Below, in pieces: positions 1-32,000 of a stretch of 32,000 bases of DNA; positions within the stretch are counted from its first letter, which is position 1, and every line of letters starts with the position of its first letter. The position numbers and the translations under genes were made by a program. The notes below the pieces were generated by a model, which made no database searches, had not been told where the DNA came from, and worked only from the letters and a program-made list of their open reading frames with translations. The stretch comes from Patescibacteria group bacterium (GTDB lineage: Bacteria; Patescibacteriota; Patescibacteriia; 2-01-FULL-39-33), in assembly GCA_041649575.1 (NCBI GenBank), contig JBAZMW010000003.1, positions 150,001 through 182,000 on the forward strand, written 5' to 3'.

Positions 1-345
1 GAGCCACAAATCCTGGAAGAAACTTGCCTGGATTGCGGCGCTAAACTAGTCTTGCGCCAAGGACGCTATGGCAGCTTCAAAGGCTGCTCACAATATCCAA
101 AATGCAAATACATCAAAAAGGAGCAAGCCGAGGATTTAAATCTAACTTGCCCGGCTTGTCATGAAGGGAAAATCGTCGCCAAACGCAGCCGTAAGGGAGT
201 TTTTTATGCCTGCGACCGCTATCCTGATTGCCAGACCGCCTTCTGGGGCAAACCTAAGGACGAGAAGTGCTCCAGCTGCGGTTGGCCGCTAGTGGACAGT
301 AAGAATGGAGTTAAGTGTTCCAACAAAGAATGCCAGAACTCTTAA
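1..345 (+). CDS. topA: DNA topoisomerase I, C-terminal zinc-ribbon repeats (5' end lies upstream of window)
   Basis: Frame 1 is open from base 1. It contains tandem Cys4 modules of the form CxxC...G.F..C..YP.C (CLDCGAKLVLRQGRYGSFKGCSQYPKCKY; CPACHEGKIVAKRSRKGVFYACDRYPDCQ; CSSCGWPLV...VKCSNKEC), typical of the bacterial topo I C-terminus. Confidence 0.75.
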   Translation, partial: EPQILEETCLDCGAKLVLRQGRYGSFKGCSQYPKCKYIKKEQAEDLNLTCPACHEGKIVAKRSRKGVFYACDRYPDCQTAFWGKPKDEKCSSCGWPLVDSKNGVKCSNKECQNS

Positions 346-354
346 GAAGCTTCT

Positions 355-382
355 CCCCCTGCCGATTGGCAGGGGGTTTTTG
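355..382 (+). terminator. Rho-independent terminator after topA
   Basis: Hairpin ccccctgcc-gatt-ggcaggggg followed by ttttt. Confidence 0.8.
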
Positions 383-396
383 CTTAAAAAGAAGGT

Positions 397-1890
397 TTGA
401 ATTATAATACAAAAACAGAAATTGTATTATTTATGAACCGGGCGGAAAACGAATTTAATCAGTGGCTAGAGACTTTACAAAAGAGCTATTCGCCAAGCGA
501 ATTAGAATTATTAAGTTTGGCGTATGATTTTGCCCAAGAAGCTCACCGGGGGCAAAAACGCGCTTCCGGAGAAGATTATATTATTCATTGTCTAGCCACA
601 GCGCAAAAATTAGCTGAAATGAATCTGGATTTGTCTACCATTATCGCCGGTCTGCTTCATGACATACCGGAGGATACCAAGCTGACTCTTCAAGATATCG
701 AAAAAAATTTCGGAGCCGAGATTGCCAGACTGGTTGAAGGTATTACCAAGCTTGGCAAAATAAAATACCGCGGCCTGGAACGCTACGCGGAAAACCTGCG
801 CAAAATGTTTGTAGCCATGAGCGATGATATTAGAGTAATCCTGATCAAATTCGCCGACAGATTGCATAATCTGAAAACTCTAGAAGCGCTGGCTCCAGAA
901 AAACAGCTACGCATTGCCAAGGAAACCCTGGAAATCTACGCGCCGATTGCCGATCGATTGAGCATGGGAAAAATAAAAGGAGAACTGGAGGACTTGGCCT
1001 TTAAGTATGTGTACCCCGATGATTATAATTGGATCAGCCAGACTATCCCCAAAGAATACAAAACCAAAGAAACGCGTCTGCAAGAAGTCAAGGAACGGAC
1101 GAGAAAGAAACTGGCGGAACACGAAATTATTTCTGCAGAAATATCAATACAAGGCCGCACCAAACACCTTTACAGCCTTTATCGCAAACTGCTTAAACCG
1201 CATATCAACAAAGACCTGTCCAAAGTTTACGATTTACTGGCCTTGCGCATTATCGTGCCGACCATTTCCGATTGTTATTCGGCTCTAGGAATAGTCCATA
1301 GTCTTTACAGGCCGCTAGTTGGCAGGATAAAAGATTATATTGCCCAACCCAAGCCCAACGGCTACCGCTCACTACATACCACTGTCTTTACCGCCGATGG
1401 AGAAATTGTTGAGTTTCAAATTCGCACCAAGGAAATGCATGAAGAAGCGGAGTTTGGCGTGGCTGCCCATTGGCGCTATAAAGAAAATGGCGGTAAAATT
1501 AATGTTCAAAACATCAAATGGCTGGAAGAGTTGATTAAGTGGCAAAAACAAATCAAAGACGACGAGCAATTTTTACAAACCGTTAAATTTGACATCTTTC
1601 AAAATCGCATTTTCGTCTTCACGCCCAAAGGCGATGTTATTGATTTACCCGAAGGGGCCACGCCAATTGATTTTGCCTATCACCTGCATTCTTGGCTAGG
1701 TAACAAATGCGTTGGCGCCAGAATTAACGATCAAATGGTCAACCTGGGAGCCACTTTAAAAAGCGGGGACATTGTAGAGATAATTACCGACAAAAATCGT
1801 AAAGGCCCCAGCCCGGATTGGCTGGAAACAGTGAAAACCTCCATGGCCAGAAATAAAATACGCTCAGCTTTGAATAAAATTAAAAACTAA
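397..1890 (+). CDS. rel: RelA/SpoT homolog (RSH): HD hydrolase + (p)ppGpp synthetase + TGS domain, no ACT domain
   Basis: HD motif LLHDIPEDT. Synthetase motifs DYIAQPKPNGYRSLHTTV and EFQIRTKEMHEEAEFGVAAHWRYK. TGS-like segment IFVFTPKGDVIDLPEGATPIDFAYHLH. The track start at 397 is TTG; the ATG at 433 (MNRAENEF) is an equally plausible start. Confidence 0.9.
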   Translation: MNYNTKTEIVLFMNRAENEFNQWLETLQKSYSPSELELLSLAYDFAQEAHRGQKRASGEDYIIHCLATAQKLAEMNLDLSTIIAGLLHDIPEDTKLTLQDIEKNFGAEIARLVEGITKLGKIKYRGLERYAENLRKMFVAMSDDIRVILIKFADRLHNLKTLEALAPEKQLRIAKETLEIYAPIADRLSMGKIKGELEDLAFKYVYPDDYNWISQTIPKEYKTKETRLQEVKERTRKKLAEHEIISAEISIQGRTKHLYSLYRKLLKPHINKDLSKVYDLLALRIIVPTISDCYSALGIVHSLYRPLVGRIKDYIAQPKPNGYRSLHTTVFTADGEIVEFQIRTKEMHEEAEFGVAAHWRYKENGGKINVQNIKWLEELIKWQKQIKDDEQFLQTVKFDIFQNRIFVFTPKGDVIDLPEGATPIDFAYHLHSWLGNKCVGARINDQMVNLGATLKSGDIVEIITDKNRKGPSPDWLETVKTSMARNKIRSALNKIKN

Positions 1891-1892
1891 AA

Positions 1893-1918
1893 AGCCCGCT
1901 GTCGAGGCGGGCTTTTAA
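1893..1918. terminator. Bidirectional hairpin terminator between the convergent RSH and parB genes
   Basis: agcccgc-loop-gcgggct flanked by A-run and T-run. Confidence 0.75.
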
Positions 1919-1926
1919 AAAAGGAG

Positions 1927-2808
1927 TTAAATAATTTTTCCTAAAATATCGCTTAGTTCTTCCTCGGAAAAAAACCGAACTATAATCTGTCCCTGCCCGC
2001 CATGTTTTTTTATTTCCACCTTAGTGCCCAGATACTGCTCCAGCGCTTCTTCCTGGGCCTTAAGCTCGGGATCAAAACTCACTCGGCGCAAATGCTTTTT
2101 TATCACCACTTCTTTGGTGGCCTTTTCCGACTCGCGGACATTCCATTTATTGTTAAGAATCTGGTCCAAAATCCCCATCTGGTCTTCCGAGGGCAAGGCC
2201 ACCAAAGCACGAGCATGGCCGGCAGTGATTTTGCCACTGATAATCGCTTCCTTGACCTCGGTTCTGGCGCCTAAAATCCTCAAGGTGTTGGACACGGCTG
2301 GCCGGCTCTTGCCGACTCTTCTGGCCAATTGATGTTGGCTAAGATTAAATTGGTCGATTAATTTTTGGTAAGCTTTAGCCACCTCCAGAGCATTGAGATC
2401 CTCGCGCTGTAGGTTTTCGATTAATGCTAATTCCAATCTTTTTTGCTCACTTAAGTCGCGCACTATGGCTGGCACGGTTTCTAATCCCAATTTTTTGGCT
2501 GCCCGCCATCTTCTTTCGCCGGCTATTAATTGCCAGTGATCTTCACCGATTTTAGTGACAATTAGTGGCTGAATAATGCCATGCTCTTTTATTGACTGGC
2601 TTAATTCTTCCAGCGACTCTTCATTAAAACTATCACGCGGCTGATGTGGATTGGGCGAAATTTTGACAACCGGCAAAGCCAATACCTTTTCCGTTTCTTC
2701 CAAAACAGCGGCCACTCCCTGATAGCCAGCGGCTTCGTCTGAAATTTTATTTTTCTTGCTGGGGATCAGTGAACTTAGACCTCTGCCCAGCCCGGACGGC
2801 TTTTGCAT
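1927..2808 (-). CDS. parB: Chromosome partitioning protein ParB/Spo0J
   Basis: ParB-box motifs NPHQPRDSFNEESLEELSQSIKEHGIIQPLIV and IAGERRWRAAKKLG, plus an HTH segment. It lies directly downstream of parA. Confidence 0.9.
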   Translation of the reverse strand: MQKPSGLGRGLSSLIPSKKNKISDEAAGYQGVAAVLEETEKVLALPVVKISPNPHQPRDSFNEESLEELSQSIKEHGIIQPLIVTKIGEDHWQLIAGERRWRAAKKLGLETVPAIVRDLSEQKRLELALIENLQREDLNALEVAKAYQKLIDQFNLSQHQLARRVGKSRPAVSNTLRILGARTEVKEAIISGKITAGHARALVALPSEDQMGILDQILNNKWNVRESEKATKEVVIKKHLRRVSFDPELKAQEEALEQYLGTKVEIKKHGGQGQIIVRFFSEEELSDILGKII

Positions 2809-2826
2809 AAATGATTTAAAAAATAA

Positions 2827-3594
2827 TTAATAAGAACTGGTGTAATCCAAAAACTCCCTGGCCAGACGTTCATAGGATTTACCGCCCTTAGACTTGGGAT
2901 CATAGCCCAAAATAGTTTGGCCGTAACTCGGCGCTTCAGACAGACGAATACTCCTGGGAATAACCGAGCGAAAAATCTTGCCGGGAAAATGGCGATATAA
3001 TTCGGTCAGGATATCGTTGGACAATTTAAAGCGTTTGTCATACATGGTCAAAACTGCGCCCAGAATTCCCAACTCCGGCTTGATGTTCTCTCTAATTAAA
3101 TCGATGGTTGACATTAGTTGCCCCAGGCCTTCCAAAGAGAAATATTCTGCCTGGACCGGAATTAGAACCTGGTCACAAGCCACCAAACCGTTAATAGTTA
3201 ACAGCCCTAAAGACGGCGGGCAATCGATAAGAATATAATCAAAATCATTTCTGACTTCTAGTAAATTGTCATGCAGACGAAACTCCCGCCTTTCCAAATT
3301 TACTAATTCCACATTAGCCCCAGCCAAGGAGATGGTTGAAGGGGCAAGTTTATAAAACTCATGCTGGGTATCGACTAAAATATCACGAAAAGAATAGGGG
3401 CCAGTCAAGACTTCGTAAACACCCTTATCCAAGTTACGCGAGACACCCAAATTGGAAGTGGCATTGCTCTGCGGATCCAAATCCACCACTAAAACAAATT
3501 TTCCTAATCTGCTTAAATAGGCGGCGAGATTAACGGAGGTGGTGGTCTTGCCTACCCCACCTTTTTGATTGACGACCGAAATAATTTGTCCCAT
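2827..3594 (-). CDS. parA: ParA/Soj partitioning ATPase
   Basis: Deviant Walker A NQKGGVGKTTT and typical ParA length (255 aa). A TATAAT (3604-3609, minus) sits only 9 nt upstream of the ATG with no SD, so the transcript is probably near-leaderless. Confidence 0.9.
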   Translation of the reverse strand: MGQIISVVNQKGGVGKTTTSVNLAAYLSRLGKFVLVVDLDPQSNATSNLGVSRNLDKGVYEVLTGPYSFRDILVDTQHEFYKLAPSTISLAGANVELVNLERREFRLHDNLLEVRNDFDYILIDCPPSLGLLTINGLVACDQVLIPVQAEYFSLEGLGQLMSTIDLIRENIKPELGILGAVLTMYDKRFKLSNDILTELYRHFPGKIFRSVIPRSIRLSEAPSYGQTILGYDPKSKGGKSYERLAREFLDYTSSY

Positions 3595-3660
3595 ATTAAA
3601 TATATTATACTAAAAATCCCGCTACTAAACAAATAAATTGAGTAAAAAATCCAACAAATA

Positions 3661-3689
3661 TTGCTAAAAAAATAATTATGTGTTAAAAT
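3661..3689 (+). promoter_or_regulatory. Sigma70-like promoter for the tRNA cluster
   Basis: TTGCTA (3661-3666), a 17-nt spacer, then TAAAAT (3684-3689) preceded by TGt (extended -10). It lies about 19 nt upstream of the tRNA-fMet 5' end. Confidence 0.55.
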
Positions 3690-3707
3690 GAGATGGTTAA
3701 TAAATGA

Positions 3708-3781
3708 CGCGGGGTAGAGCAGTCTGGCAGCTCGTCGGGCCCATAACCCGAAGGTCGCTGGTTCAAATCCAGCCCCCGCAA
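3708..3781 (+). tRNA. Initiator tRNA-fMet (anticodon CAU)
   Basis: Near-colinear with the E. coli tRNA-fMet sequence as I recall it. It has the C1:A72 mismatch and three G:C pairs closing the anticodon stem (tcggg/cccga). The anticodon loop reads cccataa. CCA is not encoded. Confidence 0.9.
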
Positions 3782-3875
3782 CAAGAAATAGCATATAGCT
3801 TATAATTTATAGCATATAACTTACGGCGCTCCTGATTTAATATATGCCTTAAGTTAAAAAGCTATATGCCATCTT

Positions 3876-3947
<72 letters not shown>

Positions 3948-3960
3948 CTACTTGCTACCT

Positions 3961-4044
3961 GCCGAAGTGGCGGAATTGGTAGACGCGCACGACTCAAAAT
4001 CGTGTGGTCGTAAGACCATGAGGGTTCGATTCCCTCCTTCGGCA
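3961..4044 (+). tRNA. tRNA-Leu (anticodon CAA), long variable arm
   Basis: Acceptor gccgaag/cttcggc, anticodon loop ctcaaaa, variable arm tggtcgtaagaccat, T arm gaggg-ttcgatt-ccctc. Confidence 0.9.
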
Positions 4045-4082
4045 AAATCGGTTAAACTTTTCATCTTAAATTATTTTTACAC

Positions 4083-4574
4083 ATGTTTATTACCGTTCAT
4101 GCGGCAGCAGCTGCCATCTTGGGCCGTCAAGCGGCAAATCCGGTTATCGCCTTTATTTTGGGACTAATTTCCCATTTTGTTTTGGATGCGATTCCTCACG
4201 GCGATGAGCATTTGGGTAAAAAATTCCTGGGTTTTGGCATTAAAGAAAAAGAGGATTTCCGCATCATGGCCCTTTATGGTAGTATTGATAGTTTTTTCTT
4301 GGCGGTGTTTTTGATTTTTTTATTCAAAAATTTTGAATTTAACAATAACGGCGACAATATCGCCTGGGCCATAGTCGGTGGCATTCTGCCAGATATTCTA
4401 GTGGCGATTTATAAGTTAAAAAACTTTAAACTGCTTAGATGGTTCTCTAACCTACACATGAGAAATCATCGGTTGATAATTAAAGAAACTGCCGCCGACA
4501 TTCCTTTGAAATATGGAGTTTTAATGCAAGTGTGTTTTTTAATCGCCCTGATCTGGTTAATTTACTTCATCTAA
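4083..4574 (+). CDS. Small polytopic membrane protein with a His/Asp motif (HFVLDAIPHGDEH); possibly a membrane-bound metal-dependent hydrolase-like protein
   Basis: 163-aa ORF with several hydrophobic segments and a terminator directly downstream. The family assignment is uncertain. Confidence 0.6.
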   Translation: MFITVHAAAAAILGRQAANPVIAFILGLISHFVLDAIPHGDEHLGKKFLGFGIKEKEDFRIMALYGSIDSFFLAVFLIFLFKNFEFNNNGDNIAWAIVGGILPDILVAIYKLKNFKLLRWFSNLHMRNHRLIIKETAADIPLKYGVLMQVCFLIALIWLIYFI

Positions 4575-4587
4575 ATATCTTAAATAA

Positions 4588-4618
4588 AACCCTCCCGACA
4601 CGTCGGGAGGGTTTTATT
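4588..4618. terminator. Bidirectional terminator (ccctcccgac / gtcgggaggg)
   Basis: 10-bp GC-rich stem flanked by aaaa and tttt, between convergent genes. Confidence 0.8.
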
Positions 4619-4645
4619 TCTTTTATACCACCAGGCTGACCACCG

Positions 4646-5959
4646 CTAAGAGACGGAGTTGGACTTATTGGCTTTGGCGGCCACCGCCTCATAAACAGCC
4701 AGAGTTTCCTCTGCACACTTCTTCCAGTTGAATTCTTTGGCTCGCTCTTGGCCGTTAACGGCCAAGGATTCTCTAAGACCACTGTCGGTAAAAATTTGCT
4801 GCAGAGCATCGGCGATTTCTGATTCTTTATTCGGATTGACCAATAATGCATTATCTTCGCCGGCCACTTCAGGCAAGGAACTAACATTAGAAGTGATTAC
4901 CGGCACGCCCAGCGACATCGCCTCCAGGATCGGCAGGCCAAAGCCCTCATAAAGACTGGGGAAAACAAAACAGGTTGCGTGTTTTAAAATTAAAATCTTT
5001 TCGCAATAAGAAATATAACCTAAGTGTTTGATTGGCTGGCCAAAACGACGGTCGAAATCATGACGCCGTTCGCCTTGTTTGCCTTTCTTGGCCTCACTTC
5101 TAATGTCAAAACCGCTTCGTCTTTCTTTGCCGCTCCGACGTTTTTTTTGTCCTATAATACTGGCATTGGCATCAGCTATCGCTTCAAAAATTCCCTCATT
5201 GCTCCAACCGGAAGCGCCAGCGATAATCAACTGACAATCTTTGATCGGTGAATCATAAACCAGTTTTAAGTTACGGAAAGCCTTCACCAGGTTAATCAGA
5301 TTTTTGCGCGGCTCAATGGTGCCAACAAACAAAACGTAATTATCGGTTAGCCCGTATTTTTTCTTGAGATTTTTAAACTCACCGTCACCAGGGCAATCCT
5401 TACTGTCAATTGTCACTCCATTATAAACCACCTCTATCTTATTTTCTTCGATACCGAATTCCTCTATAATATCTCTTTTGGTATTCTTGGAAATAGCGAT
5501 AATCTTTTCGGCCCTGGTTAATGAGCTGGGCACTAAAACTTTTGTGGCAAAAGTCTGCCGATTGAGAAAAGTGGAAGGGAAAAATCTGGGATATTTATAA
5601 ATAGCCAAATCATGAACCGTGACCACTGAAGGACGCTTGTAAAGTAGTGGGGTGGTATTGGCCGGCGAATGGAAAACATCCAGTCTTTCACGACTCAAAA
5701 AGGCGCTGATGAGCATTTGAGAATAGGCCAGCGGTAAATATTTTTTGTATTGATAGAAAGGGAAAAATCTTATTTCGACGTTTTTGTAATTTTTAAACTC
5801 ATTAACACCCCTGAAGCGCTTGTCAAAAAATAAAACAAAAACATGATCCTGACCGAGATCAATCAGATTTTTTACCAGGAAGTGAGTGTAGTGGCCGACA
5901 CCGGCCGCTTCTCCCGCTCCAGGACTTAGGATTGTCCGACAATCGATGCCGATGCGCAT
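4646..5959 (-). CDS. GT-B fold glycosyltransferase (GT4/GT1-like) with a basic low-complexity insertion
   Basis: C-terminal motif FVFPSLYEGFGLPILEAMSLGVPVITSNVSSLPEVAG (E-x7-E type). N-terminal MRIGIDCR...GVGHYT, typical of GT4. Confidence 0.85.
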   Translation of the reverse strand: MRIGIDCRTILSPGAGEAAGVGHYTHFLVKNLIDLGQDHVFVLFFDKRFRGVNEFKNYKNVEIRFFPFYQYKKYLPLAYSQMLISAFLSRERLDVFHSPANTTPLLYKRPSVVTVHDLAIYKYPRFFPSTFLNRQTFATKVLVPSSLTRAEKIIAISKNTKRDIIEEFGIEENKIEVVYNGVTIDSKDCPGDGEFKNLKKKYGLTDNYVLFVGTIEPRKNLINLVKAFRNLKLVYDSPIKDCQLIIAGASGWSNEGIFEAIADANASIIGQKKRRSGKERRSGFDIRSEAKKGKQGERRHDFDRRFGQPIKHLGYISYCEKILILKHATCFVFPSLYEGFGLPILEAMSLGVPVITSNVSSLPEVAGEDNALLVNPNKESEIADALQQIFTDSGLRESLAVNGQERAKEFNWKKCAEETLAVYEAVAAKANKSNSVS

Positions 5960-5964
5960 AAAGC

Positions 5965-7227
5965 TTAGAAAGAATTGATAATACTCTTAAAATTTTTGTC
6001 TTGTTTGAAGGGTCCGATGACAGCCAAATTAATTTTTTTAAAATCAATTATCTCCTTGGCGGTTTTCTTTATTTGTTCCAAAGAAACCTGACGAAATTTG
6101 GCGATTTTTTCTTCCGGCGCAAGTAGTTTGCCGGTCATCAGTTCCTGTTGGCCAAACCATTGGGCTAAAGGCAACGGATCTTCCAGCTCCAATAGAATTT
6201 TACCGGCTAAATATTCTTTGGCCCGATTCAACTCTTCTGCTTTGATGTCTTTTTTTATTTTTTTTAGCTCTGTTAAAATCAATCTTAAAGCCTGCTCTAT
6301 TCTTATTTTATCCAAGCCGGCTTGAATGATCAGAGAGCCGGTATCCTGATAAAAATTAGGCCAAGCACGAACAAAATAGGCCAACCCCTGTCGCTCCCGA
6401 ACTTGCAAAAACAAACGAGAGCTCATATTGCCGCCCAAAATTACCGACAACAGCTGCAAGGCATAGATTGAACGATGGAAATAAGAATAAGCGGGAAAAG
6501 CCAAGGCCAGTTGAACTTGCTCGGTTTCTTTGAAATAAACCTTCAATCGTGACTGTTTTTGCCCTGAGTTGAAGGGTAAAAACTTTTTTGCCACCTTAGC
6601 GGCAGAAAAATTAATTTTTTTCTCTATTTCTTTAAGGTGCCGTTGGGAAAAACAACCAGCCAAAGCTATGACCATGTTTTGACCGCAATAGAGCTGATGA
6701 TAATAATCAGTGATTCTGGAGGGGGTAATTTTTTTGATAATTTCCTTGGTGCCAGCTACTGAATAACCCAGAGGGTTACCAGAAAACACCAAACCTTCTA
6801 CCAACTCTTCGACATACAACAGGGGGTTGTCTTGATACATGTTGATTTCTTCCATGATCACCTGTTTTTCCCGCTCGATTTCTGAATGGTCAAAGAGTGA
6901 GTTAAGCAACATGTCGGAGAGAATCTCGATCGCCAAGGACAAATGCCGACCATCGGCTTTGATATAATAGCCTGTATAATCCTTACCGGTAAAAGCGTTA
7001 TATTCAGCGCCCACGCCGTCTAATTCTTTGGCTAATAATAGCGTTTGCGGTCTTTTTTTGGTGCCTTTAAACATCAGGTGCTCGACAAAATGAGAAACGC
7101 CGTTATTGGCTTTGTTTTCATAACGAGAGCCAGCACCAATCATCACCAATAGAGCGGCAGTCTTGGCCTGAGGCAGAGGCAAAGCAATCAAGCGGGCTTT
7201 ATTTTTTAAAACCGTCTTCAAAAACAT
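5965..7227 (-). CDS. M16 (pitrilysin/insulinase) family zinc peptidase
   Basis: Inverted zinc motif HFVEH within GVSHFVEHLMFKGT. The 420-aa two-domain length is typical. Confidence 0.85.
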   Translation of the reverse strand: MFLKTVLKNKARLIALPLPQAKTAALLVMIGAGSRYENKANNGVSHFVEHLMFKGTKKRPQTLLLAKELDGVGAEYNAFTGKDYTGYYIKADGRHLSLAIEILSDMLLNSLFDHSEIEREKQVIMEEINMYQDNPLLYVEELVEGLVFSGNPLGYSVAGTKEIIKKITPSRITDYYHQLYCGQNMVIALAGCFSQRHLKEIEKKINFSAAKVAKKFLPFNSGQKQSRLKVYFKETEQVQLALAFPAYSYFHRSIYALQLLSVILGGNMSSRLFLQVRERQGLAYFVRAWPNFYQDTGSLIIQAGLDKIRIEQALRLILTELKKIKKDIKAEELNRAKEYLAGKILLELEDPLPLAQWFGQQELMTGKLLAPEEKIAKFRQVSLEQIKKTAKEIIDFKKINLAVIGPFKQDKNFKSIINSF

Positions 7228-7229
7228 AG

Positions 7230-8552
7230 CTACTTTTCTAAATTTTTTCTAAGGTAGTCAACCAAATCCTTTTCGGATACTCTAGTCTGCTCCATGCTAT
7301 CGCGGTCGCGGACAGTGACTGTCCCCTTTTCCAACGTGTCAAAATCAACAGTGATGCAATAGGGTGTACCAATTTCATCTTGATAACGATAACGTTTACC
7401 GATATTGCCGCGATCATCAAAAAAAACATAAAAATTATTTTTCAACTTTTCATAAATCTCCCGCGCTTTTTTAACTAAATCCGGTTTGTTTTTCAGTAGT
7501 GGGAAAACCGCTGCTTTGTAAGGCGCCAGGGCCGGCTTAAACTTCAAAACCACGCGAGTCTCGCCACCGGCCAATTTTTCTTCTTGGTAAGCTTCGCCTA
7601 AAACGGCCAGCACTGTACGATCGACCCCAAAAGTAGGTTCGATTACATGGGCCAAATATTTCCGGCCCTCCTCTTCGGAAAAATATTCCAAATTCTCGCC
7701 GGAATATCCCTGATGCCGAGACAGGTCATAATCGGTGCGGTAGGCAATCGCCCACAACTCGTCCTGACCAAAAGGAAAGTCGTACTCTAAATCTATGGTG
7801 CGCTTGGAATAGAAAGCCCTCTCCTCGGCGGGAATTTCATGATTAAACATTTTTTTCTTATCCAGACCTATTTCTGCCATAAAACCGTACATCGACTGCA
7901 ACCATTCCTCAAAAATATTATTCCAAGCGCTAAAAGGAGAAATAAAATATTCAATTTCCATCTGTTCAAACTCAAAAGTACGAAAGATGAAATTGCCAGT
8001 GGTAATTTCGTTTCTAAAAGCCTTGCCGATCTGACCGATACCGAAGGGAATTTTTTTGTTGGTTGAGTTTAAAACGTTTTTATAATCGGCAAAAATAGCT
8101 TGAGCCGTCTCGGGACGAAGATAGACCGTCAACCCCTCTTCTTCTACGGCGCCAATGGTGGTTTTAAACAAACCACTAAATCTCTTTTCCGCCGTAAATT
8201 GTCCGCCGCAATTAGGGCACTTGGTGGCGTTGTCTAACTTATCGGGACGAAAACGCTGATGACACTTTTTGCACTCTACCAGAGGATCGGTGAAGTTGGC
8301 CACATGACCAGAGGCCTCCCAGACTTTTGGACTCAAGATGATACCGCCGTCGATTCCCGTCATATCTTCACGATCCTGAATAAAATACTTCCACCAGGAC
8401 TTTTTGATGTTATTTTTCAATTCGACTCCCAAGGGGCCGTAATCGTAAGCACTGGCCAGACCGCCGTAAATTTCGGAGTTAGGAAAAACAAAACCACGCC
8501 TTTTGCATAAAGCGACAATCTTATCCATTAAATCATTTTTATTTTTGGCCAT
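7230..8552 (-). CDS. glyQS: Glycine--tRNA ligase (dimeric class II, GlyQS type)
   Basis: N-terminus MAKNKNDLMDKIVALCKRRGFVFPNSEIYGGLASAYDYGPLGVELKNNIK and RPETAQAIF. The start is placed at the ATG at 8552; the track's longer ORF runs to 8606. Confidence 0.9.
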   Translation of the reverse strand: MAKNKNDLMDKIVALCKRRGFVFPNSEIYGGLASAYDYGPLGVELKNNIKKSWWKYFIQDREDMTGIDGGIILSPKVWEASGHVANFTDPLVECKKCHQRFRPDKLDNATKCPNCGGQFTAEKRFSGLFKTTIGAVEEEGLTVYLRPETAQAIFADYKNVLNSTNKKIPFGIGQIGKAFRNEITTGNFIFRTFEFEQMEIEYFISPFSAWNNIFEEWLQSMYGFMAEIGLDKKKMFNHEIPAEERAFYSKRTIDLEYDFPFGQDELWAIAYRTDYDLSRHQGYSGENLEYFSEEEGRKYLAHVIEPTFGVDRTVLAVLGEAYQEEKLAGGETRVVLKFKPALAPYKAAVFPLLKNKPDLVKKAREIYEKLKNNFYVFFDDRGNIGKRYRYQDEIGTPYCITVDFDTLEKGTVTVRDRDSMEQTRVSEKDLVDYLRKNLEK

Positions 8553-8671
8553 AGAATTTAAAATTAATTGAAGTTTTTTATTCAAACCACTTGGCCTGCC
8601 GCTCATTGGCAGAATAAAGGAAATTGTTGTTTGATTTTAACTTAAAAAACAATTTCTGGCAACTCCGGCCT

Positions 8672-9325
8672 TTATTTAGAAAAAAGCTTCTCAATCGCTC
8701 CGGCCACATCGCCAGGAACCGCGGTATCAGCTGCGGCGGGATAACTTTTGGACCTTACAAAACTCTGCCAAAGAGTGGTTATTTTTTCATCAGAAATACT
8801 CAAGCCAGGACTATTTTTTACGGCCAAGCCAAAGCTGATAGGCAGGCTGTAAACCTGGCTGATAAGGGTTAGGGTTTTGTGTCCGGCTAGCAGTTTCTTT
8901 TGTTGGAGATCAAAGGCCAGGCCACTAGTTGAACCTTGCCTATAATAAGGAATGAGTGAAACGGCCAATAGATAAAAAATCGCCCAGCAAGAGATGAAGA
9001 CGGCCAAGACTAAACCGATTATAAAATCAAAAACTTCGCCGCCATTTCGCTTTTGATAATGCGGTAATCTCCGAATCCACTTGGCGTCTTGATGGTGAGG
9101 CTCAACCTCTTGTTCTAACTGTTTTTTGATTTTGTTTTTGAAATCTTCCCACCAGGAAACCGTGGTCAGCCAATCATCGCCGAATTTGAAAGCTTTTAAT
9201 TTACCGCCGCGAGCGGCTGCGGTTAAGTAGTCCAGACTGTAAATGCCATCTTCGGCAATAACCGAAAGCGGCCAATATTTTTGGCCGGCCAAGCTAACGG
9301 CTCGATTATCGTTTTTAAAACCCAT
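8672..9325 (-). CDS. Hypothetical membrane protein, possibly with an N-terminal excisionase-like HTH
   Basis: 217-aa ORF with a central TM segment (FDFIIGLVLAVFISCWAIFYLLAV). The N-terminal segment YSLDYLTAAARGGKLKAFKFGDDWLTT resembles HTH_17-type domains (weak). Confidence 0.55.
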   Translation of the reverse strand: MGFKNDNRAVSLAGQKYWPLSVIAEDGIYSLDYLTAAARGGKLKAFKFGDDWLTTVSWWEDFKNKIKKQLEQEVEPHHQDAKWIRRLPHYQKRNGGEVFDFIIGLVLAVFISCWAIFYLLAVSLIPYYRQGSTSGLAFDLQQKKLLAGHKTLTLISQVYSLPISFGLAVKNSPGLSISDEKITTLWQSFVRSKSYPAAADTAVPGDVAGAIEKLFSK

Positions 9326-9413
9326 TGATTAATTTTATCGTTTTAATTATACCATAAAATCCAAACAAAAACAGAGGTTGAACTAACCCCTGTTTTTGTT
9401 TTTTATCCTCCAA

Positions 9414-9977
9414 CTATTTGGTTTTTTTCTTGCTCAGATAATCGTTAATCGCCTGAACCACCTTGGAGTCACTTTTTAATTTTTCCGTCAGCAGAACATA
9501 ATCCCGATTTATCACCATTTCATCGGTCGGGCCATGCAGCTCATTGCCCAATTTAAACAAAGAGAGTTCTTGTTGGGTTTGTTGCTGATTGGCTGCGGTT
9601 TCCCCTTGTTGAGTGCTTTGCAGTGGCTTGGTGATCACCTGAAGATAATAGATATTAGCTAGAGTCAGGGTCTCTCTACTGGTATCCTTGACCTTACCAA
9701 AATAGACCTGCCCGTTAGACAGAAAAACGGCATACCAGCTGTTTGATGAATAACTGGTTTCGCTGAAGCTGGGCAAATTCAAGCTGGTAAAACGGTCCAG
9801 GACAAACCAACCCAAAAAGACCACCACAATTATTACCACTATGGTAATTATAATTTTAAACCAACCCGACCTGCCTCCTCTTTCATAGGCCAACTCGTCG
9901 GCCATTTCTACTCCGCCGATTTCTGAATTATCCAGATCGACGTCTGACTTTCTTTTGATATTTTTTCTGTATTCCAT
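9414..9977 (-). CDS. Hypothetical single-pass membrane protein
   Basis: 187-aa ORF with TM WFKIIITIVVIIVVVFLGWFVL, SD-like GAGGG upstream and a terminator hairpin downstream (about 9368-9405). Confidence 0.6.
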   Translation of the reverse strand: MEYRKNIKRKSDVDLDNSEIGGVEMADELAYERGGRSGWFKIIITIVVIIVVVFLGWFVLDRFTSLNLPSFSETSYSSNSWYAVFLSNGQVYFGKVKDTSRETLTLANIYYLQVITKPLQSTQQGETAANQQQTQQELSLFKLGNELHGPTDEMVINRDYVLLTEKLKSDSKVVQAINDYLSKKKTK

Positions 9978-10066
9978 TTTACCCTCATTTTTTAAACAGA
10001 GTGAACCCTGTTTAAAATTATTTATTAAATATGTTAATTTTATTAATGTCTCGCTTTTCTATTTTA

Positions 10067-11113
10067 TTATATTTCTTTCTTTGTTTCAAGCAAGTCTTCC
10101 ACTGCCACGCTAAGTGCCGTAGCCACCGGCACCGAGAGTAAAACACCCAAAACGCCGGCCAGCCTGGCGCCGATTAAAACCACGATAATCACGATAACCG
10201 GATTTAAACCAACCGCTTTCTGCATTACCTTTGGCACTAGAACAGTGTTTTCTAATTGCTGGATGACAATATACAGAATAAATACCCACAGAGCCAAAAT
10301 CGGCGATTGGGTAAAAGCCACAAAGACAGCGGGTATTGCCCCCAAAAAAGGCCCCAGATAAGGAATAATCTCCGTCACGCCGGCAAAAAGGGCCAAAACT
10401 AAAGCATACTTGACCTGCAAGGCACTCAAGCCAATTAAACAAGCCAGAAAAATAATTAGCGATAAGGCCAGTTGCCCCCGAAACCACAACCCGATTTTTT
10501 CCTGCATGCGATTAATCAACTGGGAGACGTAAGGCTGGTATTTCACCGGCACCAAAAAACGTAGAGATCTTTTCAGGGCCTGCTCCTCTACTGTCATGTA
10601 AAAAGTGAGCATGATAATGATAAAAAAGGAAACAACGCCGCCGAAAAAAGAAAAAATCGTACCTAAAACGCTATTGGCGGCCAGACCGATATTAGATTGT
10701 AGAGCAGCCAGCGAATCGGAGACGCTTTTACCCCAGCCCTGCTGGTCGGAAAAATTTTGAATAGTACTAAATCCATTGTTAATTTTTTCCCAATAAAAGG
10801 GAAAATCTTTGGAAAGCTCGTTCACTTCGATGACAATCGGTGGTATGATTAAATAAATCGCTCCAGCAAGAACAGAAAAAAGAACCAGATAAATCAATAA
10901 GATGCCCACTACCCGAGGAATCCGATGCCTATGCAGCCACCCCACCCAAGGATCAAAAGCCGAAGTTAGAATTACAGCCACAAAAACTATCAAAATAATG
11001 TTTCTGATATAAAACAAAAAAACCAGAGAAATAACAATTACCAAAATTTTAATCAAGGTGACGGAAGAAATATTGATCGTTGTTTTTTTGTTTTCCTCTG
11101 ACATTTTTGGCAA
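10067..11113 (-). CDS. AI-2E (PerM/UPF0118) family transporter
   Basis: 348 aa, about 8 TM. The conserved C-terminal region (TEIIPYLGPFLGAIPAV...VPKVMQKAVGLNPVIVIIVVL) is typical of the family. The start is TTG 11113 or ATG 11104. Confidence 0.8.
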   Translation of the reverse strand: MPKMSEENKKTTINISSVTLIKILVIVISLVFLFYIRNIILIVFVAVILTSAFDPWVGWLHRHRIPRVVGILLIYLVLFSVLAGAIYLIIPPIVIEVNELSKDFPFYWEKINNGFSTIQNFSDQQGWGKSVSDSLAALQSNIGLAANSVLGTIFSFFGGVVSFFIIIMLTFYMTVEEQALKRSLRFLVPVKYQPYVSQLINRMQEKIGLWFRGQLALSLIIFLACLIGLSALQVKYALVLALFAGVTEIIPYLGPFLGAIPAVFVAFTQSPILALWVFILYIVIQQLENTVLVPKVMQKAVGLNPVIVIIVVLIGARLAGVLGVLLSVPVATALSVAVEDLLETKKEI

Positions 11114-11186
11114 AATTTGATTAAACCTTGATTAAATTATAAGCTAGAGTAAAAATAATGTCAATCGGTCGGCTGGGTGAAATTCT

Positions 11187-11636
11187 ATGAAAATAATCAA
11201 TAAAAACAAAGAGGGTCTGTTCAATTACCAGGTACTGGAAAACTTCGAGGCCGGCGTTGTTCTGACCGGCCCGGAAGTCAAATCGGTCAAGAGCGGACAG
11301 GTCAGTCTCAAGGGCAGTTATATTCGACTGGACAAAAATAATGAAGCCTGGCTGATAAATTGCCATATTTCTCCCTACCAACCGGCGGCCGGCAGTGTCA
11401 AAAATTATGAGCCAACCCAGCCGAGAAAACTGCTACTAAAAAAGAGGGAGCTGCTTTCGCTGGTGGGCAAAAGCAAGCAAAGCGGCTTGACAATTATACC
11501 AACCAGTGTATATACTAGAAAAAGATTAATTAAGGTGGGTCTGGCTCTGGCCAAAGGCAAACGAGAAATCGACAAACGCGAAACCATCAGAAAACGAGAA
11601 GCCGAGCGCCAGATCCAAAGAACCTTAAAAAGATAA
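11187..11636 (+). CDS. smpB: SsrA-binding protein SmpB
   Basis: NKNKEGLFNYQVLENFEAGVVLTGPEVKSVKSGQVSLKGSY matches the SmpB N-terminal signature. tmRNA follows immediately. Confidence 0.9.
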   Translation: MKIINKNKEGLFNYQVLENFEAGVVLTGPEVKSVKSGQVSLKGSYIRLDKNNEAWLINCHISPYQPAAGSVKNYEPTQPRKLLLKKRELLSLVGKSKQSGLTIIPTSVYTRKRLIKVGLALAKGKREIDKRETIRKREAERQIQRTLKR

Positions 11637-11667
11637 AAGTGCTTAACGGTTATTTGATAATAATTCT

Positions 11668-12059
11668 GGGGATGTTTTGATTCGATAGCTTGAAATAGCC
11701 AAGAGGCAGGCCGAGATTGGCAATTGCTCGTTAACTAACAGCCAAACATATAAGTGCCAAAAACTTATTAGCTAAAGTCAAAACTGCTTTTAGCGGTTTA
11801 GCTTTGGCGCCAGCTGTTGCCTAAACAGGCTTAACAGCCATCGCCTTGCCGACGCCTAATAGGCAAATAAGCGGTGTTATATTTTTAGGCTCGACCGGAA
11901 CCATAGTCTGGAGTTCTGGTTAAAATTTTGACCAGACCGTAGGCCGCCAGTGTTTTGCTTCTTTCCAATTGGCGGCTGAAACCCAAAGAAGCAAAAGCCT
12001 GTAAACCGCTGGGCCAATTTTACAGCTAGACAGGAGCTCATTACTCCTCATCTCCACCA
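11668..12059 (+). ncRNA. ssrA: tmRNA (SsrA)
   Basis: 5' ggggatg pairs with 3' catctcc-acca, including the G3:U identity pair. A gattcga box is present near the 5' end and a T-arm-like ggag-ctcatta-ctcc near the 3' end. The in-frame tag ORF ends ...GLALAPAVA-taa (stop at 11822-11824). It lies directly downstream of smpB. Confidence 0.85.
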
Positions 12060-12093
12060 AAAAAATAATCAACAGTCATAAAAAAACTACTTA

Positions 12094-12651
12094 ATGAGAA
12101 AAATTTTTCGGGGCAGAAACTTTCAAGCCGATAAAACTAAATTTTTTCGCGTTAACGAAAAAATCTTTGCCAAGGAAGTAATGGTGATTGACGAGCAGGG
12201 CCAAAAACTGGGTGTCTTGGACAAATGGCAGGCCTTGCAAGAAGCCAAAAACCGCGGCTTCGACCTAGTGGAAGTCTCACCCAAAGAAAACCCGCCGATT
12301 TGCAAAATCATGGATTATGGCAGTTTTAAGTATCAACAAAAAAAGAGTGAAAAAAAACAGCGGGCCAAAAATAAAACAACGGAAATAAAAACCATCAAAC
12401 TATCCAGCCGAATTAGCCAGCACGATACTGATTTCCGCGTCAATCAGGCGTTGAAATTCTTGGAAGAAAAAAATAAAGTTAAGATTGAGTTGCAATTGCG
12501 AGGCCGAGAAAACCAACATGCCGACCTGGCTCGAGAAATGCTGGGAAACTTCGTTAAGGAAGTCCGGCTGCGCCTGCCAGAAAACAGCTTGAAAGTGGAA
12601 CAAGAAGTCAAAAAACAAGGCGGCAATCTTTCCGCCATTATCTCTTCGTAA
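12094..12651 (+). CDS. infC: Translation initiation factor IF-3
   Basis: RVNEKIFAKEVMVIDEQGQKLGVL...GFDLVEVSPKENPPICKIMDYGSFKY. First gene of an infC-rpmI-rplT operon. Confidence 0.9.
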   Translation: MRKIFRGRNFQADKTKFFRVNEKIFAKEVMVIDEQGQKLGVLDKWQALQEAKNRGFDLVEVSPKENPPICKIMDYGSFKYQQKKSEKKQRAKNKTTEIKTIKLSSRISQHDTDFRVNQALKFLEEKNKVKIELQLRGRENQHADLAREMLGNFVKEVRLRLPENSLKVEQEVKKQGGNLSAIISS

Positions 12652-12672
12652 AAATAAAATTTAAAAGTTATT

Positions 12673-12876
12673 ATGCCTAAAAAAATAAAAACCAGACAAG
12701 CGGTCGCCAAAAGATTCAGAGTAACCAAAAAGAAGAAACTGATGAAAAGAACCGGCGGCCAGGATCATTTCAATGCCCGCGAGAGCGGCAAGACCAAGCG
12801 CGGTAAACGGCGTGACACTCAAATTGCCAAAGCCGACCGCAAAAATGTCCGGCAGTTTATGCCTTATAATTATTAA
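12673..12876 (+). CDS. rpmI: Ribosomal protein L35
   Basis: MPKKIKTRQAVAKRFRVTKKKKLMKR; 67 aa; operon position. Confidence 0.9.
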   Translation: MPKKIKTRQAVAKRFRVTKKKKLMKRTGGQDHFNARESGKTKRGKRRDTQIAKADRKNVRQFMPYNY

Positions 12877-12893
12877 TCTAATTTTAATTAACT

Positions 12894-13238
12894 ATGCCCC
12901 GGGTCAAACGAGGAGTAATTCATACTAAGAATCGCAACAATATTTTGCGCCGCACCAAAGGCTTTCAGGCCGGCCGCAAAAAACTTATCAAACTAGCCAA
13001 AACCGCAGCCACCAAGGCCGGCGCTTACGCTTACCGCGACAGAAAAACCAAAAAAAGAAACTTTCGTCGGCTTTGGCAAATTCAGCTTAATGCGGCCGCC
13101 CGAGAACACGGCTATTCTTACAGCCGGTTTATGGCCGGACTGAAGAAAAACAAGATCGAGCTCGATCGTAAAATCCTGGCTCAACTGGCTCAAAAAGAGC
13201 CCAAAATTTTTGCTCAAATAATAGAAAAGATAAAATAA
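12894..13238 (+). CDS. rplT: Ribosomal protein L20
   Basis: MPRVKRGVIHTKNRNNILRRTKGFQAGR...AYAYRDRKTKKRNFRRLW; 114 aa. Confidence 0.95.
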   Translation: MPRVKRGVIHTKNRNNILRRTKGFQAGRKKLIKLAKTAATKAGAYAYRDRKTKKRNFRRLWQIQLNAAAREHGYSYSRFMAGLKKNKIELDRKILAQLAQKEPKIFAQIIEKIK

Positions 13239-13247
13239 TTCTTCACT

Positions 13248-13283
13248 AAAACCGCGCCCTTTCTAAAGGGCGCGGTTTTTTTG
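13248..13283. terminator. Bidirectional terminator between rplT and the giant ORF
   Basis: aaaaccgcgccct-ttcta-aagggcgcggttttttt. Confidence 0.85.
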
Positions 13284-13296
13284 TAAATCAGAAAAT

Positions 13297-16200
13297 TTAA
13301 GCTGTCACTACCTTATCTTGTAAAGGCCGAACCGCCTCTATTACTTTTTTCAAGACAGCGGCGGGATTTTTACCGGCATAAGGAGCCGAGCGGCTGACCG
13401 CCTCGCCAGTGCCCCCCTGATGGCTGGCTTCCATCACCAGTTCGGCGGGGTTGATTCGGACATCGATATTACTCTCTGCCAAAGTAAACTGCAGGACACC
13501 TTTGGTCACCTTGGCCGCCGAGGCCTGGCCAGTTATACCGGCCTCAGAAAGAATCTTGGCAACTTCTTTGCTGGGAGCGGTGCCGGCTTCAACCAGTCTA
13601 GTTAACTTAACCCAGCTTTCAAGGTTTGGAGAGTTTAAGACTTCAGTACCGCTAATTAGCTTGCCAACCGCCGAGTCGGGAGCGACTTCTCCGCCAGCAA
13701 AAGTCAGAACCTTTTTGGCCAAATCGGCGCCATGACTTTCTACCAAACCGTTAAGCGTCTCGCCAGGAACAACTTTGGGGTTCCCGCTATAGAAACTAAC
13801 CACTTCTTTGGCCACACCCTTGACTCCCGATGATAAAATTTCGGCCGCTCGGCCTGGTTCAAGTCCGGCCTCATGCGCCTGACCCATCAGGTCGTAGGCG
13901 GACTGATCTAAACTGACACCAGAACCTTTGACCAAGCCGACTACCTGACGCAAATAAGCATTATTAGACTCTATTTGCGATAGAGTTTTCTCGCTTAGCT
14001 TGCCGGCGGCCTGTAAAACCTTTCCTGTATCACCGGTTTTCGGATCAAAAAAGGTGCTGGCCACTAATTCATTAAACTTATCATTACCGGCTAGTTTGGC
14101 CAGATCTTCAGGAGTGACATGATCGATATTAGCCGGTAAACCAAACTCGGTTGGACTTTTGGCAACCGCGTCTTTGATGGAATCAACCAAATAGGTAATC
14201 TTGCCTTCACGAAAGACAGGTAGCTTTTTGAGAGCTTCCGAAGTCATTTTACTAATATCTACATCCTTCGGCAGTCCAAGTTCGGCGGGATAGGTCTGGC
14301 CGCTTTCTATGGCCTTTTTGACTGTTGATCCGAGCGCTGCTTCGCATTTCTTTTCGATAACTCCCCAGACAGTATGCGAACCTTTAGCCTCAACTCCTTC
14401 GACGACTTCCAGCGCTTGCTCAAATTCAGTCAATTTTTCCGGCGCTTCCGGCCCAGGCGCGGTTTCCGTCGTGGCAGATTCTGCTGGCGCGGCACCTGGG
14501 GTATGTTCTGTTGGCGCACCGCCCGAAGCGGCTTCTGGCGCACCGGCGTCCGGCACTCGCGGAGCTCCTTCTGCTGGTGGGTTGCTCCCTTCAACTGTTG
14601 GTTGCTCTGCCGGCGCGGCGCCAGGAGTATGTTCTGCTGACGCTCCACCAGGAGCGGCTTCTGGCGCACCGGCGTCTAGAACTCGCTGAGCTCCTTCTGC
14701 TGGTGGCTGGCCTTCCGGCGAAACGCCGGCATGAGGGGCTTCCGCACCGCTTCCGCCGCTTCCGGCTTCAGCGGCGCCAGTGGCCGCGCCATGACCACGG
14801 AGCCATTGCCAAGGCTGAATACCGACAACCAGGCCAGCGGCGGCGGCTATCACGCCGCGTTGTATTTCTTTTCTTCTTTCAGCTCGGCCGGTTTGCTCTT
14901 CAGCTTGATGGGAAGTGCTAATATAAAAATCCAATTGATTAGACAAGGCATCGGCCAAAGAATAGCCGCTGGTATCAATGGCAGTCAATCTCTCCTCCAT
15001 TCTAGCCAAACTGGCTTGATACATTTGATCAATAACCGGCTTCATTCTATCGCCAAAAACATCTACTTGACGCTTGCCTTTTCTTTCGGCCAAGGCCGTT
15101 ATTCTGGCCAACTCTTCCTTTAAATCCTTATCGCTTAAACTTCCAAACTTTTTTTCTAACCAAGCTTTGGCAGCTTTAGGATCTTTCCTTTTCTCTTTAG
15201 CGTATTCTTTATAAATCTTCTGGGCTAATCCTTTATCTCCAAAACGTTTAGTAAATCTTTCCAGAGCGGCGTCAACACCCATGGCGGTACCGGTACCGCC
15301 AAGTATTCTTCTGGCAAAAAAGACAGCGGTCAGCAACGGCGCCGAAGCGGCGAAAGAAGTGGCAACGGCCGGAGTGGCCAAAGCCACAGCGGCTCCCAAC
15401 AAAGCGCCGGAAACAATCAGTCTGCCAGTGGCATGACGTTGCCACCATCCTTTAAGTCTTTCTCCTCTGCTTTTTTCCTTACCTTCAAACTCGGCCCAGA
15501 CTAGTTGGTTTTCCTTATCATACAAATCAACCAGTCCCTGAGCTAGACGATCTGGAAACATGGCCAGAGGACTAAGTTCACCGGTCTGTACTTTGGATCG
15601 GATCGACTCTTGCAAAGTCGCTTCATAAGAACGCCTTAACTGCTCTAACTTCTGCTCGCCCTTCTTGCCGCGGAATTCGGATTTGCCAATAAGTTTCATC
15701 CTCTCTCGCCTGGCTTGATAATAGGCCTTGCGGGCTTGATCTAGGGTTGGTTTGTCTTCTTCAGTCTCAATTATTATAGGTCCTTCACCAGTTTTATCTG
15801 ATGGAGGAAAAGGAGCGGCATCATCTTCCTCTTCATGAGACTTTAGTGTCGATTCTTCCGATTCATCTTCTAATTCATCTTCCGGCTTCTTTCCTGATTC
15901 CTCAAGCTCACGCACAAGACGTTCAGCCTCAGCTAGATCAAGAGGTGCTGACTCTGACTCTAATGGAGGCGCTATTAATTCCACATCAAGAACCGACTCA
16001 ATCCAAGTCGCGTATGCCTTATTATCGACAAAATTAAAGGTACGTATATAGGGTTTTTCTCCCTCTTCCACTAAACCAAGAAATTTTTCTTCATAGGTCG
16101 CTGATAAATAAGTGACTCTTATCATGCTCCCTGGCTTAATACCCCTAAATTTTTCCAAAAGTCTTTCTGTTCTTTCGGCCGGACTTTCCTCTGGCAACGG

Positions 16201-19143
16201 TGAAGGTCTTTCTGCTTCTTCGTCTGGATTTTCACCCGACTCCGGAGCTGGCGGCGGTGGAGGAGGGAGAACTTCCCCAGATAAATCCCCAAGCGGTGCT
16301 TCTGAATCATCTGGCCGCATCACTTCAACGCTCTCTATTCTATTGGTATTTTCTTGCCTGCCATCTTCAAAAAGCAACAGCATCCCGGCTGTGGTATCCA
16401 CCAATCCCCTGAAGTCTCCGATAAAACTCGATCCGTCCGTACAGACCCCTGCTAGTTTATCGCCAGGCTTACAACCGCGAAGTACTGCAAGTACTCTTTC
16501 TATTCTTTCTTTATCTTTTTTATCTTTATCTTCGGCGTCAGACTCTACCGGCGCAGGCCTAGGCGTTTCAACCGCCTCACTGGTCGCCGTCACCCTAGCT
16601 CTAACAATCTCGCCACCCGGCTTAGTAAAACCCATAGTAACAACCGCAGCAACTTTTAGATTACGGCCCTTGGGACCTTCAGTAAATGTAACCTCATGAT
16701 ACTTCTCATTAATATTATCGCCCAGCTGAACTAGCCAAAGTCTAAAACCAAAACTTTGCATTAACCCTGATAAATATCCGACTTTTGCGGTTTCAAAAAC
16801 GGGACCATTAACCGCATCACAATATTCTCTGCCAATTTCATCTACCAAAACTTGCACCGCGTGCTCTCTGCTTTCTGTTTCTATTTTGTCTTGTAATCCT
16901 CTAGCGCCAGCAGCTAGCTGTCTCATCCCCAAGGCTTCTGCTCTGCTAAGAATTGCTGAGAGCATGGCTTGCAGCTCTTGCTGTTCCGCGCTAAGCTCTG
17001 CTTCTGCTTTTTCGTCTCCTTTTGGTGTTTCTGGCGCCGGCTGTTCGATGGCCGGTGCTAACACCTCAATCTTTGTTATTAAAGAAAGAAGGATCTTTTT
17101 TGGCTTTAAGTCACTTGGTTTGCCTTTGATCTTTACGCGGTCACCTTCCACTCCATCAAAAAAGCCCTCTTCTTTCATTCCGCCCAAATCTACCAAAATC
17201 CTAGTGCCAAGCGGCAAATCTTTTAATTGATCGGCTGTTACTTCCCGTCCTGACTGCTTAGCGCCTAACCGCTCGGCTACCTCATTCATTATTTGCAAAG
17301 CACATTCCCGAACCAAACCTCTGGCGGTTTCTTCTTCGGCGCTTTCTTTTTTGGGCCGATAACGAGCCTCTTGGCCGGCTGCGTTTGCAGCTGTTCTAAA
17401 AAGAGTATTTTCTAAAGCAACCAAATCTTTAGGAAGAACTTTTTCTTCCTGCTCTGTCATGTTCTGGATGATTCTTTGTTTTGTTTCCTCTAAAGCCTTT
17501 TTGAAAGCAGGCAAAAATTTAGTCTCAGATTCACCACTTCCTTCTCCTTTTAATTCTTGATCTTTCGAGCCATTCACTTCGGCCATAATTTGCTCCGCGC
17601 ACGCGCTAACCAGATTTAGAACAGCCGGCTCCTCGGCATGCTTCCAGCCTTTTGTCGCCCTGATAGTTTTGTCGAGAATCGACTTTTCTAATTTATCTTT
17701 TTCTTCCGGCTTAATCCTTCTTCTCTCACTCTTCATTCTTTTGACTATCTCCTCTCGCGTCTGGTCTAATGCCTCTTTAAAAGCTTCCAAGAATGCCTCA
17801 AACTCATTTTTTTCCTCCCCCTTTCTGATAATTTCAGTGTCAATGCTTTCGCCAACCTCGCACTGGGCATTACCCTGTAATAGAATACGACAATTTTTGG
17901 CTTTTCTAATAGCCAGCTTAGCGCCATCCTCAACGACAAATCTGCTATCTGTCGCACTCTCGACTTCCATGGATATCCCGGCTCCGATCTTTTCTCTGCG
18001 CCTGTCGTTCATCTCTCTTCTTCTTACTGTTTTGAGCCCCGATCCTGGCTTTTCTTCTATAGATCCGCCATTCTTCCCGGTGGTATCAAGCTCGGCTTCA
18101 ATTTGTTCAGCGAAATTTTGGGATGCTTGGCGCACCAGGTCTTTTTCGGCTGCCGACTGCGCCTCCAAGCCGGTTTCTTTTTGGACGTCACGCTCAACTG
18201 TCCCAAAAAATATAGTTTTTTGCATATCATTGGCTTCTTGCGCATCATCAGCGCCAGCTCTAATTATGGTTATAAATTCTTGCCTTCTTCCATTTAAAAC
18301 CCTCTCAAAAACAGGCAAAAACCTGTCTCTAAATTCCGGTCTGATTTCTGGCGACTCGGCCGCTGGAGCCCCTCCTTTTATTTCTCCTTTAAACGCGGCA
18401 TGGGTTTCACGCAGCCCCTCTAATTCAGCTACAACTGCTTCTAACTCTTTATATAAAGGATTAAATTCATCTCTTAAAGCTTCTATATCTTCACCTATAC
18501 TCTCTAAAGCCTGCACACTAAAAACCTTATTTATTAAAAAACCCAAAAAACGTTCAATTATTTCAATCTCCTGATTAATGATTTTTTGAGCCCACTCCGG
18601 CTTGGCCTCTACCTTGGCCCTGACACTCGATAAAATAGTTTTGCCTTCAACTATGCCTGATCTCTCTTTGGCCGCGTTAACTTCTGCTCTAATTTGATCA
18701 AGAGCAATTTCGGCTTCTGCCGTCTCGGCCGGTGGCGGCGGGATTTCAACGCCAACTACGGGGAGATGTAATCCTAAAACTGATCTGGCATTATCAATAA
18801 CCCACCGAGCATTTGCCTTGTTGATTACTCCACCACGCCCTTCTTTCTTGAAAGTGTCAGACATATCCAAAATGTGCTCCAGTCCGGCTAAGAGCTCATC
18901 TAATTCCGGCGCCTGCAGGTCGGACAAATCGGACAAAGCATTAAAAGAATCTACAGCAGCCCTGAATTCTTCTACTTCTGGTTCCTTTCTTCCTGAAAGA
19001 TTAGTCTTTATTCTCAAAAGAGCCCTATTTATTCTTTTTCTTTTTTCCTTGTTCTCTTTTCTCTCGGCCTCTGTTGCCTCTCCTTCGGCTCCGGGCTCAA
19101 GCTCGTCTTCTTTGTCTGGAGTTTTTGGTTTATAATCTCCCAT
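13297..19143 (-). CDS. Giant (1,948 aa) modular membrane protein. About 1,240-aa acidic, helix-rich N-terminal region, a TM hairpin, a 145-aa loop, a third TM, a Pro/Ala-rich linker and a 380-aa C-terminal repeat domain
   Basis: Uninterrupted 5,847-nt ORF; all overlapping ORFs are short shadows. TM segments at about aa 1240-1262, 1265-1285 and 1430-1448. There is no N-terminal signal peptide. Internal protein repeats and a GrpE-like segment are described in the findings. Confidence 0.85.
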   Translation of the reverse strand: MGDYKPKTPDKEDELEPGAEGEATEAERKENKEKRKRINRALLRIKTNLSGRKEPEVEEFRAAVDSFNALSDLSDLQAPELDELLAGLEHILDMSDTFKKEGRGGVINKANARWVIDNARSVLGLHLPVVGVEIPPPPAETAEAEIALDQIRAEVNAAKERSGIVEGKTILSSVRAKVEAKPEWAQKIINQEIEIIERFLGFLINKVFSVQALESIGEDIEALRDEFNPLYKELEAVVAELEGLRETHAAFKGEIKGGAPAAESPEIRPEFRDRFLPVFERVLNGRRQEFITIIRAGADDAQEANDMQKTIFFGTVERDVQKETGLEAQSAAEKDLVRQASQNFAEQIEAELDTTGKNGGSIEEKPGSGLKTVRRREMNDRRREKIGAGISMEVESATDSRFVVEDGAKLAIRKAKNCRILLQGNAQCEVGESIDTEIIRKGEEKNEFEAFLEAFKEALDQTREEIVKRMKSERRRIKPEEKDKLEKSILDKTIRATKGWKHAEEPAVLNLVSACAEQIMAEVNGSKDQELKGEGSGESETKFLPAFKKALEETKQRIIQNMTEQEEKVLPKDLVALENTLFRTAANAAGQEARYRPKKESAEEETARGLVRECALQIMNEVAERLGAKQSGREVTADQLKDLPLGTRILVDLGGMKEEGFFDGVEGDRVKIKGKPSDLKPKKILLSLITKIEVLAPAIEQPAPETPKGDEKAEAELSAEQQELQAMLSAILSRAEALGMRQLAAGARGLQDKIETESREHAVQVLVDEIGREYCDAVNGPVFETAKVGYLSGLMQSFGFRLWLVQLGDNINEKYHEVTFTEGPKGRNLKVAAVVTMGFTKPGGEIVRARVTATSEAVETPRPAPVESDAEDKDKKDKERIERVLAVLRGCKPGDKLAGVCTDGSSFIGDFRGLVDTTAGMLLLFEDGRQENTNRIESVEVMRPDDSEAPLGDLSGEVLPPPPPPAPESGENPDEEAERPSPLPEESPAERTERLLEKFRGIKPGSMIRVTYLSATYEEKFLGLVEEGEKPYIRTFNFVDNKAYATWIESVLDVELIAPPLESESAPLDLAEAERLVRELEESGKKPEDELEDESEESTLKSHEEEDDAAPFPPSDKTGEGPIIIETEEDKPTLDQARKAYYQARRERMKLIGKSEFRGKKGEQKLEQLRRSYEATLQESIRSKVQTGELSPLAMFPDRLAQGLVDLYDKENQLVWAEFEGKEKSRGERLKGWWQRHATGRLIVSGALLGAAVALATPAVATSFAASAPLLTAVFFARRILGGTGTAMGVDAALERFTKRFGDKGLAQKIYKEYAKEKRKDPKAAKAWLEKKFGSLSDKDLKEELARITALAERKGKRQVDVFGDRMKPVIDQMYQASLARMEERLTAIDTSGYSLADALSNQLDFYISTSHQAEEQTGRAERRKEIQRGVIAAAAGLVVGIQPWQWLRGHGAATGAAEAGSGGSGAEAPHAGVSPEGQPPAEGAQRVLDAGAPEAAPGGASAEHTPGAAPAEQPTVEGSNPPAEGAPRVPDAGAPEAASGGAPTEHTPGAAPAESATTETAPGPEAPEKLTEFEQALEVVEGVEAKGSHTVWGVIEKKCEAALGSTVKKAIESGQTYPAELGLPKDVDISKMTSEALKKLPVFREGKITYLVDSIKDAVAKSPTEFGLPANIDHVTPEDLAKLAGNDKFNELVASTFFDPKTGDTGKVLQAAGKLSEKTLSQIESNNAYLRQVVGLVKGSGVSLDQSAYDLMGQAHEAGLEPGRAAEILSSGVKGVAKEVVSFYSGNPKVVPGETLNGLVESHGADLAKKVLTFAGGEVAPDSAVGKLISGTEVLNSPNLESWVKLTRLVEAGTAPSKEVAKILSEAGITGQASAAKVTKGVLQFTLAESNIDVRINPAELVMEASHQGGTGEAVSRSAPYAGKNPAAVLKKVIEAVRPLQDKVVTA
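14486..14706 (-). repeat. In-frame tandem duplication, period 126 nt (42 aa), inside the giant ORF
   Basis: The 95-nt cores at 14486-14580 and 14612-14706 align with scattered substitutions. They encode PPAEGA[QP]RV[LP]DAGAPEAA[PS]GGA[SP][AT]EHTPGAAPAE twice. Confidence 0.9.
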
Positions 19144-19168
19144 ATAAATTAATTATTTTTATAATCAA

Positions 19169-19486
19169 TTATTTTAAATTCTCGCGCCAAGCCGCGACAT
19201 CGCCGGCCAGCTGTTCTTTGAAATTGGTGACCTCTTCCAAAATTATCGCCTGCAGATCAACCTTGCCGTTCAAAAACTGTCCGATTTCTTCGTCGGAGAC
19301 GCCTTTGGCGGTGAGTTTGTCAAACTCCAACTGATCCGGCTCGGAGAACTCATCCATCAGACGGAAAGAAACGCGGTCGCTAACCACCTCGTTTAGTTTG
19401 GTGAGTAAAACTTGTTTTTTGGCTTCATCCAGGTTTTCCAGGCCCAAAATGTTGAAAACATTCTGATCCAAAAAGAGTAAATTCAT
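19169..19486 (-). CDS. Small acidic helical protein, hypothetical; first gene of the giant-ORF operon
   Basis: 105-aa ORF, 25 nt upstream of and co-oriented with the giant ORF. Its pattern (LGLENLDEAKKQVLLTKLNEVV...) resembles small conserved CPR proteins, but I cannot name the family with confidence. Confidence 0.6.
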   Translation of the reverse strand: MNLLFLDQNVFNILGLENLDEAKKQVLLTKLNEVVSDRVSFRLMDEFSEPDQLEFDKLTAKGVSDEEIGQFLNGKVDLQAIILEEVTNFKEQLAGDVAAWRENLK

Positions 19487-19574
19487 AAATTTTATTTATT
19501 TTTTATTGTTAATTATTGAATTTTGTTTAAAATAACAGTATTCCAGCTAGAGCTTAATCTGGCTGTCTGAATAT

Positions 19575-19603
19575 ATTATACCAAACAAAGAGAATTGGTG
19601 AAA
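19575..19603 (-). promoter_or_regulatory. Candidate promoter of the operon containing the small acidic protein and the giant ORF
   Basis: On the minus strand: TTTCAC, a 17-nt spacer, then TGgTATAAT (extended -10; TATAAT = 19575-19580). Confidence 0.5.
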
Positions 19604-19703
19604 GGGTGGCAAAATAAATAATTATTAACTAATTTTATTTATACTTTTTGGCTAAAATTAGATAATATTCTTGATAAAAAAGAAGCTTTTTTCTCAACTA
19701 CTA

Positions 19704-19732
19704 TTGACAAATTATTTATGGTATGCTATAAT
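19704..19732 (+). promoter_or_regulatory. Consensus promoter P_A (TTGACA-17-TATAAT with TGc extended -10)
   Basis: ttgaca at 19704-19709, tataat at 19727-19732, spacer exactly 17 nt. 31/34 identical to the promoter at 27944-27972 (minus). Confidence 0.75.
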
Positions 19733-19817
19733 GAGTAGTTCGGTAAGTAACCGAAAGCACATCACAAAGGCAGCCCTGGTAATGACACCGGGGTTCGCAA
19801 GAGAAAAGGAGAAGACG

Positions 19818-20798
19818 ATGGGTACGGACACAGGAATAGAGGACGATGTGGTGATTATTGGTGAGGACACCGGCATCGCTGACACCGGCATCGCTGACAC
19901 AAAGACGAGTCGGCCGAAGCGTAAAGTCGGAATCTGGCGGATCGTGCTGGGCCTGATCGGCCTGGCGCTCATCGCCTTCGCGGCATTGACCGCGTACGGC
20001 CTGATCGTCAAGACCGACGCGATTGACCGGCGTGTCGTCGTGCTGGAAAATCGCGTCGACGGTTTCGACGAACGCATCAAGGCCGGTGACGAGGCGGTCG
20101 AGGACATCTCCAAAGCCACCGACGATCTGTGGAGGCGAATGGCGAATGTCGAGAAACGCTTCGACAAGGATGGAGAATTCGCGAAGACCGTGGCCGCGGT
20201 TGCCAAGACCGCCGAAGACGTGACGGCGCTGCAAGCCGCGGTCGATGAAATCCCCGATGCCATGGCCGAGGCCACAGCTGGAATCGAAGGCCGGGTCAAA
20301 GCCCTCGAAGACGGCGCCGCGCAGGCACAGGAGAGGGCCAGCCGCGAGCTCCTGATGCTCAAGGTTGCCGAGATCCGCCGCGCGAATCCGGCGAGCGATG
20401 TCAGCGCCATGAGCGACGCGGACATTGGCAAGACGCTGGCTGGCAAGGGCGGCAACGATTTTCGCAAGAAGATTGAGGCCGCATACGTCAGCCTCGGAGC
20501 CAAGCCTGTCGTCACGGCACCAGCTCCGGCTCCAGCACCGGCACCAGCGCCAGCGGTAAATCTGGCTGAGGTAGAACGCCGGCTGGACGCGGCCGAGAAA
20601 GAAGTAAAACTTGTCGGGCAAGCCGCCAAAACCTTGGCGACGAATCCTGACAAGCCGAAGCACCTGGTGCGTGGCGCCAAGGCGAGGGCGCTCAAGCTGT
20701 TGGTGGATGTCCCCGACGACTTGCCACCCGCCTCCGCAAGACCGGCATCCCCGAAGAAGGACAACGTCATCCGGCCGGAGTTCGGGGACCGGCCGTAA
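19818..20798 (+). CDS. GC-rich hypothetical single-pass membrane protein with a long Ala/Glu-rich helical ectodomain (cassette A)
   Basis: AAGGAG (19806-19811) lies 6 nt before ATG 19818. The longer track ORF from 19671 would start upstream of the promoter. TM IWRIVLGLIGLALIAFAALTAYGLIV. Contains a DTGIA-DTGIA tandem (15-nt repeat at 19866-19895) and an (AP)6 tract (20518-20556). Confidence 0.7.
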   Translation: MGTDTGIEDDVVIIGEDTGIADTGIADTKTSRPKRKVGIWRIVLGLIGLALIAFAALTAYGLIVKTDAIDRRVVVLENRVDGFDERIKAGDEAVEDISKATDDLWRRMANVEKRFDKDGEFAKTVAAVAKTAEDVTALQAAVDEIPDAMAEATAGIEGRVKALEDGAAQAQERASRELLMLKVAEIRRANPASDVSAMSDADIGKTLAGKGGNDFRKKIEAAYVSLGAKPVVTAPAPAPAPAPAPAVNLAEVERRLDAAEKEVKLVGQAAKTLATNPDKPKHLVRGAKARALKLLVDVPDDLPPASARPASPKKDNVIRPEFGDRP

Positions 20799-20831
20799 CA
20801 CGTACCTTTGATCGCGCACCTCGTGCGTTAG

Positions 20832-20870
20832 CCCCCCCAGACTCTGGCAGTTTCATAGAGTCTGGGGGGT
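20832..20870 (+). terminator. Long hairpin after cassette A
   Basis: 13-bp perfect stem: ccccccagactct (20833-20845) / agagtctgggggg (20857-20869). The T-run is weak and delayed (gaattatttt). Confidence 0.6.
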
Positions 20871-20902
20871 GAATTATTTTAGAGAGATTTTGCTTTTATA
20901 TA

Positions 20903-20931
20903 TTGACTAAACAAGACAAAACTGATAAAAT
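20903..20931 (+). promoter_or_regulatory. Promoter driving the structured GC-rich leader plus tRNA-Asp
   Basis: TTGACT (20903-20908), a 17-nt spacer, then TGaTAAAAT (taaaat = 20926-20931). Confidence 0.65.
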
Positions 20932-20947
20932 TATTTTTGATATTTAT

Positions 20948-21254
20948 GGATTACTGCCCCCGCCAGAATGACTCTGTCGGGCTGGCGCCCGACTGAACGG
21001 CGTTCAGCCGTTCGGGCGGGGCTCAGTCTTGCCCCGTAGAATACTGCTAAAGCAGTAGCGCCAGAGGCGCTATTCTACGGGGTGAAGTTAGAGCGCTCCC
21101 CCTGTCACGGAAGAGGGTCGCCGTAGGCGACGGGCAGAAGCGAGCCATGAGCAAAGCGAATGAAACGAGCGTAGATGAATGCGACCATGGGAGCATTCGG
21201 CTCTGCCAGGAAACATCGGGTGCAACCCGCGACCGTCAAACTTTTTACAAGTTA
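20948..21254 (+). other. Degenerate tRNA-Asp-derived duplicate interrupted by GC-rich, highly base-paired inserts (candidate structured RNA or decayed element)
   Basis: It starts with the same atatttatggatt as the true tRNA-Asp 5' flank and 5' end. Positions 21087-21121 copy the tRNA D/anticodon arm (1 substitution, 2 one-nt insertions). There is a T-arm-like cgggtgcaacccg at about 21216-21228. It contains multiple perfect hairpins. Confidence 0.6.
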
Positions 21255-21262
21255 ATATTTAT

Positions 21263-21336
21263 GGATTGGTAGCTCAGTTGGTTAGAGCGCTCCCCTGTCA
21301 CGGGAGAGGTCGCGGGTTCGAGTCCCGTCCAGTCCG
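21263..21336 (+). tRNA. tRNA-Asp (anticodon GUC)
   Basis: Acceptor ggattgg/ccagtcc (one G:U pair), D arm gctc-agttggtta-gagc, anticodon arm ctccc-ctgtcac-gggag, T arm gcggg-ttcgagt-cccgt. Confidence 0.9.
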
Positions 21337-21347
21337 CTGGATAAAAC

Positions 21348-21377
21348 AAAAATCACCCTTGCGGTGATTTTTGTTTT
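21348..21377 (+). terminator. Terminator after tRNA-Asp
   Basis: aaaaatcacc-cttgc-ggtgattttt followed by gtttt. Confidence 0.75.
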
Positions 21378-21514
21378 ACTACACGAAGTGGAGAGGGGCT
21401 CGAACGGGTTGGCAGCGAGGCAAATCCGAAGGATGCAGCCGAGCGTCAAAAATTGCGAGCTGGCGCAGCAATTTTTGCCAACCCAGGACAGAGTGAGCAA
21501 AGCGAACGCCGAGA

Positions 21515-21531
21515 AGTCCCGTCCAGTCCGC
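21515..21531 (+). repeat. Exact 17-bp copy of the tRNA-Asp 3' end (att-like direct repeat)
   Basis: agtcccgtccagtccgc at 21515-21531 is identical to 21321-21337 within, and just past, the tRNA. Confidence 0.9.
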
Positions 21532-21541
21532 ATTTTTCTAG

Positions 21542-21565
21542 TCAGCCCCAAGTGGGCTGATTTTT
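21542..21565 (+). terminator. Second plus-strand terminator, directly after the duplicated tRNA 3' end
   Basis: tcagccc-caagt-gggctga followed by ttttt. Confidence 0.7.
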
Positions 21566-21640
21566 GAGAATAAAAAAGAGCGGCGATCCACACGACGGTG
21601 AATCTCCCGCTCTACAATGTCCTGATAGCCTTTCAGCGGT

Positions 21641-22369
21641 TTATCCTCTGCCACCGCCGACCAGTGCGCGTAACGCGTTGAACATGCCATCAGCCACTTG
21701 TGTCCTTCGCGTATCCATGGACTCAAGCATGGCATCGATCCTGTCGAAGCCGTCTCGACCGTACTCAAGAAGTGTTGGGCCATAGAATAGCCGCGTGAAC
21801 AGTTCATTACCGACAAAACTCCATTCGGTGTAAGGCGTCTCTGAGTAACCGTCAGAGTTGTCGTGGATGTCGAAAACCCTGTTGGTGTGCGTACCGGCGA
21901 TGAGAATATCGCCACCCTCGACTTGTCCGGTTACAGTCACCAACGCCTGTTGAAGCCTCTCCATAAAATACTCCTGGTACCACTCCCTGACTTTCGTCAG
22001 GACAATGTTTCTCGATTCCTCCGGAAGATTGGTGACAATGTGCCCGGTCTGCCTCGGACTGAGCCTGACCATCGAGTTGCTGCTCAACTTGTCCAAGAAC
22101 ACGCCCAGACCGATGTTCAACCAGAGGCCATCCGTGAGGTTGAGAATGGGAGAGTTGATGATAAAGATGTGTGTCCTAGCTTGATCTGGGTCCTGGGCAA
22201 TTCGACGAATGACCTCCAGTCCGTCTTGTTGGTTGAGACAAAGGTGGGGACGAAAACAGCTTTCTTTCGCTTGCACTAGGGCAGCAATTCCCCTGTTAAG
22301 ATCCTGGTGCAACTGTGACCGGTCGTCAAAGTCAACCAGTAGGGTGTGGCTTTTCTTCTGATCCGACAT
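21641..22369 (-). CDS. GC-rich hypothetical cytoplasmic protein (cassette B), 242 aa
   Basis: GAGGAG lies 6 nt before ATG 22369. No TM segment. The N-terminal half alternates beta/alpha like a Rossmann/receiver-type fold (TLLVDFDD ... HIFIINSPILNLTDGLW), but this is only a weak resemblance. Hairpin plus T-run terminator at about 21572-21613 (minus). Confidence 0.65.
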   Translation of the reverse strand: MSDQKKSHTLLVDFDDRSQLHQDLNRGIAALVQAKESCFRPHLCLNQQDGLEVIRRIAQDPDQARTHIFIINSPILNLTDGLWLNIGLGVFLDKLSSNSMVRLSPRQTGHIVTNLPEESRNIVLTKVREWYQEYFMERLQQALVTVTGQVEGGDILIAGTHTNRVFDIHDNSDGYSETPYTEWSFVGNELFTRLFYGPTLLEYGRDGFDRIDAMLESMDTRRTQVADGMFNALRALVGGGRG

Positions 22370-22412
22370 ATTCTTCTCCTCGATGTTGACCAAAGAATGT
22401 ACGATTGTTAAA

Positions 22413-22441
22413 AAGGTATACTAAATTAAGTATTTTGTCAA
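22413..22441 (-). promoter_or_regulatory. Candidate promoter of cassette B
   Basis: On the minus strand: TTGACA (22436-22441), a 17-nt spacer, then TACCTT (22413-22418). The -10 is weak. Confidence 0.35.
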
Positions 22442-22471
22442 ATACTAAAACATAATAACTCATTATTACTA

Positions 22472-22500
22472 TTGACAAGCCTAATATCTTGTGCTAAACT
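22472..22500 (+). promoter_or_regulatory. Promoter of cassette C (TTGACA-17-TGcTAAACT)
   Basis: ttgaca at 22472-22477, taaact at 22495-22500. Shares the upstream tactattgaca with the promoters at 19704 and 27972. Confidence 0.65.
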
Positions 22501-22579
22501 TACCAGTTATCGATTTTGAGTCAGTACTTTGTGTAGAGCACGACAAACCGGTTCCGTGACATGAACAGGAGGACGACCA

Positions 22580-22957
22580 GTGAAAAACCACAATAGTTAT
22601 GCCACTTACCAACCGAGCGACCAGCGGCTTCGCGAAGCCGACCACTGGGAGGTCTGGGATAAGCTACCGCCCGAGCTCAAGTTTGAGGCAGTGGCGGCTC
22701 GCGACCCCTCTCTGACCGCTCTGTGTGCCCGAGACAAGGGCGTGTACGTCTGGGTATTCCCGCACGCTGTACCTTCGGTCCAAAGTGGCATTGGACCATT
22801 CATGGCTCTAGGGTCGCGACGCGGCAAGGATCGCATGGACTTCATCGTGACAACTCCTTCGGCGGATGACCCCATCGCGTTCGCCAAAGCCGAGAATGCG
22901 AGAAAGCTGAGGGAGCTGTCAAAGGGCGCCAAGGGTCCGAAGAACCATCAGAAATGA
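22580..22957 (+). CDS. GC-rich hypothetical protein (cassette C), 125 aa
   Basis: AGGAGG lies 7 nt before GTG 22580. No TM segment and no recognisable motif. Weak hairpin terminator at 22995-23025. Confidence 0.6.
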   Translation: MKNHNSYATYQPSDQRLREADHWEVWDKLPPELKFEAVAARDPSLTALCARDKGVYVWVFPHAVPSVQSGIGPFMALGSRRGKDRMDFIVTTPSADDPIAFAKAENARKLRELSKGAKGPKNHQK

Positions 22958-23114
22958 GATGGGCGGTCGTCAAAGCCGCTACCGTCTCAACAACGCCGCA
23001 TCAGCTACCTGGTGCGGCCGTTTTAAATAATAATTTTGTTATACAGATACCAAAAGAGTTAATTTCCATCCACTCCAGAGTCCTCCGCCTAAGCTAAAGT
23101 TTTGGCGGACAAGT

Positions 23115-23190
23115 AAAACCTGCCTTGACTCGCGTCAGGCCTGGCGTCGCCGAAGGCTATGCCAAAGGCGCGTGAGGCAGGTCGTCCCGC
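23115..23190 (+). repeat. GC-rich intergenic element, copy X
   Basis: aaaacctgccttgactc...gaggcaggtcgtcccgc. The outer stem cctgcc (23119-23124) / ggcagg (23176-23181) encloses short GC hairpins. Homologous to 24196-24243. Confidence 0.6.
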
Positions 23191-23304
23191 AAGTCTCGGC
23201 AAAATAAACTCAGGACTCAATCACTTCCAAATCAATAAAATTTGCAAAAAGCGCTTTATATTTGATATAATAAAAACACGACTTAAAAAATAATTTATCT
23301 AACT

Positions 23305-23508
23305 ATGCAAAAAATAGCTACAAGCATCTTTATCTTCGCGTCAATTGTTTTCGGCGTTATAGGAATTTTAGTAGTTTTAACAATGCCAGGACCCGGCAGA
23401 ACGAATTCGGATCTGAATGAATTATTTATTAGGCTTCTGTTCGCGACTGCCTTTATTATACTGCCTTCATTTGCATTAAGCATCGCCGGTAAGTATCTAA
23501 AAAAATAG
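23305..23508 (+). CDS. Small two-TM membrane protein, hypothetical (AT-rich)
   Basis: 67-aa ORF with two hydrophobic helices. Upstream: TTGCAA, an 18-nt spacer, then TGaTATAAT (23242-23271). No SD. Confidence 0.5.
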   Translation: MQKIATSIFIFASIVFGVIGILVVLTMPGPGRTNSDLNELFIRLLFATAFIILPSFALSIAGKYLKK

Positions 23509-23745
23509 ATTCCGATTTTAAACTTCCTTAGTCCAGTCTTTATATCAGATGTTCTTCTTTTTTTAATTCCATTGGAATATCAACAATACCCCCGTGCTCT
23601 TAAAAAATTTACAATCTCAAAATTAATAAAAAAATCCCCATCAATGGGGGTATTTTTATTTTCTGTCTTCTCTGGCGCCTATAATTACTGCCGCTATTAC
23701 CAAAATTGTTAAAACCATAACTCCAAACAACATCATACCAAAATT

Positions 23746-24117
23746 TTACTTAATCTGTTTTTTCTTTTTAAACCAGCCGACGAGAAACAAGATGCCGATC
23801 AAAAACGCGACGCCGGAAAATTGTGCCGCCCATAATAATAAATACCACTCGAATTGATTTCTCGCTAGCGCGGCCAGATACAACGCGCCAGCTAAAATAA
23901 AAATAGTTCCCCCAACAATTTCATATTTCCAAGAGATTATCAGAATAACCAGCAGCACCAAGGCGGGAATATTGTGCATGAACAAACCGACAACCGTTCC
24001 CCAGAAACCCAGCTTCATATCGAAAATGTCCAGCGAAAACAACATCAAAAACAAAATAAACAAAATCGACAATATCCTTGGAATCCAATATATAAATCTA
24101 TTAACATTATTCCTCAT
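23746..24117 (-). CDS. Four-TM membrane protein, hypothetical (AT-rich)
   Basis: 123-aa ORF with four hydrophobic segments and a Lys-rich C-terminus. An extended -10 TGgTATAAT (24155-24163, minus) lies upstream. Confidence 0.65.
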   Translation of the reverse strand: MRNNVNRFIYWIPRILSILFILFLMLFSLDIFDMKLGFWGTVVGLFMHNIPALVLLVILIISWKYEIVGGTIFILAGALYLAALARNQFEWYLLLWAAQFSGVAFLIGILFLVGWFKKKKQIK

Positions 24118-24195
24118 ATTTATTGTTTTATTTATATAATCAGTCTTTGAGTTTATTATACCACTTCCTGCCCGTCTCGCCCAATCCGGAATTTT

Positions 24196-24243
24196 AAAAC
24201 CCGCCCCGACTCAACGAGGCTGGTGCGAGGCAGGTTGTCCCGC
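24196..24243 (+). repeat. GC-rich intergenic element, copy Y
   Basis: aaaacccgccccgactc (14/17 vs X) and gaggcaggttgtcccgc (16/17 vs X). The cctgcc (24167-24172) / ggcagg pairing is retained. Confidence 0.6.
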
Positions 24244-24419
24244 GGTCAGAACAGCTGCCGGTCGGCGCCAAGGCGGCTGCTTTAAAAATTTTAATTTTTT
24301 GCAAGCTGCACCAATGAATGTTAAAAATATTTCTTAAAAATAAATCAACCTTAAAATTTCTGGTAAATGAAAAAGGCCACCGCGACGTGCGATGGGCCTG
24401 TAGTCACTTCGCCACCTGT

Positions 24420-25199
24420 TTAGGCGGCTTCGTAAAGGTTCTGGTTGTAGTACTCCAACCGCAGACGGCCACGGCTGCCCTCGCCCGGTACGCCGACATA
24501 CTTGGTGACGCCGCAGTTGCGAGGCTTTTGTTCTTCGTCCAGTACGATGAACTCCTCGGCCGAGAGACGTTCGTAGTTGGCGCGCAGAGCCAGAATGTTC
24601 AAGTGATGGGTGACGGCCAAAACCCTCTTGCCGGAAAATTCCCGGACCAGGGTGTTGGCCCAATCGCGGTTACGCTGGCGCACATCAGGAACATTCTCAC
24701 CCTGAGGGTAGCGATACCAGTAGCGACCCTCCAATTGATACAACGCGCGCTGTTCCGGATGAAGAGCAAAAAACACTCTCAAATCGTTGTAGACGTTGAC
24801 CAGGCCGTGTTCCTGTTCCCGAATCCTTTCCTCTTCGTAGTACTTCACTCCTGCCAACTCCGGCCAACCGGCAATTAGCCCCCGCCAGGTCGCCTGCGTG
24901 CGAGCGTAGGGAGAAACGAAGACTACATCAGGCAGGTCTTCTATCTTACTAAGCGCCAGCCCCGTCTTCGTTGCCCGCGTGGCTTCGGCATCAGCTAGAG
25001 GTGCATTGGCATCGCTTACACCGAGACGATACTTCTGCCACACCGCTATAGCCAATGCCCTACACCTATCAGTTTCTGGGTTTTCGTCATACTTTCTGAC
25101 GAACTGCCGATAAAGATCGTCCGCCTCCTTCATCCACTTGAGCTGGTTGTAGGCAGAAACATCGTGCCTTATGGCAATGATACAGGCTGGCCATTTCAT
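24420..25199 (-). CDS. Histidine phosphatase superfamily (phosphoglycerate-mutase-like) protein, GC-rich (cassette F)
   Basis: Branch-1 catalytic pattern: RH in IAIRHDVSAYN, R in SPYARTQAT, E in REQEHG, H in AVTHHLNI. GAAGGAGG lies upstream of ATG 25199. Terminator hairpin at 24368-24400 (minus). Confidence 0.75.
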   Translation of the reverse strand: MKWPACIIAIRHDVSAYNQLKWMKEADDLYRQFVRKYDENPETDRCRALAIAVWQKYRLGVSDANAPLADAEATRATKTGLALSKIEDLPDVVFVSPYARTQATWRGLIAGWPELAGVKYYEEERIREQEHGLVNVYNDLRVFFALHPEQRALYQLEGRYWYRYPQGENVPDVRQRNRDWANTLVREFSGKRVLAVTHHLNILALRANYERLSAEEFIVLDEEQKPRNCGVTKYVGVPGEGSRGRLRLEYYNQNLYEAA

Positions 25200-25379
25200 G
25201 GGCGTCAAGCCTCCTTCAAAAGTCACTCTCGCTGCTCTGGCAATCTGTCGTTACCGCCAGAAACCCAGAAATCCCTCTCGTCTATAAACCACATAAAGAA
25301 CGGTTCCAGTTCATCGATCGCGTCGCTCCAAACGTCCTAATATTAAACGTTCAATCTCCCTTGTGTTGGAGAATAAATT

Positions 25380-25408
25380 ATTTTATTATATAAATTCCTT
25401 TTTGTCAA
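25380..25408 (-). promoter_or_regulatory. Promoter of cassette F
   Basis: On the minus strand: TTGACA (25403-25408), a 17-nt spacer, then TAAAAT (25380-25385). A second TTGACA lies 7 nt further upstream. It predicts a leader of about 170 nt. Confidence 0.55.
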
Positions 25409-25422
25409 CTGTCAAATTTTCT

Positions 25423-25451
25423 AAAACCCTCCCGATTAATCGGGAGGGTTT
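25423..25451 (-). terminator. Terminator of the pilin-like gene
   Basis: ccctcccg-attaat-cgggaggg flanked by A and T runs. Confidence 0.75.
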
Positions 25452-25475
25452 CAATTTTCAAACTCCGAGTTGCTT

Positions 25476-25991
25476 TTATTTTATTCCCAAAATTTCAAAA
25501 ATCATTTTCAGAATAACATAGGAGAGAAAAATAATCACCAGGCCGGCAATCGCCCAGATCATGGTGTTTTTGCCTTTAGTCACCCGGCCGGAATCGCCGC
25601 CGGAAACCATCCAGAGCAAGCCGCCGTAAATGAAAGCGATCAAAGCCAAGACTCCGGTGAACCCCAAGGCGGCGGTGATAATGTTTTTGGTGATGACTTG
25701 CACCGCCTCAATGCCTTTTTTGCCGCCGGTAATGCCCTCCAGGGGATCTTTCAGACTCTGGGCCGAACCAGCGCTGCCGCCAGAAACACCTGTACCTTCT
25801 GGAGCGGAAACACCTGTACCTTCGGCGACACATTCCCCAACCTCAGAAAAAGGGTCGGCAAAACTACAGATTTGACCAGGGCCGCAATCGGCTTTAGTAG
25901 TACAAGCTAAAACGATATTAGTGAGAGATAAAAATAAAAAAACAGAAAAACCAAAGAATGTTAATATCAACCAACCGCTTTTTCTTTTCAT
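25476..25991 (-). CDS. T4SS-pilin-like (VirB2/TrbC-like) small secreted membrane protein of the type common in CPR genomes
   Basis: N-terminal signal/TM segment, a Cys-containing region, a Gly/Ser/Thr linker, then two C-terminal TM helices with GGLLWMVSGGDSGRVTKGKNTMIWAIAGLVII. The family name is from memory (PF18895-like). Confidence 0.65.
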   Translation of the reverse strand: MKRKSGWLILTFFGFSVFLFLSLTNIVLACTTKADCGPGQICSFADPFSEVGECVAEGTGVSAPEGTGVSGGSAGSAQSLKDPLEGITGGKKGIEAVQVITKNIITAALGFTGVLALIAFIYGGLLWMVSGGDSGRVTKGKNTMIWAIAGLVIIFLSYVILKMIFEILGIK

Positions 25992-26061
25992 AATATGTTA
26001 TTAAATGGTATATATTAATTCAATTATAGCTAATGGCAAAAATAAAGTAAATAACAATTTT

Positions 26062-26107
26062 AACAAAAAGAAAAACGGCCCGAGTTGCGCGATGCAACCC
26101 TGGCCGT
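26062..26107 (-). terminator. Terminator of the three-gene GC-rich operon
   Basis: On the minus strand: aacggcc-agggttgcatcgcgcaactcg-ggccgtt followed by tttttcttttt. Confidence 0.7.
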
Positions 26108-26152
26108 TGTAGAACCGGTTGGAATTGGAATAGGTGGGTGATACAAGGCCGA

Positions 26153-26740
26153 CTATGAGAAGCGTATTCTCCTGATATGGACCTCTCCAATGGAGAGGCC
26201 GTGGAGAACCAGCTGACCCTCACCGTCGATCTTGATCACCTCGTCGCTGGCGATCGTCTGATAACCGCCCGCCTTCTGCTTGATCTTGAAAGGAGCGGTT
26301 ACGCGACTAAACTCCACGACGTCACCCGGGAAGATGGCCAGGCCGGAGCTGATCGGCTTACCAGGGCAGAACTTGATGTCCCTTTCCTCCACCGATCTGA
26401 TCGTCTTGGCCTTGGGCAACGAGGGCAAGCGAATGGCGCTGACTTTCGCCGCCACCTTCGCCTTGGCGTCGACCAGGTACGCGGGACGATAGATCGTCAC
26501 CAGGACCAAGGCCAGGCCTAGTCCAGCAGTGACGTAGAAAGCCTTTTTCTTGCCCATGGCCTCCCAGACGATCCCGCCGATACCCAGAAAAATCATCAGG
26601 GCAATAGTCGCCTGAATCGGAATCCTCGCATGCTGGTCGTCTTCCTGTGACCAGAAGAAGACGCCCAGGATAATCCCGATAACTACGGCGAAGGCAATCA
26701 CCTTGCCAACCTTCTTAAGAAAACCCCAGGCTTCCTTCAT
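26153..26740 (-). CDS. Hypothetical 3-TM protein with a C-terminal beta-rich domain of about 85 aa (operon gene 3)
   Basis: The ATG at 26740 overlaps the upstream stop (ATGA). GGAAGGAGG lies 7 nt upstream. TM helices at VIAFAVVIGIILGVFFW, ATIALMIFLGIGGIVW and AFYVTAGLGLALVLVTIY. Confidence 0.65.
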   Translation of the reverse strand: MKEAWGFLKKVGKVIAFAVVIGIILGVFFWSQEDDQHARIPIQATIALMIFLGIGGIVWEAMGKKKAFYVTAGLGLALVLVTIYRPAYLVDAKAKVAAKVSAIRLPSLPKAKTIRSVEERDIKFCPGKPISSGLAIFPGDVVEFSRVTAPFKIKQKAGGYQTIASDEVIKIDGEGQLVLHGLSIGEVHIRRIRFS

Positions 26741-27309
26741 GGCAGCATCCTCCTTCCTAGTAGCTTCCGCAAGATTTCGACTATGCCTTGGCCAGCCAGT
26801 TCGGACTTCAGATCCTTCCAGAATGTCCAACTCCCGGCACCCGTGGCACTTCCGGCACCACCAGCACTTCCGCTGACCGTACCACGTTTGGTAGCACCGG
26901 CCAGGGTATTGTGTATAGCGTCAGCCAGCTCTTCGCGAAAGCTGAGTATCAGATACACAATGGCTACTGGCCAAGTGAAGAAGGCCGCCTTCCACCACCA
27001 CCATGACGGACAGTTATTGGCCGGTGACGGTGGCGTCTCATAGCCAAACACTTTGTCGAGCTGATGGAATATGTCTCGGCTGGCCGAGAAGAATAGCCCT
27101 TCGCCAAAGCCAACGAAGAATGCTTCCGCCGTGAAGACGATGGCGACGATAACCAGTCCGCAGGCACGGTAGTTATTGTTATACACCAGCCGCGCCGCCA
27201 GGTAGCCACAGTCGTAACTGATTCTCTCTGTCGTCATGCATGCCAGAAAGAGAAACAGCCCGACCGCTCCCGCCAAGAAGGCGAGATTGAGTATTATCCA
27301 GTTGATCAT
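26737..27309 (-). CDS. Hypothetical 3-TM protein with a WWWW motif and a Gly/Ser-rich amphipathic tail (operon gene 2)
   Basis: The ATG at 27309 overlaps the upstream stop (ATGA). AAGGAGA lies upstream. Confidence 0.65.
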   Translation of the reverse strand: MINWIILNLAFLAGAVGLFLFLACMTTERISYDCGYLAARLVYNNNYRACGLVIVAIVFTAEAFFVGFGEGLFFSASRDIFHQLDKVFGYETPPSPANNCPSWWWWKAAFFTWPVAIVYLILSFREELADAIHNTLAGATKRGTVSGSAGGAGSATGAGSWTFWKDLKSELAGQGIVEILRKLLGRRMLP

Positions 27310-27809
27310 GACCGCGTCTCCTTTCTGTTCTTCTCTGCCTTGGGCCGTATTACCCCACGACGAACCAGTTCGTATTCGCGAACTTCCCTAAATGCGCCCC
27401 AAAAACCACCCATGTAGGACTTCTTGAATCTCGGTCCCAATATCGTGACGGTCTTGGTGTTCGCCTGGCTGCCCTTGTCCCTGAAGGTGAACATTTCACG
27501 TTTACCTCTGACTTGGTGCTCGTGGTGCCCACTTCCCTTTTCATCGGTAATGATGATCTTCTTCTTCCCGTCGTGGAGCATCACGATTTCGGTGCGTGGA
27601 ATGGGTCGACCATCCTCGGTGAACTGAACGACGAATGCGGTTTGGCCGTCATCGTCCGTGTCAAAGGTCACCTCAATATCGTACTCCGCAGCCGCCGGCT
27701 TCTTCTCTTCTTTCTTGGAATCGCCTCTCGACTGGCCGCACTTCACGCACCTACCGGCCTTGAAGAAATTCACATTTCCACAGCCGCACGTCCAACTCTC
27801 GTTTGCCAT
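27306..27809 (-). CDS. Hypothetical soluble protein with an N-terminal Cys4 zinc ribbon (operon gene 1)
   Basis: AGGAGA lies 8 nt before ATG 27809. The N-terminus WTCGCGNVNFFKAGRCVKCG is followed by a Lys/Glu linker and a beta-rich domain. The longer track ORF (to 27908) lacks an SD. Confidence 0.65.
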   Translation of the reverse strand: MANESWTCGCGNVNFFKAGRCVKCGQSRGDSKKEEKKPAAAEYDIEVTFDTDDDGQTAFVVQFTEDGRPIPRTEIVMLHDGKKKIIITDEKGSGHHEHQVRGKREMFTFRDKGSQANTKTVTILGPRFKKSYMGGFWGAFREVREYELVRRGVIRPKAEKNRKETRS

Positions 27810-27943
27810 GGCCTTACTCTCCTTTCCTAATCCAACCGTTCTGTTAAAGAACTGGGCTGGAAACCGTTTTCCCTTGTTATACCCCTCTTCGCCTTGAAAA
27901 GGAGTCATTTCAGGGGAAAGCCGTTCCTCCAGCCTAACATATA

Positions 27944-27972
27944 ATTATAGCATACTATCAATATTTTGTCAA
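27944..27972 (-). promoter_or_regulatory. Consensus promoter P_J (TTGACA-17-TGcTATAAT) of the three-gene operon
   Basis: On the minus strand: ttgaca at 27967-27972 and tataat at 27944-27949, spacer 17 nt. Near-identical to P_A. Confidence 0.75.
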
Positions 27973-28045
27973 TAGTAAATTAAATAAATAAAAATAGCTA
28001 AATTTAGCTAAAAACTTAAAACGCAAAGGTTAAAAAAATATAGAG

Positions 28046-28882
28046 TTAATCTTCTGCTTTAGGTTTTGAATTTTTACGCCTCGACTCGCCGAAGGCGAGA
28101 CAAGTAGCTTTGACTTTCAATATCCCTACGCCAGCTATGATTAATAGAACACTGATTATTTGCGGCAGCCTGATTCCCCACCACAGAGCCGTCTCGTCGA
28201 TACGGATAAACTCCATAAAAAATCTGATCAGCCCATAGCCGATAAAATAAATGGCCAAGAGCGACCCTGGCCGGCAGTTGTTTTTTCTGGCCAAAAGAAA
28301 CAAGATCAAAAACAAAACAAAATCCAAAACAGATTCATACAAAAAAGCGGGCTGGAAATATCGGTTTGACAAAAAAATTTCCGGACGATTTTTCGGTTCG
28401 ATGGGAATGCCCCAGGGCAAGTTGGTGGGCCGACCAAACAACTCTTGATTGAAATAATTGCCCCAGCGGCCAATGGCCTGGCCCAGGGCCAGAGCGGGAG
28501 CAGCCAAGTCGACTACTTGCCAAAAGGAAATTTTCTTTTTTCGGCTCCAAAAAATTACCACGATGATGCCGCCAATAATGGCGCCATGAATCGCCAGGCC
28601 GCCTTGCCAAATTTTAAAAATCTCCGGCAAGTTGTGACTGTAATAGGACCAATCCAAAACAAAAACCTGATAAAGACGGGCGCCCAAAATACCGCCGACA
28701 GCCAGCCAAAGGCCCAGGTCTAAAGCCAGCTCAAATTTTAGGCCTCTTCTTTTGGCCAGAGAGCCGGCGACCAGAATGCCCAGAAGCAAGCCCAAGACGA
28801 TTATCAGACCATACCAGCGAAACGAGAGCGGCCCAAACTGGAAGATAATCGGCTGCGGATAAAAATAATGAAAAAAATTCAT
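28046..28882 (-). CDS. lgt: Prolipoprotein diacylglyceryl transferase
   Basis: GPLSFRWYGL, GARLYQV, WQGGLAIHGAIIGG and GQAIGRWGNYFNQELFGRPTNLPWGI. An extended -10 TGtTATACT ends 7 nt before the ATG, so the transcript may be leaderless. Confidence 0.9.
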   Translation of the reverse strand: MNFFHYFYPQPIIFQFGPLSFRWYGLIIVLGLLLGILVAGSLAKRRGLKFELALDLGLWLAVGGILGARLYQVFVLDWSYYSHNLPEIFKIWQGGLAIHGAIIGGIIVVIFWSRKKKISFWQVVDLAAPALALGQAIGRWGNYFNQELFGRPTNLPWGIPIEPKNRPEIFLSNRYFQPAFLYESVLDFVLFLILFLLARKNNCRPGSLLAIYFIGYGLIRFFMEFIRIDETALWWGIRLPQIISVLLIIAGVGILKVKATCLAFGESRRKNSKPKAED

Positions 28883-28900
28883 ATCTTAAAGTATAACAGA

Positions 28901-28939
28901 AAAATAAAAAAAATCGACCCCCGAACCGGAGTTCGGGGG
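28901..28939 (-). terminator. Terminator of the small GC-rich unit upstream of lgt
   Basis: On the minus strand: cccccgaac-tccg-gttcggggg followed by tcgattttttttattttt. Confidence 0.8.
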
Positions 28940-28983
28940 AATTAAAGCTTTGACCAAAGAAGTTCGCTTGGAGCAGTACAGGA

Positions 28984-29208
28984 TTACGTGGTGCCGCAAT
29001 AGGCTGGCCGGTGGGAGCTGCGTCGCACAGTTCCTCTTGGCGGCCTTTCGGCTCTCCTGATCCGAGGGCGCTGAAGCGTGTTGGAGACTATCTGGTAGCC
29101 TCTCGCGACCAAGTCGCGGATGAATGCCTTCACCCTTCCACGTCCTTTCACCAGTGCCATATGCAGCTGATCCTTCAAATCCCGATACCTGACAAGATAC
29201 CTTCTCAT
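28984..29208 (-). CDS. Small Arg-rich protein, possible ribbon-helix-helix DNA binder (cassette L). Alternatively a 105-aa leaderless form starting at 29301
   Basis: AAGGAG lies 9 nt before ATG 29208. MRRYLVRYRDLKDQLHMALVKGRGRVKAFIRDLVARGY fits a strand-helix-helix pattern, followed by an Arg/Pro-rich tail. The coding status is itself uncertain. Confidence 0.35.
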   Translation of the reverse strand: MRRYLVRYRDLKDQLHMALVKGRGRVKAFIRDLVARGYQIVSNTLQRPRIRRAERPPRGTVRRSSHRPAYCGTT

Positions 29209-29309
29209 GCGCCATCGCTCCTTATGTTTTCCTCTGCCAGAATGCCCTATACTCATTTTCGACCAATCGGTTATGACCCTCCTTTCCAATGTCCACAGCA
29301 TGATTGTTT

Positions 29310-29338
29310 ATCATAGCACCAGGCAGGAGGTTTGTCAA
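29310..29338 (-). promoter_or_regulatory. Promoter of cassette L (TTGACA-17-TGcTATGAT)
   Basis: On the minus strand: ttgaca at 29333-29338 and tatgat at 29310-29315, spacer 17 nt. The first ATG (29301) lies 8 nt after the -10. Confidence 0.6.
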
Positions 29339-29360
29339 ACTTATCTTAAAGAAACTACGT

Positions 29361-30821
29361 TTAAACGGTTTCCACCTTGACCAAATTGGTCTTGCCCTGG
29401 CGGCCAAACGGATGGCCGGTGACAATAATTATGGTCTCGCTTTTTTTGGCCAGCTTGGCTGTTTGCACCAATGTCTTGATTTTGGCAATCAGGGCTTCGA
29501 AAGAATTAACCAGCGGCAAAACAAAAGCGCTCACCCCCCAGCTTAGGGACAGCTGATTGGCGGTAAAAACTGAGGGAGTCAGGGCAATGATAATGGCTTT
29601 GGGTCGAAAGCTGGAAATGTTTCTGGCGGTGGCGCCGGAAACCGTGGCGCAGGCAATCAACTTGACCTTAGTCAAATCCTCGGCCAAATCCTGGGCCACA
29701 AAACTCATTATTTTATTAAGCGATTGATTTTTGTATTTGTTTTCTTTGGCTTCTTGCTCCTCTATCTCCCTGGCCTCGATTTCTTTGGCAATGCGCGACA
29801 TCGCCGCCACGGCTCTAAGCGGATACTGACCGGTGGCGGTCTCTCCCGAAAGCATGATGGCGTCGGTGCCGTCTAAAACGGCGTTGGCCACATCGGAAAC
29901 TTCGGCGCGCGTCGGCAAAGGATTTCTGATCATCGAATCGAGCATTTGGGTGGCGACAATCACCGGCTTGCCGGCTTGCCGGCATTCGTCGATAATCTTT
30001 TTTTGAATCAGAGGCAAGTCCTCAAAGGGCAGCTCGATGCCCAAGTCGCCGCGGGCGATCATAATGGCGTCGGCCGCCGCCAAAATTTGCGAAAAATTCT
30101 TCACCGCTTCGCGGCGTTCGATTTTGGCAATAAGCTTGGTGTGCGCGCCACTAGTCTTGCTGCTGCCAGCCGGATAATATTTTTTTTCCAGAGCAAAAAT
30201 CTTTTTTCTTAAATTGACAATGTCTTTGGCGTCTTTGACAAAAGAGAGGGCGATAAAATCAACTTTGTTTTTGACGCCAAAATCGACATCGGCTAAATCC
30301 TTTTTGGTCAGTGGCGGACACTTGATAAGCGATTTAGGAAAATTCATGCCTTTGTGGGATTTGATGATGCCGCCGGTGATCACTTTGCAGACAATAGTGT
30401 CATTTTTGATTTTGGTGACGCTTAACTCAATGGTGGCGTCGTCGATTAAAACCGGCTGACCCGCCTTGAGGTCGCGGTATAGCTCTTTATATTGAATGGG
30501 AACGACGACAGCGGATTGGGACGACACTTGGCGCTTTGGGGGCACTAAAAAAACTTCCTGGCCGCGGCTGACTTTCAGGCCGGCTTGGCCCACTTCGCCG
30601 ATACGAATACGCGGCCCCTGCAAATCCTGAATAATGGCCAGCTGGCTTTTCAGGCTTTTGGCCACGGAACGCAAATTACCGATAAGCAACCGGTGGTGCT
30701 TGTAGCTGCCATGGGAAAAATTAAGACGCGCCACATTCAGGCCGGCTTTGATCATTTTTTCCATAATGATTTTGGTCTGAGAAGCCGGGCCAATGGTGGC
30801 TACGATTTTGGTGCGTTTCAT
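29361..30821 (-). CDS. pyk: Pyruvate kinase
   Basis: KIVATIGPAS, ARLNFSHG, MIARGDLGIE and ATQMLDSM motifs; 486 aa. Confidence 0.9.
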   Translation of the reverse strand: MKRTKIVATIGPASQTKIIMEKMIKAGLNVARLNFSHGSYKHHRLLIGNLRSVAKSLKSQLAIIQDLQGPRIRIGEVGQAGLKVSRGQEVFLVPPKRQVSSQSAVVVPIQYKELYRDLKAGQPVLIDDATIELSVTKIKNDTIVCKVITGGIIKSHKGMNFPKSLIKCPPLTKKDLADVDFGVKNKVDFIALSFVKDAKDIVNLRKKIFALEKKYYPAGSSKTSGAHTKLIAKIERREAVKNFSQILAAADAIMIARGDLGIELPFEDLPLIQKKIIDECRQAGKPVIVATQMLDSMIRNPLPTRAEVSDVANAVLDGTDAIMLSGETATGQYPLRAVAAMSRIAKEIEAREIEEQEAKENKYKNQSLNKIMSFVAQDLAEDLTKVKLIACATVSGATARNISSFRPKAIIIALTPSVFTANQLSLSWGVSAFVLPLVNSFEALIAKIKTLVQTAKLAKKSETIIIVTGHPFGRQGKTNLVKVETV

Positions 30822-30833
30822 AAAAATTAATTT

Positions 30834-31157
30834 TTACAACTTGATGGTTTTGACAATCCAATCGCCCAGGCTTTTGGCTGGCTGGGCTAAAAGGGGCAGG
30901 CCCCATTTCTCTCCCTGCAATGCCTTGATGATGCCAATGATAGCCAAAATGCCAATCAAAATATTGATCATCCAGCCAAAGACCGGGATCAGCATCAAGA
31001 CCACGGAAACCACAAACAACAAAACTCCCTGACTGGCGTGGAAGCGGACGAAGTCGCTTTTTTTCCTGACGGCCAGAGCCACCAGGCTTAGGATCCAAAG
31101 ATAGCTAATGGCACCCCAGATTTTTTCTTCTTGAGAGACGGATTTTTGTTCCGGCAT
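30834..31157 (-). CDS. Small membrane protein, DUF4870-like
   Basis: WGAISYLWILSLVALAVRKKSDFVRFHASQGVLLF pattern; 3 TM. Confidence 0.6.
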   Translation of the reverse strand: MPEQKSVSQEEKIWGAISYLWILSLVALAVRKKSDFVRFHASQGVLLFVVSVVLMLIPVFGWMINILIGILAIIGIIKALQGEKWGLPLLAQPAKSLGDWIVKTIKL

Positions 31158-31174
31158 AGTTTTGAAATTATTTT

Positions 31175-31603
31175 TTAATTTTTGTTTTTGGAATGAAAAA
31201 TAAAAACTACCAGTAGCGGCACCAGCGCTCCCACTACAGCCACCAAAACGGTTTCGGTAATCAGATTAAAAAGTTTCCACAACTGGAAACCGTCGAAAAG
31301 CCTGAAAATCGCGACTACCAAGCCGATGACCAGGCCGGCGCAACCGCCAGCGATGGCGGCAATAGGCAAGCTGCGGCCAAAAACCTTAATCACCCGCCAG
31401 CCGATAAGCAAAAAAATGATTAGTCTGATAATCCAGGCCAGCAGCTCGTTTTGGCTAAAAATGATTCCCGCCTCGAAATTTCTGGACCAGCTGCGGAAAG
31501 CCAATTCCAGAATCAGAGCCAAAAGCAGCCACCATTTGATAAAAGAAAAATAAACGGTGAAATCTATCGGCTCCCAGGTTTTTTTTGCTTTGATTTCTGA
31601 CAT
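31175..31603 (-). CDS. Hypothetical 4-TM membrane protein
   Basis: 142-aa hydrophobic ORF. A TATAAT (31612-31617, minus) lies 8 nt before the ATG, so it is possibly leaderless. Confidence 0.6.
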   Translation of the reverse strand: MSEIKAKKTWEPIDFTVYFSFIKWWLLLALILELAFRSWSRNFEAGIIFSQNELLAWIIRLIIFLLIGWRVIKVFGRSLPIAAIAGGCAGLVIGLVVAIFRLFDGFQLWKLFNLITETVLVAVVGALVPLLVVFIFHSKNKN

Positions 31604-31633
31604 CCACTATTATTATAGCTTATCGGCGGGAAT

Positions 31634-31667
31634 AAAAAAACCCTCCCGCTTAAGCGGGAGAATTTTT
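31634..31667 (-). terminator. Terminator after groEL
   Basis: ctcccgc-ttaa-gcgggag, followed on the minus strand by ggttttttt. Confidence 0.8.
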
Positions 31668-31684
31668 TATTCTTAAAAAATTTT

Positions 31685-32000
31685 TTACATCATGCCCATG
31701 CCGCCGCCCATGCCGGGCATACCGGCCGGTTCGTGCTGGCAAGAATTTTTTTCCGGCAGATCGGTGACCGCGCATTCGGTGGTCAGTATCATGGAAGCGG
31801 CCGAAGCGGCATTCTGCAGGGCGCTGCGAACAACCTTGGTGGGATCAATCACGCCGCAAGCCACCAAATCCTCGTACTGACCGCTTAGGGCATTATAGCC
31901 AAAATTATCTTGATGCTTTTTCACCTCTTCCAAAACCACCGCGCCGTTATCGCCGGCATTCTCGGCAATTAGTTTCAATGGCTCAATAATGGCACGGCCC
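31685..32000 (-). CDS. groL: Chaperonin GroEL, C-terminal part (5' end beyond window)
   Basis: The frame stays open to the window edge (…[22 protein letters not shown]…). [24 protein letters not shown] is present, and the tail is the Gly/Met-rich [10 protein letters not shown]. Confidence 0.9.

Follow-up and report, generated by a model that had tools for sequence, protein, structure and literature searches.

MapZ/LocZ of streptococci and envelope-spanning landmarks of the RodZ type are non-catalytic proteins with their N-terminal domain in the cytoplasm; a membrane anchor and a flexible linker connect it to a C-terminal domain outside the cell. In clostridia, the RsgI anti-sigma factors are co-transcribed with sigI; they are membrane proteins in which a Pro/Thr-rich linker leads to an external domain. 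Spanners of the TonB/VirB10 type have an N-in anchor and a Pro-rich extended segment, and their C-terminal domain is carried across the envelope; in contrast, the group of the organism studied here is regarded as monoderm. Patescibacteria hold a large share of bacterial diversity and have tiny genomes, in which few genes are kept without reason.

A 32-kb stretch of DNA from a Patescibacteria bacterium, hereafter the window, was analysed for a giant gene and the small gene upstream of it. Judged from sequence comparison, the giant belongs to an undescribed family of putative envelope-spanning membrane proteins that is restricted to Patescibacteria, and it is exceptionally long for that family. 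The family is new; its architecture is familiar. The two-gene cassette is retained in several Patescibacteria lineages, and its membrane protein reaches up to 1,948 residues. The analysis defines the family and the limits of its domains, assigns it a partner protein and predicts its topology.

The giant open reading frame

13297..19143, reverse strand: giant ORF, with ATG start, 1,948 codons and a stop (1,948 aa, 211 kDa, pI 5.1)

An earlier note on this DNA had described one uninterrupted ORF taking up 18% of the window, and this was borne out: the 1,948 codons occupy 18.3% of the window and are identical in two assemblies. The identical protein is present in NCBI, JGI, ENA and Logan; the NCBI entry, on a contig of 191,558 bp, is named 'MAG: hypothetical protein WC518_03165 [Patescibacteria group bacterium]'. 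In the Logan assembly of run SRR8542065, a contig of 8,985 bp corresponded to window positions 12031-21015 with 0 mismatches. Since this second assembly matches base for base, the ORF is not the product of a single assembler. That the ORF is nevertheless an artefact, whether misassembled, fused from two genes or left over as a decaying pseudogene, has a practically negligible probability. The tandem duplication present in the linker and the lack of relatives for the N-terminal 1,125 aa would speak for such an origin, but the copies of the linker repeat are just 86% alike and therefore resolvable, and the two assemblies agree over the whole 8,985 bp. Furthermore, the chance of 1,948 codons without a stop, calculated from the base composition of the window, is about 1e-48, and the relatives keep the order N-terminus, core, linker and ectodomain in one ORF, with N-termini of up to 1,048 aa. 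The giant ORF is a real gene, and the bacterium carrying it belongs to the Patescibacteria (CPR).

Relatives of the giant

An exhaustive search of 1.84 billion representatives with aa 749-1948 of the giant found 45 relatives, of which 28 had E <=1e-10. All came from Patescibacteria MAGs, all were named 'hypothetical', and all were confined to the last ~820 residues of the giant. It was through this exhaustive search that the family came to light. A word-index search with the full giant retrieved the giant itself alone and one with the core alignment retrieved nothing, the index seemingly having been swamped by low-complexity words. A metagenome scan with the giant as sole query yielded no relative, and a literature search on 'Patescibacteria giant protein' found nothing relevant. 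The family members share an architecture of a variable N-terminus, a core, a Pro-rich linker, an ectodomain piece named C1 and an optional extension. C1 is kept across distant lineages, namely Nomura-, Campbell-, Doudna- and Komeilibacteria. The domain combination had previously been called unfamiliar. By sequence comparison this holds for the first ~1,125 residues, the only part unique to the giant; the last ~820 residues belong to the family, and in these the giant is not a one-off.

Conserved core and predicted topology

14749..15771, reverse strand: conserved family core, aa 1125-1465, with a basic helical lead-in (L..AR..Y ... R..Y), a hairpin, a helical loop of ~135 aa and TM3; pI 9.7
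15274..15420, reverse strand: hydrophobic helical hairpin, aa 1242-1290, with Kyte-Doolittle peaks of 2.06 and 1.71; TM1 and TM2, or re-entrant
14800..14856, reverse strand: TM3, aa 1430-1448, Kyte-Doolittle 1.31; predicted signal-anchor sending the C-terminal part outside

The core was found in 38 of the 46 family proteins. Residues 1125-1465 of the giant aligned with 32 relatives (HMM E 2.6e-93), and the near-invariant core positions R14, Y17, Y49, R117, R154, G178, G181, R299 and R305 are kept. The elements that define the core in the family are found in the giant as R..Y lead-in helices, hairpin, G.GT..G.EA.LE, helical loop, ER.K...R and TM3; the Pro-rich linker followed by C1, a second defining feature, is also there. 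The AlphaFold model of the core was all-alpha (pLDDT 85.9, pTM 0.81), and a Foldseek search of this model against PDB gave no neighbour at E <2, the best match having E = 2.

Topology was predicted from Kyte-Doolittle hydropathy and positive-inside counts. Hydropathy peaks were located at aa 1242-1260, 1259-1282 and 1430-1448, in agreement with a TM hairpin at about aa 1240-1285 and a third TM at about aa 1430-1448 as first read. The N-terminus is hydrophilic, and the absence of a signal peptide was likewise upheld. The loop between hairpin and TM3, described earlier as a basic loop of 145 aa, is barely basic with K/R 27 vs D/E 23. In 33 family members, the 15 residues preceding the hairpin contain on average 5.3 K/R vs 0.9 D/E, the stretch preceding TM3 4.8 K/R vs 3.3 D/E, and the stretch following TM3 1.2 K/R vs 1.6 D/E. 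These flanks, K/R-rich before and K/R-poor after TM3, fit the N-in/C-out orientation proposed at the outset, which is a prediction. The hydrophobic stretch of the hairpin has a median length of 39 aa in the family and is positive on both flanks. Since the hairpin in most relatives is short and Gly/Ala-rich with a near-invariant Arg, it may be re-entrant instead of spanning the membrane twice.

Linker and C-terminal domain

14434..14799, reverse strand: Pro/Ala/Gly/Glu-rich linker, aa ~1449-1570, by composition 16% Pro and 26% Ala
14480-14706, reverse strand: 126-bp (42-aa) tandem duplication within the linker, with 86% DNA matches and 30/42 residues identical
13300..14433, reverse strand: C-terminal domain, aa 1571-1948, from family alignment and AlphaFold; predicted outside the cytoplasm
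13912..14268, reverse strand: C1, aa ~1626-1744, ectodomain piece of ~120 aa present in nearly all members, with TY.IDAIKD, FGL..NID and LS.E...NI..NN
13381..13512, reverse strand: five-stranded beta-sheet subdomain, aa ~1878-1921, from DSSP on the AlphaFold model

A Pro/Ala-rich linker after TM3 had been read from the sequence, and its composition agrees with this. Its length is 137 aa in the giant, compared to a family median of 41 aa and a range of 25-226. The C-terminal domain, which had been read as ~380 aa of degenerate helical repeats, is conserved and was instead modelled by AlphaFold as a compact fold that includes a beta-sheet subdomain (pLDDT 91.7, pTM 0.78). The model of these 378 aa consists of ~17 helices, then a five-stranded sheet and then two last helices, and the first sequence quoted as a repeat (AELGLPKDVDISKMTSEALKKL) falls in a 31-aa insertion that the closest relative lacks. 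Foldseek of the C-terminal model gave no significant match in PDB (best E 0.68, to a polo-box domain) or in BFVD (best E 0.09). Both conserved domains thus have confident predicted folds, and the models resemble nothing characterised.

N-terminal region

15772..19143, reverse strand: N-terminal region, aa 1-1124; acidic, probably cytoplasmic, no relative detected
17212..17859, reverse strand: internal repeat of ~92 aa, aa 429-545 and 522-644, from BLASTP of fragments vs the whole giant, E 1e-10
16024..17196, reverse strand: aa 650-1040, three modules of ~60-70 aa (B1-B3), from self-comparison; beta-rich look by eye

The N-terminal region, described earlier as acidic over about 1,240 aa, has 226 D/E vs 162 K/R and a pI of 4.8 in its first 1,124 aa. 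In the exhaustive search, the query of which was aa 749-1948, no relative aligned below query position ~300 (aa <1050); for aa 1-748, relatives were sought by word-index search and comparison with the known relatives only. The N-termini of the family relatives are unrelated to that of the giant, and a repeat of ~95 aa found in relatives (LL.YLNKARQ...AAHDL.EYLA) is absent from the giant. N-terminal slices of the giant had no match in Pfam or PDB. Pfam matches of the internal ~92-aa repeat were all sub-threshold (HHD_RTEL1, FliG_C). Among the B modules, B2 (aa 856-916) matched B3 (aa 975-1026) with E 7e-6 in BLASTP of fragments vs the whole giant, and the B1-B3 region had nothing in Pfam or PDB. 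A GrpE-like beta domain, suspected by eye at aa ~790-850, was rejected for lack of PDB or Pfam support.

The DUF5663 partner

19169..19486, reverse strand: partner gene, 105-aa acidic DUF5663 protein, pI 4.3; its end lies 25 nt ahead of the ATG of the giant
19575..19602, reverse strand: promoter-like site TTCACC-16 nt-TATAAT with TG extension, ~90 nt upstream of the partner's ATG; candidate promoter of the operon, consensus match only, 10/12

Against Pfam PF18908 the partner scored 18.6 bits (E 0.0028), below the cut-off of 23.7, and it carries PF18908.7 in precomputed Pfam annotation. The copy at related locus L003 is above the cut-off with 32.7 bits. A profile of 15 partners gave E 2.8e-35, and a profile search recovered the window copy with E 9e-29; the window partner aligned over its full length with 14 partners at 21-57% identity. 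On this sequence evidence, the 105-aa partner is assigned as a DUF5663 protein. DUF5663 was always a free-standing protein of ~100 aa (111 clusters), and no other part of the cassette is as well conserved (mean column identity 49%). No function, structure or paper was found in the literature for DUF5663/PF18908, and no description of its pairing with a membrane family.

Adjacency of the small gene among homologs, which the earlier note had recommended checking, was found throughout: in 15/15 related loci that include upstream DNA, the family gene is directly preceded by a DUF5663 gene of the same orientation, and in 11/15 the gap between the two is 9-35 nt. No terminator-like site was found in the 25-nt gap of the window. 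Co-transcription, as claimed previously, is favoured by this gap, the promoter-like site and the 15/15 adjacency; the transcript itself is a prediction. The two products have opposite charge, the mean net charge being -6.9 for the partners and +8.0 for the cores, as also seen in the window from pI values of 4.3 and 9.7. DUF5663 paralogs pair with soluble proteins too, one of which has a borderline match to the lead-in motif. A VirD4-like ATPase or a UvrD-type helicase neighbours the family gene in many related loci.

Searches for known domains

Sequence searches of Pfam, NCBIfam, PHROGs, PADLOC and PDB revealed no enzyme, adhesin or secretion-system domain in the giant, as had been reported from reading the sequence. 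Eight slices searched against Pfam at E <=10 gave sub-threshold noise only. No catalytic or binding family came up in any of the libraries, and no Pfam domain was found in any of the 46 members.

Several identities were considered and rejected. Two C1 motifs (LTP.DL..L..N..F and LS.E...NI..NN) aligned with LTPEQVVAIASNNGGKQALE of TAL effectors at a summed E of 2.7e-20. This score is an artefact that sums >=10 near-identical weak matches, the best single-repeat E being 0.6 and the others 2 to 180. At most two copies of the motif are present and they form no 33-35-aa array; no tandem repeat was detected in C1 in either DNA or protein. In the model the second motif is one continuous helix, and no TALE was among the 50 listed Foldseek PDB matches. 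A LysM domain at the start of C1 (HTV..G..W.I.E..L, by eye) had no Pfam match in the 46 members, and the model shows a coil and a long helix there, without strands. A profile match of the loop to annexin (E 0.034) and Foldseek matches of the core to ClyA-family pore-forming toxins (SmhA, AhlB and YaxA, E 6-7) were not significant. An anti-phage defence system was dismissed with 0 PADLOC matches for giant and partner. Repeat adhesins (Ig-like, cadherin, RTX, RHS) and surface proteins with a Sec signal were dismissed as well, the slices giving no such Pfam match at E <=10 and the N-terminus being hydrophilic. For T4SS components (VirB6/VirB8/PrgH/PrgL etc.), no Pfam T4SS family matched in the 46 members, neither the window nor any examined related locus showed a virB4, and a T4CP-like neighbour was found in only three loci.

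Proposed role and alternatives

The reading we prefer, tentatively and at slightly less than an even chance, is that the cassette encodes a non-enzymatic tether or scaffold that spans the envelope, together with a cytoplasmic DUF5663 partner. We infer a pair of co-transcribed genes in which the acidic, repeat-built N-terminal ~1,125 residues of the giant would lie in the cytoplasm and the basic helical bundle at the inner membrane face, anchored by the hydrophobic hairpin and the third TM helix. Acting as an internal signal-anchor, TM3 would export the Pro/Ala-rich stalk, which would be long enough to cross the cell wall, together with the conserved ectodomain, a compact and mostly helical unit. 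Without a catalytic domain, such a protein would couple something cytoplasmic to the wall or cell surface. Acidic DUF5663 would be a fixed partner bound to the basic juxtamembrane lead-in and bundle, and the variable N-terminal repeats may provide a lineage-specific docking surface or length. The basic core could bind anionic lipids instead of DUF5663. Because the giant has no catalytic motifs, the scaffold is a default reading and not a positive finding. In the giant, the variable part is predicted in the cytoplasm and the conserved part outside, which is unusual in a scaffold.

A conserved ectodomain and juxtamembrane bundle, encoded in one operon with a tightly conserved small cytoplasmic protein, would also suit a transmembrane sensor. 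The ectodomain would detect an external cue (wall state, host surface or a ligand), and a signal passing through TM3 and the juxtamembrane bundle would alter binding or release of DUF5663 as the cytoplasmic output, with a logic like that of RsgI/sigma-I or anti-sigma partner switching. The pairing of DUF5663 paralogs with soluble proteins, one with the borderline lead-in motif, fits a reusable binding module. However, histidine kinase, GGDEF, HTH, sigma and anti-sigma domains were found in neither protein, acidic DUF5663 is an unlikely DNA binder, and the huge variable N-terminal region is given no role, so that we regard a sensor as rather unlikely. If the external domain on its long stalk were instead presented to a host by an episymbiont, the cytoplasmic part would be a mere anchor. 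Host dependence is regarded as widespread in Patescibacteria (PMC12102498), and the stalk of the giant was lengthened by duplication; but the conservation of C1 across distant lineages next to a fast-changing cytoplasmic N-terminus is the opposite of what is seen in host-specific adhesins, and signal peptide and Ig, cadherin, RTX and RHS repeats were not found. Attachment of this kind appears clearly unlikely. Neighbouring genes bear on whether the giant serves a translocation apparatus, of the type IV secretion or coupling-protein-based kind, as an accessory component in the membrane. A gene for a VirD4/TraG-like ATPase (DUF8128 + DUF87 + TraG-D_C) adjoins the family gene in L002, L011 and L021, and T4SS_pilin genes lie <=~6 kb away in the window and <=~4 kb in L016. 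However, neither the 32-kb window nor most of the related loci contain such an ATPase, no copy of the family gene was seen to have a virB4 nearby, and Pfam T4SS models matched 0/46 members. A Patescibacteria genome has about two VirD4-like genes, mostly without linkage to virB4, and PF18895 is one profile used for retrieving VirB2-like pilins in this phylum (PMC12102498). The translocation role is considered quite improbable.

A prophage remnant encoding a tape-measure-like protein and its small chaperone has hardly any probability left. The resemblance is superficial and lies in great length, a hydrophobic hairpin and a preceding acidic protein of ~100 aa; BFVD did list tape measures, at non-significant values (E 1.4-1.7, probability <=0.06), but PHROGs gave 0 matches for giant and partner, and the neighbours are housekeeping genes (infC, rplT, tRNA-Asp) that vary by locus, with no capsid, portal or terminase. 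This reading is effectively refuted already. A long shot, finally, is that DUF5663 and the three-TM protein form an unrecognised Patescibacteria-wide envelope machine with new folds on both membrane sides. In the boldest version, the conserved ectodomain with its two TALE-like helix-loop motifs would capture a polymer from outside, for instance DNA or wall or host glycan, and the cassette would cooperate with the VirD4-like ATPase or the UvrD-type helicase encoded nearby. If true, these cells, which are auxotrophic for nucleotides, would have a way of uptake or attachment that differs from known competence and secretion systems.

The family of the giant is a well-defined piece of the 'dark matter' of the cell envelope, the compartment that governs division, wall upkeep and cell contact. 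The label is used because both conserved domains were confidently modelled yet match nothing in PDB, nor the ectodomain anything in BFVD. Uncharacterised families are plentiful in the phylum, and the giant family is therefore a solid lead and not a surprise.

Comparison with known systems

The partner resembles DUF5663 (PF18908) in length, free-standing form and conserved positions, and orthologues in related loci exceed the Pfam cut-off; this likeness applies to the 105-aa partner only. The cassette shares with phage tape measure and chaperone a long protein with hydrophobic helices after a small acidic one, but it has no PHROG match and no phage neighbourhood, and it is conserved as a chromosomal unit. 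With TonB/VirB10-type spanners the giant is alike in architecture only, without homology, and an ExbBD-like or T4SS partner is absent from the window. The likeness of the cassette to RsgI/sigI is also one of architecture only, a two-gene operon encoding a small protein of the cytoplasm along with a membrane protein; the partner is a 105-aa acidic protein and not a sigma factor, and there is no anti-sigma or carbohydrate-binding domain. MapZ/LocZ and the RodZ-type landmarks are again similar to the giant in architecture only, with no sequence or fold similarity detected. The giant has three hydrophobic helices compared to one in these proteins, its cytoplasmic part is far bigger and variable, and it comes with an obligatory small partner gene.

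The giant gene and its setting

The giant open reading frame, window 13297-19143 (-), starts with ATG and, as claimed in the earlier note, is uninterrupted and encodes 1,948 residues; the protein has 211 kDa and a pI of 5.1. From the base composition of the window, the probability of a stop-free run of this length was about 1e-48. NCBI has the identical protein, encoded on a contig of 191,558 bp, as 'MAG: hypothetical protein WC518_03165 [Patescibacteria group bacterium]'. That the reading frame is an artefact is hardly credible, since a second, separate assembly (Logan, SRR8542065) gave an 8,985-bp contig corresponding to window 12031-21015 with 0 mismatches. The sole repeat in the reading frame able to trouble an assembler was a 126-bp tandem duplication in the linker (window 14480-14706; 1.8 copies, 86% matches, 30 of 42 residues the same), and its copies are distinguishable in an assembly because they are only 86% alike. 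The giant reading frame is a genuine gene.

By gene content the window was ordinary Patescibacteria chromosome, with relA/spoT, parAB, tRNAs, a GT4 glycosyltransferase, an M16 peptidase, a class II aminoacyl-tRNA synthetase, an AI-2E transporter, smpB and tmRNA, infC, rplT, lgt and pyruvate kinase. The giant gene and rplT are convergent. Further features were:

11187-11636, smpB
11668-12059, tmRNA gene directly after smpB (Rfam 111.6 bits; no report from ARAGORN)
19169-19486 (-), 105-aa acidic partner, upstream of the giant gene with a gap of 25 nt
19671-20798 (+), divergent neighbour, single-TM coiled-coil protein with an (AP)7 linker (EzrA/PspA-type coiled-coil matches, only weak)
19704-19732, perfect TTGACA-17-TATAAT site in the neighbour
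23746-24117 (-), DUF7670 membrane protein gene
25476-25991 (-), single T4SS_pilin (PF18895) gene

Transcription of giant and partner from one promoter had been proposed. The 25-nt gap, in which no terminator-like site was found, and a candidate promoter by consensus match (TTCACC-16-TATAAT with a TG extension, about 90 nt upstream of the partner) fit this proposal, and co-transcription stays a prediction. The promoter-like site inside the divergent neighbour suggests that its real start is that of a shorter, 326-aa version; the long spurious antisense reading frames in this stretch are attributed to its GC content of 60%. Window 20000-28000 had patchy GC (0.385-0.60) and several reading frames that matched no family, a number of them predicted to have membrane helices.

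A family of hypothetical proteins

Aa 749-1948 of the giant were run exhaustively with phmmer against 1.84 billion cluster representatives, which yielded 45 relatives of 197-1,731 aa, 28 of them at E ≤1e-10. The named proteins and loci were all from Patescibacteria (Nomura-, Campbell-, Doudna- and Komeilibacteria, 'Parcubacteria' and 'Patescibacteria group'), and every named protein was annotated as 'hypothetical'. Judged by alignment, only the last ~820 residues of the giant belong to the family, to which two modules were common:

Core, aa ~1125-1465: basic helical lead-in (two R..Y helices), hydrophobic hairpin, G.GT..G.EA.LE motif, ~135-aa helical loop, ER.K...R motif, third hydrophobic helix (TM3)
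C1, aa ~1626-1744: ectodomain piece of ~120 aa after the Pro-rich linker

In the giant's subfamily, C1 is followed by an extension of ~200 aa. The closest full-length relative, P0047 (1,162 aa), was 37% identical to the giant in the core and 36% in the C-terminal domain. The N-termini of the two proteins are unrelated, and P0047 lacks 31 aa that are inserted in the giant's C1. The N-termini of the relatives ranged from ~90 to 1,050 aa and were all acidic (D/E 14-27%). A well conserved N-terminal cytoplasmic repeat of ~95 aa (LL.YLNKARQ..VE.E.VY ... AAHDL.EYLA.EAE) was present in one or two copies in P0010, P0020, P0023, P0030, P0033 and P0036; it had no Pfam match and was not found in the giant. 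As far as tested, the N-terminal ~1,125 residues of the giant appear to be an orphan, on the basis of the exhaustive search for aa 749-1124, and of a word-index search, comparison with the relatives and Pfam and PDB searches for aa 1-748.

No significant match to the whole giant or slices of it was obtained in Pfam, NCBIfam, PHROGs, PADLOC or PDB-sequence searches, in agreement with the earlier failure to recognise an enzyme, adhesin or secretion motif. The domain combination had been called unfamiliar; its last ~820 residues do fall in a family, now of 46 proteins, but none of the 46 has a Pfam domain, and profile searches assigned no part of the giant to a characterised family.

Predicted topology and structure

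The giant has no signal peptide and a hydrophilic N-terminus, and aa 1-1124 are acidic (D/E 226 versus K/R 162), in line with the first description. This region contains two internal repeats (aa 429-545 versus 522-644, E 1e-10; aa 856-916 versus 975-1026, E 7e-6). Hydropathy peaks at aa 1242-1260, 1259-1282 and 1430-1448 fit the proposed hairpin and third TM helix. The intervening loop, described as basic, was barely so (K/R 27 versus D/E 23). A Pro/Ala/Gly/Glu-rich stretch, the expected linker, follows at aa ~1449-1570, and then the C-terminal domain of 378 aa.

Charges were counted across 33 aligned cores. K/R and D/E averaged 5.3 versus 0.9 in the 15 residues before the hairpin, 3.8 versus 2.8 in the 20 after it, 4.8 versus 3.3 in the 15 before TM3 and 1.2 versus 1.6 in the 15 after TM3. 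This positive-inside pattern assigns the N-terminus and loop to the cytoplasm, and the linker and C-terminal domain to the exterior, consistent with the N-in/C-out topology suggested before. The hairpin may be re-entrant, because most members have only a short hydrophobic stretch there (median 39 aa), which is Gly/Ala-rich and carries a near-invariant Arg; this would leave the side of the C-terminus the same. Family linkers varied from 25 to 226 aa, with a median length of 41 aa and ~16% Pro. That of the giant (137 aa) has been lengthened by the 126-bp duplication, whose two 42-aa Pro/Ala-rich units show what is probably a recent stalk lengthening.

AlphaFold2 models were made with family alignments. 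The core (pLDDT 85.9, pTM 0.81) was modelled entirely as helices, with TM2 and the helix entering TM3 predicted to extend far into the cytoplasmic part. The C-terminal domain (pLDDT 91.7, pTM 0.78), previously taken for degenerate helical repeats, was instead predicted as ~17 helices followed by a five-stranded sheet and two helices. Foldseek returned no significant neighbour of the core in PDB (best E 2), or of the C-terminal domain in PDB (best E 0.68, a polo-box domain) or BFVD (best E 0.09).

Several leads were rejected. The C-terminal-domain profile matched TAL effectors with a summed E of 2.7e-20, made up of 10 or more near-identical weak matches (best single E 0.6), all on a short motif (LTP.DL..L..N.., LS.E...NI..NN) with at most two copies in the protein; no TAL effector was among the 50 listed PDB hits of the fold search. 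A LysM-like look at the start of C1 was unsupported by Pfam (46 members) or the model, and a GrpE-like look of aa ~790-850 by Pfam or PDB. Annexin (E 0.034) and ClyA-type toxins (Foldseek E 6-7) were not significant.

Pairing with DUF5663

The 105-aa partner scored 18.6 bits against PF18908 (Pfam cut-off 23.7), aligned full-length with partners above the cut-off and is listed as PF18908.7 in precomputed tables. By sequence it is a member of DUF5663, itself uncharacterised and not mentioned in the literature searched. HMMs of core, C-terminal domain and DUF5663 were scanned against all reading frames of all fetched loci. All 15 related loci with upstream DNA have a DUF5663 gene upstream of the family gene and in the same orientation; as one protein cluster is encoded by both L023 and L016, 14 of these cases are independent. 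The gap was 9-35 nt in 11 of the 15 and ~200 nt in L024. In L012 a 466-aa reading frame (2485-3885) lies between DUF5663 and the 1,456-aa family gene (3900-8270), head to tail; the pair may be another giant of ~1,900 aa in which a stop codon or frameshift has divided the reading frame. Highly charged, helical reading frames of 55-59 aa, with no counterpart in the window, intervene in L015 (1587-1766) and L018 (5596-5763).

The neighbourhoods differ in everything except the DUF5663 pairing, which is the most constant feature of the family. Three divergent loci (L002 10272-13046, L011 2129-4960, L021 1509-4244) have, immediately next to the family gene, a VirD4/TraG-like coupling-protein-type ATPase of 911-943 aa, with mostly weak matches to DUF8128, DUF87/HerA and TraG-D_C. 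Most Nomurabacteria-type loci have a UvrD/PcrA helicase gene downstream instead, with KsgA further downstream. Neither ATPase nor helicase was found near the giant in the window. L016 has four T4SS_pilin genes within 4 kb of the cassette.

DUF5663 proteins were always free-standing, of ~100 aa (111 clusters), with a mean column identity of 49% versus 31% for the family core. Mean net charge was -6.9 for the partners and +8.0 for the cores (pI in the window 4.3 and 9.7). Contact between the two is plausible because the charges are complementary; the basic bundle could equally bind lipids instead. Divergent DUF5663 paralogs directly follow other proteins in L020, L021 and L022. The 885-aa protein of L021 belongs to the family as a divergent member (core HMM 8-167, E 7.5e-12, filters off), the soluble 417-aa protein of L022 gave the best non-family match to the lead-in HMM among 1,600 reading frames (borderline, E 0.011), and the 596-aa protein of L020 was at noise level. 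The L021 and L022 matches hint that DUF5663 may recognise the lead-in motif. Paralogs between fusA and tuf (L020 5207-7291, L022 5751-7294, also L002 15820-17363) directly follow a soluble protein of 417-596 aa.

Possible function

No catalytic signature was found in the database searches of the giant. Together with the external domain, basic bundle, variable extension and linked acidic partner, this suggests an envelope-spanning tether or scaffold, a general picture which we prefer tentatively. TM3 would act as signal-anchor, a conserved external domain would be carried on the Pro-rich stalk, a conserved basic bundle would lie beneath the membrane with a variable, repeat-built extension in the cytoplasm, and the small acidic DUF5663 protein would complete the cytoplasmic face.

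A sensor with DUF5663 as its output is unlikely, and an adhesin somewhat more so. An accessory role in a T4SS or with a T4CP is improbable. Slightly more doubtful still is a novel envelope machine of Patescibacteria, which might capture external polymers jointly with the VirD4-like ATPase or the UvrD helicase encoded next to the family gene in many relatives. A tape measure protein is very improbable, as PHROGs gives no significant match to the giant.

Comparison with known systems

The putative tether or scaffold recalls in its architecture the MapZ/RodZ-type landmarks and the Pro-rich spanners of the TonB/VirB10 type, and the arrangement of giant and partner recalls RsgI-type operons. However, the giant could not be assigned to any of these types, and the likeness is one of architecture alone. 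The giant is a member of a new family on a familiar architectural theme.

Follow-up and report, generated by a model that had tools for sequence, protein, structure and literature searches.

Results

Genes and features between L20 and pyruvate kinase

By the window we mean the whole 32,000-nt stretch of DNA that was analyzed. Its GC profile rises to 0.52-0.65 in blocks at 19.8-20.9, 21.0-22.3, 22.6-23.1, 24.2-25.3, 26.2-27.9, and 28.9-29.3 kb, separated by AT-rich spacers of 0.26-0.40 GC, and the steps between them are sharp (200-300 nt scale). An initial annotation had described GC-rich coding units amid AT-rich spacers, each unit with its own promoter, strong SD, and hairpin terminator. The profile and the per-unit values agree with it: units A, B, C, and F, a three-gene operon (O1-O3), and unit L have a GC content of 52-63% and a GC3 of 0.63-0.74, and its G+C counts (37/60 at 20161-20220, 12/60 at 10981-11040) are exact. 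All coordinates hold in the coding check. Promoter-like sites number 35 in the stretch versus 16.4 +/- 3.8 in shuffles; the promoters of the units, usually TG-extended as claimed, score 12/12 for A and the operon (both with TG), 11/12 for L (with TG) and F, 10/12 for C (with TG), and only 9/12 for B. Every GC-rich gene of the window has an SD (AAGGAG, GGAGG, or GAGGAG, in sites of 6-8 nt) 5-10 nt upstream of the start, and A, B, C, F, O3, and L are each followed by a hairpin (-16 to -29 kcal/mol) that has a T-rich tail.

An SD was sought and not found at any of the interleaved or flanking AT-rich genes described below, matching the earlier description of m67, DUF7670, pilin, and lgt. The giant membrane protein gene on the left (1948 aa; 13297-19143, -; GC3 0.41) is host-type context rather than a cassette; its homolog in G004, 27% identical, adjoins the partner gene and L20. 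This partner (105 aa, DUF5663-like; 19169-19486, -; Pfam DUF5663, E 0.0028, below the cut-off) is syntenic and 44% identical in G004. The 67-aa membrane protein gene m67 (23305-23508, +; GC.37, GC3.37) has its own promoter (23242-23271), and its DNA matches in relatives (82% in G011) lie at other loci, as do those of the DUF7670 membrane protein gene (23746-24117, -; Pfam PF24709, 103 bits). The T4SS-type (TrbC/VirB2-like) pilin gene (25476-25991, -; GC.47, GC3.48; Pfam PF18895, 37.5 bits, cut-off 26.6), with a 28-nt perfect palindrome as terminator (25424-25451), is a conserved host-type gene with seven paralogs, syntenic in 10 relatives. The core gene lgt (28046-28882, -; GC.46, GC3.54; Pfam LGT, 255 bits) is 47-62% identical to its relatives, and another core gene, that of pyruvate kinase (pyk; 29361-30821, -), closes the variable stretch on the right. 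L20 directly adjoins tRNA-Asp in G009, G012, and G013, and in G018 L20, tRNA-Asp, and lgt lie within 2 kb; judging by this gene order, the locus was probably compact ancestrally.

Units A, C, F, and L

Unit A (19818-20798, +; GC.63, GC3.74; SD AAGGAG) encodes a coiled-coil protein of 326 aa that is anchored in the membrane and carries DTGIA and PAPAPA repeats. Its promoter, TTGACA-17-TATAAT (19704-19732, +), is 77% alike to that of the operon over 56 nt, in inverted orientation, and a hairpin of -28.7 kcal/mol with a T-rich tail (20825-20878, +) serves as terminator. The sole relative, 28% identical, occupies the matching position (the L20 side of tRNA-Asp) in another lineage, L039; 30 relatives and 400 phylum genomes yielded no homolog. 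Unit C (22580-22957, +; GC.58, GC3.67; GTG start, SD AGGAGG), a 125-aa orphan protein between a promoter at 22472-22500 (+) and a terminator at 22995-23018 (+), is absent from the 30 relatives and has no homolog among 5.8 billion proteins; the 400 phylum genomes hold one homolog, 42% identical, in a distant Patescibacteria genome (G353). Unit F (24420-25199, -; GC.55, GC3.63; SD AAGGAGG) is a histidine phosphatase (branch 1) of 259 aa (Pfam His_Phos_1, 51.1 bits, cut-off 21.7), with its promoter at 25380-25408 (-) and its terminator at 24377-24395 (-). Its relatives occupy 50 loci over Patescibacteria classes (39-65% identity), all in Patescibacteria-type genomes whose GC they mostly track (mean excess +0.036), and one of the 18 family genomes, G008, carries it, beside pilin genes. 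The distribution of A, C, and F is patchy.

The best reading of unit L (GC.57, GC3.64) is the 74-codon frame at 28984-29208 (-) given in the initial annotation. It encodes a 74-aa basic protein, with SD AAGGAG 9 nt before the ATG, a promoter at 29310-29338 (-), and a terminator at 28918-28939 (-). In relatives the pyk-lgt spacer holds small ORFs, several of them SD-led, and L shows weak similarity to G013 (E 7e-4 in a tiny database). Counterparts of L at this position are probable, and L would be an old resident.

Unit B

Unit B (21641-22369, -; GC 0.52, GC3.63; SD GAGGAG) encodes a 242-aa soluble orphan protein whose fold model is of low confidence. Its weak, divergent promoter (22449-22478, -) overlaps that of unit C, and its terminator hairpin (21577-21613, -; -20 kcal/mol, tail TTTTTATTC) lies within the segment common to L039. 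It has only 2 homologs among 5.8 billion proteins, was not found in 30 relatives and, as A and C, is nearly absent from 400 phylum genomes. It adjoins tRNA-Asp in both the window genome and L039 (the B/tRNA-Asp/L20 arrangement recurs in an independent ENA assembly), and a third copy (46%) stands in a different neighborhood as a lone promoter-SD-gene-terminator unit. Because its identity to L039 is far above that of core genes, both in DNA (84% over 844 nt versus 64-74%) and at four-fold sites (0.67, n=90, versus 0.44, n=421), unit B is judged a recent lateral arrival. The L039 gene upstream of B has a 61% homolog on another contig of the window genome, which suggests that cargo moves between loci.

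The three-gene operon

The operon has its promoter at 27944-27972 (-) and its terminator at 26074-26108 (-; -22.5 kcal/mol, tail TTTCTTTTT). Direct reading of O1 (27306-27809, -; GC.53, GC3.66), a 167-aa protein, finds an N-terminal CxC...CxxC zinc ribbon, and a ribbon of this type heads the operon in G003, G005, G006, G007, G009, G010, and G017. In these genomes and in G004, lgt is adjoined by orthologs (22-38% identity) of O2 (26737-27309, -; GC.55, GC3.63), a 190-aa multi-pass membrane protein; as the stop of O1 and the start of O2 overlap, coupling of the two is probable. O3 (26153-26740, -; GC.56, GC3.74), a membrane protein, has 3-4 helices and, at its C terminus, a beta-barrel domain predicted with a block-mean pLDDT of 90-98 (residues 121-190). 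The structure matches of this domain are cupin and double-stranded beta-helix (TM up to 0.62 on target), and we consider it cupin-like. Only 11 relatives of O3 occur among 1.84 billion representatives.

The synteny comparison proposed by the initial annotation, which left A, C, and F patchy, gave a fixed place to the operon: no fewer than 10 of the 18 family genomes (G002-G010, G017) have it between lgt and the pilin gene, and a search of 294 genomes of the class beyond the family did not find it. O1-O3 are 22-45% identical to their counterparts there, and core genes 47-66%. Most of the nine copies read show a GC rise of.05-.12, and all nine have one or more SD-led genes; in the relatives' loci read, lgt, pyk, and pilin have no SD lead. 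The GC3 elevation is missing in G005 and G007, so the signature of the class varies. Since it is kept at one position across family genomes, the operon is likely an old resident.

A tRNA-Asp region with two copies of a structured element

The GC-rich stretch at 20800-21640, which was not among the units first listed, is non-coding and consists of RNA (tRNA-Asp and structured elements). A promoter, TTGACT-17-TAAAAT with TG (20903-20931, +), stands in front of this RNA locus. The 5' part of tRNA-Asp is partly duplicated (its positions 1-5 and 19-52; 20948-21122, +), and this duplicate is interrupted by a GC-rich palindromic insert of 135 nt (20953-21087), of which a 35-nt exact copy is found at C4:47367-47401. 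The intact tRNA-Asp (GTC; 21263-21337, +) is flanked by two copies of a structured element, R1: the tRNA-linked copy a (21129-21214, +; 96.4 bits with the R1 model, with covariation) 48 nt upstream, and copy b (21403-21490, +; 43.2 bits, E 8e-7) 65 nt downstream. The 3' end of tRNA-Asp recurs exactly over 17 nt at 21515-21531 (+), as the far-side target duplicate of copy b. R1 is an undescribed element of 85 nt, supported by covariation, with tRNA genes as its insertion sites, and the region at 20.9-21.6 kb consists of two copies of this tRNA-targeting structured mini-element plus tRNA fragments. Beside the protein-coding units of the window, no recombinase, att, attC, or target duplication was found; among the units there was no integrase or phage signal.

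Two gene classes across the genome

The alternation of GC-rich and AT-rich genes is genome-wide and present in relatives, and is no peculiarity of the window. Gene GC is bimodal, with 123 of 901 crude ORFs at 0.515 or above; GC1/2/3 are.58/.48/.63 in the GC-rich class versus.47/.35/.47 in the AT-rich class (GC3.465), and non-ORF DNA has a GC of 0.37. The 920-kb genome holds about 77 GC-rich accessory-type genes in 55 blocks, mostly of a single gene, and membrane and low-complexity proteins are enriched among the products of this class. Its codon usage, a check also proposed initially, is distinct from that of the AT class (r=0.33), which ribosomal-like basic proteins follow (r=0.94). SDs of 5 nt or more precede 45% of GC-rich genes versus 2% of AT-rich genes (odds ratio 39, p=2e-30; 73% versus 12% when the best start is taken), figures blurred by the crude longest-ORF gene calls. 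The association recurs in relatives' loci (38% versus 5%, and 31% versus 10%). Promoters of at least 11/12 with TG stand before 14 GC-rich and 7 AT-rich genes (odds ratio 13, p=5e-8). Start regions of GC-rich genes fold at -10.9 versus -5.3 kcal/mol for AT-rich genes (p=5e-25), and GC-rich genes lie within 1 kb of tRNA genes modestly more often (19% versus 9%, p=0.008).

Discussion

We read the stretch, with a probability of about 0.6, as a variable locus in which an AT-rich, SD-less host core is interleaved with autonomous GC-rich units of mixed age that form no single system. The initial annotation rightly denied that the units are one contiguous island, since they are independent promoter-SD-gene-terminator modules, and rightly called their promoters host-type: they follow the host consensus, and the same extended -10 consensus is found before AT-rich genes elsewhere in the genome. 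It is unlikely that all of them are recent piecemeal imports of unameliorated composition from GC-richer, SD-using donors outside the lineage (e.g., a host bacterium). Their codon usage is foreign-like, they use an SD that the host class lacks, B is clearly recent, A, B, and C are missing from the relatives and nearly so from the phylum genomes, and tRNA proximity is modestly raised; but the operon is deeply diverged at its fixed position, L is probably fixed too, A has its positional homolog in L039, the relatives of F stay within Patescibacteria-type genomes and mostly follow host GC, the promoters are of host consensus, and no donor was found for any unit among 5.8 billion proteins, 1.84 billion representatives, GTDB species genomes, and viral contigs (best outside matches 40-46% identical). 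Of the piecemeal foreign acquisition first proposed, the part concerning B stands, whereas the operon, probably L, and A have counterparts at the same loci in relatives; for these units the initial annotation's own reasoning would largely point to native compositional heterogeneity. The opposite view, purely native heterogeneity, in which vertical, fast-evolving surface genes owe their GC to a force acting on particular genes (GC-biased gene conversion at recombination hot spots, or mRNA selection) without lateral transfer, is just as doubtful. It agrees with an operon that is syntenic, SD-led, and GC-elevated in most relatives read, and with the enrichment of membrane and low-complexity products; moreover, AT-rich intergenic DNA implies mutation pressure towards AT, so the high GC3 of old genes requires a force against it. 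Against an exclusively vertical history stand the synonymous similarity of B to L039, far above core, the occurrence of F in 1 of 18 family genomes despite 50-60% identity to distant-class copies, the sole relative of C in a distant family, and the displaced homolog of the gene neighboring B in L039.

We consider it very improbable that the units make up one undescribed accessory system (for defense, secretion, or surface) anchored on the pilin gene and lgt; the initial annotation had named the stretch as the window's best candidate for an undescribed accessory system. The units are physically clustered, several encode membrane proteins, and the operon, wherever present, sits between lgt and a T4SS-type pilin gene. 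However, in relatives A, B, C, and F do not travel with the operon, and no co-occurrence beyond lgt-operon-pilin was seen in 30 of them; the units have separate promoters and terminators, mixed orientations, and different ages (B versus operon); the GC-rich units have no paralogs or common flanking repeats, and PADLOC, PHROG, and NCBIfam searches gave no signal, including no defense match. A layout that is genome-wide and shared with relatives, mixing long-resident genes and recent imports, does not point to one new machine. Least probable of all is a chimera of assembly or binning, with GC-rich pieces of another organism joined into an AT-rich backbone. The GC steps are sharp and the assembly is metagenome-derived, yet core genes lie on both sides of each unit within one 191-kb contig, the surroundings of B recur in the independent ENA assembly and the lgt-operon-pilin order in about 10 independent genomes, host-consensus promoters in the spacers point at the GC-rich frames, and estimated contamination is 1.09%.

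In the locus of mixed age that we favor, running from L20 to pyruvate kinase in a Candidatus Buchananbacteria-like organism (Parcubacteria/Patescibacteria), a host class of AT-rich genes (GC3 about 0.47) with A/U-rich unstructured leaders and no SD would alternate with an accessory class of lineage-specific autonomous units, characterized by the promoter TTGACA-17-TGnTATAAT, a strong SD, their own codon usage, and a hairpin terminator. Each unit would be transcribed separately and translated through SD/anti-SD pairing; the 3' end of the 16S rRNA (...GGATCACCTCCTTTCT) retains CCUCC. Because the start regions of GC-rich genes have roughly double the structure of host ones, leader-based initiation of the host type would be unusable for them. 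Unit B would derive from recent lateral exchange among family lineages, landing beside the tRNA-Asp site; A, C, and F may be patchy, fast-evolving, or swapped within Patescibacteria; and the Zn-ribbon/membrane/cupin-domain operon, probably like L, would be long settled, its position fixed across the family. The products, mostly membrane or surface proteins plus the histidine phosphatase, would have unrelated functions. In Patescibacteria up to 13% of genome length has been ascribed to HGT, chiefly between members of the phylum and in many cases of single genes (PMC12455944). The lgt-operon-pilin order is the sole candidate here for what could be a conserved functional neighborhood. Against the mixed-age reading, the fixed position, saturated divergence, and GC3 of 0.63-0.74 of the operon are, taken together, hard to fit with a simple old acquisition; they require either a standing pressure, be it biased gene conversion or selection, or recurrent replacement with foreign versions.

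Expression signals of the GC-rich units

The GC-rich coding units proposed in the initial annotation were reproduced by a GC profile and a per-gene table, and its base counts proved exact (37 G+C in the 60 nt at 20161-20220, 12 of 60 at 10981-11040). They comprise five single-gene units, A (19818-20798), B (21641-22369), C (22580-22957), F (24420-25199) and L (28984-29208), and an operon of three genes (26153-27809) encoding a zinc ribbon protein (O1), a membrane protein (O2) and a membrane protein with a cupin-like C-terminal domain (O3). All eight genes have a GC content of 0.52-0.63 and a third-codon-position GC (GC3) of 0.63-0.74. Among the genes lying between them, GC and GC3 are 0.37 and 0.37 for m67 (23305-23508), 0.39 and 0.52 for a DUF7670 gene, 0.47 and 0.48 for a pilin gene (25476-25991), and 0.46 and 0.54 for lgt. 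Amino-acid composition as the sole cause of the GC richness is ruled out, since GC3 is itself raised by 0.16-0.27.

The expression signals ascribed to each unit were largely borne out. A Shine-Dalgarno (SD) motif, AAGGAG, GGAGG or GAGGAG, stands at proper spacing before every GC-rich frame, and hairpins of -16 to -29 kcal/mol, their tails rich in T, follow the units, as expected of terminators of their own. The AT-rich genes, including lgt, pyk, the pilin gene and a giant gene, have no SD, as had also been claimed. The claim of an independent promoter for each unit stands for A, C, F, the operon and L, which are preceded by near-consensus sigma-70 promoters, mostly TG-extended, but is weaker for B (scores across units 9-12 of 12). 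The orientations along the window are + - + - - -. No GC-rich unit has a paralogue anywhere in the genome; the pilin gene alone does.

The pilin gene belongs to the type IV secretion TrbC/VirB2-like kind (Pfam PF18895, 37.5 bits versus a gathering threshold of 26.6). It contains an exact in-frame 17-nt tandem repeat at 24-nt spacing (25783-25823), encoding EGTGVS twice, and is followed by a perfect 28-nt palindrome (AAACCCTCCCGATT/AATCGGGAGGGTTT; window 25424-25451). Copies of this palindrome, 86-92% alike, lie at other gene ends in the genome (window 31637-31666, C3:154585-154616, C4:51780-51808 and C4:96083-96118, where C1-C5 are the contigs); it is a reused bidirectional terminator hairpin. 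The AT-rich m67 gene, coding for a membrane protein of 67 aa, shares 82% DNA identity with a gene on a non-syntenic contig of a relative (G011). This is well above the 66-72% of core genes, so that m67, despite its native look, may be mobile or unusually constrained.

Two gene classes across the genome

The genome (920,072 bp in 5 contigs, 43-46% GC; completeness and contamination estimates 97.9% and 1.09%), in which the window occupies C3:150001-182000, shows the same pattern throughout. With longest-ORF calls, which are crude, the histogram of gene GC is bimodal, and 123 of 901 ORFs, on all five contigs, reach at least 0.515 GC. Requiring at least 100 aa and a GC3 of at least 0.58 yields a GC class of 77 genes, arranged in 55 blocks (40 of one gene, 10 of two, 3 of three and 2 of four). 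Codon usage in this class correlates poorly with that of the AT class, the host core genes (r=0.33). Ribosomal-like basic proteins track the AT class (r=0.94), which rules out the codon usage of high expression as the source of GC richness.

The two classes differ sharply in their translation signals. An SD of at least 5 nt precedes the longest start of 45% of GC-rich versus 2% of AT-rich genes, or 73% versus 12% when the best start is picked (odds ratio 39, p=2e-30), and the 16S rRNA keeps the anti-SD CCUCC. Folding of the start region is about twice as strong in GC-rich genes (-10.9 versus -5.3 kcal/mol in host genes), and GC is only 25% across the 25 nt preceding host genes. We infer that host genes initiate on A/U-rich, unstructured leaders and that GC-rich genes require the SD. 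Promoters scoring at least 11 of 12 with the TG extension precede 14 GC-rich and 7 AT-rich genes (odds ratio 13, p=5e-8), GC-rich genes being only 14% of ORFs. Because the same consensus also precedes some AT-rich genes, the extended promoter is of the host's own type. The anti-SD is missing from about half of Parcubacteria in one survey (PMC9297842), so weak SD use in the group is unsurprising; the notable point is the split inside one genome. This split is a natural test bed, with one ribosome serving two kinds of mRNA in SD-poor bacteria: SD-less host genes with unstructured leaders, and accessory genes with strong SDs and structured starts.

An old operon between lgt and the pilin gene

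The labels Candidatus Buchananbacteria, Parcubacteria and Patescibacteria attach to the pyruvate kinase and to matching contigs of family relatives. The nearest 30 genomes all belong to other genera, so every comparison is deep, with core-gene identities of 47-66% at the protein level and 64-74% at the DNA level. In the family the genes are ordered m142, m107, pyk, lgt, the zinc ribbon gene and two membrane protein genes, pilin, and, further on, tRNA-Asp, a DUF5663-like gene with the giant gene, L20 and IF3. L20 adjoins tRNA-Asp in three relatives (G009, G012, G013), tRNA-Asp lies next to lgt in two others (G018, G016), and in G018 only 2 kb hold L20, tRNA-Asp and lgt. The locus has therefore expanded in the genome under study. 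The conserved neighbourhood consists of lgt, the operon and pilin only.

Orthologues of O1-O3, 22-45% identical, adjoin lgt in G002-G010 and G017. We read the operon locus in nine of these relatives (G003-G010, G017). In seven of the nine, the first gene codes for a zinc ribbon of the same CxxC...CxxC form; operon GC is raised by 0.05-0.12 in most and GC3 in six; and every locus has at least one SD-led operon gene, with the flanking lgt, pyk and pilin genes SD-less. Large-sample searches with concatenated protein queries and two candidates scored per genome, where weak matches may be missed, did not recover the operon from any of 294 genomes that share the class but lie beyond the family. Among 1.84 billion representatives, O3 has just 11 relatives. 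A cupin-like beta-barrel is confidently predicted for the conserved 85 residues at its C-terminus, and this predicted domain matches solved cupin or double-stranded beta-helix folds at E 7.5e-5 to 1e-3 and a target TM of 0.45-0.62. The domain shows no conserved His pair or metal motif; its invariant residues are G139, D140, F151 and G181.

The operon is thus an old resident and not a recent import. Mutation pressure is directed towards AT, since non-ORF DNA is 37% GC, and a fixed position combined with saturated divergence and a GC3 of 0.63-0.74 needs either a standing force or repeated replacement. A standing force could be GC-biased gene conversion at a recombination hot spot, or selection, keeping the operon GC-rich in place. 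Under replacement, distant versions of the operon module would recombine in by way of their conserved flanking genes, a reading that agrees somewhat better with how unevenly GC3 is raised across relatives. A close donor was not found. Unit L probably shares the history of the operon. In most relatives the pyk-lgt spacer contains a small ORF of 45-90 aa (loci L019-L035 and unit L), which shows a similar beta-helix-beta pattern and in several of them is SD-led. Similarity is weak, reaching E 7e-4 between L and G013 and E 3e-7 between G010 and G012, both in a tiny database. These small ORFs probably form an unannotated positional gene family across the family.

Lateral movement and scattered relatives of the single-gene units

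Unit B has a different history. Only two homologues were found among 5.8 billion proteins, and a search of GTDB species genomes returned none. One lies on an ENA metagenome contig (L039), where it adjoins tRNA-Asp and L20 as in the genome under study. Over 844 nt, a span that takes in the terminator, the two copies share 84% DNA identity, as against 64-74% for the core genes that flank them, and at four-fold degenerate sites the identical fraction is 0.67 (n=90) versus 0.44 for six pooled core genes (n=421). As the similarity of B exceeds that of the core, B was transferred laterally after the lineages had diverged. The other homologue (46%) is a lone promoter-SD-gene-terminator unit among unrelated neighbours. 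A 98-aa gene preceding B in L039 has a 61% homologue at C1:242266-242547, in the GC-rich end of C1; the same cargo at different loci across genomes indicates that cargo is shuffled among loci. The fold model of B is poor (mean pLDDT 52.5). On the contig with the third B copy (L040), a by-eye reading suggests an S-box (SAM-I)-like leader at about 930-1060, before a membrane protein gene.

The only relative of A is a membrane-anchored coiled-coil gene, 28% identical, at the same position in L039 and itself GC-rich (0.55-0.64). Unit A contains an exact in-frame 15-nt tandem repeat (19866-19895, two copies, encoding DTGIA twice) and a PAPAPAPAPAP linker at 20515-20554. Unit C has a single 42% homologue, in a distant Patescibacteria family, and no match in the 5.8-billion protein set. 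The phylum sample that yielded the homologue was also searched with concatenated queries and two candidates scored per genome, so that weaker matches may be missed. The assignment of F as a histidine phosphatase holds: it is a branch-1 member (Pfam PF00300, 51.1 bits versus a gathering threshold of 21.7) in which IAIRHD can be read at residues 8-13, with the catalytic RH near the N-terminus, and VTHH downstream. It is present in one of 18 family genomes (G008, beside pilin genes); copies 39-65% identical occur in 50 genomes drawn from several Patescibacteria classes, and the GC of its relatives mostly tracks that of the host (mean excess +0.036).

Comparison with known systems

The suggestion that the units form an undescribed accessory system does not hold: they do not co-occur in relatives, have no paralogues, and receive no PADLOC, PHROG or NCBIfam assignment. 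Piecemeal acquisition, also proposed, applies to B, which is lateral, but not to the operon, which is old and fixed in the family. The pattern is real, genome-wide and partly conserved in the family; rather than a new system, it is made up of accessory units that resemble morons and differ in age. Phage morons, as in HK97 and lambda-like phages, are independent promoter-gene-terminator units between conserved genes. Our units resemble them in having their own promoter and terminator, atypical composition, unrelated cargo and conserved neighbours, being autonomous units between genes that are adjacent in relatives. Unlike morons, they reside in a cellular chromosome and not in a prophage, are GC-richer rather than AT-richer than the host, and in some cases are old in the family and fixed in position. 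The window contains no phage genes (PHROG matches were weak coiled-coil noise only), and IMG/VR viral contigs hold no relatives of B, C or F.

Integron cassettes share with the units their short, mostly single-gene make-up, unassigned roles, packing among genes and a hairpin after the ORF. However, integron cassettes are usually promoterless, whereas each unit here has its own promoter, and the hairpins are ordinary T-tailed terminators that differ in sequence. An integron or CALIN array is ruled out by the lack of an attC-like shared repeat and of an integrase, by the mixed orientation and by the individual promoters; no family of direct or inverted repeats flanks the units, the sole long similarity being between the promoters of A and the operon. 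A prophage or ICE at tRNA-Asp is likewise excluded for the protein units, as there is no integrase and no phage family; between the two copies of the 17-nt repeat of the tRNA 3' end (21321-21337 and 21515-21531) there are only 177 nt, RNA-like in character, and B lies outside. A defence island is excluded too: PADLOC gave only two chance-level coiled-coil matches, both for A (E 8e-4 and 4e-3).

In Patescibacteria, single genes of about 0.9 kb are described in a recent study as exchanged mostly inside the phylum (mSystems 2025, PMC12455944). The GC class of the genome under study likewise consists mostly of single-gene blocks, 40 of 55. A word search of that text found no mention of promoters, and neither the split between SD-led and SD-less genes nor the family-wide conservation of foreign-looking units is reported in the parts consulted.

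A wider reading, to which we assign a probability of roughly one in four, is that the Patescibacteria family keeps two regimes in its genomes, an SD-less AT-rich core and a pool of circulating GC-rich, SD-dependent cassettes, and that, separately, the structured element R1 would be a new kind of miniature mobile element targeting tRNA genes. Each cassette would carry a perfect host promoter and would travel between lineages and loci without a recognisable recombinase site, the likely route being DNA uptake and recombination at variable slots. Some slots, such as lgt-pilin and pyk-lgt, may have been refilled repeatedly by distant versions of the same module, which would explain why position is fixed although divergence is deep and GC3 unameliorated.

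In ultra-small bacteria, a search for foreign DNA by composition would flag every one of these units; a gene that is GC-rich and SD-led need not be a recent acquisition, some units being family-wide at the same position. In these episymbiont-like cells, the membrane and surface proteins specific to the lineage sit in the accessory class, and the neighbourhood of lgt, the zinc ribbon-membrane-cupin operon and pilin is a concrete target in Patescibacteria biology. The two-class split in SD and GC, together with R1, are the parts that merit more work.

A structured element beside tRNA genes

A further GC-rich stretch, absent from the initial annotation, spans 20.8-21.6 kb and is RNA. Downstream of a promoter at 20903 it contains a partial 5' copy of tRNA-Asp, the intact tRNA-Asp and an exact 17-nt copy of its 3' end. 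The partial copy is split by a GC-rich, nested-palindrome insert of 135 nt (20953-21087), which may be a second small repeated element; an exact 35-nt copy of it lies beside tRNA-Ile and the 16S rRNA gene (C4:47367-47401) and a 30-nt copy, 97% alike, at C2:92839-92867. A pseudo-tRNA with introns had been considered for 20948-21240 and was replaced by an R1 insertion with a target duplicate.

R1 is an element of about 85 nt with one copy on each side of tRNA-Asp (21129-21214 and 21403-21490). A covariance model built from four copies finds six in the genome under study, all beside tRNA genes; those outside the window are at C4:102425-102509, C1:111531-111601, C4:27906-28001 and C1:66541-66636. 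In 14 of 18 family genomes the model finds 1-18 copies, and beyond the family practically none; of 30 copies fetched, 22 have a co-oriented tRNA no more than 150 nt away. Base pairing has strong support: in the alignment, 95% of cells are paired and 15 of 18 pairs have changed on both sides, and the covariation score, from a model-fitted alignment, is 0.413, whereas shuffles give 0.154, none of 500 attaining the observed value, and sliding gives 0.01-0.06. None of the 4227 Rfam covariance models matched R1, tRNA alone being found at the gathering threshold or at E up to 10. The tRNA-linked R1 is a well-supported structured motif.

Most R1 copies have an exact duplicate of the end of the neighbouring tRNA on their far side. 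Upstream copies duplicate the tRNA 5' end in eight of nine cases (from positions 1-11 up to 1-47), the upstream copy of the window duplicating an internal stretch (positions 19-33), and downstream copies duplicate 9-26 nt of the 3' end in 11 of 14. These duplicates are the footprints of insertion into tRNA genes that left an intact gene behind. Integrative elements that target tRNA genes are genomic islands with tyrosine integrases that duplicate the 3' part of the tRNA. R1 resembles them in lying beside an intact tRNA with an exact duplicate of its 3' or 5' end. It differs in that its inserts measure only about 150-200 nt, contain no integrase, occur on both the 5' and the 3' side and have a covarying stem-loop as core. 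As R1 brackets no protein unit, it does not explain how the protein units arrived.

In L039 the space separating the tRNA from R1 holds a small GIY-YIG ORF, and in G021 one follows just past R1. Such stand-alone nuclease-like ORFs of about 80 aa occur near R1/tRNA loci in two other genomes, at L039 2658-2900 (minus strand) and L107 1680-1889, and the genome under study has a 44% homologue at C1:39032-39250.

Follow-up and report, generated by a model that had tools for sequence, protein, structure and literature searches.

Background

The closest described counterparts of the repeats analysed here are the tRNA-linked repeats (TLRs) of E. coli, which have been known since 1978 (Egan and Landy 1978, Rudd 1999, as cited in PMC8144298). 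E. coli K-12 contains 22 of them at ten loci, in tRNA or rRNA operons (PMC8144298), including the rtT/RttR units behind tyrT and tyrV and the units rrA, rrB and rrF behind 5S rRNA (PMC8144298; Rfam RF00391). In all E. coli TLRs the 3'-terminal 18-19 bp are identical to the 3' end of the adjacent upstream gene, and most have no known function; three that lie between dual terminators yield read-through transcripts, which are processed and in vitro bind both Hfq and CsrA (PMC8144298). At the K-12 tyrV locus we observe tandem units of 178 nt, in which an inverted arm GGGGAAGGAT stands opposite ATCCTTCCCC and a GC-rich core is accompanied by a copy ATCCTTCCCCCACCACCA.

A second set of comparisons comes from mobile DNA. 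A direct repeat that runs from the T-loop to the 3' end of a tRNA gene is the classical signature of a T-loop attachment site, and the T-loop class of island att sites was reportedly described by Williams in 2002. Work on Streptococcus ICEs and CIMEs is said to have revealed integrase-less, att-flanked derivatives of tRNA-integrating islands (the CIMEs, or cis-mobilisable elements). Integron attC and the attP(+) hairpin of CTX phage are folded single-strand recombination sites, and the free-standing homing endonuclease SegB of phage T4 provides a comparison for GIY-YIG cassettes that lie beside tRNA genes.

We analysed a tRNA-Asp locus in a 32,000-nucleotide stretch (the window) of a Patescibacteria genome, which an earlier note had read as a set of scars left by serial integration and decay. 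We find that this tRNA-Asp is flanked by two copies of one GC-rich multi-helix repeat family with a core of ~95 nt, here called R1 after the covariance model that we built of that core. The TLR layout is already known; the R1 family, its core and its 5'-side members we did not find described in the searchable literature, and nothing relevant was found there on Patescibacteria or on tRNA-loop insertions.

R1 units are like the E. coli TLRs in standing directly 3' of a tRNA gene on the same strand and in ending with an exact copy of the gene's last 17-19 nt. The window's downstream unit also lies between two terminators, as do the rrn-linked TLRs, and it shares an inverted arm and a GC-rich core with the tyrV units, whose tandem stacking is seen elsewhere in the R1 family. 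The two show no detectable homology in sequence or structure: RF00391 has no match in the interval 20700-21700 with E values up to 10 allowed, and the R1 score stays at or below 6.9 bits across the tyrV locus searched, with ~1 bit within its TLR units. The R1 family has a core of its own (a GGGTTGG/CCAACCC or GGGCAG/CTGCCC helix, with AAGCGAG and GAGC..GCGCA loops); and it has upstream members, located in 5' partial or dead tRNA copies, of which none is described in PMC8144298.

Results

The repeats at the tRNA-Asp locus

The window comes from contig 3 of a genome of 0.92 Mb (44% GC, 98% complete) and includes infC, rplT, a tmRNA gene and a DUF5663 gene. As the earlier note had reported, a 13-mer pair brackets a GC-rich segment: the repeat finder places ATATTTATGGATT at 20940-20952 and 21255-21267, the pair grows to 16 nt with one mismatch (20937-20952 / 21252-21267), and the 302 nt between the 13-mers (20953-21254) have a GC content of 59% against 44% for the genome. 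Inside this segment GTTAGAGCGCTCCCC at 21087-21101 is repeated at 21281-21295, and CCCCTGTCACGGAAGAGG at 21099-21116 matches 21292-21309 at 94%, so the partial copy of the D-arm and anticodon arm is present and fits the one substitution and single-base insertions previously proposed for it. The 17-mer AGTCCCGTCCAGTCCGC occurs exactly at 21321-21337 and 21515-21531, its second copy being followed, again as reported, by a terminator-like hairpin with a T-run. An extra 13-mer, TGAGCAAAGCGAA, found at 21148 and 21494, joins the upstream and downstream GC-rich blocks. Partial self-copies are common in this genome: about half of its 50 tRNA genes have their own partial copies of at least 11 nt within 600 nt.

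Dinucleotide shuffling of 20700-21700, repeated 500 times, never gave an exact direct repeat longer than 12 nt; observed are one of 17 nt and several of at least 13 nt. For the assembly we turned to Logan contigs from the one public run that contains this DNA, a DNA run that is probably the source sample; no RNA run with this sequence turned up. Several short contigs, none covering the whole stretch, tile 20600-21900 at an even depth of ~28-34, and over this interval they contain no differing letters and no alternative joints.

A dead tandem copy upstream and a repeat unit on either side

The features of the locus are collected in Table 1. A dead tandem copy of tRNA-Asp holds the upstream R1 unit, which separates the anticodon arm of that copy from its T-arm. 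The dead copy has three insertions, namely the R1 unit and two hairpin modules unrelated to it. A 35-nt part of insertion 1 has a 100% match at C4:47367-47401, where it is oriented opposite to a tRNA-Ile, and a 30-nt part occurs a second time at C2:92839-92867, distant from any tRNA. The 13-mer pair, which had been taken for an att-like pair, more plausibly marks the leader and 5' end of each of two tRNA-Asp copies in tandem, the upstream one being dead. What had been called a degenerate T-arm is a short hairpin, CGGG-TGCAA-CCCG, at 21216-21228; its 3' part in fact belongs to AACCCGCGACC, an inverted copy of tRNA nucleotides 46-56, and it is AACCCGCGACC together with GGTCGC (21116-21121) that closes the upstream unit. 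We found no promoter-like site immediately 5' of the live tRNA-Asp; the sole good promoter lies 5' of the dead copy, which suggests that the units would be transcribed passively within the tRNA operon.

Table 1. Features of the tRNA-Asp locus, in window coordinates
Feature	Position	Strand	Score or basis
Promoter-like site TTGACT-17-TAAAAT with TG extension, 5' of the dead tRNA copy	20903..20931	+	10/12 matches
Left leader and tRNA-Asp nt 1-5 (TTGATATTTATGGATT); start of dead tandem copy	20937..20952	+	repeat finder
Insertion 1, nested GC-rich palindromic hairpin module	20953..21016	.	
GGCTCAGT, D-arm 5' fragment of dead copy	21017..21024	+	read against tRNA 21272-21278
Insertion 2, long hairpin with 12-nt perfect arms (21032-21043 / 21071-21082) and 2 small inner hairpins	21029..21082	.	
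Dead-copy D-stem 3' strand, anticodon arm (GTC retained) and variable region; copies 21281-21313	21087..21121	+	repeat finder; conserved in G026, G003
Small hairpin GTCGC-CGTAG-GCGAC before upstream R1 unit	21117-21131		
Upstream R1 unit, 'B' subtype, closing helix GGGCAG/CTGCC	21127..21216	+	R1 34.5 bits, E ~1e-5, full model length
AACCCGCGACC, inverted copy of tRNA nt 46-56 (21308-21318)	21224..21234	+	repeat finder
Right leader and tRNA nt 1-5 (TTAATATTTATGGATT)	21252..21267	+	repeat finder
Live tRNA-Asp(GUC)	21263..21337	+	69.6 bits
Terminator-like hairpin with 16-nt perfect arms and T-run, between tRNA and downstream unit	21342..21378	+	repeat finder
Inverted arm GGGGCTCGAAC, reverse complement of T-loop and T-stem 3' strand, 1 mismatch	21395..21405	+	
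Downstream R1 unit, 'A' subtype, closing helix GGGTTGG/CCAACCC	21401..21493	+	R1 98.5 bits, E ~3e-20
Linker with TGAGCAAAGCGAA; same 13-mer at 21148-21160 inside upstream unit	21494..21514	+	
Exact 17-nt copy of tRNA-Asp 3' end, starting in the T-loop	21515..21531	+	repeat finder
Second terminator-like hairpin TCAGCCC/GGGCTGA and TTTTT	21542..21565	+	

The downstream R1 unit begins 64 nt 3' of tRNA-Asp on the same strand, behind a terminator-like hairpin that a consensus terminator scanner left unflagged. The GGGGCT of its inverted arm pairs with AGTCCC at 21515-21520, within the 17-nt copy. Since the 177 nt between the two 17-mers hold the terminator and the R1 unit only, the earlier observation that no integrase or element genes remain between the repeats stands. 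The direct repeats were also rightly seen as marking tRNA-gene junctions, in that the 17-mer is a T-loop-type junction duplication in a layered locus. An acceptor-stem partner that would make a tRNA-like minihelix of the downstream unit was sought by eye and is absent.

A family of structured repeats beside tRNA genes

Eleven cores from seven genomes were aligned, revealing an invariant helix (GGGTTGG/CCAACCC), two inner helices and two conserved unpaired motifs, AAGCGAG and GAGC..GCGCA. A search of the window's genome with R1 returned eight full-length copies, every one beside a tRNA gene and on the strand of that tRNA, and both GC-rich blocks flanking tRNA-Asp are among them. The proposal that these blocks are what is left of decayed elements thus fails, each being an intact member of the family. 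Across the bacterial family to which this genome belongs, ~200 copies are found in 29 of 34 species genomes, at 0-18 per genome; the five genomes that have none include two that are 99-100% complete. When 150 genomes sampled evenly across the phylum were searched, only three other genomes gave matches. Searching 20700-21700 against Rfam 15 at permissive thresholds matched the tRNA alone, and RtT, group I introns, ribozymes and tmRNA-like RNAs were without a match.

Segments of both GC-rich blocks are found again beside other tRNA genes of the same genome. A GC-rich block stands 3' of tRNA-Gly(TCC), tRNA-Ser(CGA), tRNA-Ser(GCU), tRNA-Ile(UAU) and tRNA-Gly(GCC), in each case ending in an exact copy of the last 16-25 nt of its own tRNA, and another stands 5' of tRNA-Asn, preceded by a copy of the leader and the first 11 nt. 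Identical tandem R1 copies are also seen in genomes of the family.

We took a census of the layout of 120 units from 30 genomes, in which 18 amino-acid kinds of tRNA are involved. The units have a uniform size of ~150-190 nt. The census falls into two main arrangements. In the first, 61 of the 120 units lie 17-129 nt 3' of a same-strand tRNA, usually with only a terminator hairpin between; in 47 of these downstream units the last 14-19 nt of the tRNA recur exactly behind the unit, 14 of the 61 have lost an exact 3' copy of at least 9 nt, and 44 have an inverted T-loop/T-stem copy of at least 8 nt within the 25 nt before the core (shuffled maximum, 6). In the second, 37 units lie just 5' of a same-strand tRNA, with the leader and tRNA nucleotides 1 to ~19 before the unit; the dead copy resumes after the unit at about nucleotide 20 (e.g. 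CCCAGGA|TAGAGCG), and an AT-rich spacer and the live tRNA follow. The remaining 22 units have no tRNA within 130 nt, some of them being stacked tandem units, and not one of the 120 is on the strand opposite to its neighbouring tRNA. After D-loop-type units, an inverted tRNA copy does not rise above the shuffled control; the exceptions with an inverted copy after the unit are the variable-loop tRNA-Asp cases (the window, G026 and G003) and one tRNA-Gly. The idea that the copies were made from mature tRNA, with CCA added, was rejected: CCA is not consistent after the copies, and the 5' repeats include the leader.

Pairing in the core

In the eleven-core alignment RNAalifold reports compensatory changes in 11 of 21 pairs. 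Over 47 units 95.5% of helix cells are paired, against 27-44% for slid controls, and 19 of the 21 pairs change on both sides, the alignment having been fitted to the model. In 116 distinct units 93.7% of helix cells are Watson-Crick, and G-T and A-C combinations are about equally frequent (51 versus 43, p = 0.47), whereas the genome's own 50 tRNAs have 67 G-U and no A-C. A selected RNA fold is expected to tolerate G-U far better than A-C. Because ARAGORN and Infernal are both biased towards paired cells, the contrast between G-U and A-C is suggestive and not decisive. Equal numbers of G-T and A-C fit either of two situations: pairing that is relevant on the one strand as on the other, or copies of a palindromic repeat that carry recent, unselected mutations.

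Gain, loss and islands in relatives

In G026 and G003, which represent two other genera, the upstream arrangement is found directly 3' of rplT and comprises a dead anticodon arm, again with the additional G in the variable region, a B unit homologous to the upstream unit of the window, and an inverted T-stem copy. The dead anticodon arm has high identity across the three genera. Both the stem of the dead anticodon arm and the inverted copy agree, in G026 and in G003, with the live tRNA of the same genome, which points to gene conversion or selection. The earlier note had held that such an arrangement, conserved in relatives and under covariation, would imply a functional RNA. The arrangement is indeed the same in these two genomes, but the wobble signature of a selected RNA is missing.

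Small hairpin modules occupy differing positions in each genome, a 7.6-kb segment separates rplT from the tRNA-Asp locus in G000, and occupancy at tRNA-Asp differs among G000, G003, G005, G020, G026 and G031. In G020 an island of 6.3 kb lies 3' of the live tRNA-Asp and carries genes for a tyrosine integrase and a large serine recombinase, the end of the large serine recombinase gene being inside the tRNA; beyond the island stands a degenerate copy of the tRNA end, after which the terminator, the A unit and the 3' copy follow just as in the window. G026 also has a serine-recombinase island at tRNA-Asp, with the same recombinase end behind the tRNA. The G020 island indicates that tRNA-Asp is a real site of serial insertion, as had been proposed, and the position of the unit outside the island and past the middle 3' copy indicates that the unit is a separate, older layer. 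The serial-integration idea is therefore right in spirit, and its decayed-leftover part is wrong.

At tRNA-Gln(CTG) a unit is present in G001, G002 and G003 and not in G004. Between these three orthologous units whole hairpins have been swapped, and the 3' copy is 100% identical while the helices have diverged. The empty tRNA-Asp site that had been suggested as a check did not turn up, no empty-site allele being found among the metagenome contigs searched. A comparison within genus g2 met flanks too diverged to give exact insert boundaries.

Discussion

From these observations we propose, with about even confidence, that R1 is a repeat that spreads at tRNA loops at the level of DNA, and that it is not a selected cellular RNA. 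The loops of tRNA genes would be where units are acquired, duplicated and lost, and the units would not be remnants of gene-carrying islands. Each event would leave behind an intact tRNA gene and a stranded tRNA piece, the latter being the 3' end after a T-loop event, and the leader with the 5' part after a D-loop or variable-loop event. Spread between tRNAs would probably occur via recombination at the shared D-loop/T-loop consensus, or through a recombinase acting on the folded unit, and the fold would belong to the DNA of the repeat or to the form in which it propagates. We favour this reading because of the equal frequency of G-T and A-C, the variable copy number, the decayed ends, the tandem stacking and the terminator-like hairpin before the downstream unit. 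The 14 of 61 downstream units without their 3' copies are what is expected of ageing insertions, and the differences in occupancy at tRNA-Asp and tRNA-Gln(CTG), the identical tandems and the swapped hairpins point in the same direction. Several observations weigh against it: there is no Y1 transposase, co-occurrence with GIY-YIG genes is loose, and an empty-site allele did not turn up; conservation extends to the unpaired motifs AAGCGAG and GAGC..GCGCA; the conservation of the upstream arrangement in three genera and the perfect 3' copy at tRNA-Gln could mean a function under selection; and units built in the same way in E. coli yield processed transcripts, three of which bind Hfq/CsrA in vitro (PMC8144298).

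The strongest alternative, to which we would give clearly less credence, is that the units are small structured RNA genes that serve the cell, by analogy with RttR and RrA/B/F of E. coli. They would be transcribed by read-through from the tRNA promoter and excised with the aid of their tRNA-like ends, the inverted arm and the 3' copy mimicking the T-arm/acceptor region for tRNA 3'-processing enzymes, and could act, for example, as a sponge for a protein or as a tRNA-processing or quality-control factor. Such genes would account for the strict co-orientation with the tRNA (98 of 120 units, none opposite), the strong covariation (19 of 21 pairs) with its conserved unpaired motifs, the upstream arrangement kept in three genera and the 3' copy kept perfect at tRNA-Gln in three species. 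The promoter 5' of the dead copy, which places the upstream unit in the pre-tRNA leader, is likewise in their favour, as is the presence, among E. coli TLRs of the same layout, of processed RNAs that bind Hfq and CsrA (PMC8144298). They would be less at ease with helices in which G-T is as frequent as A-C, unlike in the genome's tRNAs, and with a copy number of 0-18 per genome that falls to none in five genomes of the family, two of them 99-100% complete. In addition, the units stand behind a terminator-like hairpin and a promoter of their own was not found, many copies have decayed ends, and function is unassigned for most TLRs even in E. coli (PMC8144298).

A bolder form of the DNA-level reading, which we put forward as speculation and consider improbable, is that R1 is a protein-less selfish DNA whose single strand folds to mimic the T-arm (or D-arm) region and is set into tRNA loops by a host enzyme of recombination or repair, with the E. 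coli TLRs as a second branch of one ancient class of tRNA-gene parasites. Were this so, the carried tRNA piece, matched to its target, would keep the tRNA gene alive. As an analogy only, R1 units are like attC and attP(+) in that inverse and direct copies of the target site clamp a structured, nearly all Watson-Crick centre, with two helices around an unpaired bubble, and in that the target shares the direct copy. The R1 repeat is 14-19 nt and not 7 nt, and it carries no cassette gene. Integron attC does not fit: the conserved helix GGGTTGG...CCAACCC has the opposite order to the RYYYAAC/GTTRRRY boxes, and a cassette gene is lacking here too. MITEs and REPINs do not fit either, the outer inverted arms being tRNA-derived and different for each tRNA, the duplications 14-90 nt long, and the genome free of Y1 transposase. 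An informal comparison with known self-cleaving ribozyme cores gave no fit.

That the locus consists of attL/attR scars from successive integrase-borne islands at tRNA-Asp, with the genes lost and the GC-rich blocks remaining as the island ends, is unlikely by a wider margin, and as a full account it is largely refuted. The 17-mer repeat does run from the T-loop to the tRNA 3' end, an island with recombinase and integrase is present at the tRNA-Asp of G020, and G026 has the same recombinase end. R1 units and CIMEs or T-loop att sites are alike in having a direct repeat of the tRNA 3' segment that begins at the T-loop, no recombinase between the repeats, and layers that accrete at one tRNA gene, with a recombinase island at G020 tRNA-Asp. 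However, the unit of G020 lies outside the island; 61 of 120 units lie 17-129 nt behind a tRNA with a terminator between and no cargo; and islands that decayed independently would not end up, at 18 kinds of tRNA, with one and the same 95-nt core, intact and covarying. R1 units differ from CIMEs, being without cargo, ~150-190 nt long and built on one folded core, with an inverted tRNA arm and a 5'-side variety as well, and the 37 upstream units in 5' partial copies are not made by islands that integrate at the 3' end. The window itself has no integrase, the genome's two tyrosine recombinase genes being on another contig.

Chance matching or faulty assembly has practically no claim on our belief: the region is tiled in an independent assembly by several short contigs of which no single one covers it all, but 0 of 500 shuffles reach 13 nt, the Logan depth is even without alternative joints, contrary to the artefact that had been raised as a caution, and the same layouts occur in dozens of other genomes.

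The R1 family is an independent and much richer TLR-like family in very distant bacteria with tiny genomes. It offers a core that is open to modelling, with ~200 copies among 34 genomes, occurs 5' as well as 3' of tRNA genes and shows clear gains and losses between relatives, and thereby makes the TLR question testable by comparison and by experiment, both as to whether such units are small RNA genes or selfish DNA and as to the origin of their tRNA-matched ends. It is also a warning for annotation, in that partial tRNA copies and GC-rich islands beside tRNAs are not, in these genomes, simple prophage scars.

Companion genes and candidate mobilising enzymes

No Y1 transposase was found in the window's genome, and among the ORFs scanned beside the locus the recombinase families are absent. 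The genome has large serine recombinase islands at tRNA-Asn and tRNA-Glu, with no direct or inverted copy of a tRNA end within 15 kb by the criteria applied. Small GIY-YIG nuclease genes are associated with three of its tRNAs: one lies between the live tRNA-Ile(GAU) and the displaced 3' two-thirds of that tRNA, one has the live tRNA-Ser(CGA) on one side and a stranded 5' copy, accompanied by twin GC hairpins, on the other, and a third lies 5' of tRNA-Glu. Over the 34 genomes the co-occurrence of R1 units with such genes is loose only, with five genomes having 5-9 units and no small GIY-YIG gene, and G025 having four such genes and no unit. These cassettes occupy the same slots as R1 units, which differ from them in encoding no protein, and their presence between a tRNA and its stranded piece indicates that such slots are insertion sites for selfish DNA.

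A lineage-specific insertion between rplT and tRNA-Asp

Whereas the tRNA-Asp locus lies directly 3' of rplT in the relatives G026 and G003, in the window the two are separated by a segment of 7.6 kb. This segment is a lineage-specific insertion, situated upstream of the promoter-like site of the tRNA. It carries a DUF5663 gene and two further ORFs (see table), the longer of which, at 1948 aa, has no match in Pfam. Within that ORF lies a patch of 66% GC (window 14400-14800), in a genome of 44% GC.

Recombinase and nuclease genes beside tRNA genes

The tRNA-Asp gene of the relative G020 bears a 6.3-kb island encoding a tyrosine integrase (372 aa) and a large serine recombinase (510 aa), the reading frame of which extends into the tRNA-Asp 3' end; the same recombinase end follows tRNA-Asp in G026. 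In the window's own genome, G000, there are three homologues of the serine recombinase; tRNA-Asn and tRNA-Glu each have one directly behind them. At three of its tRNA genes (Ile-GAU, Ser-CGA, Glu-UUC), a small gene for a GIY-YIG nuclease is inserted between the tRNA and stranded pieces of it; these genes encode 94-128 aa, and one is interrupted by an internal TAA stop. For tRNA-Ile, the stranded pieces on either side share an altered anticodon arm, TCCCGATATATCGGGA.

Tandem units, a shared motif and GC hairpins

At five loci, a single tRNA gene is followed by identical or near-identical R1 units in a tandem arrangement with a spacing of 160-280 nt, resembling E. coli, in which 3.14 tandem units lie behind tyrV. 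Many R1 units contain the motif GAGCAAAGCGA or one of its relatives (GAGCGAAGCGA, GAGCAGAGCGA), which forms either a linker or the loop of a hairpin and is 11 nt long. The motif is similar to the P4 loop, GAGCTGGCGCA, and could be a shared site of protein binding or tertiary contact.

A second kind of element, unrelated to R1 units, is a small nested GC hairpin module of the type CCCGCC...GGCGGG. It occurs in both orientations, within dead tRNA copies and also in an ordinary intergenic region, and G006 and G025 hold near-identical pieces of it.

Locations of the features (C, contig; L, locus)
Feature	Location
7.6-kb segment	window 13297-20900
1948-aa ORF	within 7.6-kb segment
DUF5663 gene	within 7.6-kb segment
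375-aa ORF, coiled-coil/Ala-Pro-rich, 63% GC	within 7.6-kb segment
6.3-kb island at tRNA-Asp	L044, G020 C3:102800-110300
Small GIY-YIG nuclease genes	G000 C4:46997-47212 (-); C4:90288-90488 (-); C5:20836-21042 (+)
Tandem R1 units	L107 (G003); L141 (G011); L143 (G010); L057 (G019); L096 (G032)
Motif GAGCAAAGCGA and its relatives	window 21148-21160 and 21494-21506; L039
Nested GC hairpin module	window 20953-21016; G000 C4:47367-47401; G000 C2:92839-92867

What the first reader, a model, noticed from the sequence alone, without database searches (positions are those of the whole stretch)
26062..27972. Translationally coupled three-gene GC-rich operon: zinc-ribbon protein plus two 3-TM proteins, all unassignable
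The operon has a consensus promoter (27944-27972) and a leader of about 130 nt.

**Genes**
- A 167-aa soluble protein opens with a Cys4 ribbon (WTCGCGNVNFFKAGRCVKCG), followed by a beta-rich domain.
- A 190-aa 3-TM protein has a WWWW motif at a membrane interface and a Gly/Ser-rich amphipathic tail.
- A 195-aa 3-TM protein ends in a soluble beta domain of about 85 aa.

**Organisation**
- Both gene junctions are ATGA start/stop overlaps (27306-27309 and 26737-26740) with SDs inside the upstream gene. That implies tight stoichiometric co-expression.
- A strong terminator follows at 26062-26107.
- The operon sits next to a T4SS-pilin-like gene.

This compact layout of a sensor or adaptor plus two membrane proteins is reminiscent of small phage-defence, exclusion or envelope modules. 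I recognise none of the three families, so the functional idea is speculation.
Basis: partly seen in the sequence, partly recalled or inferred. Interest (0 to 1): 0.6.

Follow-up and report, generated by a model that had tools for sequence, protein, structure and literature searches.

The report
Swappable membrane-complex operon beside pilin gene
This is a real three-gene operon of an ultrasmall (Patescibacteria) bacterium that encodes one membrane complex of three previously unclassified protein families, is always paired with a particular pilin-like gene, and sits in a conserved expression site whose contents are swapped between related genomes; what it does is still unknown.

Summary

None of the three proteins matches Pfam, NCBIfam, PHROGs or PADLOC. 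The trio is not a recent foreign island. The order lgt, A, B, C, pilin recurs in 11 of 19 genera of the family (relatives titled Candidatus Buchananbacteria) and, rearranged, in other families of the class.

- **One complex:** natural A-B and B-C fusions tie the three proteins together.
- **Topology:** the number of membrane helices in the fusions places A (zinc ribbon plus Ig-like sandwich) in the cytoplasm. C shows a cupin-like domain outside.
- **Pilin partner:** the adjacent pilin belongs to a clade separate from the array pilins.
- **Alternative payload:** in at least three genomes an SPFH/Band_7 gene replaces A-B, and where the upstream DNA is held (two genomes) it follows the same conserved leader.
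- **Replacement:** between two congeneric genomes the stretch from A to mid-C has been replaced, while the flanks stay 86-95% identical.

My best reading is a non-enzymatic membrane scaffold serving the pilin-like protein. A defence or exclusion role is not excluded.

The parts
27944..27972 (-). Sigma-70-type promoter (TTGACA, 17 nt, TATAAT, with a TG extension).
   Evidence: One search gives a 12 of 12 match. The same promoter sequence is conserved upstream of the cassette in other genera (alignment A7).
27810..27937 (-). 5' leader of about 128 nt. Its core element (27833-27922) is conserved across genera and consists of two stacked helices followed by a second hairpin.
   Evidence: The fold has a z-score of -3.2. 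Covariance model R1 finds one copy per genome, and every clear match lies just upstream of the cassette. This holds in 11 of 34 family genomes, including matches upstream of the SPFH-type cassette that were not used to build the model. There is no Rfam match. Covariation is weak.
27306..27809 (-). Gene A, 167 aa. It has a Cys4 zinc ribbon (residues 5-26), a linker, an Ig-like seven-strand beta sandwich (43-124) and a C-terminal amphipathic helix (136-150). It is predicted to be cytoplasmic.
   Evidence: Sequence and alignment. AlphaFold2 model: pLDDT 85.7. Fold matches are to Big_1/MG-type Ig domains.
26737..27309 (-). Gene B, 190 aa, with three membrane helices. The conserved core runs: NN-x-R motif, helix, GFGE(P), variable outer loop, W-rich belt (PSWWWWK), helix, REE, Gly/Ser linker, amphipathic tail helix.
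   Evidence: Sequence and alignments. The family profile finds 480 cluster representatives at E<=1e-3. NN is present in 131 of 150 top representatives.
26153..26740 (-). Gene C, 195 aa. The N-terminus is inside, followed by three membrane helices, a linker helix and a C-terminal double-stranded beta-helix (cupin-like) domain at 119-192, predicted to lie outside the cell.
   Evidence: Sequence and alignment. Model: domain pLDDT above 90. Fold matches. Charge distribution and helix counts.
26062..26108 (-). Intrinsic terminator (bulged GC-rich hairpin plus U-run).
25476..25991 (-). VirB2-like pilin paralogue (PF18895), the genetic partner of the operon, with its own promoter-like site at 26051-26023.
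   Evidence: Pfam hit. Promoter-like site, 10 of 12. Adjacency in 22 of 32 B-bearing loci. It falls in a clade separate from the array pilins.
28046..28882 (-). lgt (prolipoprotein diacylglyceryl transferase), the conserved upstream flank of the site.
   Evidence: PF01790, E 6e-76. Synteny.

Best explanation
The operon encodes three proteins that act as one non-enzymatic inner-membrane complex. This complex is the exchangeable payload of a conserved expression site (promoter, structured leader, payload, VirB2-like pilin gene) next to lgt in Buchananbacteria-like Patescibacteria.

- **A** sits in the cytoplasm (zinc ribbon, Ig-like sandwich, amphipathic helix) and docks on B.
- **B** is a membrane hairpin. 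Its NN-x-R motif and tail face the cytoplasm, and its variable, tryptophan-bordered loop faces outward.
- **C** is a polytopic partner that displays a small cupin-like beta domain on the outside, next to the pilin-like protein.

In sister genomes a membrane-anchored SPFH (stomatin/flotillin-type) gene stands in place of A-B, behind the same leader and in front of the same kind of C and pilin genes. I therefore infer that A-B forms a membrane scaffold that, through C, organises or stabilises the co-encoded VirB2-like protein at the cell surface.

**Shown:** operon anatomy, co-occurrence, fusions, predicted folds, the SPFH alternative, and cassette replacement.

**Inferred:** physical complex formation, topology, and the scaffold and pilin-organising role.
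For: **Co-occurrence.** The order A, B, C is kept between lgt and the pilin gene in 11 genera of the family. In other families of the class and on metagenome contigs the same genes recur, with the pilin either before A or after C.

**Fusions.** A-B fusions arose repeatedly: G017, G281, G166/G416 and G187, plus 27 of the 150 best representatives. One B-C fusion exists (P0129, hhalign 97.7% to the C profile).

**Topology.** All 27 fusions have 0 or 2 predicted helices between the soluble domain and the NN motif, whereas unfused B proteins mostly have 1. C has 3 or 5 helices and a Lys-rich N-terminus.

**Folds.** The models are confident. They give only generic binding-type folds with no conserved catalytic residues.

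**Pilin link.** All 21 cassette-linked pilins lie outside the 34-member array-pilin clade (support 97/91). The genome's other detected pilin copies fall in the array clade, except one long-branch row of uncertain placement. Among 80 lgt-anchored loci, a pilin gene directly beside lgt appears only where A-B or an SPFH-like gene is also present.

**SPFH alternative.** An SPFH, C, pilin cassette occupies the same slot in G002, G008 and L124, and weakly in L114. Leader model R1 hits directly upstream of the SPFH gene in G002 (E 8.5e-9) and G008 (E 0.006); neither was used to build the model.
Against: - No experiment or expression data exist. Only one DNA run holds the sequence.
- No multimer model could be run.
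- The SPFH substitution is seen in only three or four genomes. Ordinary SPFH genes coexist with A-B in eight family genomes, so A-B is not a general replacement for SPFH.
- B's charge distribution does not settle its topology by itself.
- About a third of B-bearing loci, the more distant ones, have no pilin nearby.
- Extreme divergence that includes the cytoplasmic A fits an arms-race (defence or exclusion) role at least as well as a structural one.
Confidence: 0.45

Rival explanations
1. It is an anti-phage abortive-infection or entry/surface-exclusion module tied to the T4SS-like pilus. A would be a hypervariable cytoplasmic sensor or specificity factor, and B and C the membrane effectors or blockers. 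This would work like RexAB or Kiwa, or like conjugative entry-exclusion proteins such as TraS, Eex and TrbK, which are small variable membrane proteins encoded beside pilus genes.
For: - Distribution is patchy: 14 of 34 family genomes and 22 of 401 genomes of the class.
- Divergence is extreme: A, B and C share 21-26% identity where lgt shares 53%.
- Two congeneric genomes carry outright different alleles between conserved flanks.
- There is no enzymatic domain.
- The module is linked to a pilus-type gene.
Against: - There are no PADLOC or PHROG hits.
- No defence genes, integrases or prophage genes are nearby in the window.
- The chromosomal site is fixed across genera, and the pilin clade is co-inherited with the module.
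- A housekeeping-type SPFH gene is the alternative payload.
Confidence: 0.25
2. It is a divergent SPFH/NfeD-type membrane-homeostasis operon. C would be an NfeD-like partner, and A-B a non-homologous stand-in for the SPFH scaffold. The pilin gene would be a mere neighbour with no functional tie.
For: - SPFH, C cassettes occupy the same slot behind the same leader.
- C has the short-NfeD architecture of membrane helices plus a small C-terminal beta domain.
- G000 has no Band_7 match of its own.
Against: - The domain of C is a double-stranded beta-helix (cupin-like), not the OB-fold barrel of NfeD. There is also no PF01957 hit.
- The gene order is scaffold then partner, the reverse of what I recall as the usual nfeD-first order (from memory, not tested).
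- The pilin clade tracks the cassette.
- Eight genomes have both A-B and a canonical SPFH gene.
Confidence: 0.15
3. The genes encode accessory membrane parts of the Patescibacteria type IV secretion system, as unrecognised VirB3-, VirB6- or VirB8-like components serving the VirB2-like pilin.
For: The operon is adjacent to a PF18895 gene. In Patescibacteria, T4SS genes are widespread and VirB2-like genes are often scattered or arranged in arrays (PMC12102498).
Against: - The only VirB4-like (AAA_10) match lies on another contig, next to two other pilin copies.
- No Pfam or NCBIfam T4SS family is hit by any member of the B or C alignments.
- The SPFH alternative is not a T4SS part.
Confidence: 0.08
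4. It is a recently acquired, compositionally foreign GC-rich island gene set with no conserved role.
For: A, B and C have 53-56% GC against 44% for the genome, with AT-rich stubs around them. Word-based searches of 5.8 billion proteins return only the query itself.
Against: - The genes occupy the same site, in the same order, behind the same promoter and leader across genera.
- The cassette lies 8-12 GC points above its flanks in every lineage, including genomes of 35-39% GC.
- The B profile finds 480 representatives.
Confidence: 0.04

Closest known systems
SPFH (stomatin/flotillin/HflKC) scaffold with an NfeD-type partner operon
   Same: It pairs a membrane-anchored scaffold gene with an adjacent polytopic partner carrying a small C-terminal beta domain. 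A true Band_7 gene occupies the A-B position behind the same leader in G002 and G008, and the same position in L124.
   Different: A and B share no sequence or fold with SPFH. The domain of C is cupin-like, not the NfeD OB fold. The module is tied to a pilin-like gene.
VirB2-like pilin genes and arrays of the Patescibacteria T4SS (PMC12102498)
   Same: The neighbouring gene is a PF18895 VirB2-like pilin, and the same genome carries arrays of such genes near a VirB4-like ATPase.
   Different: The cassette-linked pilin forms its own clade and lies on a different contig from the only VirB4-like match. It is accompanied by three unclassified proteins that the paper does not list among the T4SS components it detected.
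Two- or three-gene membrane exclusion and abortive-infection systems (RexAB, Kiwa; conjugative entry exclusion TraS, Eex, TrbK)
   Same: It combines a small soluble protein with small membrane proteins, has no enzyme domain, and shows high allelic diversity. The exclusion genes are also located beside pilus genes.
   Different: There is no homology (PADLOC gave nothing). The chromosomal site is fixed, the partner gene is conserved, and no phage or plasmid context is present.
Variable cassette loci with conserved flanks (capsule or O-antigen loci, pilin or surface-antigen expression sites)
   Same: Conserved flanks (promoter and leader on one side, the 3' end of C and the pilin gene on the other) enclose sequence that is unalignable between close relatives. 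Non-homologous payloads occupy the same site.
   Different: The payload encodes a membrane complex that includes a cytoplasmic protein, not sugar enzymes or the antigen itself. No silent copies or recombinase were found.

Membership tests
Known anti-phage defence systems (PADLOC-DB 2.0) | At least one protein matches a model of a known or candidate defence system. | tested here: not met
   One search gave no family for A, B or C, even at E<=1.
SPFH/NfeD operon | A protein with an SPFH/Band_7 domain (PF01145). | tested here: not met
   A and B have no Band_7 hit, and G000 has no Band_7 match at all. A Band_7 gene does occupy the equivalent position in G002, G008 and L124.
SPFH/NfeD operon | The partner protein carries the NfeD C-terminal OB-fold beta barrel (PF01957). 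| tested here: not met
   The domain of C (119-192, pLDDT above 90) matches double-stranded beta-helix and cupin folds, for example 6e5c with target TM-score 0.67, and DUF2917. No PF01957 hit was found.
SPFH/NfeD operon | The partner is a membrane protein with a small soluble beta domain, encoded next to the scaffold gene. | tested here: met
   together with the gene order.
Type IV secretion system cluster (MPF_FATA-like, Patescibacteria) | A VirB4 ATPase is encoded in the cluster. | tested here: not met
   PF03135 gave no match. The only AAA_10 match above the family cut-off is on contig C1 at 63.8 kb, outside the window.
Type IV secretion system cluster (MPF_FATA-like, Patescibacteria) | A VirB2-like pilin gene is present. 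| tested here: met
   PF18895, E 2.6e-9, at 25476-25991.
Type IV secretion system cluster (MPF_FATA-like, Patescibacteria) | A, B or C are homologous to VirB3/PrgI, VirB6/PrgH or VirB8/PrgL. | tested here: inconclusive
   No Pfam or NCBIfam hit for any member. The CONJScan profiles used in the literature were not available.
Desulfoferrodoxin / superoxide reductase (Cys4 domain plus Ig-like domain) | A conserved His4-Cys iron site in the Ig-like domain. | tested here: not met
   The only invariant residues of A are C8, C10, C21, C24, G92 and F136. Foldseek matches to 1dfx and 2ji1 have TM-scores of about 0.3 and rmsd above 20.
Zinc-binding anti-sigma factor (ZAS) | An H-x3-C-x2-C motif and an adjacent sigma-factor gene. 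| tested here: not met
   The ribbon of A is C-x-C ... C-x2-C with no His. No gene of the operon or its immediate neighbours gave a sigma-factor Pfam match.
Holin / lysis cassette | A significant match to a holin family, or a neighbouring endolysin. | tested here: not met
   The best PHROG holin match for C has E 0.24. No lysin gene is nearby.
Rfam cis-regulatory leaders | The leader reaches a family's gathering score. | tested here: not met
   Searches returned only chance-level matches.

The most novel reading that the evidence does not exclude
The locus is a cassette-exchange expression site of Patescibacteria. A conserved promoter and leader on one side, and the 3' end of C plus a dedicated VirB2-like pilin gene on the other, frame interchangeable payloads. 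One payload, A-B, would be a previously unknown, non-homologous analogue of SPFH membrane scaffolds. Diversifying selection at the cell surface, from the host cell, phage or rival T4SS, would drive wholesale allele replacement.
Probability: 0.3. Interest if true: 0.75.

Novelty: categorically new. Interest (0 to 1): 0.58.

Why it matters
Patescibacteria live attached to other microbes, and their VirB2-like pilins and T4SS genes are among the few systems shown to matter for that lifestyle.

- **New partners for a pilin.** This work defines three new protein families. The B family alone has about 480 clusters at 50% identity in public data. Together they form one membrane complex that is genetically tied to a distinct pilin clade.
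- **A functional lead.** The site can hold either this complex or an SPFH scaffold, and the stretch from A to mid-C is replaced outright between close relatives. That gives concrete leads to the function of unknown genes: a scaffold analogue at a surface under diversifying pressure.
- **A regulatory candidate.** The conserved leader RNA has no Rfam family and is a candidate cis-regulator.

Function remains unproven.

Tried and rejected
- **Word-based homologue searches** for A, B and C returned only the queries themselves.
- **ESM Atlas feature searches** gave nothing usable for A and B.
- **The ~795-aa gene near the locus in relatives** looked like a possible VirB4. It is PEP synthase/PPDK, and an 803-aa neighbour is an NHL-repeat protein.
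- **A combined alignment to fold a natural A-B fusion** was misaligned by MAFFT, so I did not use it. A and C were folded instead, and B has no AlphaFold2 model.
- **Mutual exclusion of A-B and SPFH genes across the family** does not hold. Canonical SPFH genes coexist with A-B in eight genomes. Other divergent SPFH copies lie in unrelated contexts.
- **NfeD reading of C** was rejected on fold.
- **Superoxide-reductase reading of A** was rejected on residues.
- **Lipoprotein reading of the pilin**, as an explanation for the lgt link: the window copy has VLAC, but orthologues have ordinary signal-peptidase I sites.
- **The search for related loci with the B alignment** failed for lack of conserved blocks.
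- **RNAalifold on the whole leader** gave no structure. The trimmed core gave 13 pairs with only weak covariation.
- **A second leader hit in G007** lies over the start of an unrelated gene and is probably chance.
- **RNA data:** none were found.
Full report
**Observation.** On the - strand there is a perfect sigma-70-type promoter with a TG extension at 27972-27944. A leader of about 128 nt follows. Three tightly packed genes come next: A (27306-27809, 167 aa), B (26737-27309, 190 aa) and C (26153-26740, 195 aa). Both junctions are ATGA overlaps preceded by AGGAG-type ribosome-binding sites. A bulged GC-rich hairpin with a U-run at 26108-26062 ends the unit. An upstream in-frame ATG at 27908 has no usable ribosome-binding site. 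Orthologues start at the zinc ribbon, and an independent gene call also gives 167 aa. The next gene downstream (25476-25991) is a PF18895 T4SS_pilin protein, and the gene upstream is lgt.

**No known family.** Pfam, NCBIfam, PHROGs and PADLOC give nothing significant for A, B or C. Scanning every member of the B and C alignments gives no recurrent family either. Profile searches of PDB sequences find only generic zinc ribbons for A. In the closest genera the ribbon of A follows the pattern W-x-C-x-C-x3-N-x6-C-x2-C, which from memory resembles the RanBP2-type finger, but no Pfam finger model reaches significance. Word-based searches of 5.8 billion proteins return only the queries themselves.

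**The trio recurs.** The window lies in a 920-kb, 98%-complete genome. Its nearest lgt relatives are titled Candidatus Buchananbacteria, Falkowbacteria and Komeilibacteria, which suggests an ABY1-type Patescibacteria class, inferred from record titles only. The only holder found among public runs is a landfill metagenome.
- Within the family, the order pyk, (PEP synthase), lgt, A, B, C, pilin is kept in 11 of 19 genera.
- The flanking lgt proteins average 53% identity, whereas A, B and C average 26%, 22% and 21%.
- A profile of B finds the gene in 22 of 401 genomes sampled from the class. It finds 480 cluster representatives (238 at E<=1e-10) among 1.84 billion proteins.
- In other families and on three metagenome contigs the same neighbours recur, sometimes with the pilin before A.
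- Of 32 B-bearing loci, 22 have a pilin gene within 2.4 kb. Nine of those 22 come from outside the family: f50, f67, f83, f87, a Candidatus Uhrbacteria MAG and the three metagenome contigs. The ten without a pilin gene are truncated contigs or the most distant B relatives.

**One complex and its topology.** A and B are fused into one protein in several independent lineages (G017, G281, G166/G416, G187). The same is true of 27 of the 150 best B representatives. One metagenome protein fuses B to C (P0129, hhalign probability 97.7% to the C profile).

In all 27 fusions the number of predicted membrane helices between the soluble A-like domain and the nearly invariant NN motif of B is 0 or 2. Unfused B proteins most often have 1. 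The A-like domain and the NN loop are therefore on the same side of the membrane. Because A has a zinc ribbon and no signal peptide, that side is the cytoplasm. It follows that B's variable loop, bordered by the tryptophan belt, faces outward, and that B's Gly/Ser tail with its amphipathic helix is cytoplasmic. This agrees with the tail being joined to the Lys-rich N-terminus of C in the B-C fusion. C has 3 helices (5 in long forms), which places its C-terminal domain outside. B's own charge bias is not decisive.

**Predicted folds.**
- *A* (pLDDT 85.7) is a zinc ribbon, a linker, a seven-strand Ig-like sandwich and a terminal helix. Its best structural neighbours are Big_1/MG-type Ig domains such as those of intimin and archaeal adhesin-like proteins. 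Fused relatives give weak Big_1, MG3/MG4 and Big_3_5 hits.
- *C* (pLDDT 78, domain above 90) is three helices, a linker helix and a small double-stranded beta-helix. It matches a designed DSBH, cupins and DUF2917.
- Neither protein keeps a plausible catalytic or metal site beyond the four cysteines.
- Long C orthologues carry an extra outer segment that by eye looks SH3-like. One weak SH3_2 hit is the only support, so this remains unproven.

**Link to the pilin.** The genome has nine PF18895 domains: arrays on contigs C4 and C1, two at the ends of giant open frames on C3 upstream of the window, and the copy beside the operon. The only clear VirB4-like match is on C1 near two of the pilin copies, not in the window.

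In a tree of 63 pilin domains, the 34 array-type copies form one supported clade (97/91) that contains no cassette-linked copy. All 21 cassette-linked copies lie outside it, together with the copies next to SPFH, C cassettes. Related sequences share labels, so this shows co-inheritance and is not a statistical proof. Among 80 lgt-anchored loci, a pilin gene directly beside lgt occurs only where A-B or an SPFH-like gene is also present.

**An alternative payload behind the same leader.** In G008 the slot between lgt and the pilin genes holds a Band_7/SPFH gene followed by a short C-type gene. The short G002 contig shows the same SPFH, C, pilin order but ends before lgt. L124 has the same arrangement (Band_7 36.5 bits; C-like, hhalign 93.8%), and L114 has a weaker version.

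The promoter and leader upstream of A are conserved across genera. Leaders fold better than shuffled controls, with z-scores of -1.9 to -3.9. A covariance model of the leader core finds one clear copy per genome in 11 of 34 family genomes. Every clear match lies directly upstream of the cassette. Three matches were not in the model's training set: upstream of the SPFH gene in G002 (E 8.5e-9) and G008 (E 0.006), and upstream of A in G003. The leader has no Rfam family. Covariation support for its helices is weak, so I call it a conserved leader with predicted hairpins, not a proven structured RNA.

**Hypervariability.** G019 and G006 belong to one genus. Their lgt genes, the leader and the last third of C with the downstream DNA are 86-95% identical at the DNA level. 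The roughly 2.2 kb from the start of A to about codon 250 of C shows no nucleotide similarity, and the proteins are 25-33% identical. A second congeneric pair shows the same tendency less sharply.

The cassette is 8-12 GC points richer than its flanks in every lineage, including genomes of 35-39% GC, and at third codon positions too. High GC is therefore a standing property of the payload and not a mark of recent import into this genome. It would fit a payload pool exchanged among lineages.

**Mechanism and rivals.** The best-supported picture is a non-enzymatic trans-membrane assembly: cytoplasmic A on the inner face of B, B's variable loop and C's beta domain on the outside, next to a dedicated VirB2-like membrane protein. 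Because an SPFH scaffold can take the place of A-B in the same regulated site, I infer that A-B acts as a scaffold organising C and the pilin-like protein (confidence about 0.45).
- The main rival is an exclusion or defence device. Allele replacement, patchy distribution and divergence of the cytoplasmic A all fit it. No homology or genomic context supports it (about 0.25).
- An NfeD-type reading of C fails on fold.
- A T4SS-part reading lacks the ATPase and any profile hit.
- The foreign-island reading is contradicted by synteny.

**Novelty and limits.** I found no family or described system that contains these proteins. The paper on the Patescibacteria T4SS lists VirB2-like genes and arrays but, in the passages I searched, not these partners (PMC12102498). 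The limits are as follows:
- Everything here is computational.
- B was not modelled.
- No multimer prediction, expression data or population data were available.
- The SPFH substitution rests on three or four genomes.
- The cassette replacement rests on two congeneric pairs.

Noticed in passing
L030:5653-5824 (G006:C24): The conserved leader element is tandemly duplicated upstream of gene A in G006. In addition, a 429-aa multi-pass membrane protein gene with no Pfam hit is inserted between lgt and the leader (L030:4157-5446).
   Followed up: partly
L124:7667-8446: An IS1595-family transposase (DDE_Tnp_IS1595, E 3e-35) sits between lgt and the SPFH, C, pilin cassette, which is inverted relative to lgt in this genome.
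   Followed up: no
window 28883-29360: In relatives a PEP synthase/PPDK gene of about 795 aa lies between pyk and lgt. In this genome that space is only about 480 bp with no convincing gene, so the enzyme gene appears to have been lost or moved.
   Followed up: no
own genome, G000:C3:134026-134220 and 137262-137465 (upstream of the window): Two T4SS_pilin domains lie within very long open frames (3300 and 1080 aa). These may be giant proteins that carry a VirB2-like membrane hairpin.
   Followed up: no
L118, L131, L136, L138, L140, L142, L146, L151, L152, L166, L176 (positions 1-1600 of each): Many related Patescibacteria carry an array of three or more pilin genes about 4.5-6 kb upstream of lgt. 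The lgt neighbourhood therefore attracts VirB2-like genes more generally.
   Followed up: no
L070:8585-10996, and likewise L072, L078, L079: The most distant B relatives lack a pilin neighbour. They are instead followed by a membrane protein of about 330 aa and then by a protein of about 800 aa (an NHL-repeat protein by Pfam in L070). The upstream A-position gene of L070 has a weak Big_1 (Ig-like) match and, by eye, no zinc ribbon.
   Followed up: partly
window 27306-27420 and 26737-26830: A and B both end in an amphipathic helix that opens with a similar G-(F/W)-W/x-F motif. MAFFT even aligned the two tails to each other. This may be a shared docking or membrane-surface element.
   Followed up: no
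window 25476-25991: The pilin-like protein of this genome has VLAC at the end of its signal peptide, a possible lipobox beside lgt. Orthologues have ordinary signal-peptidase I sites.
   Followed up: partly
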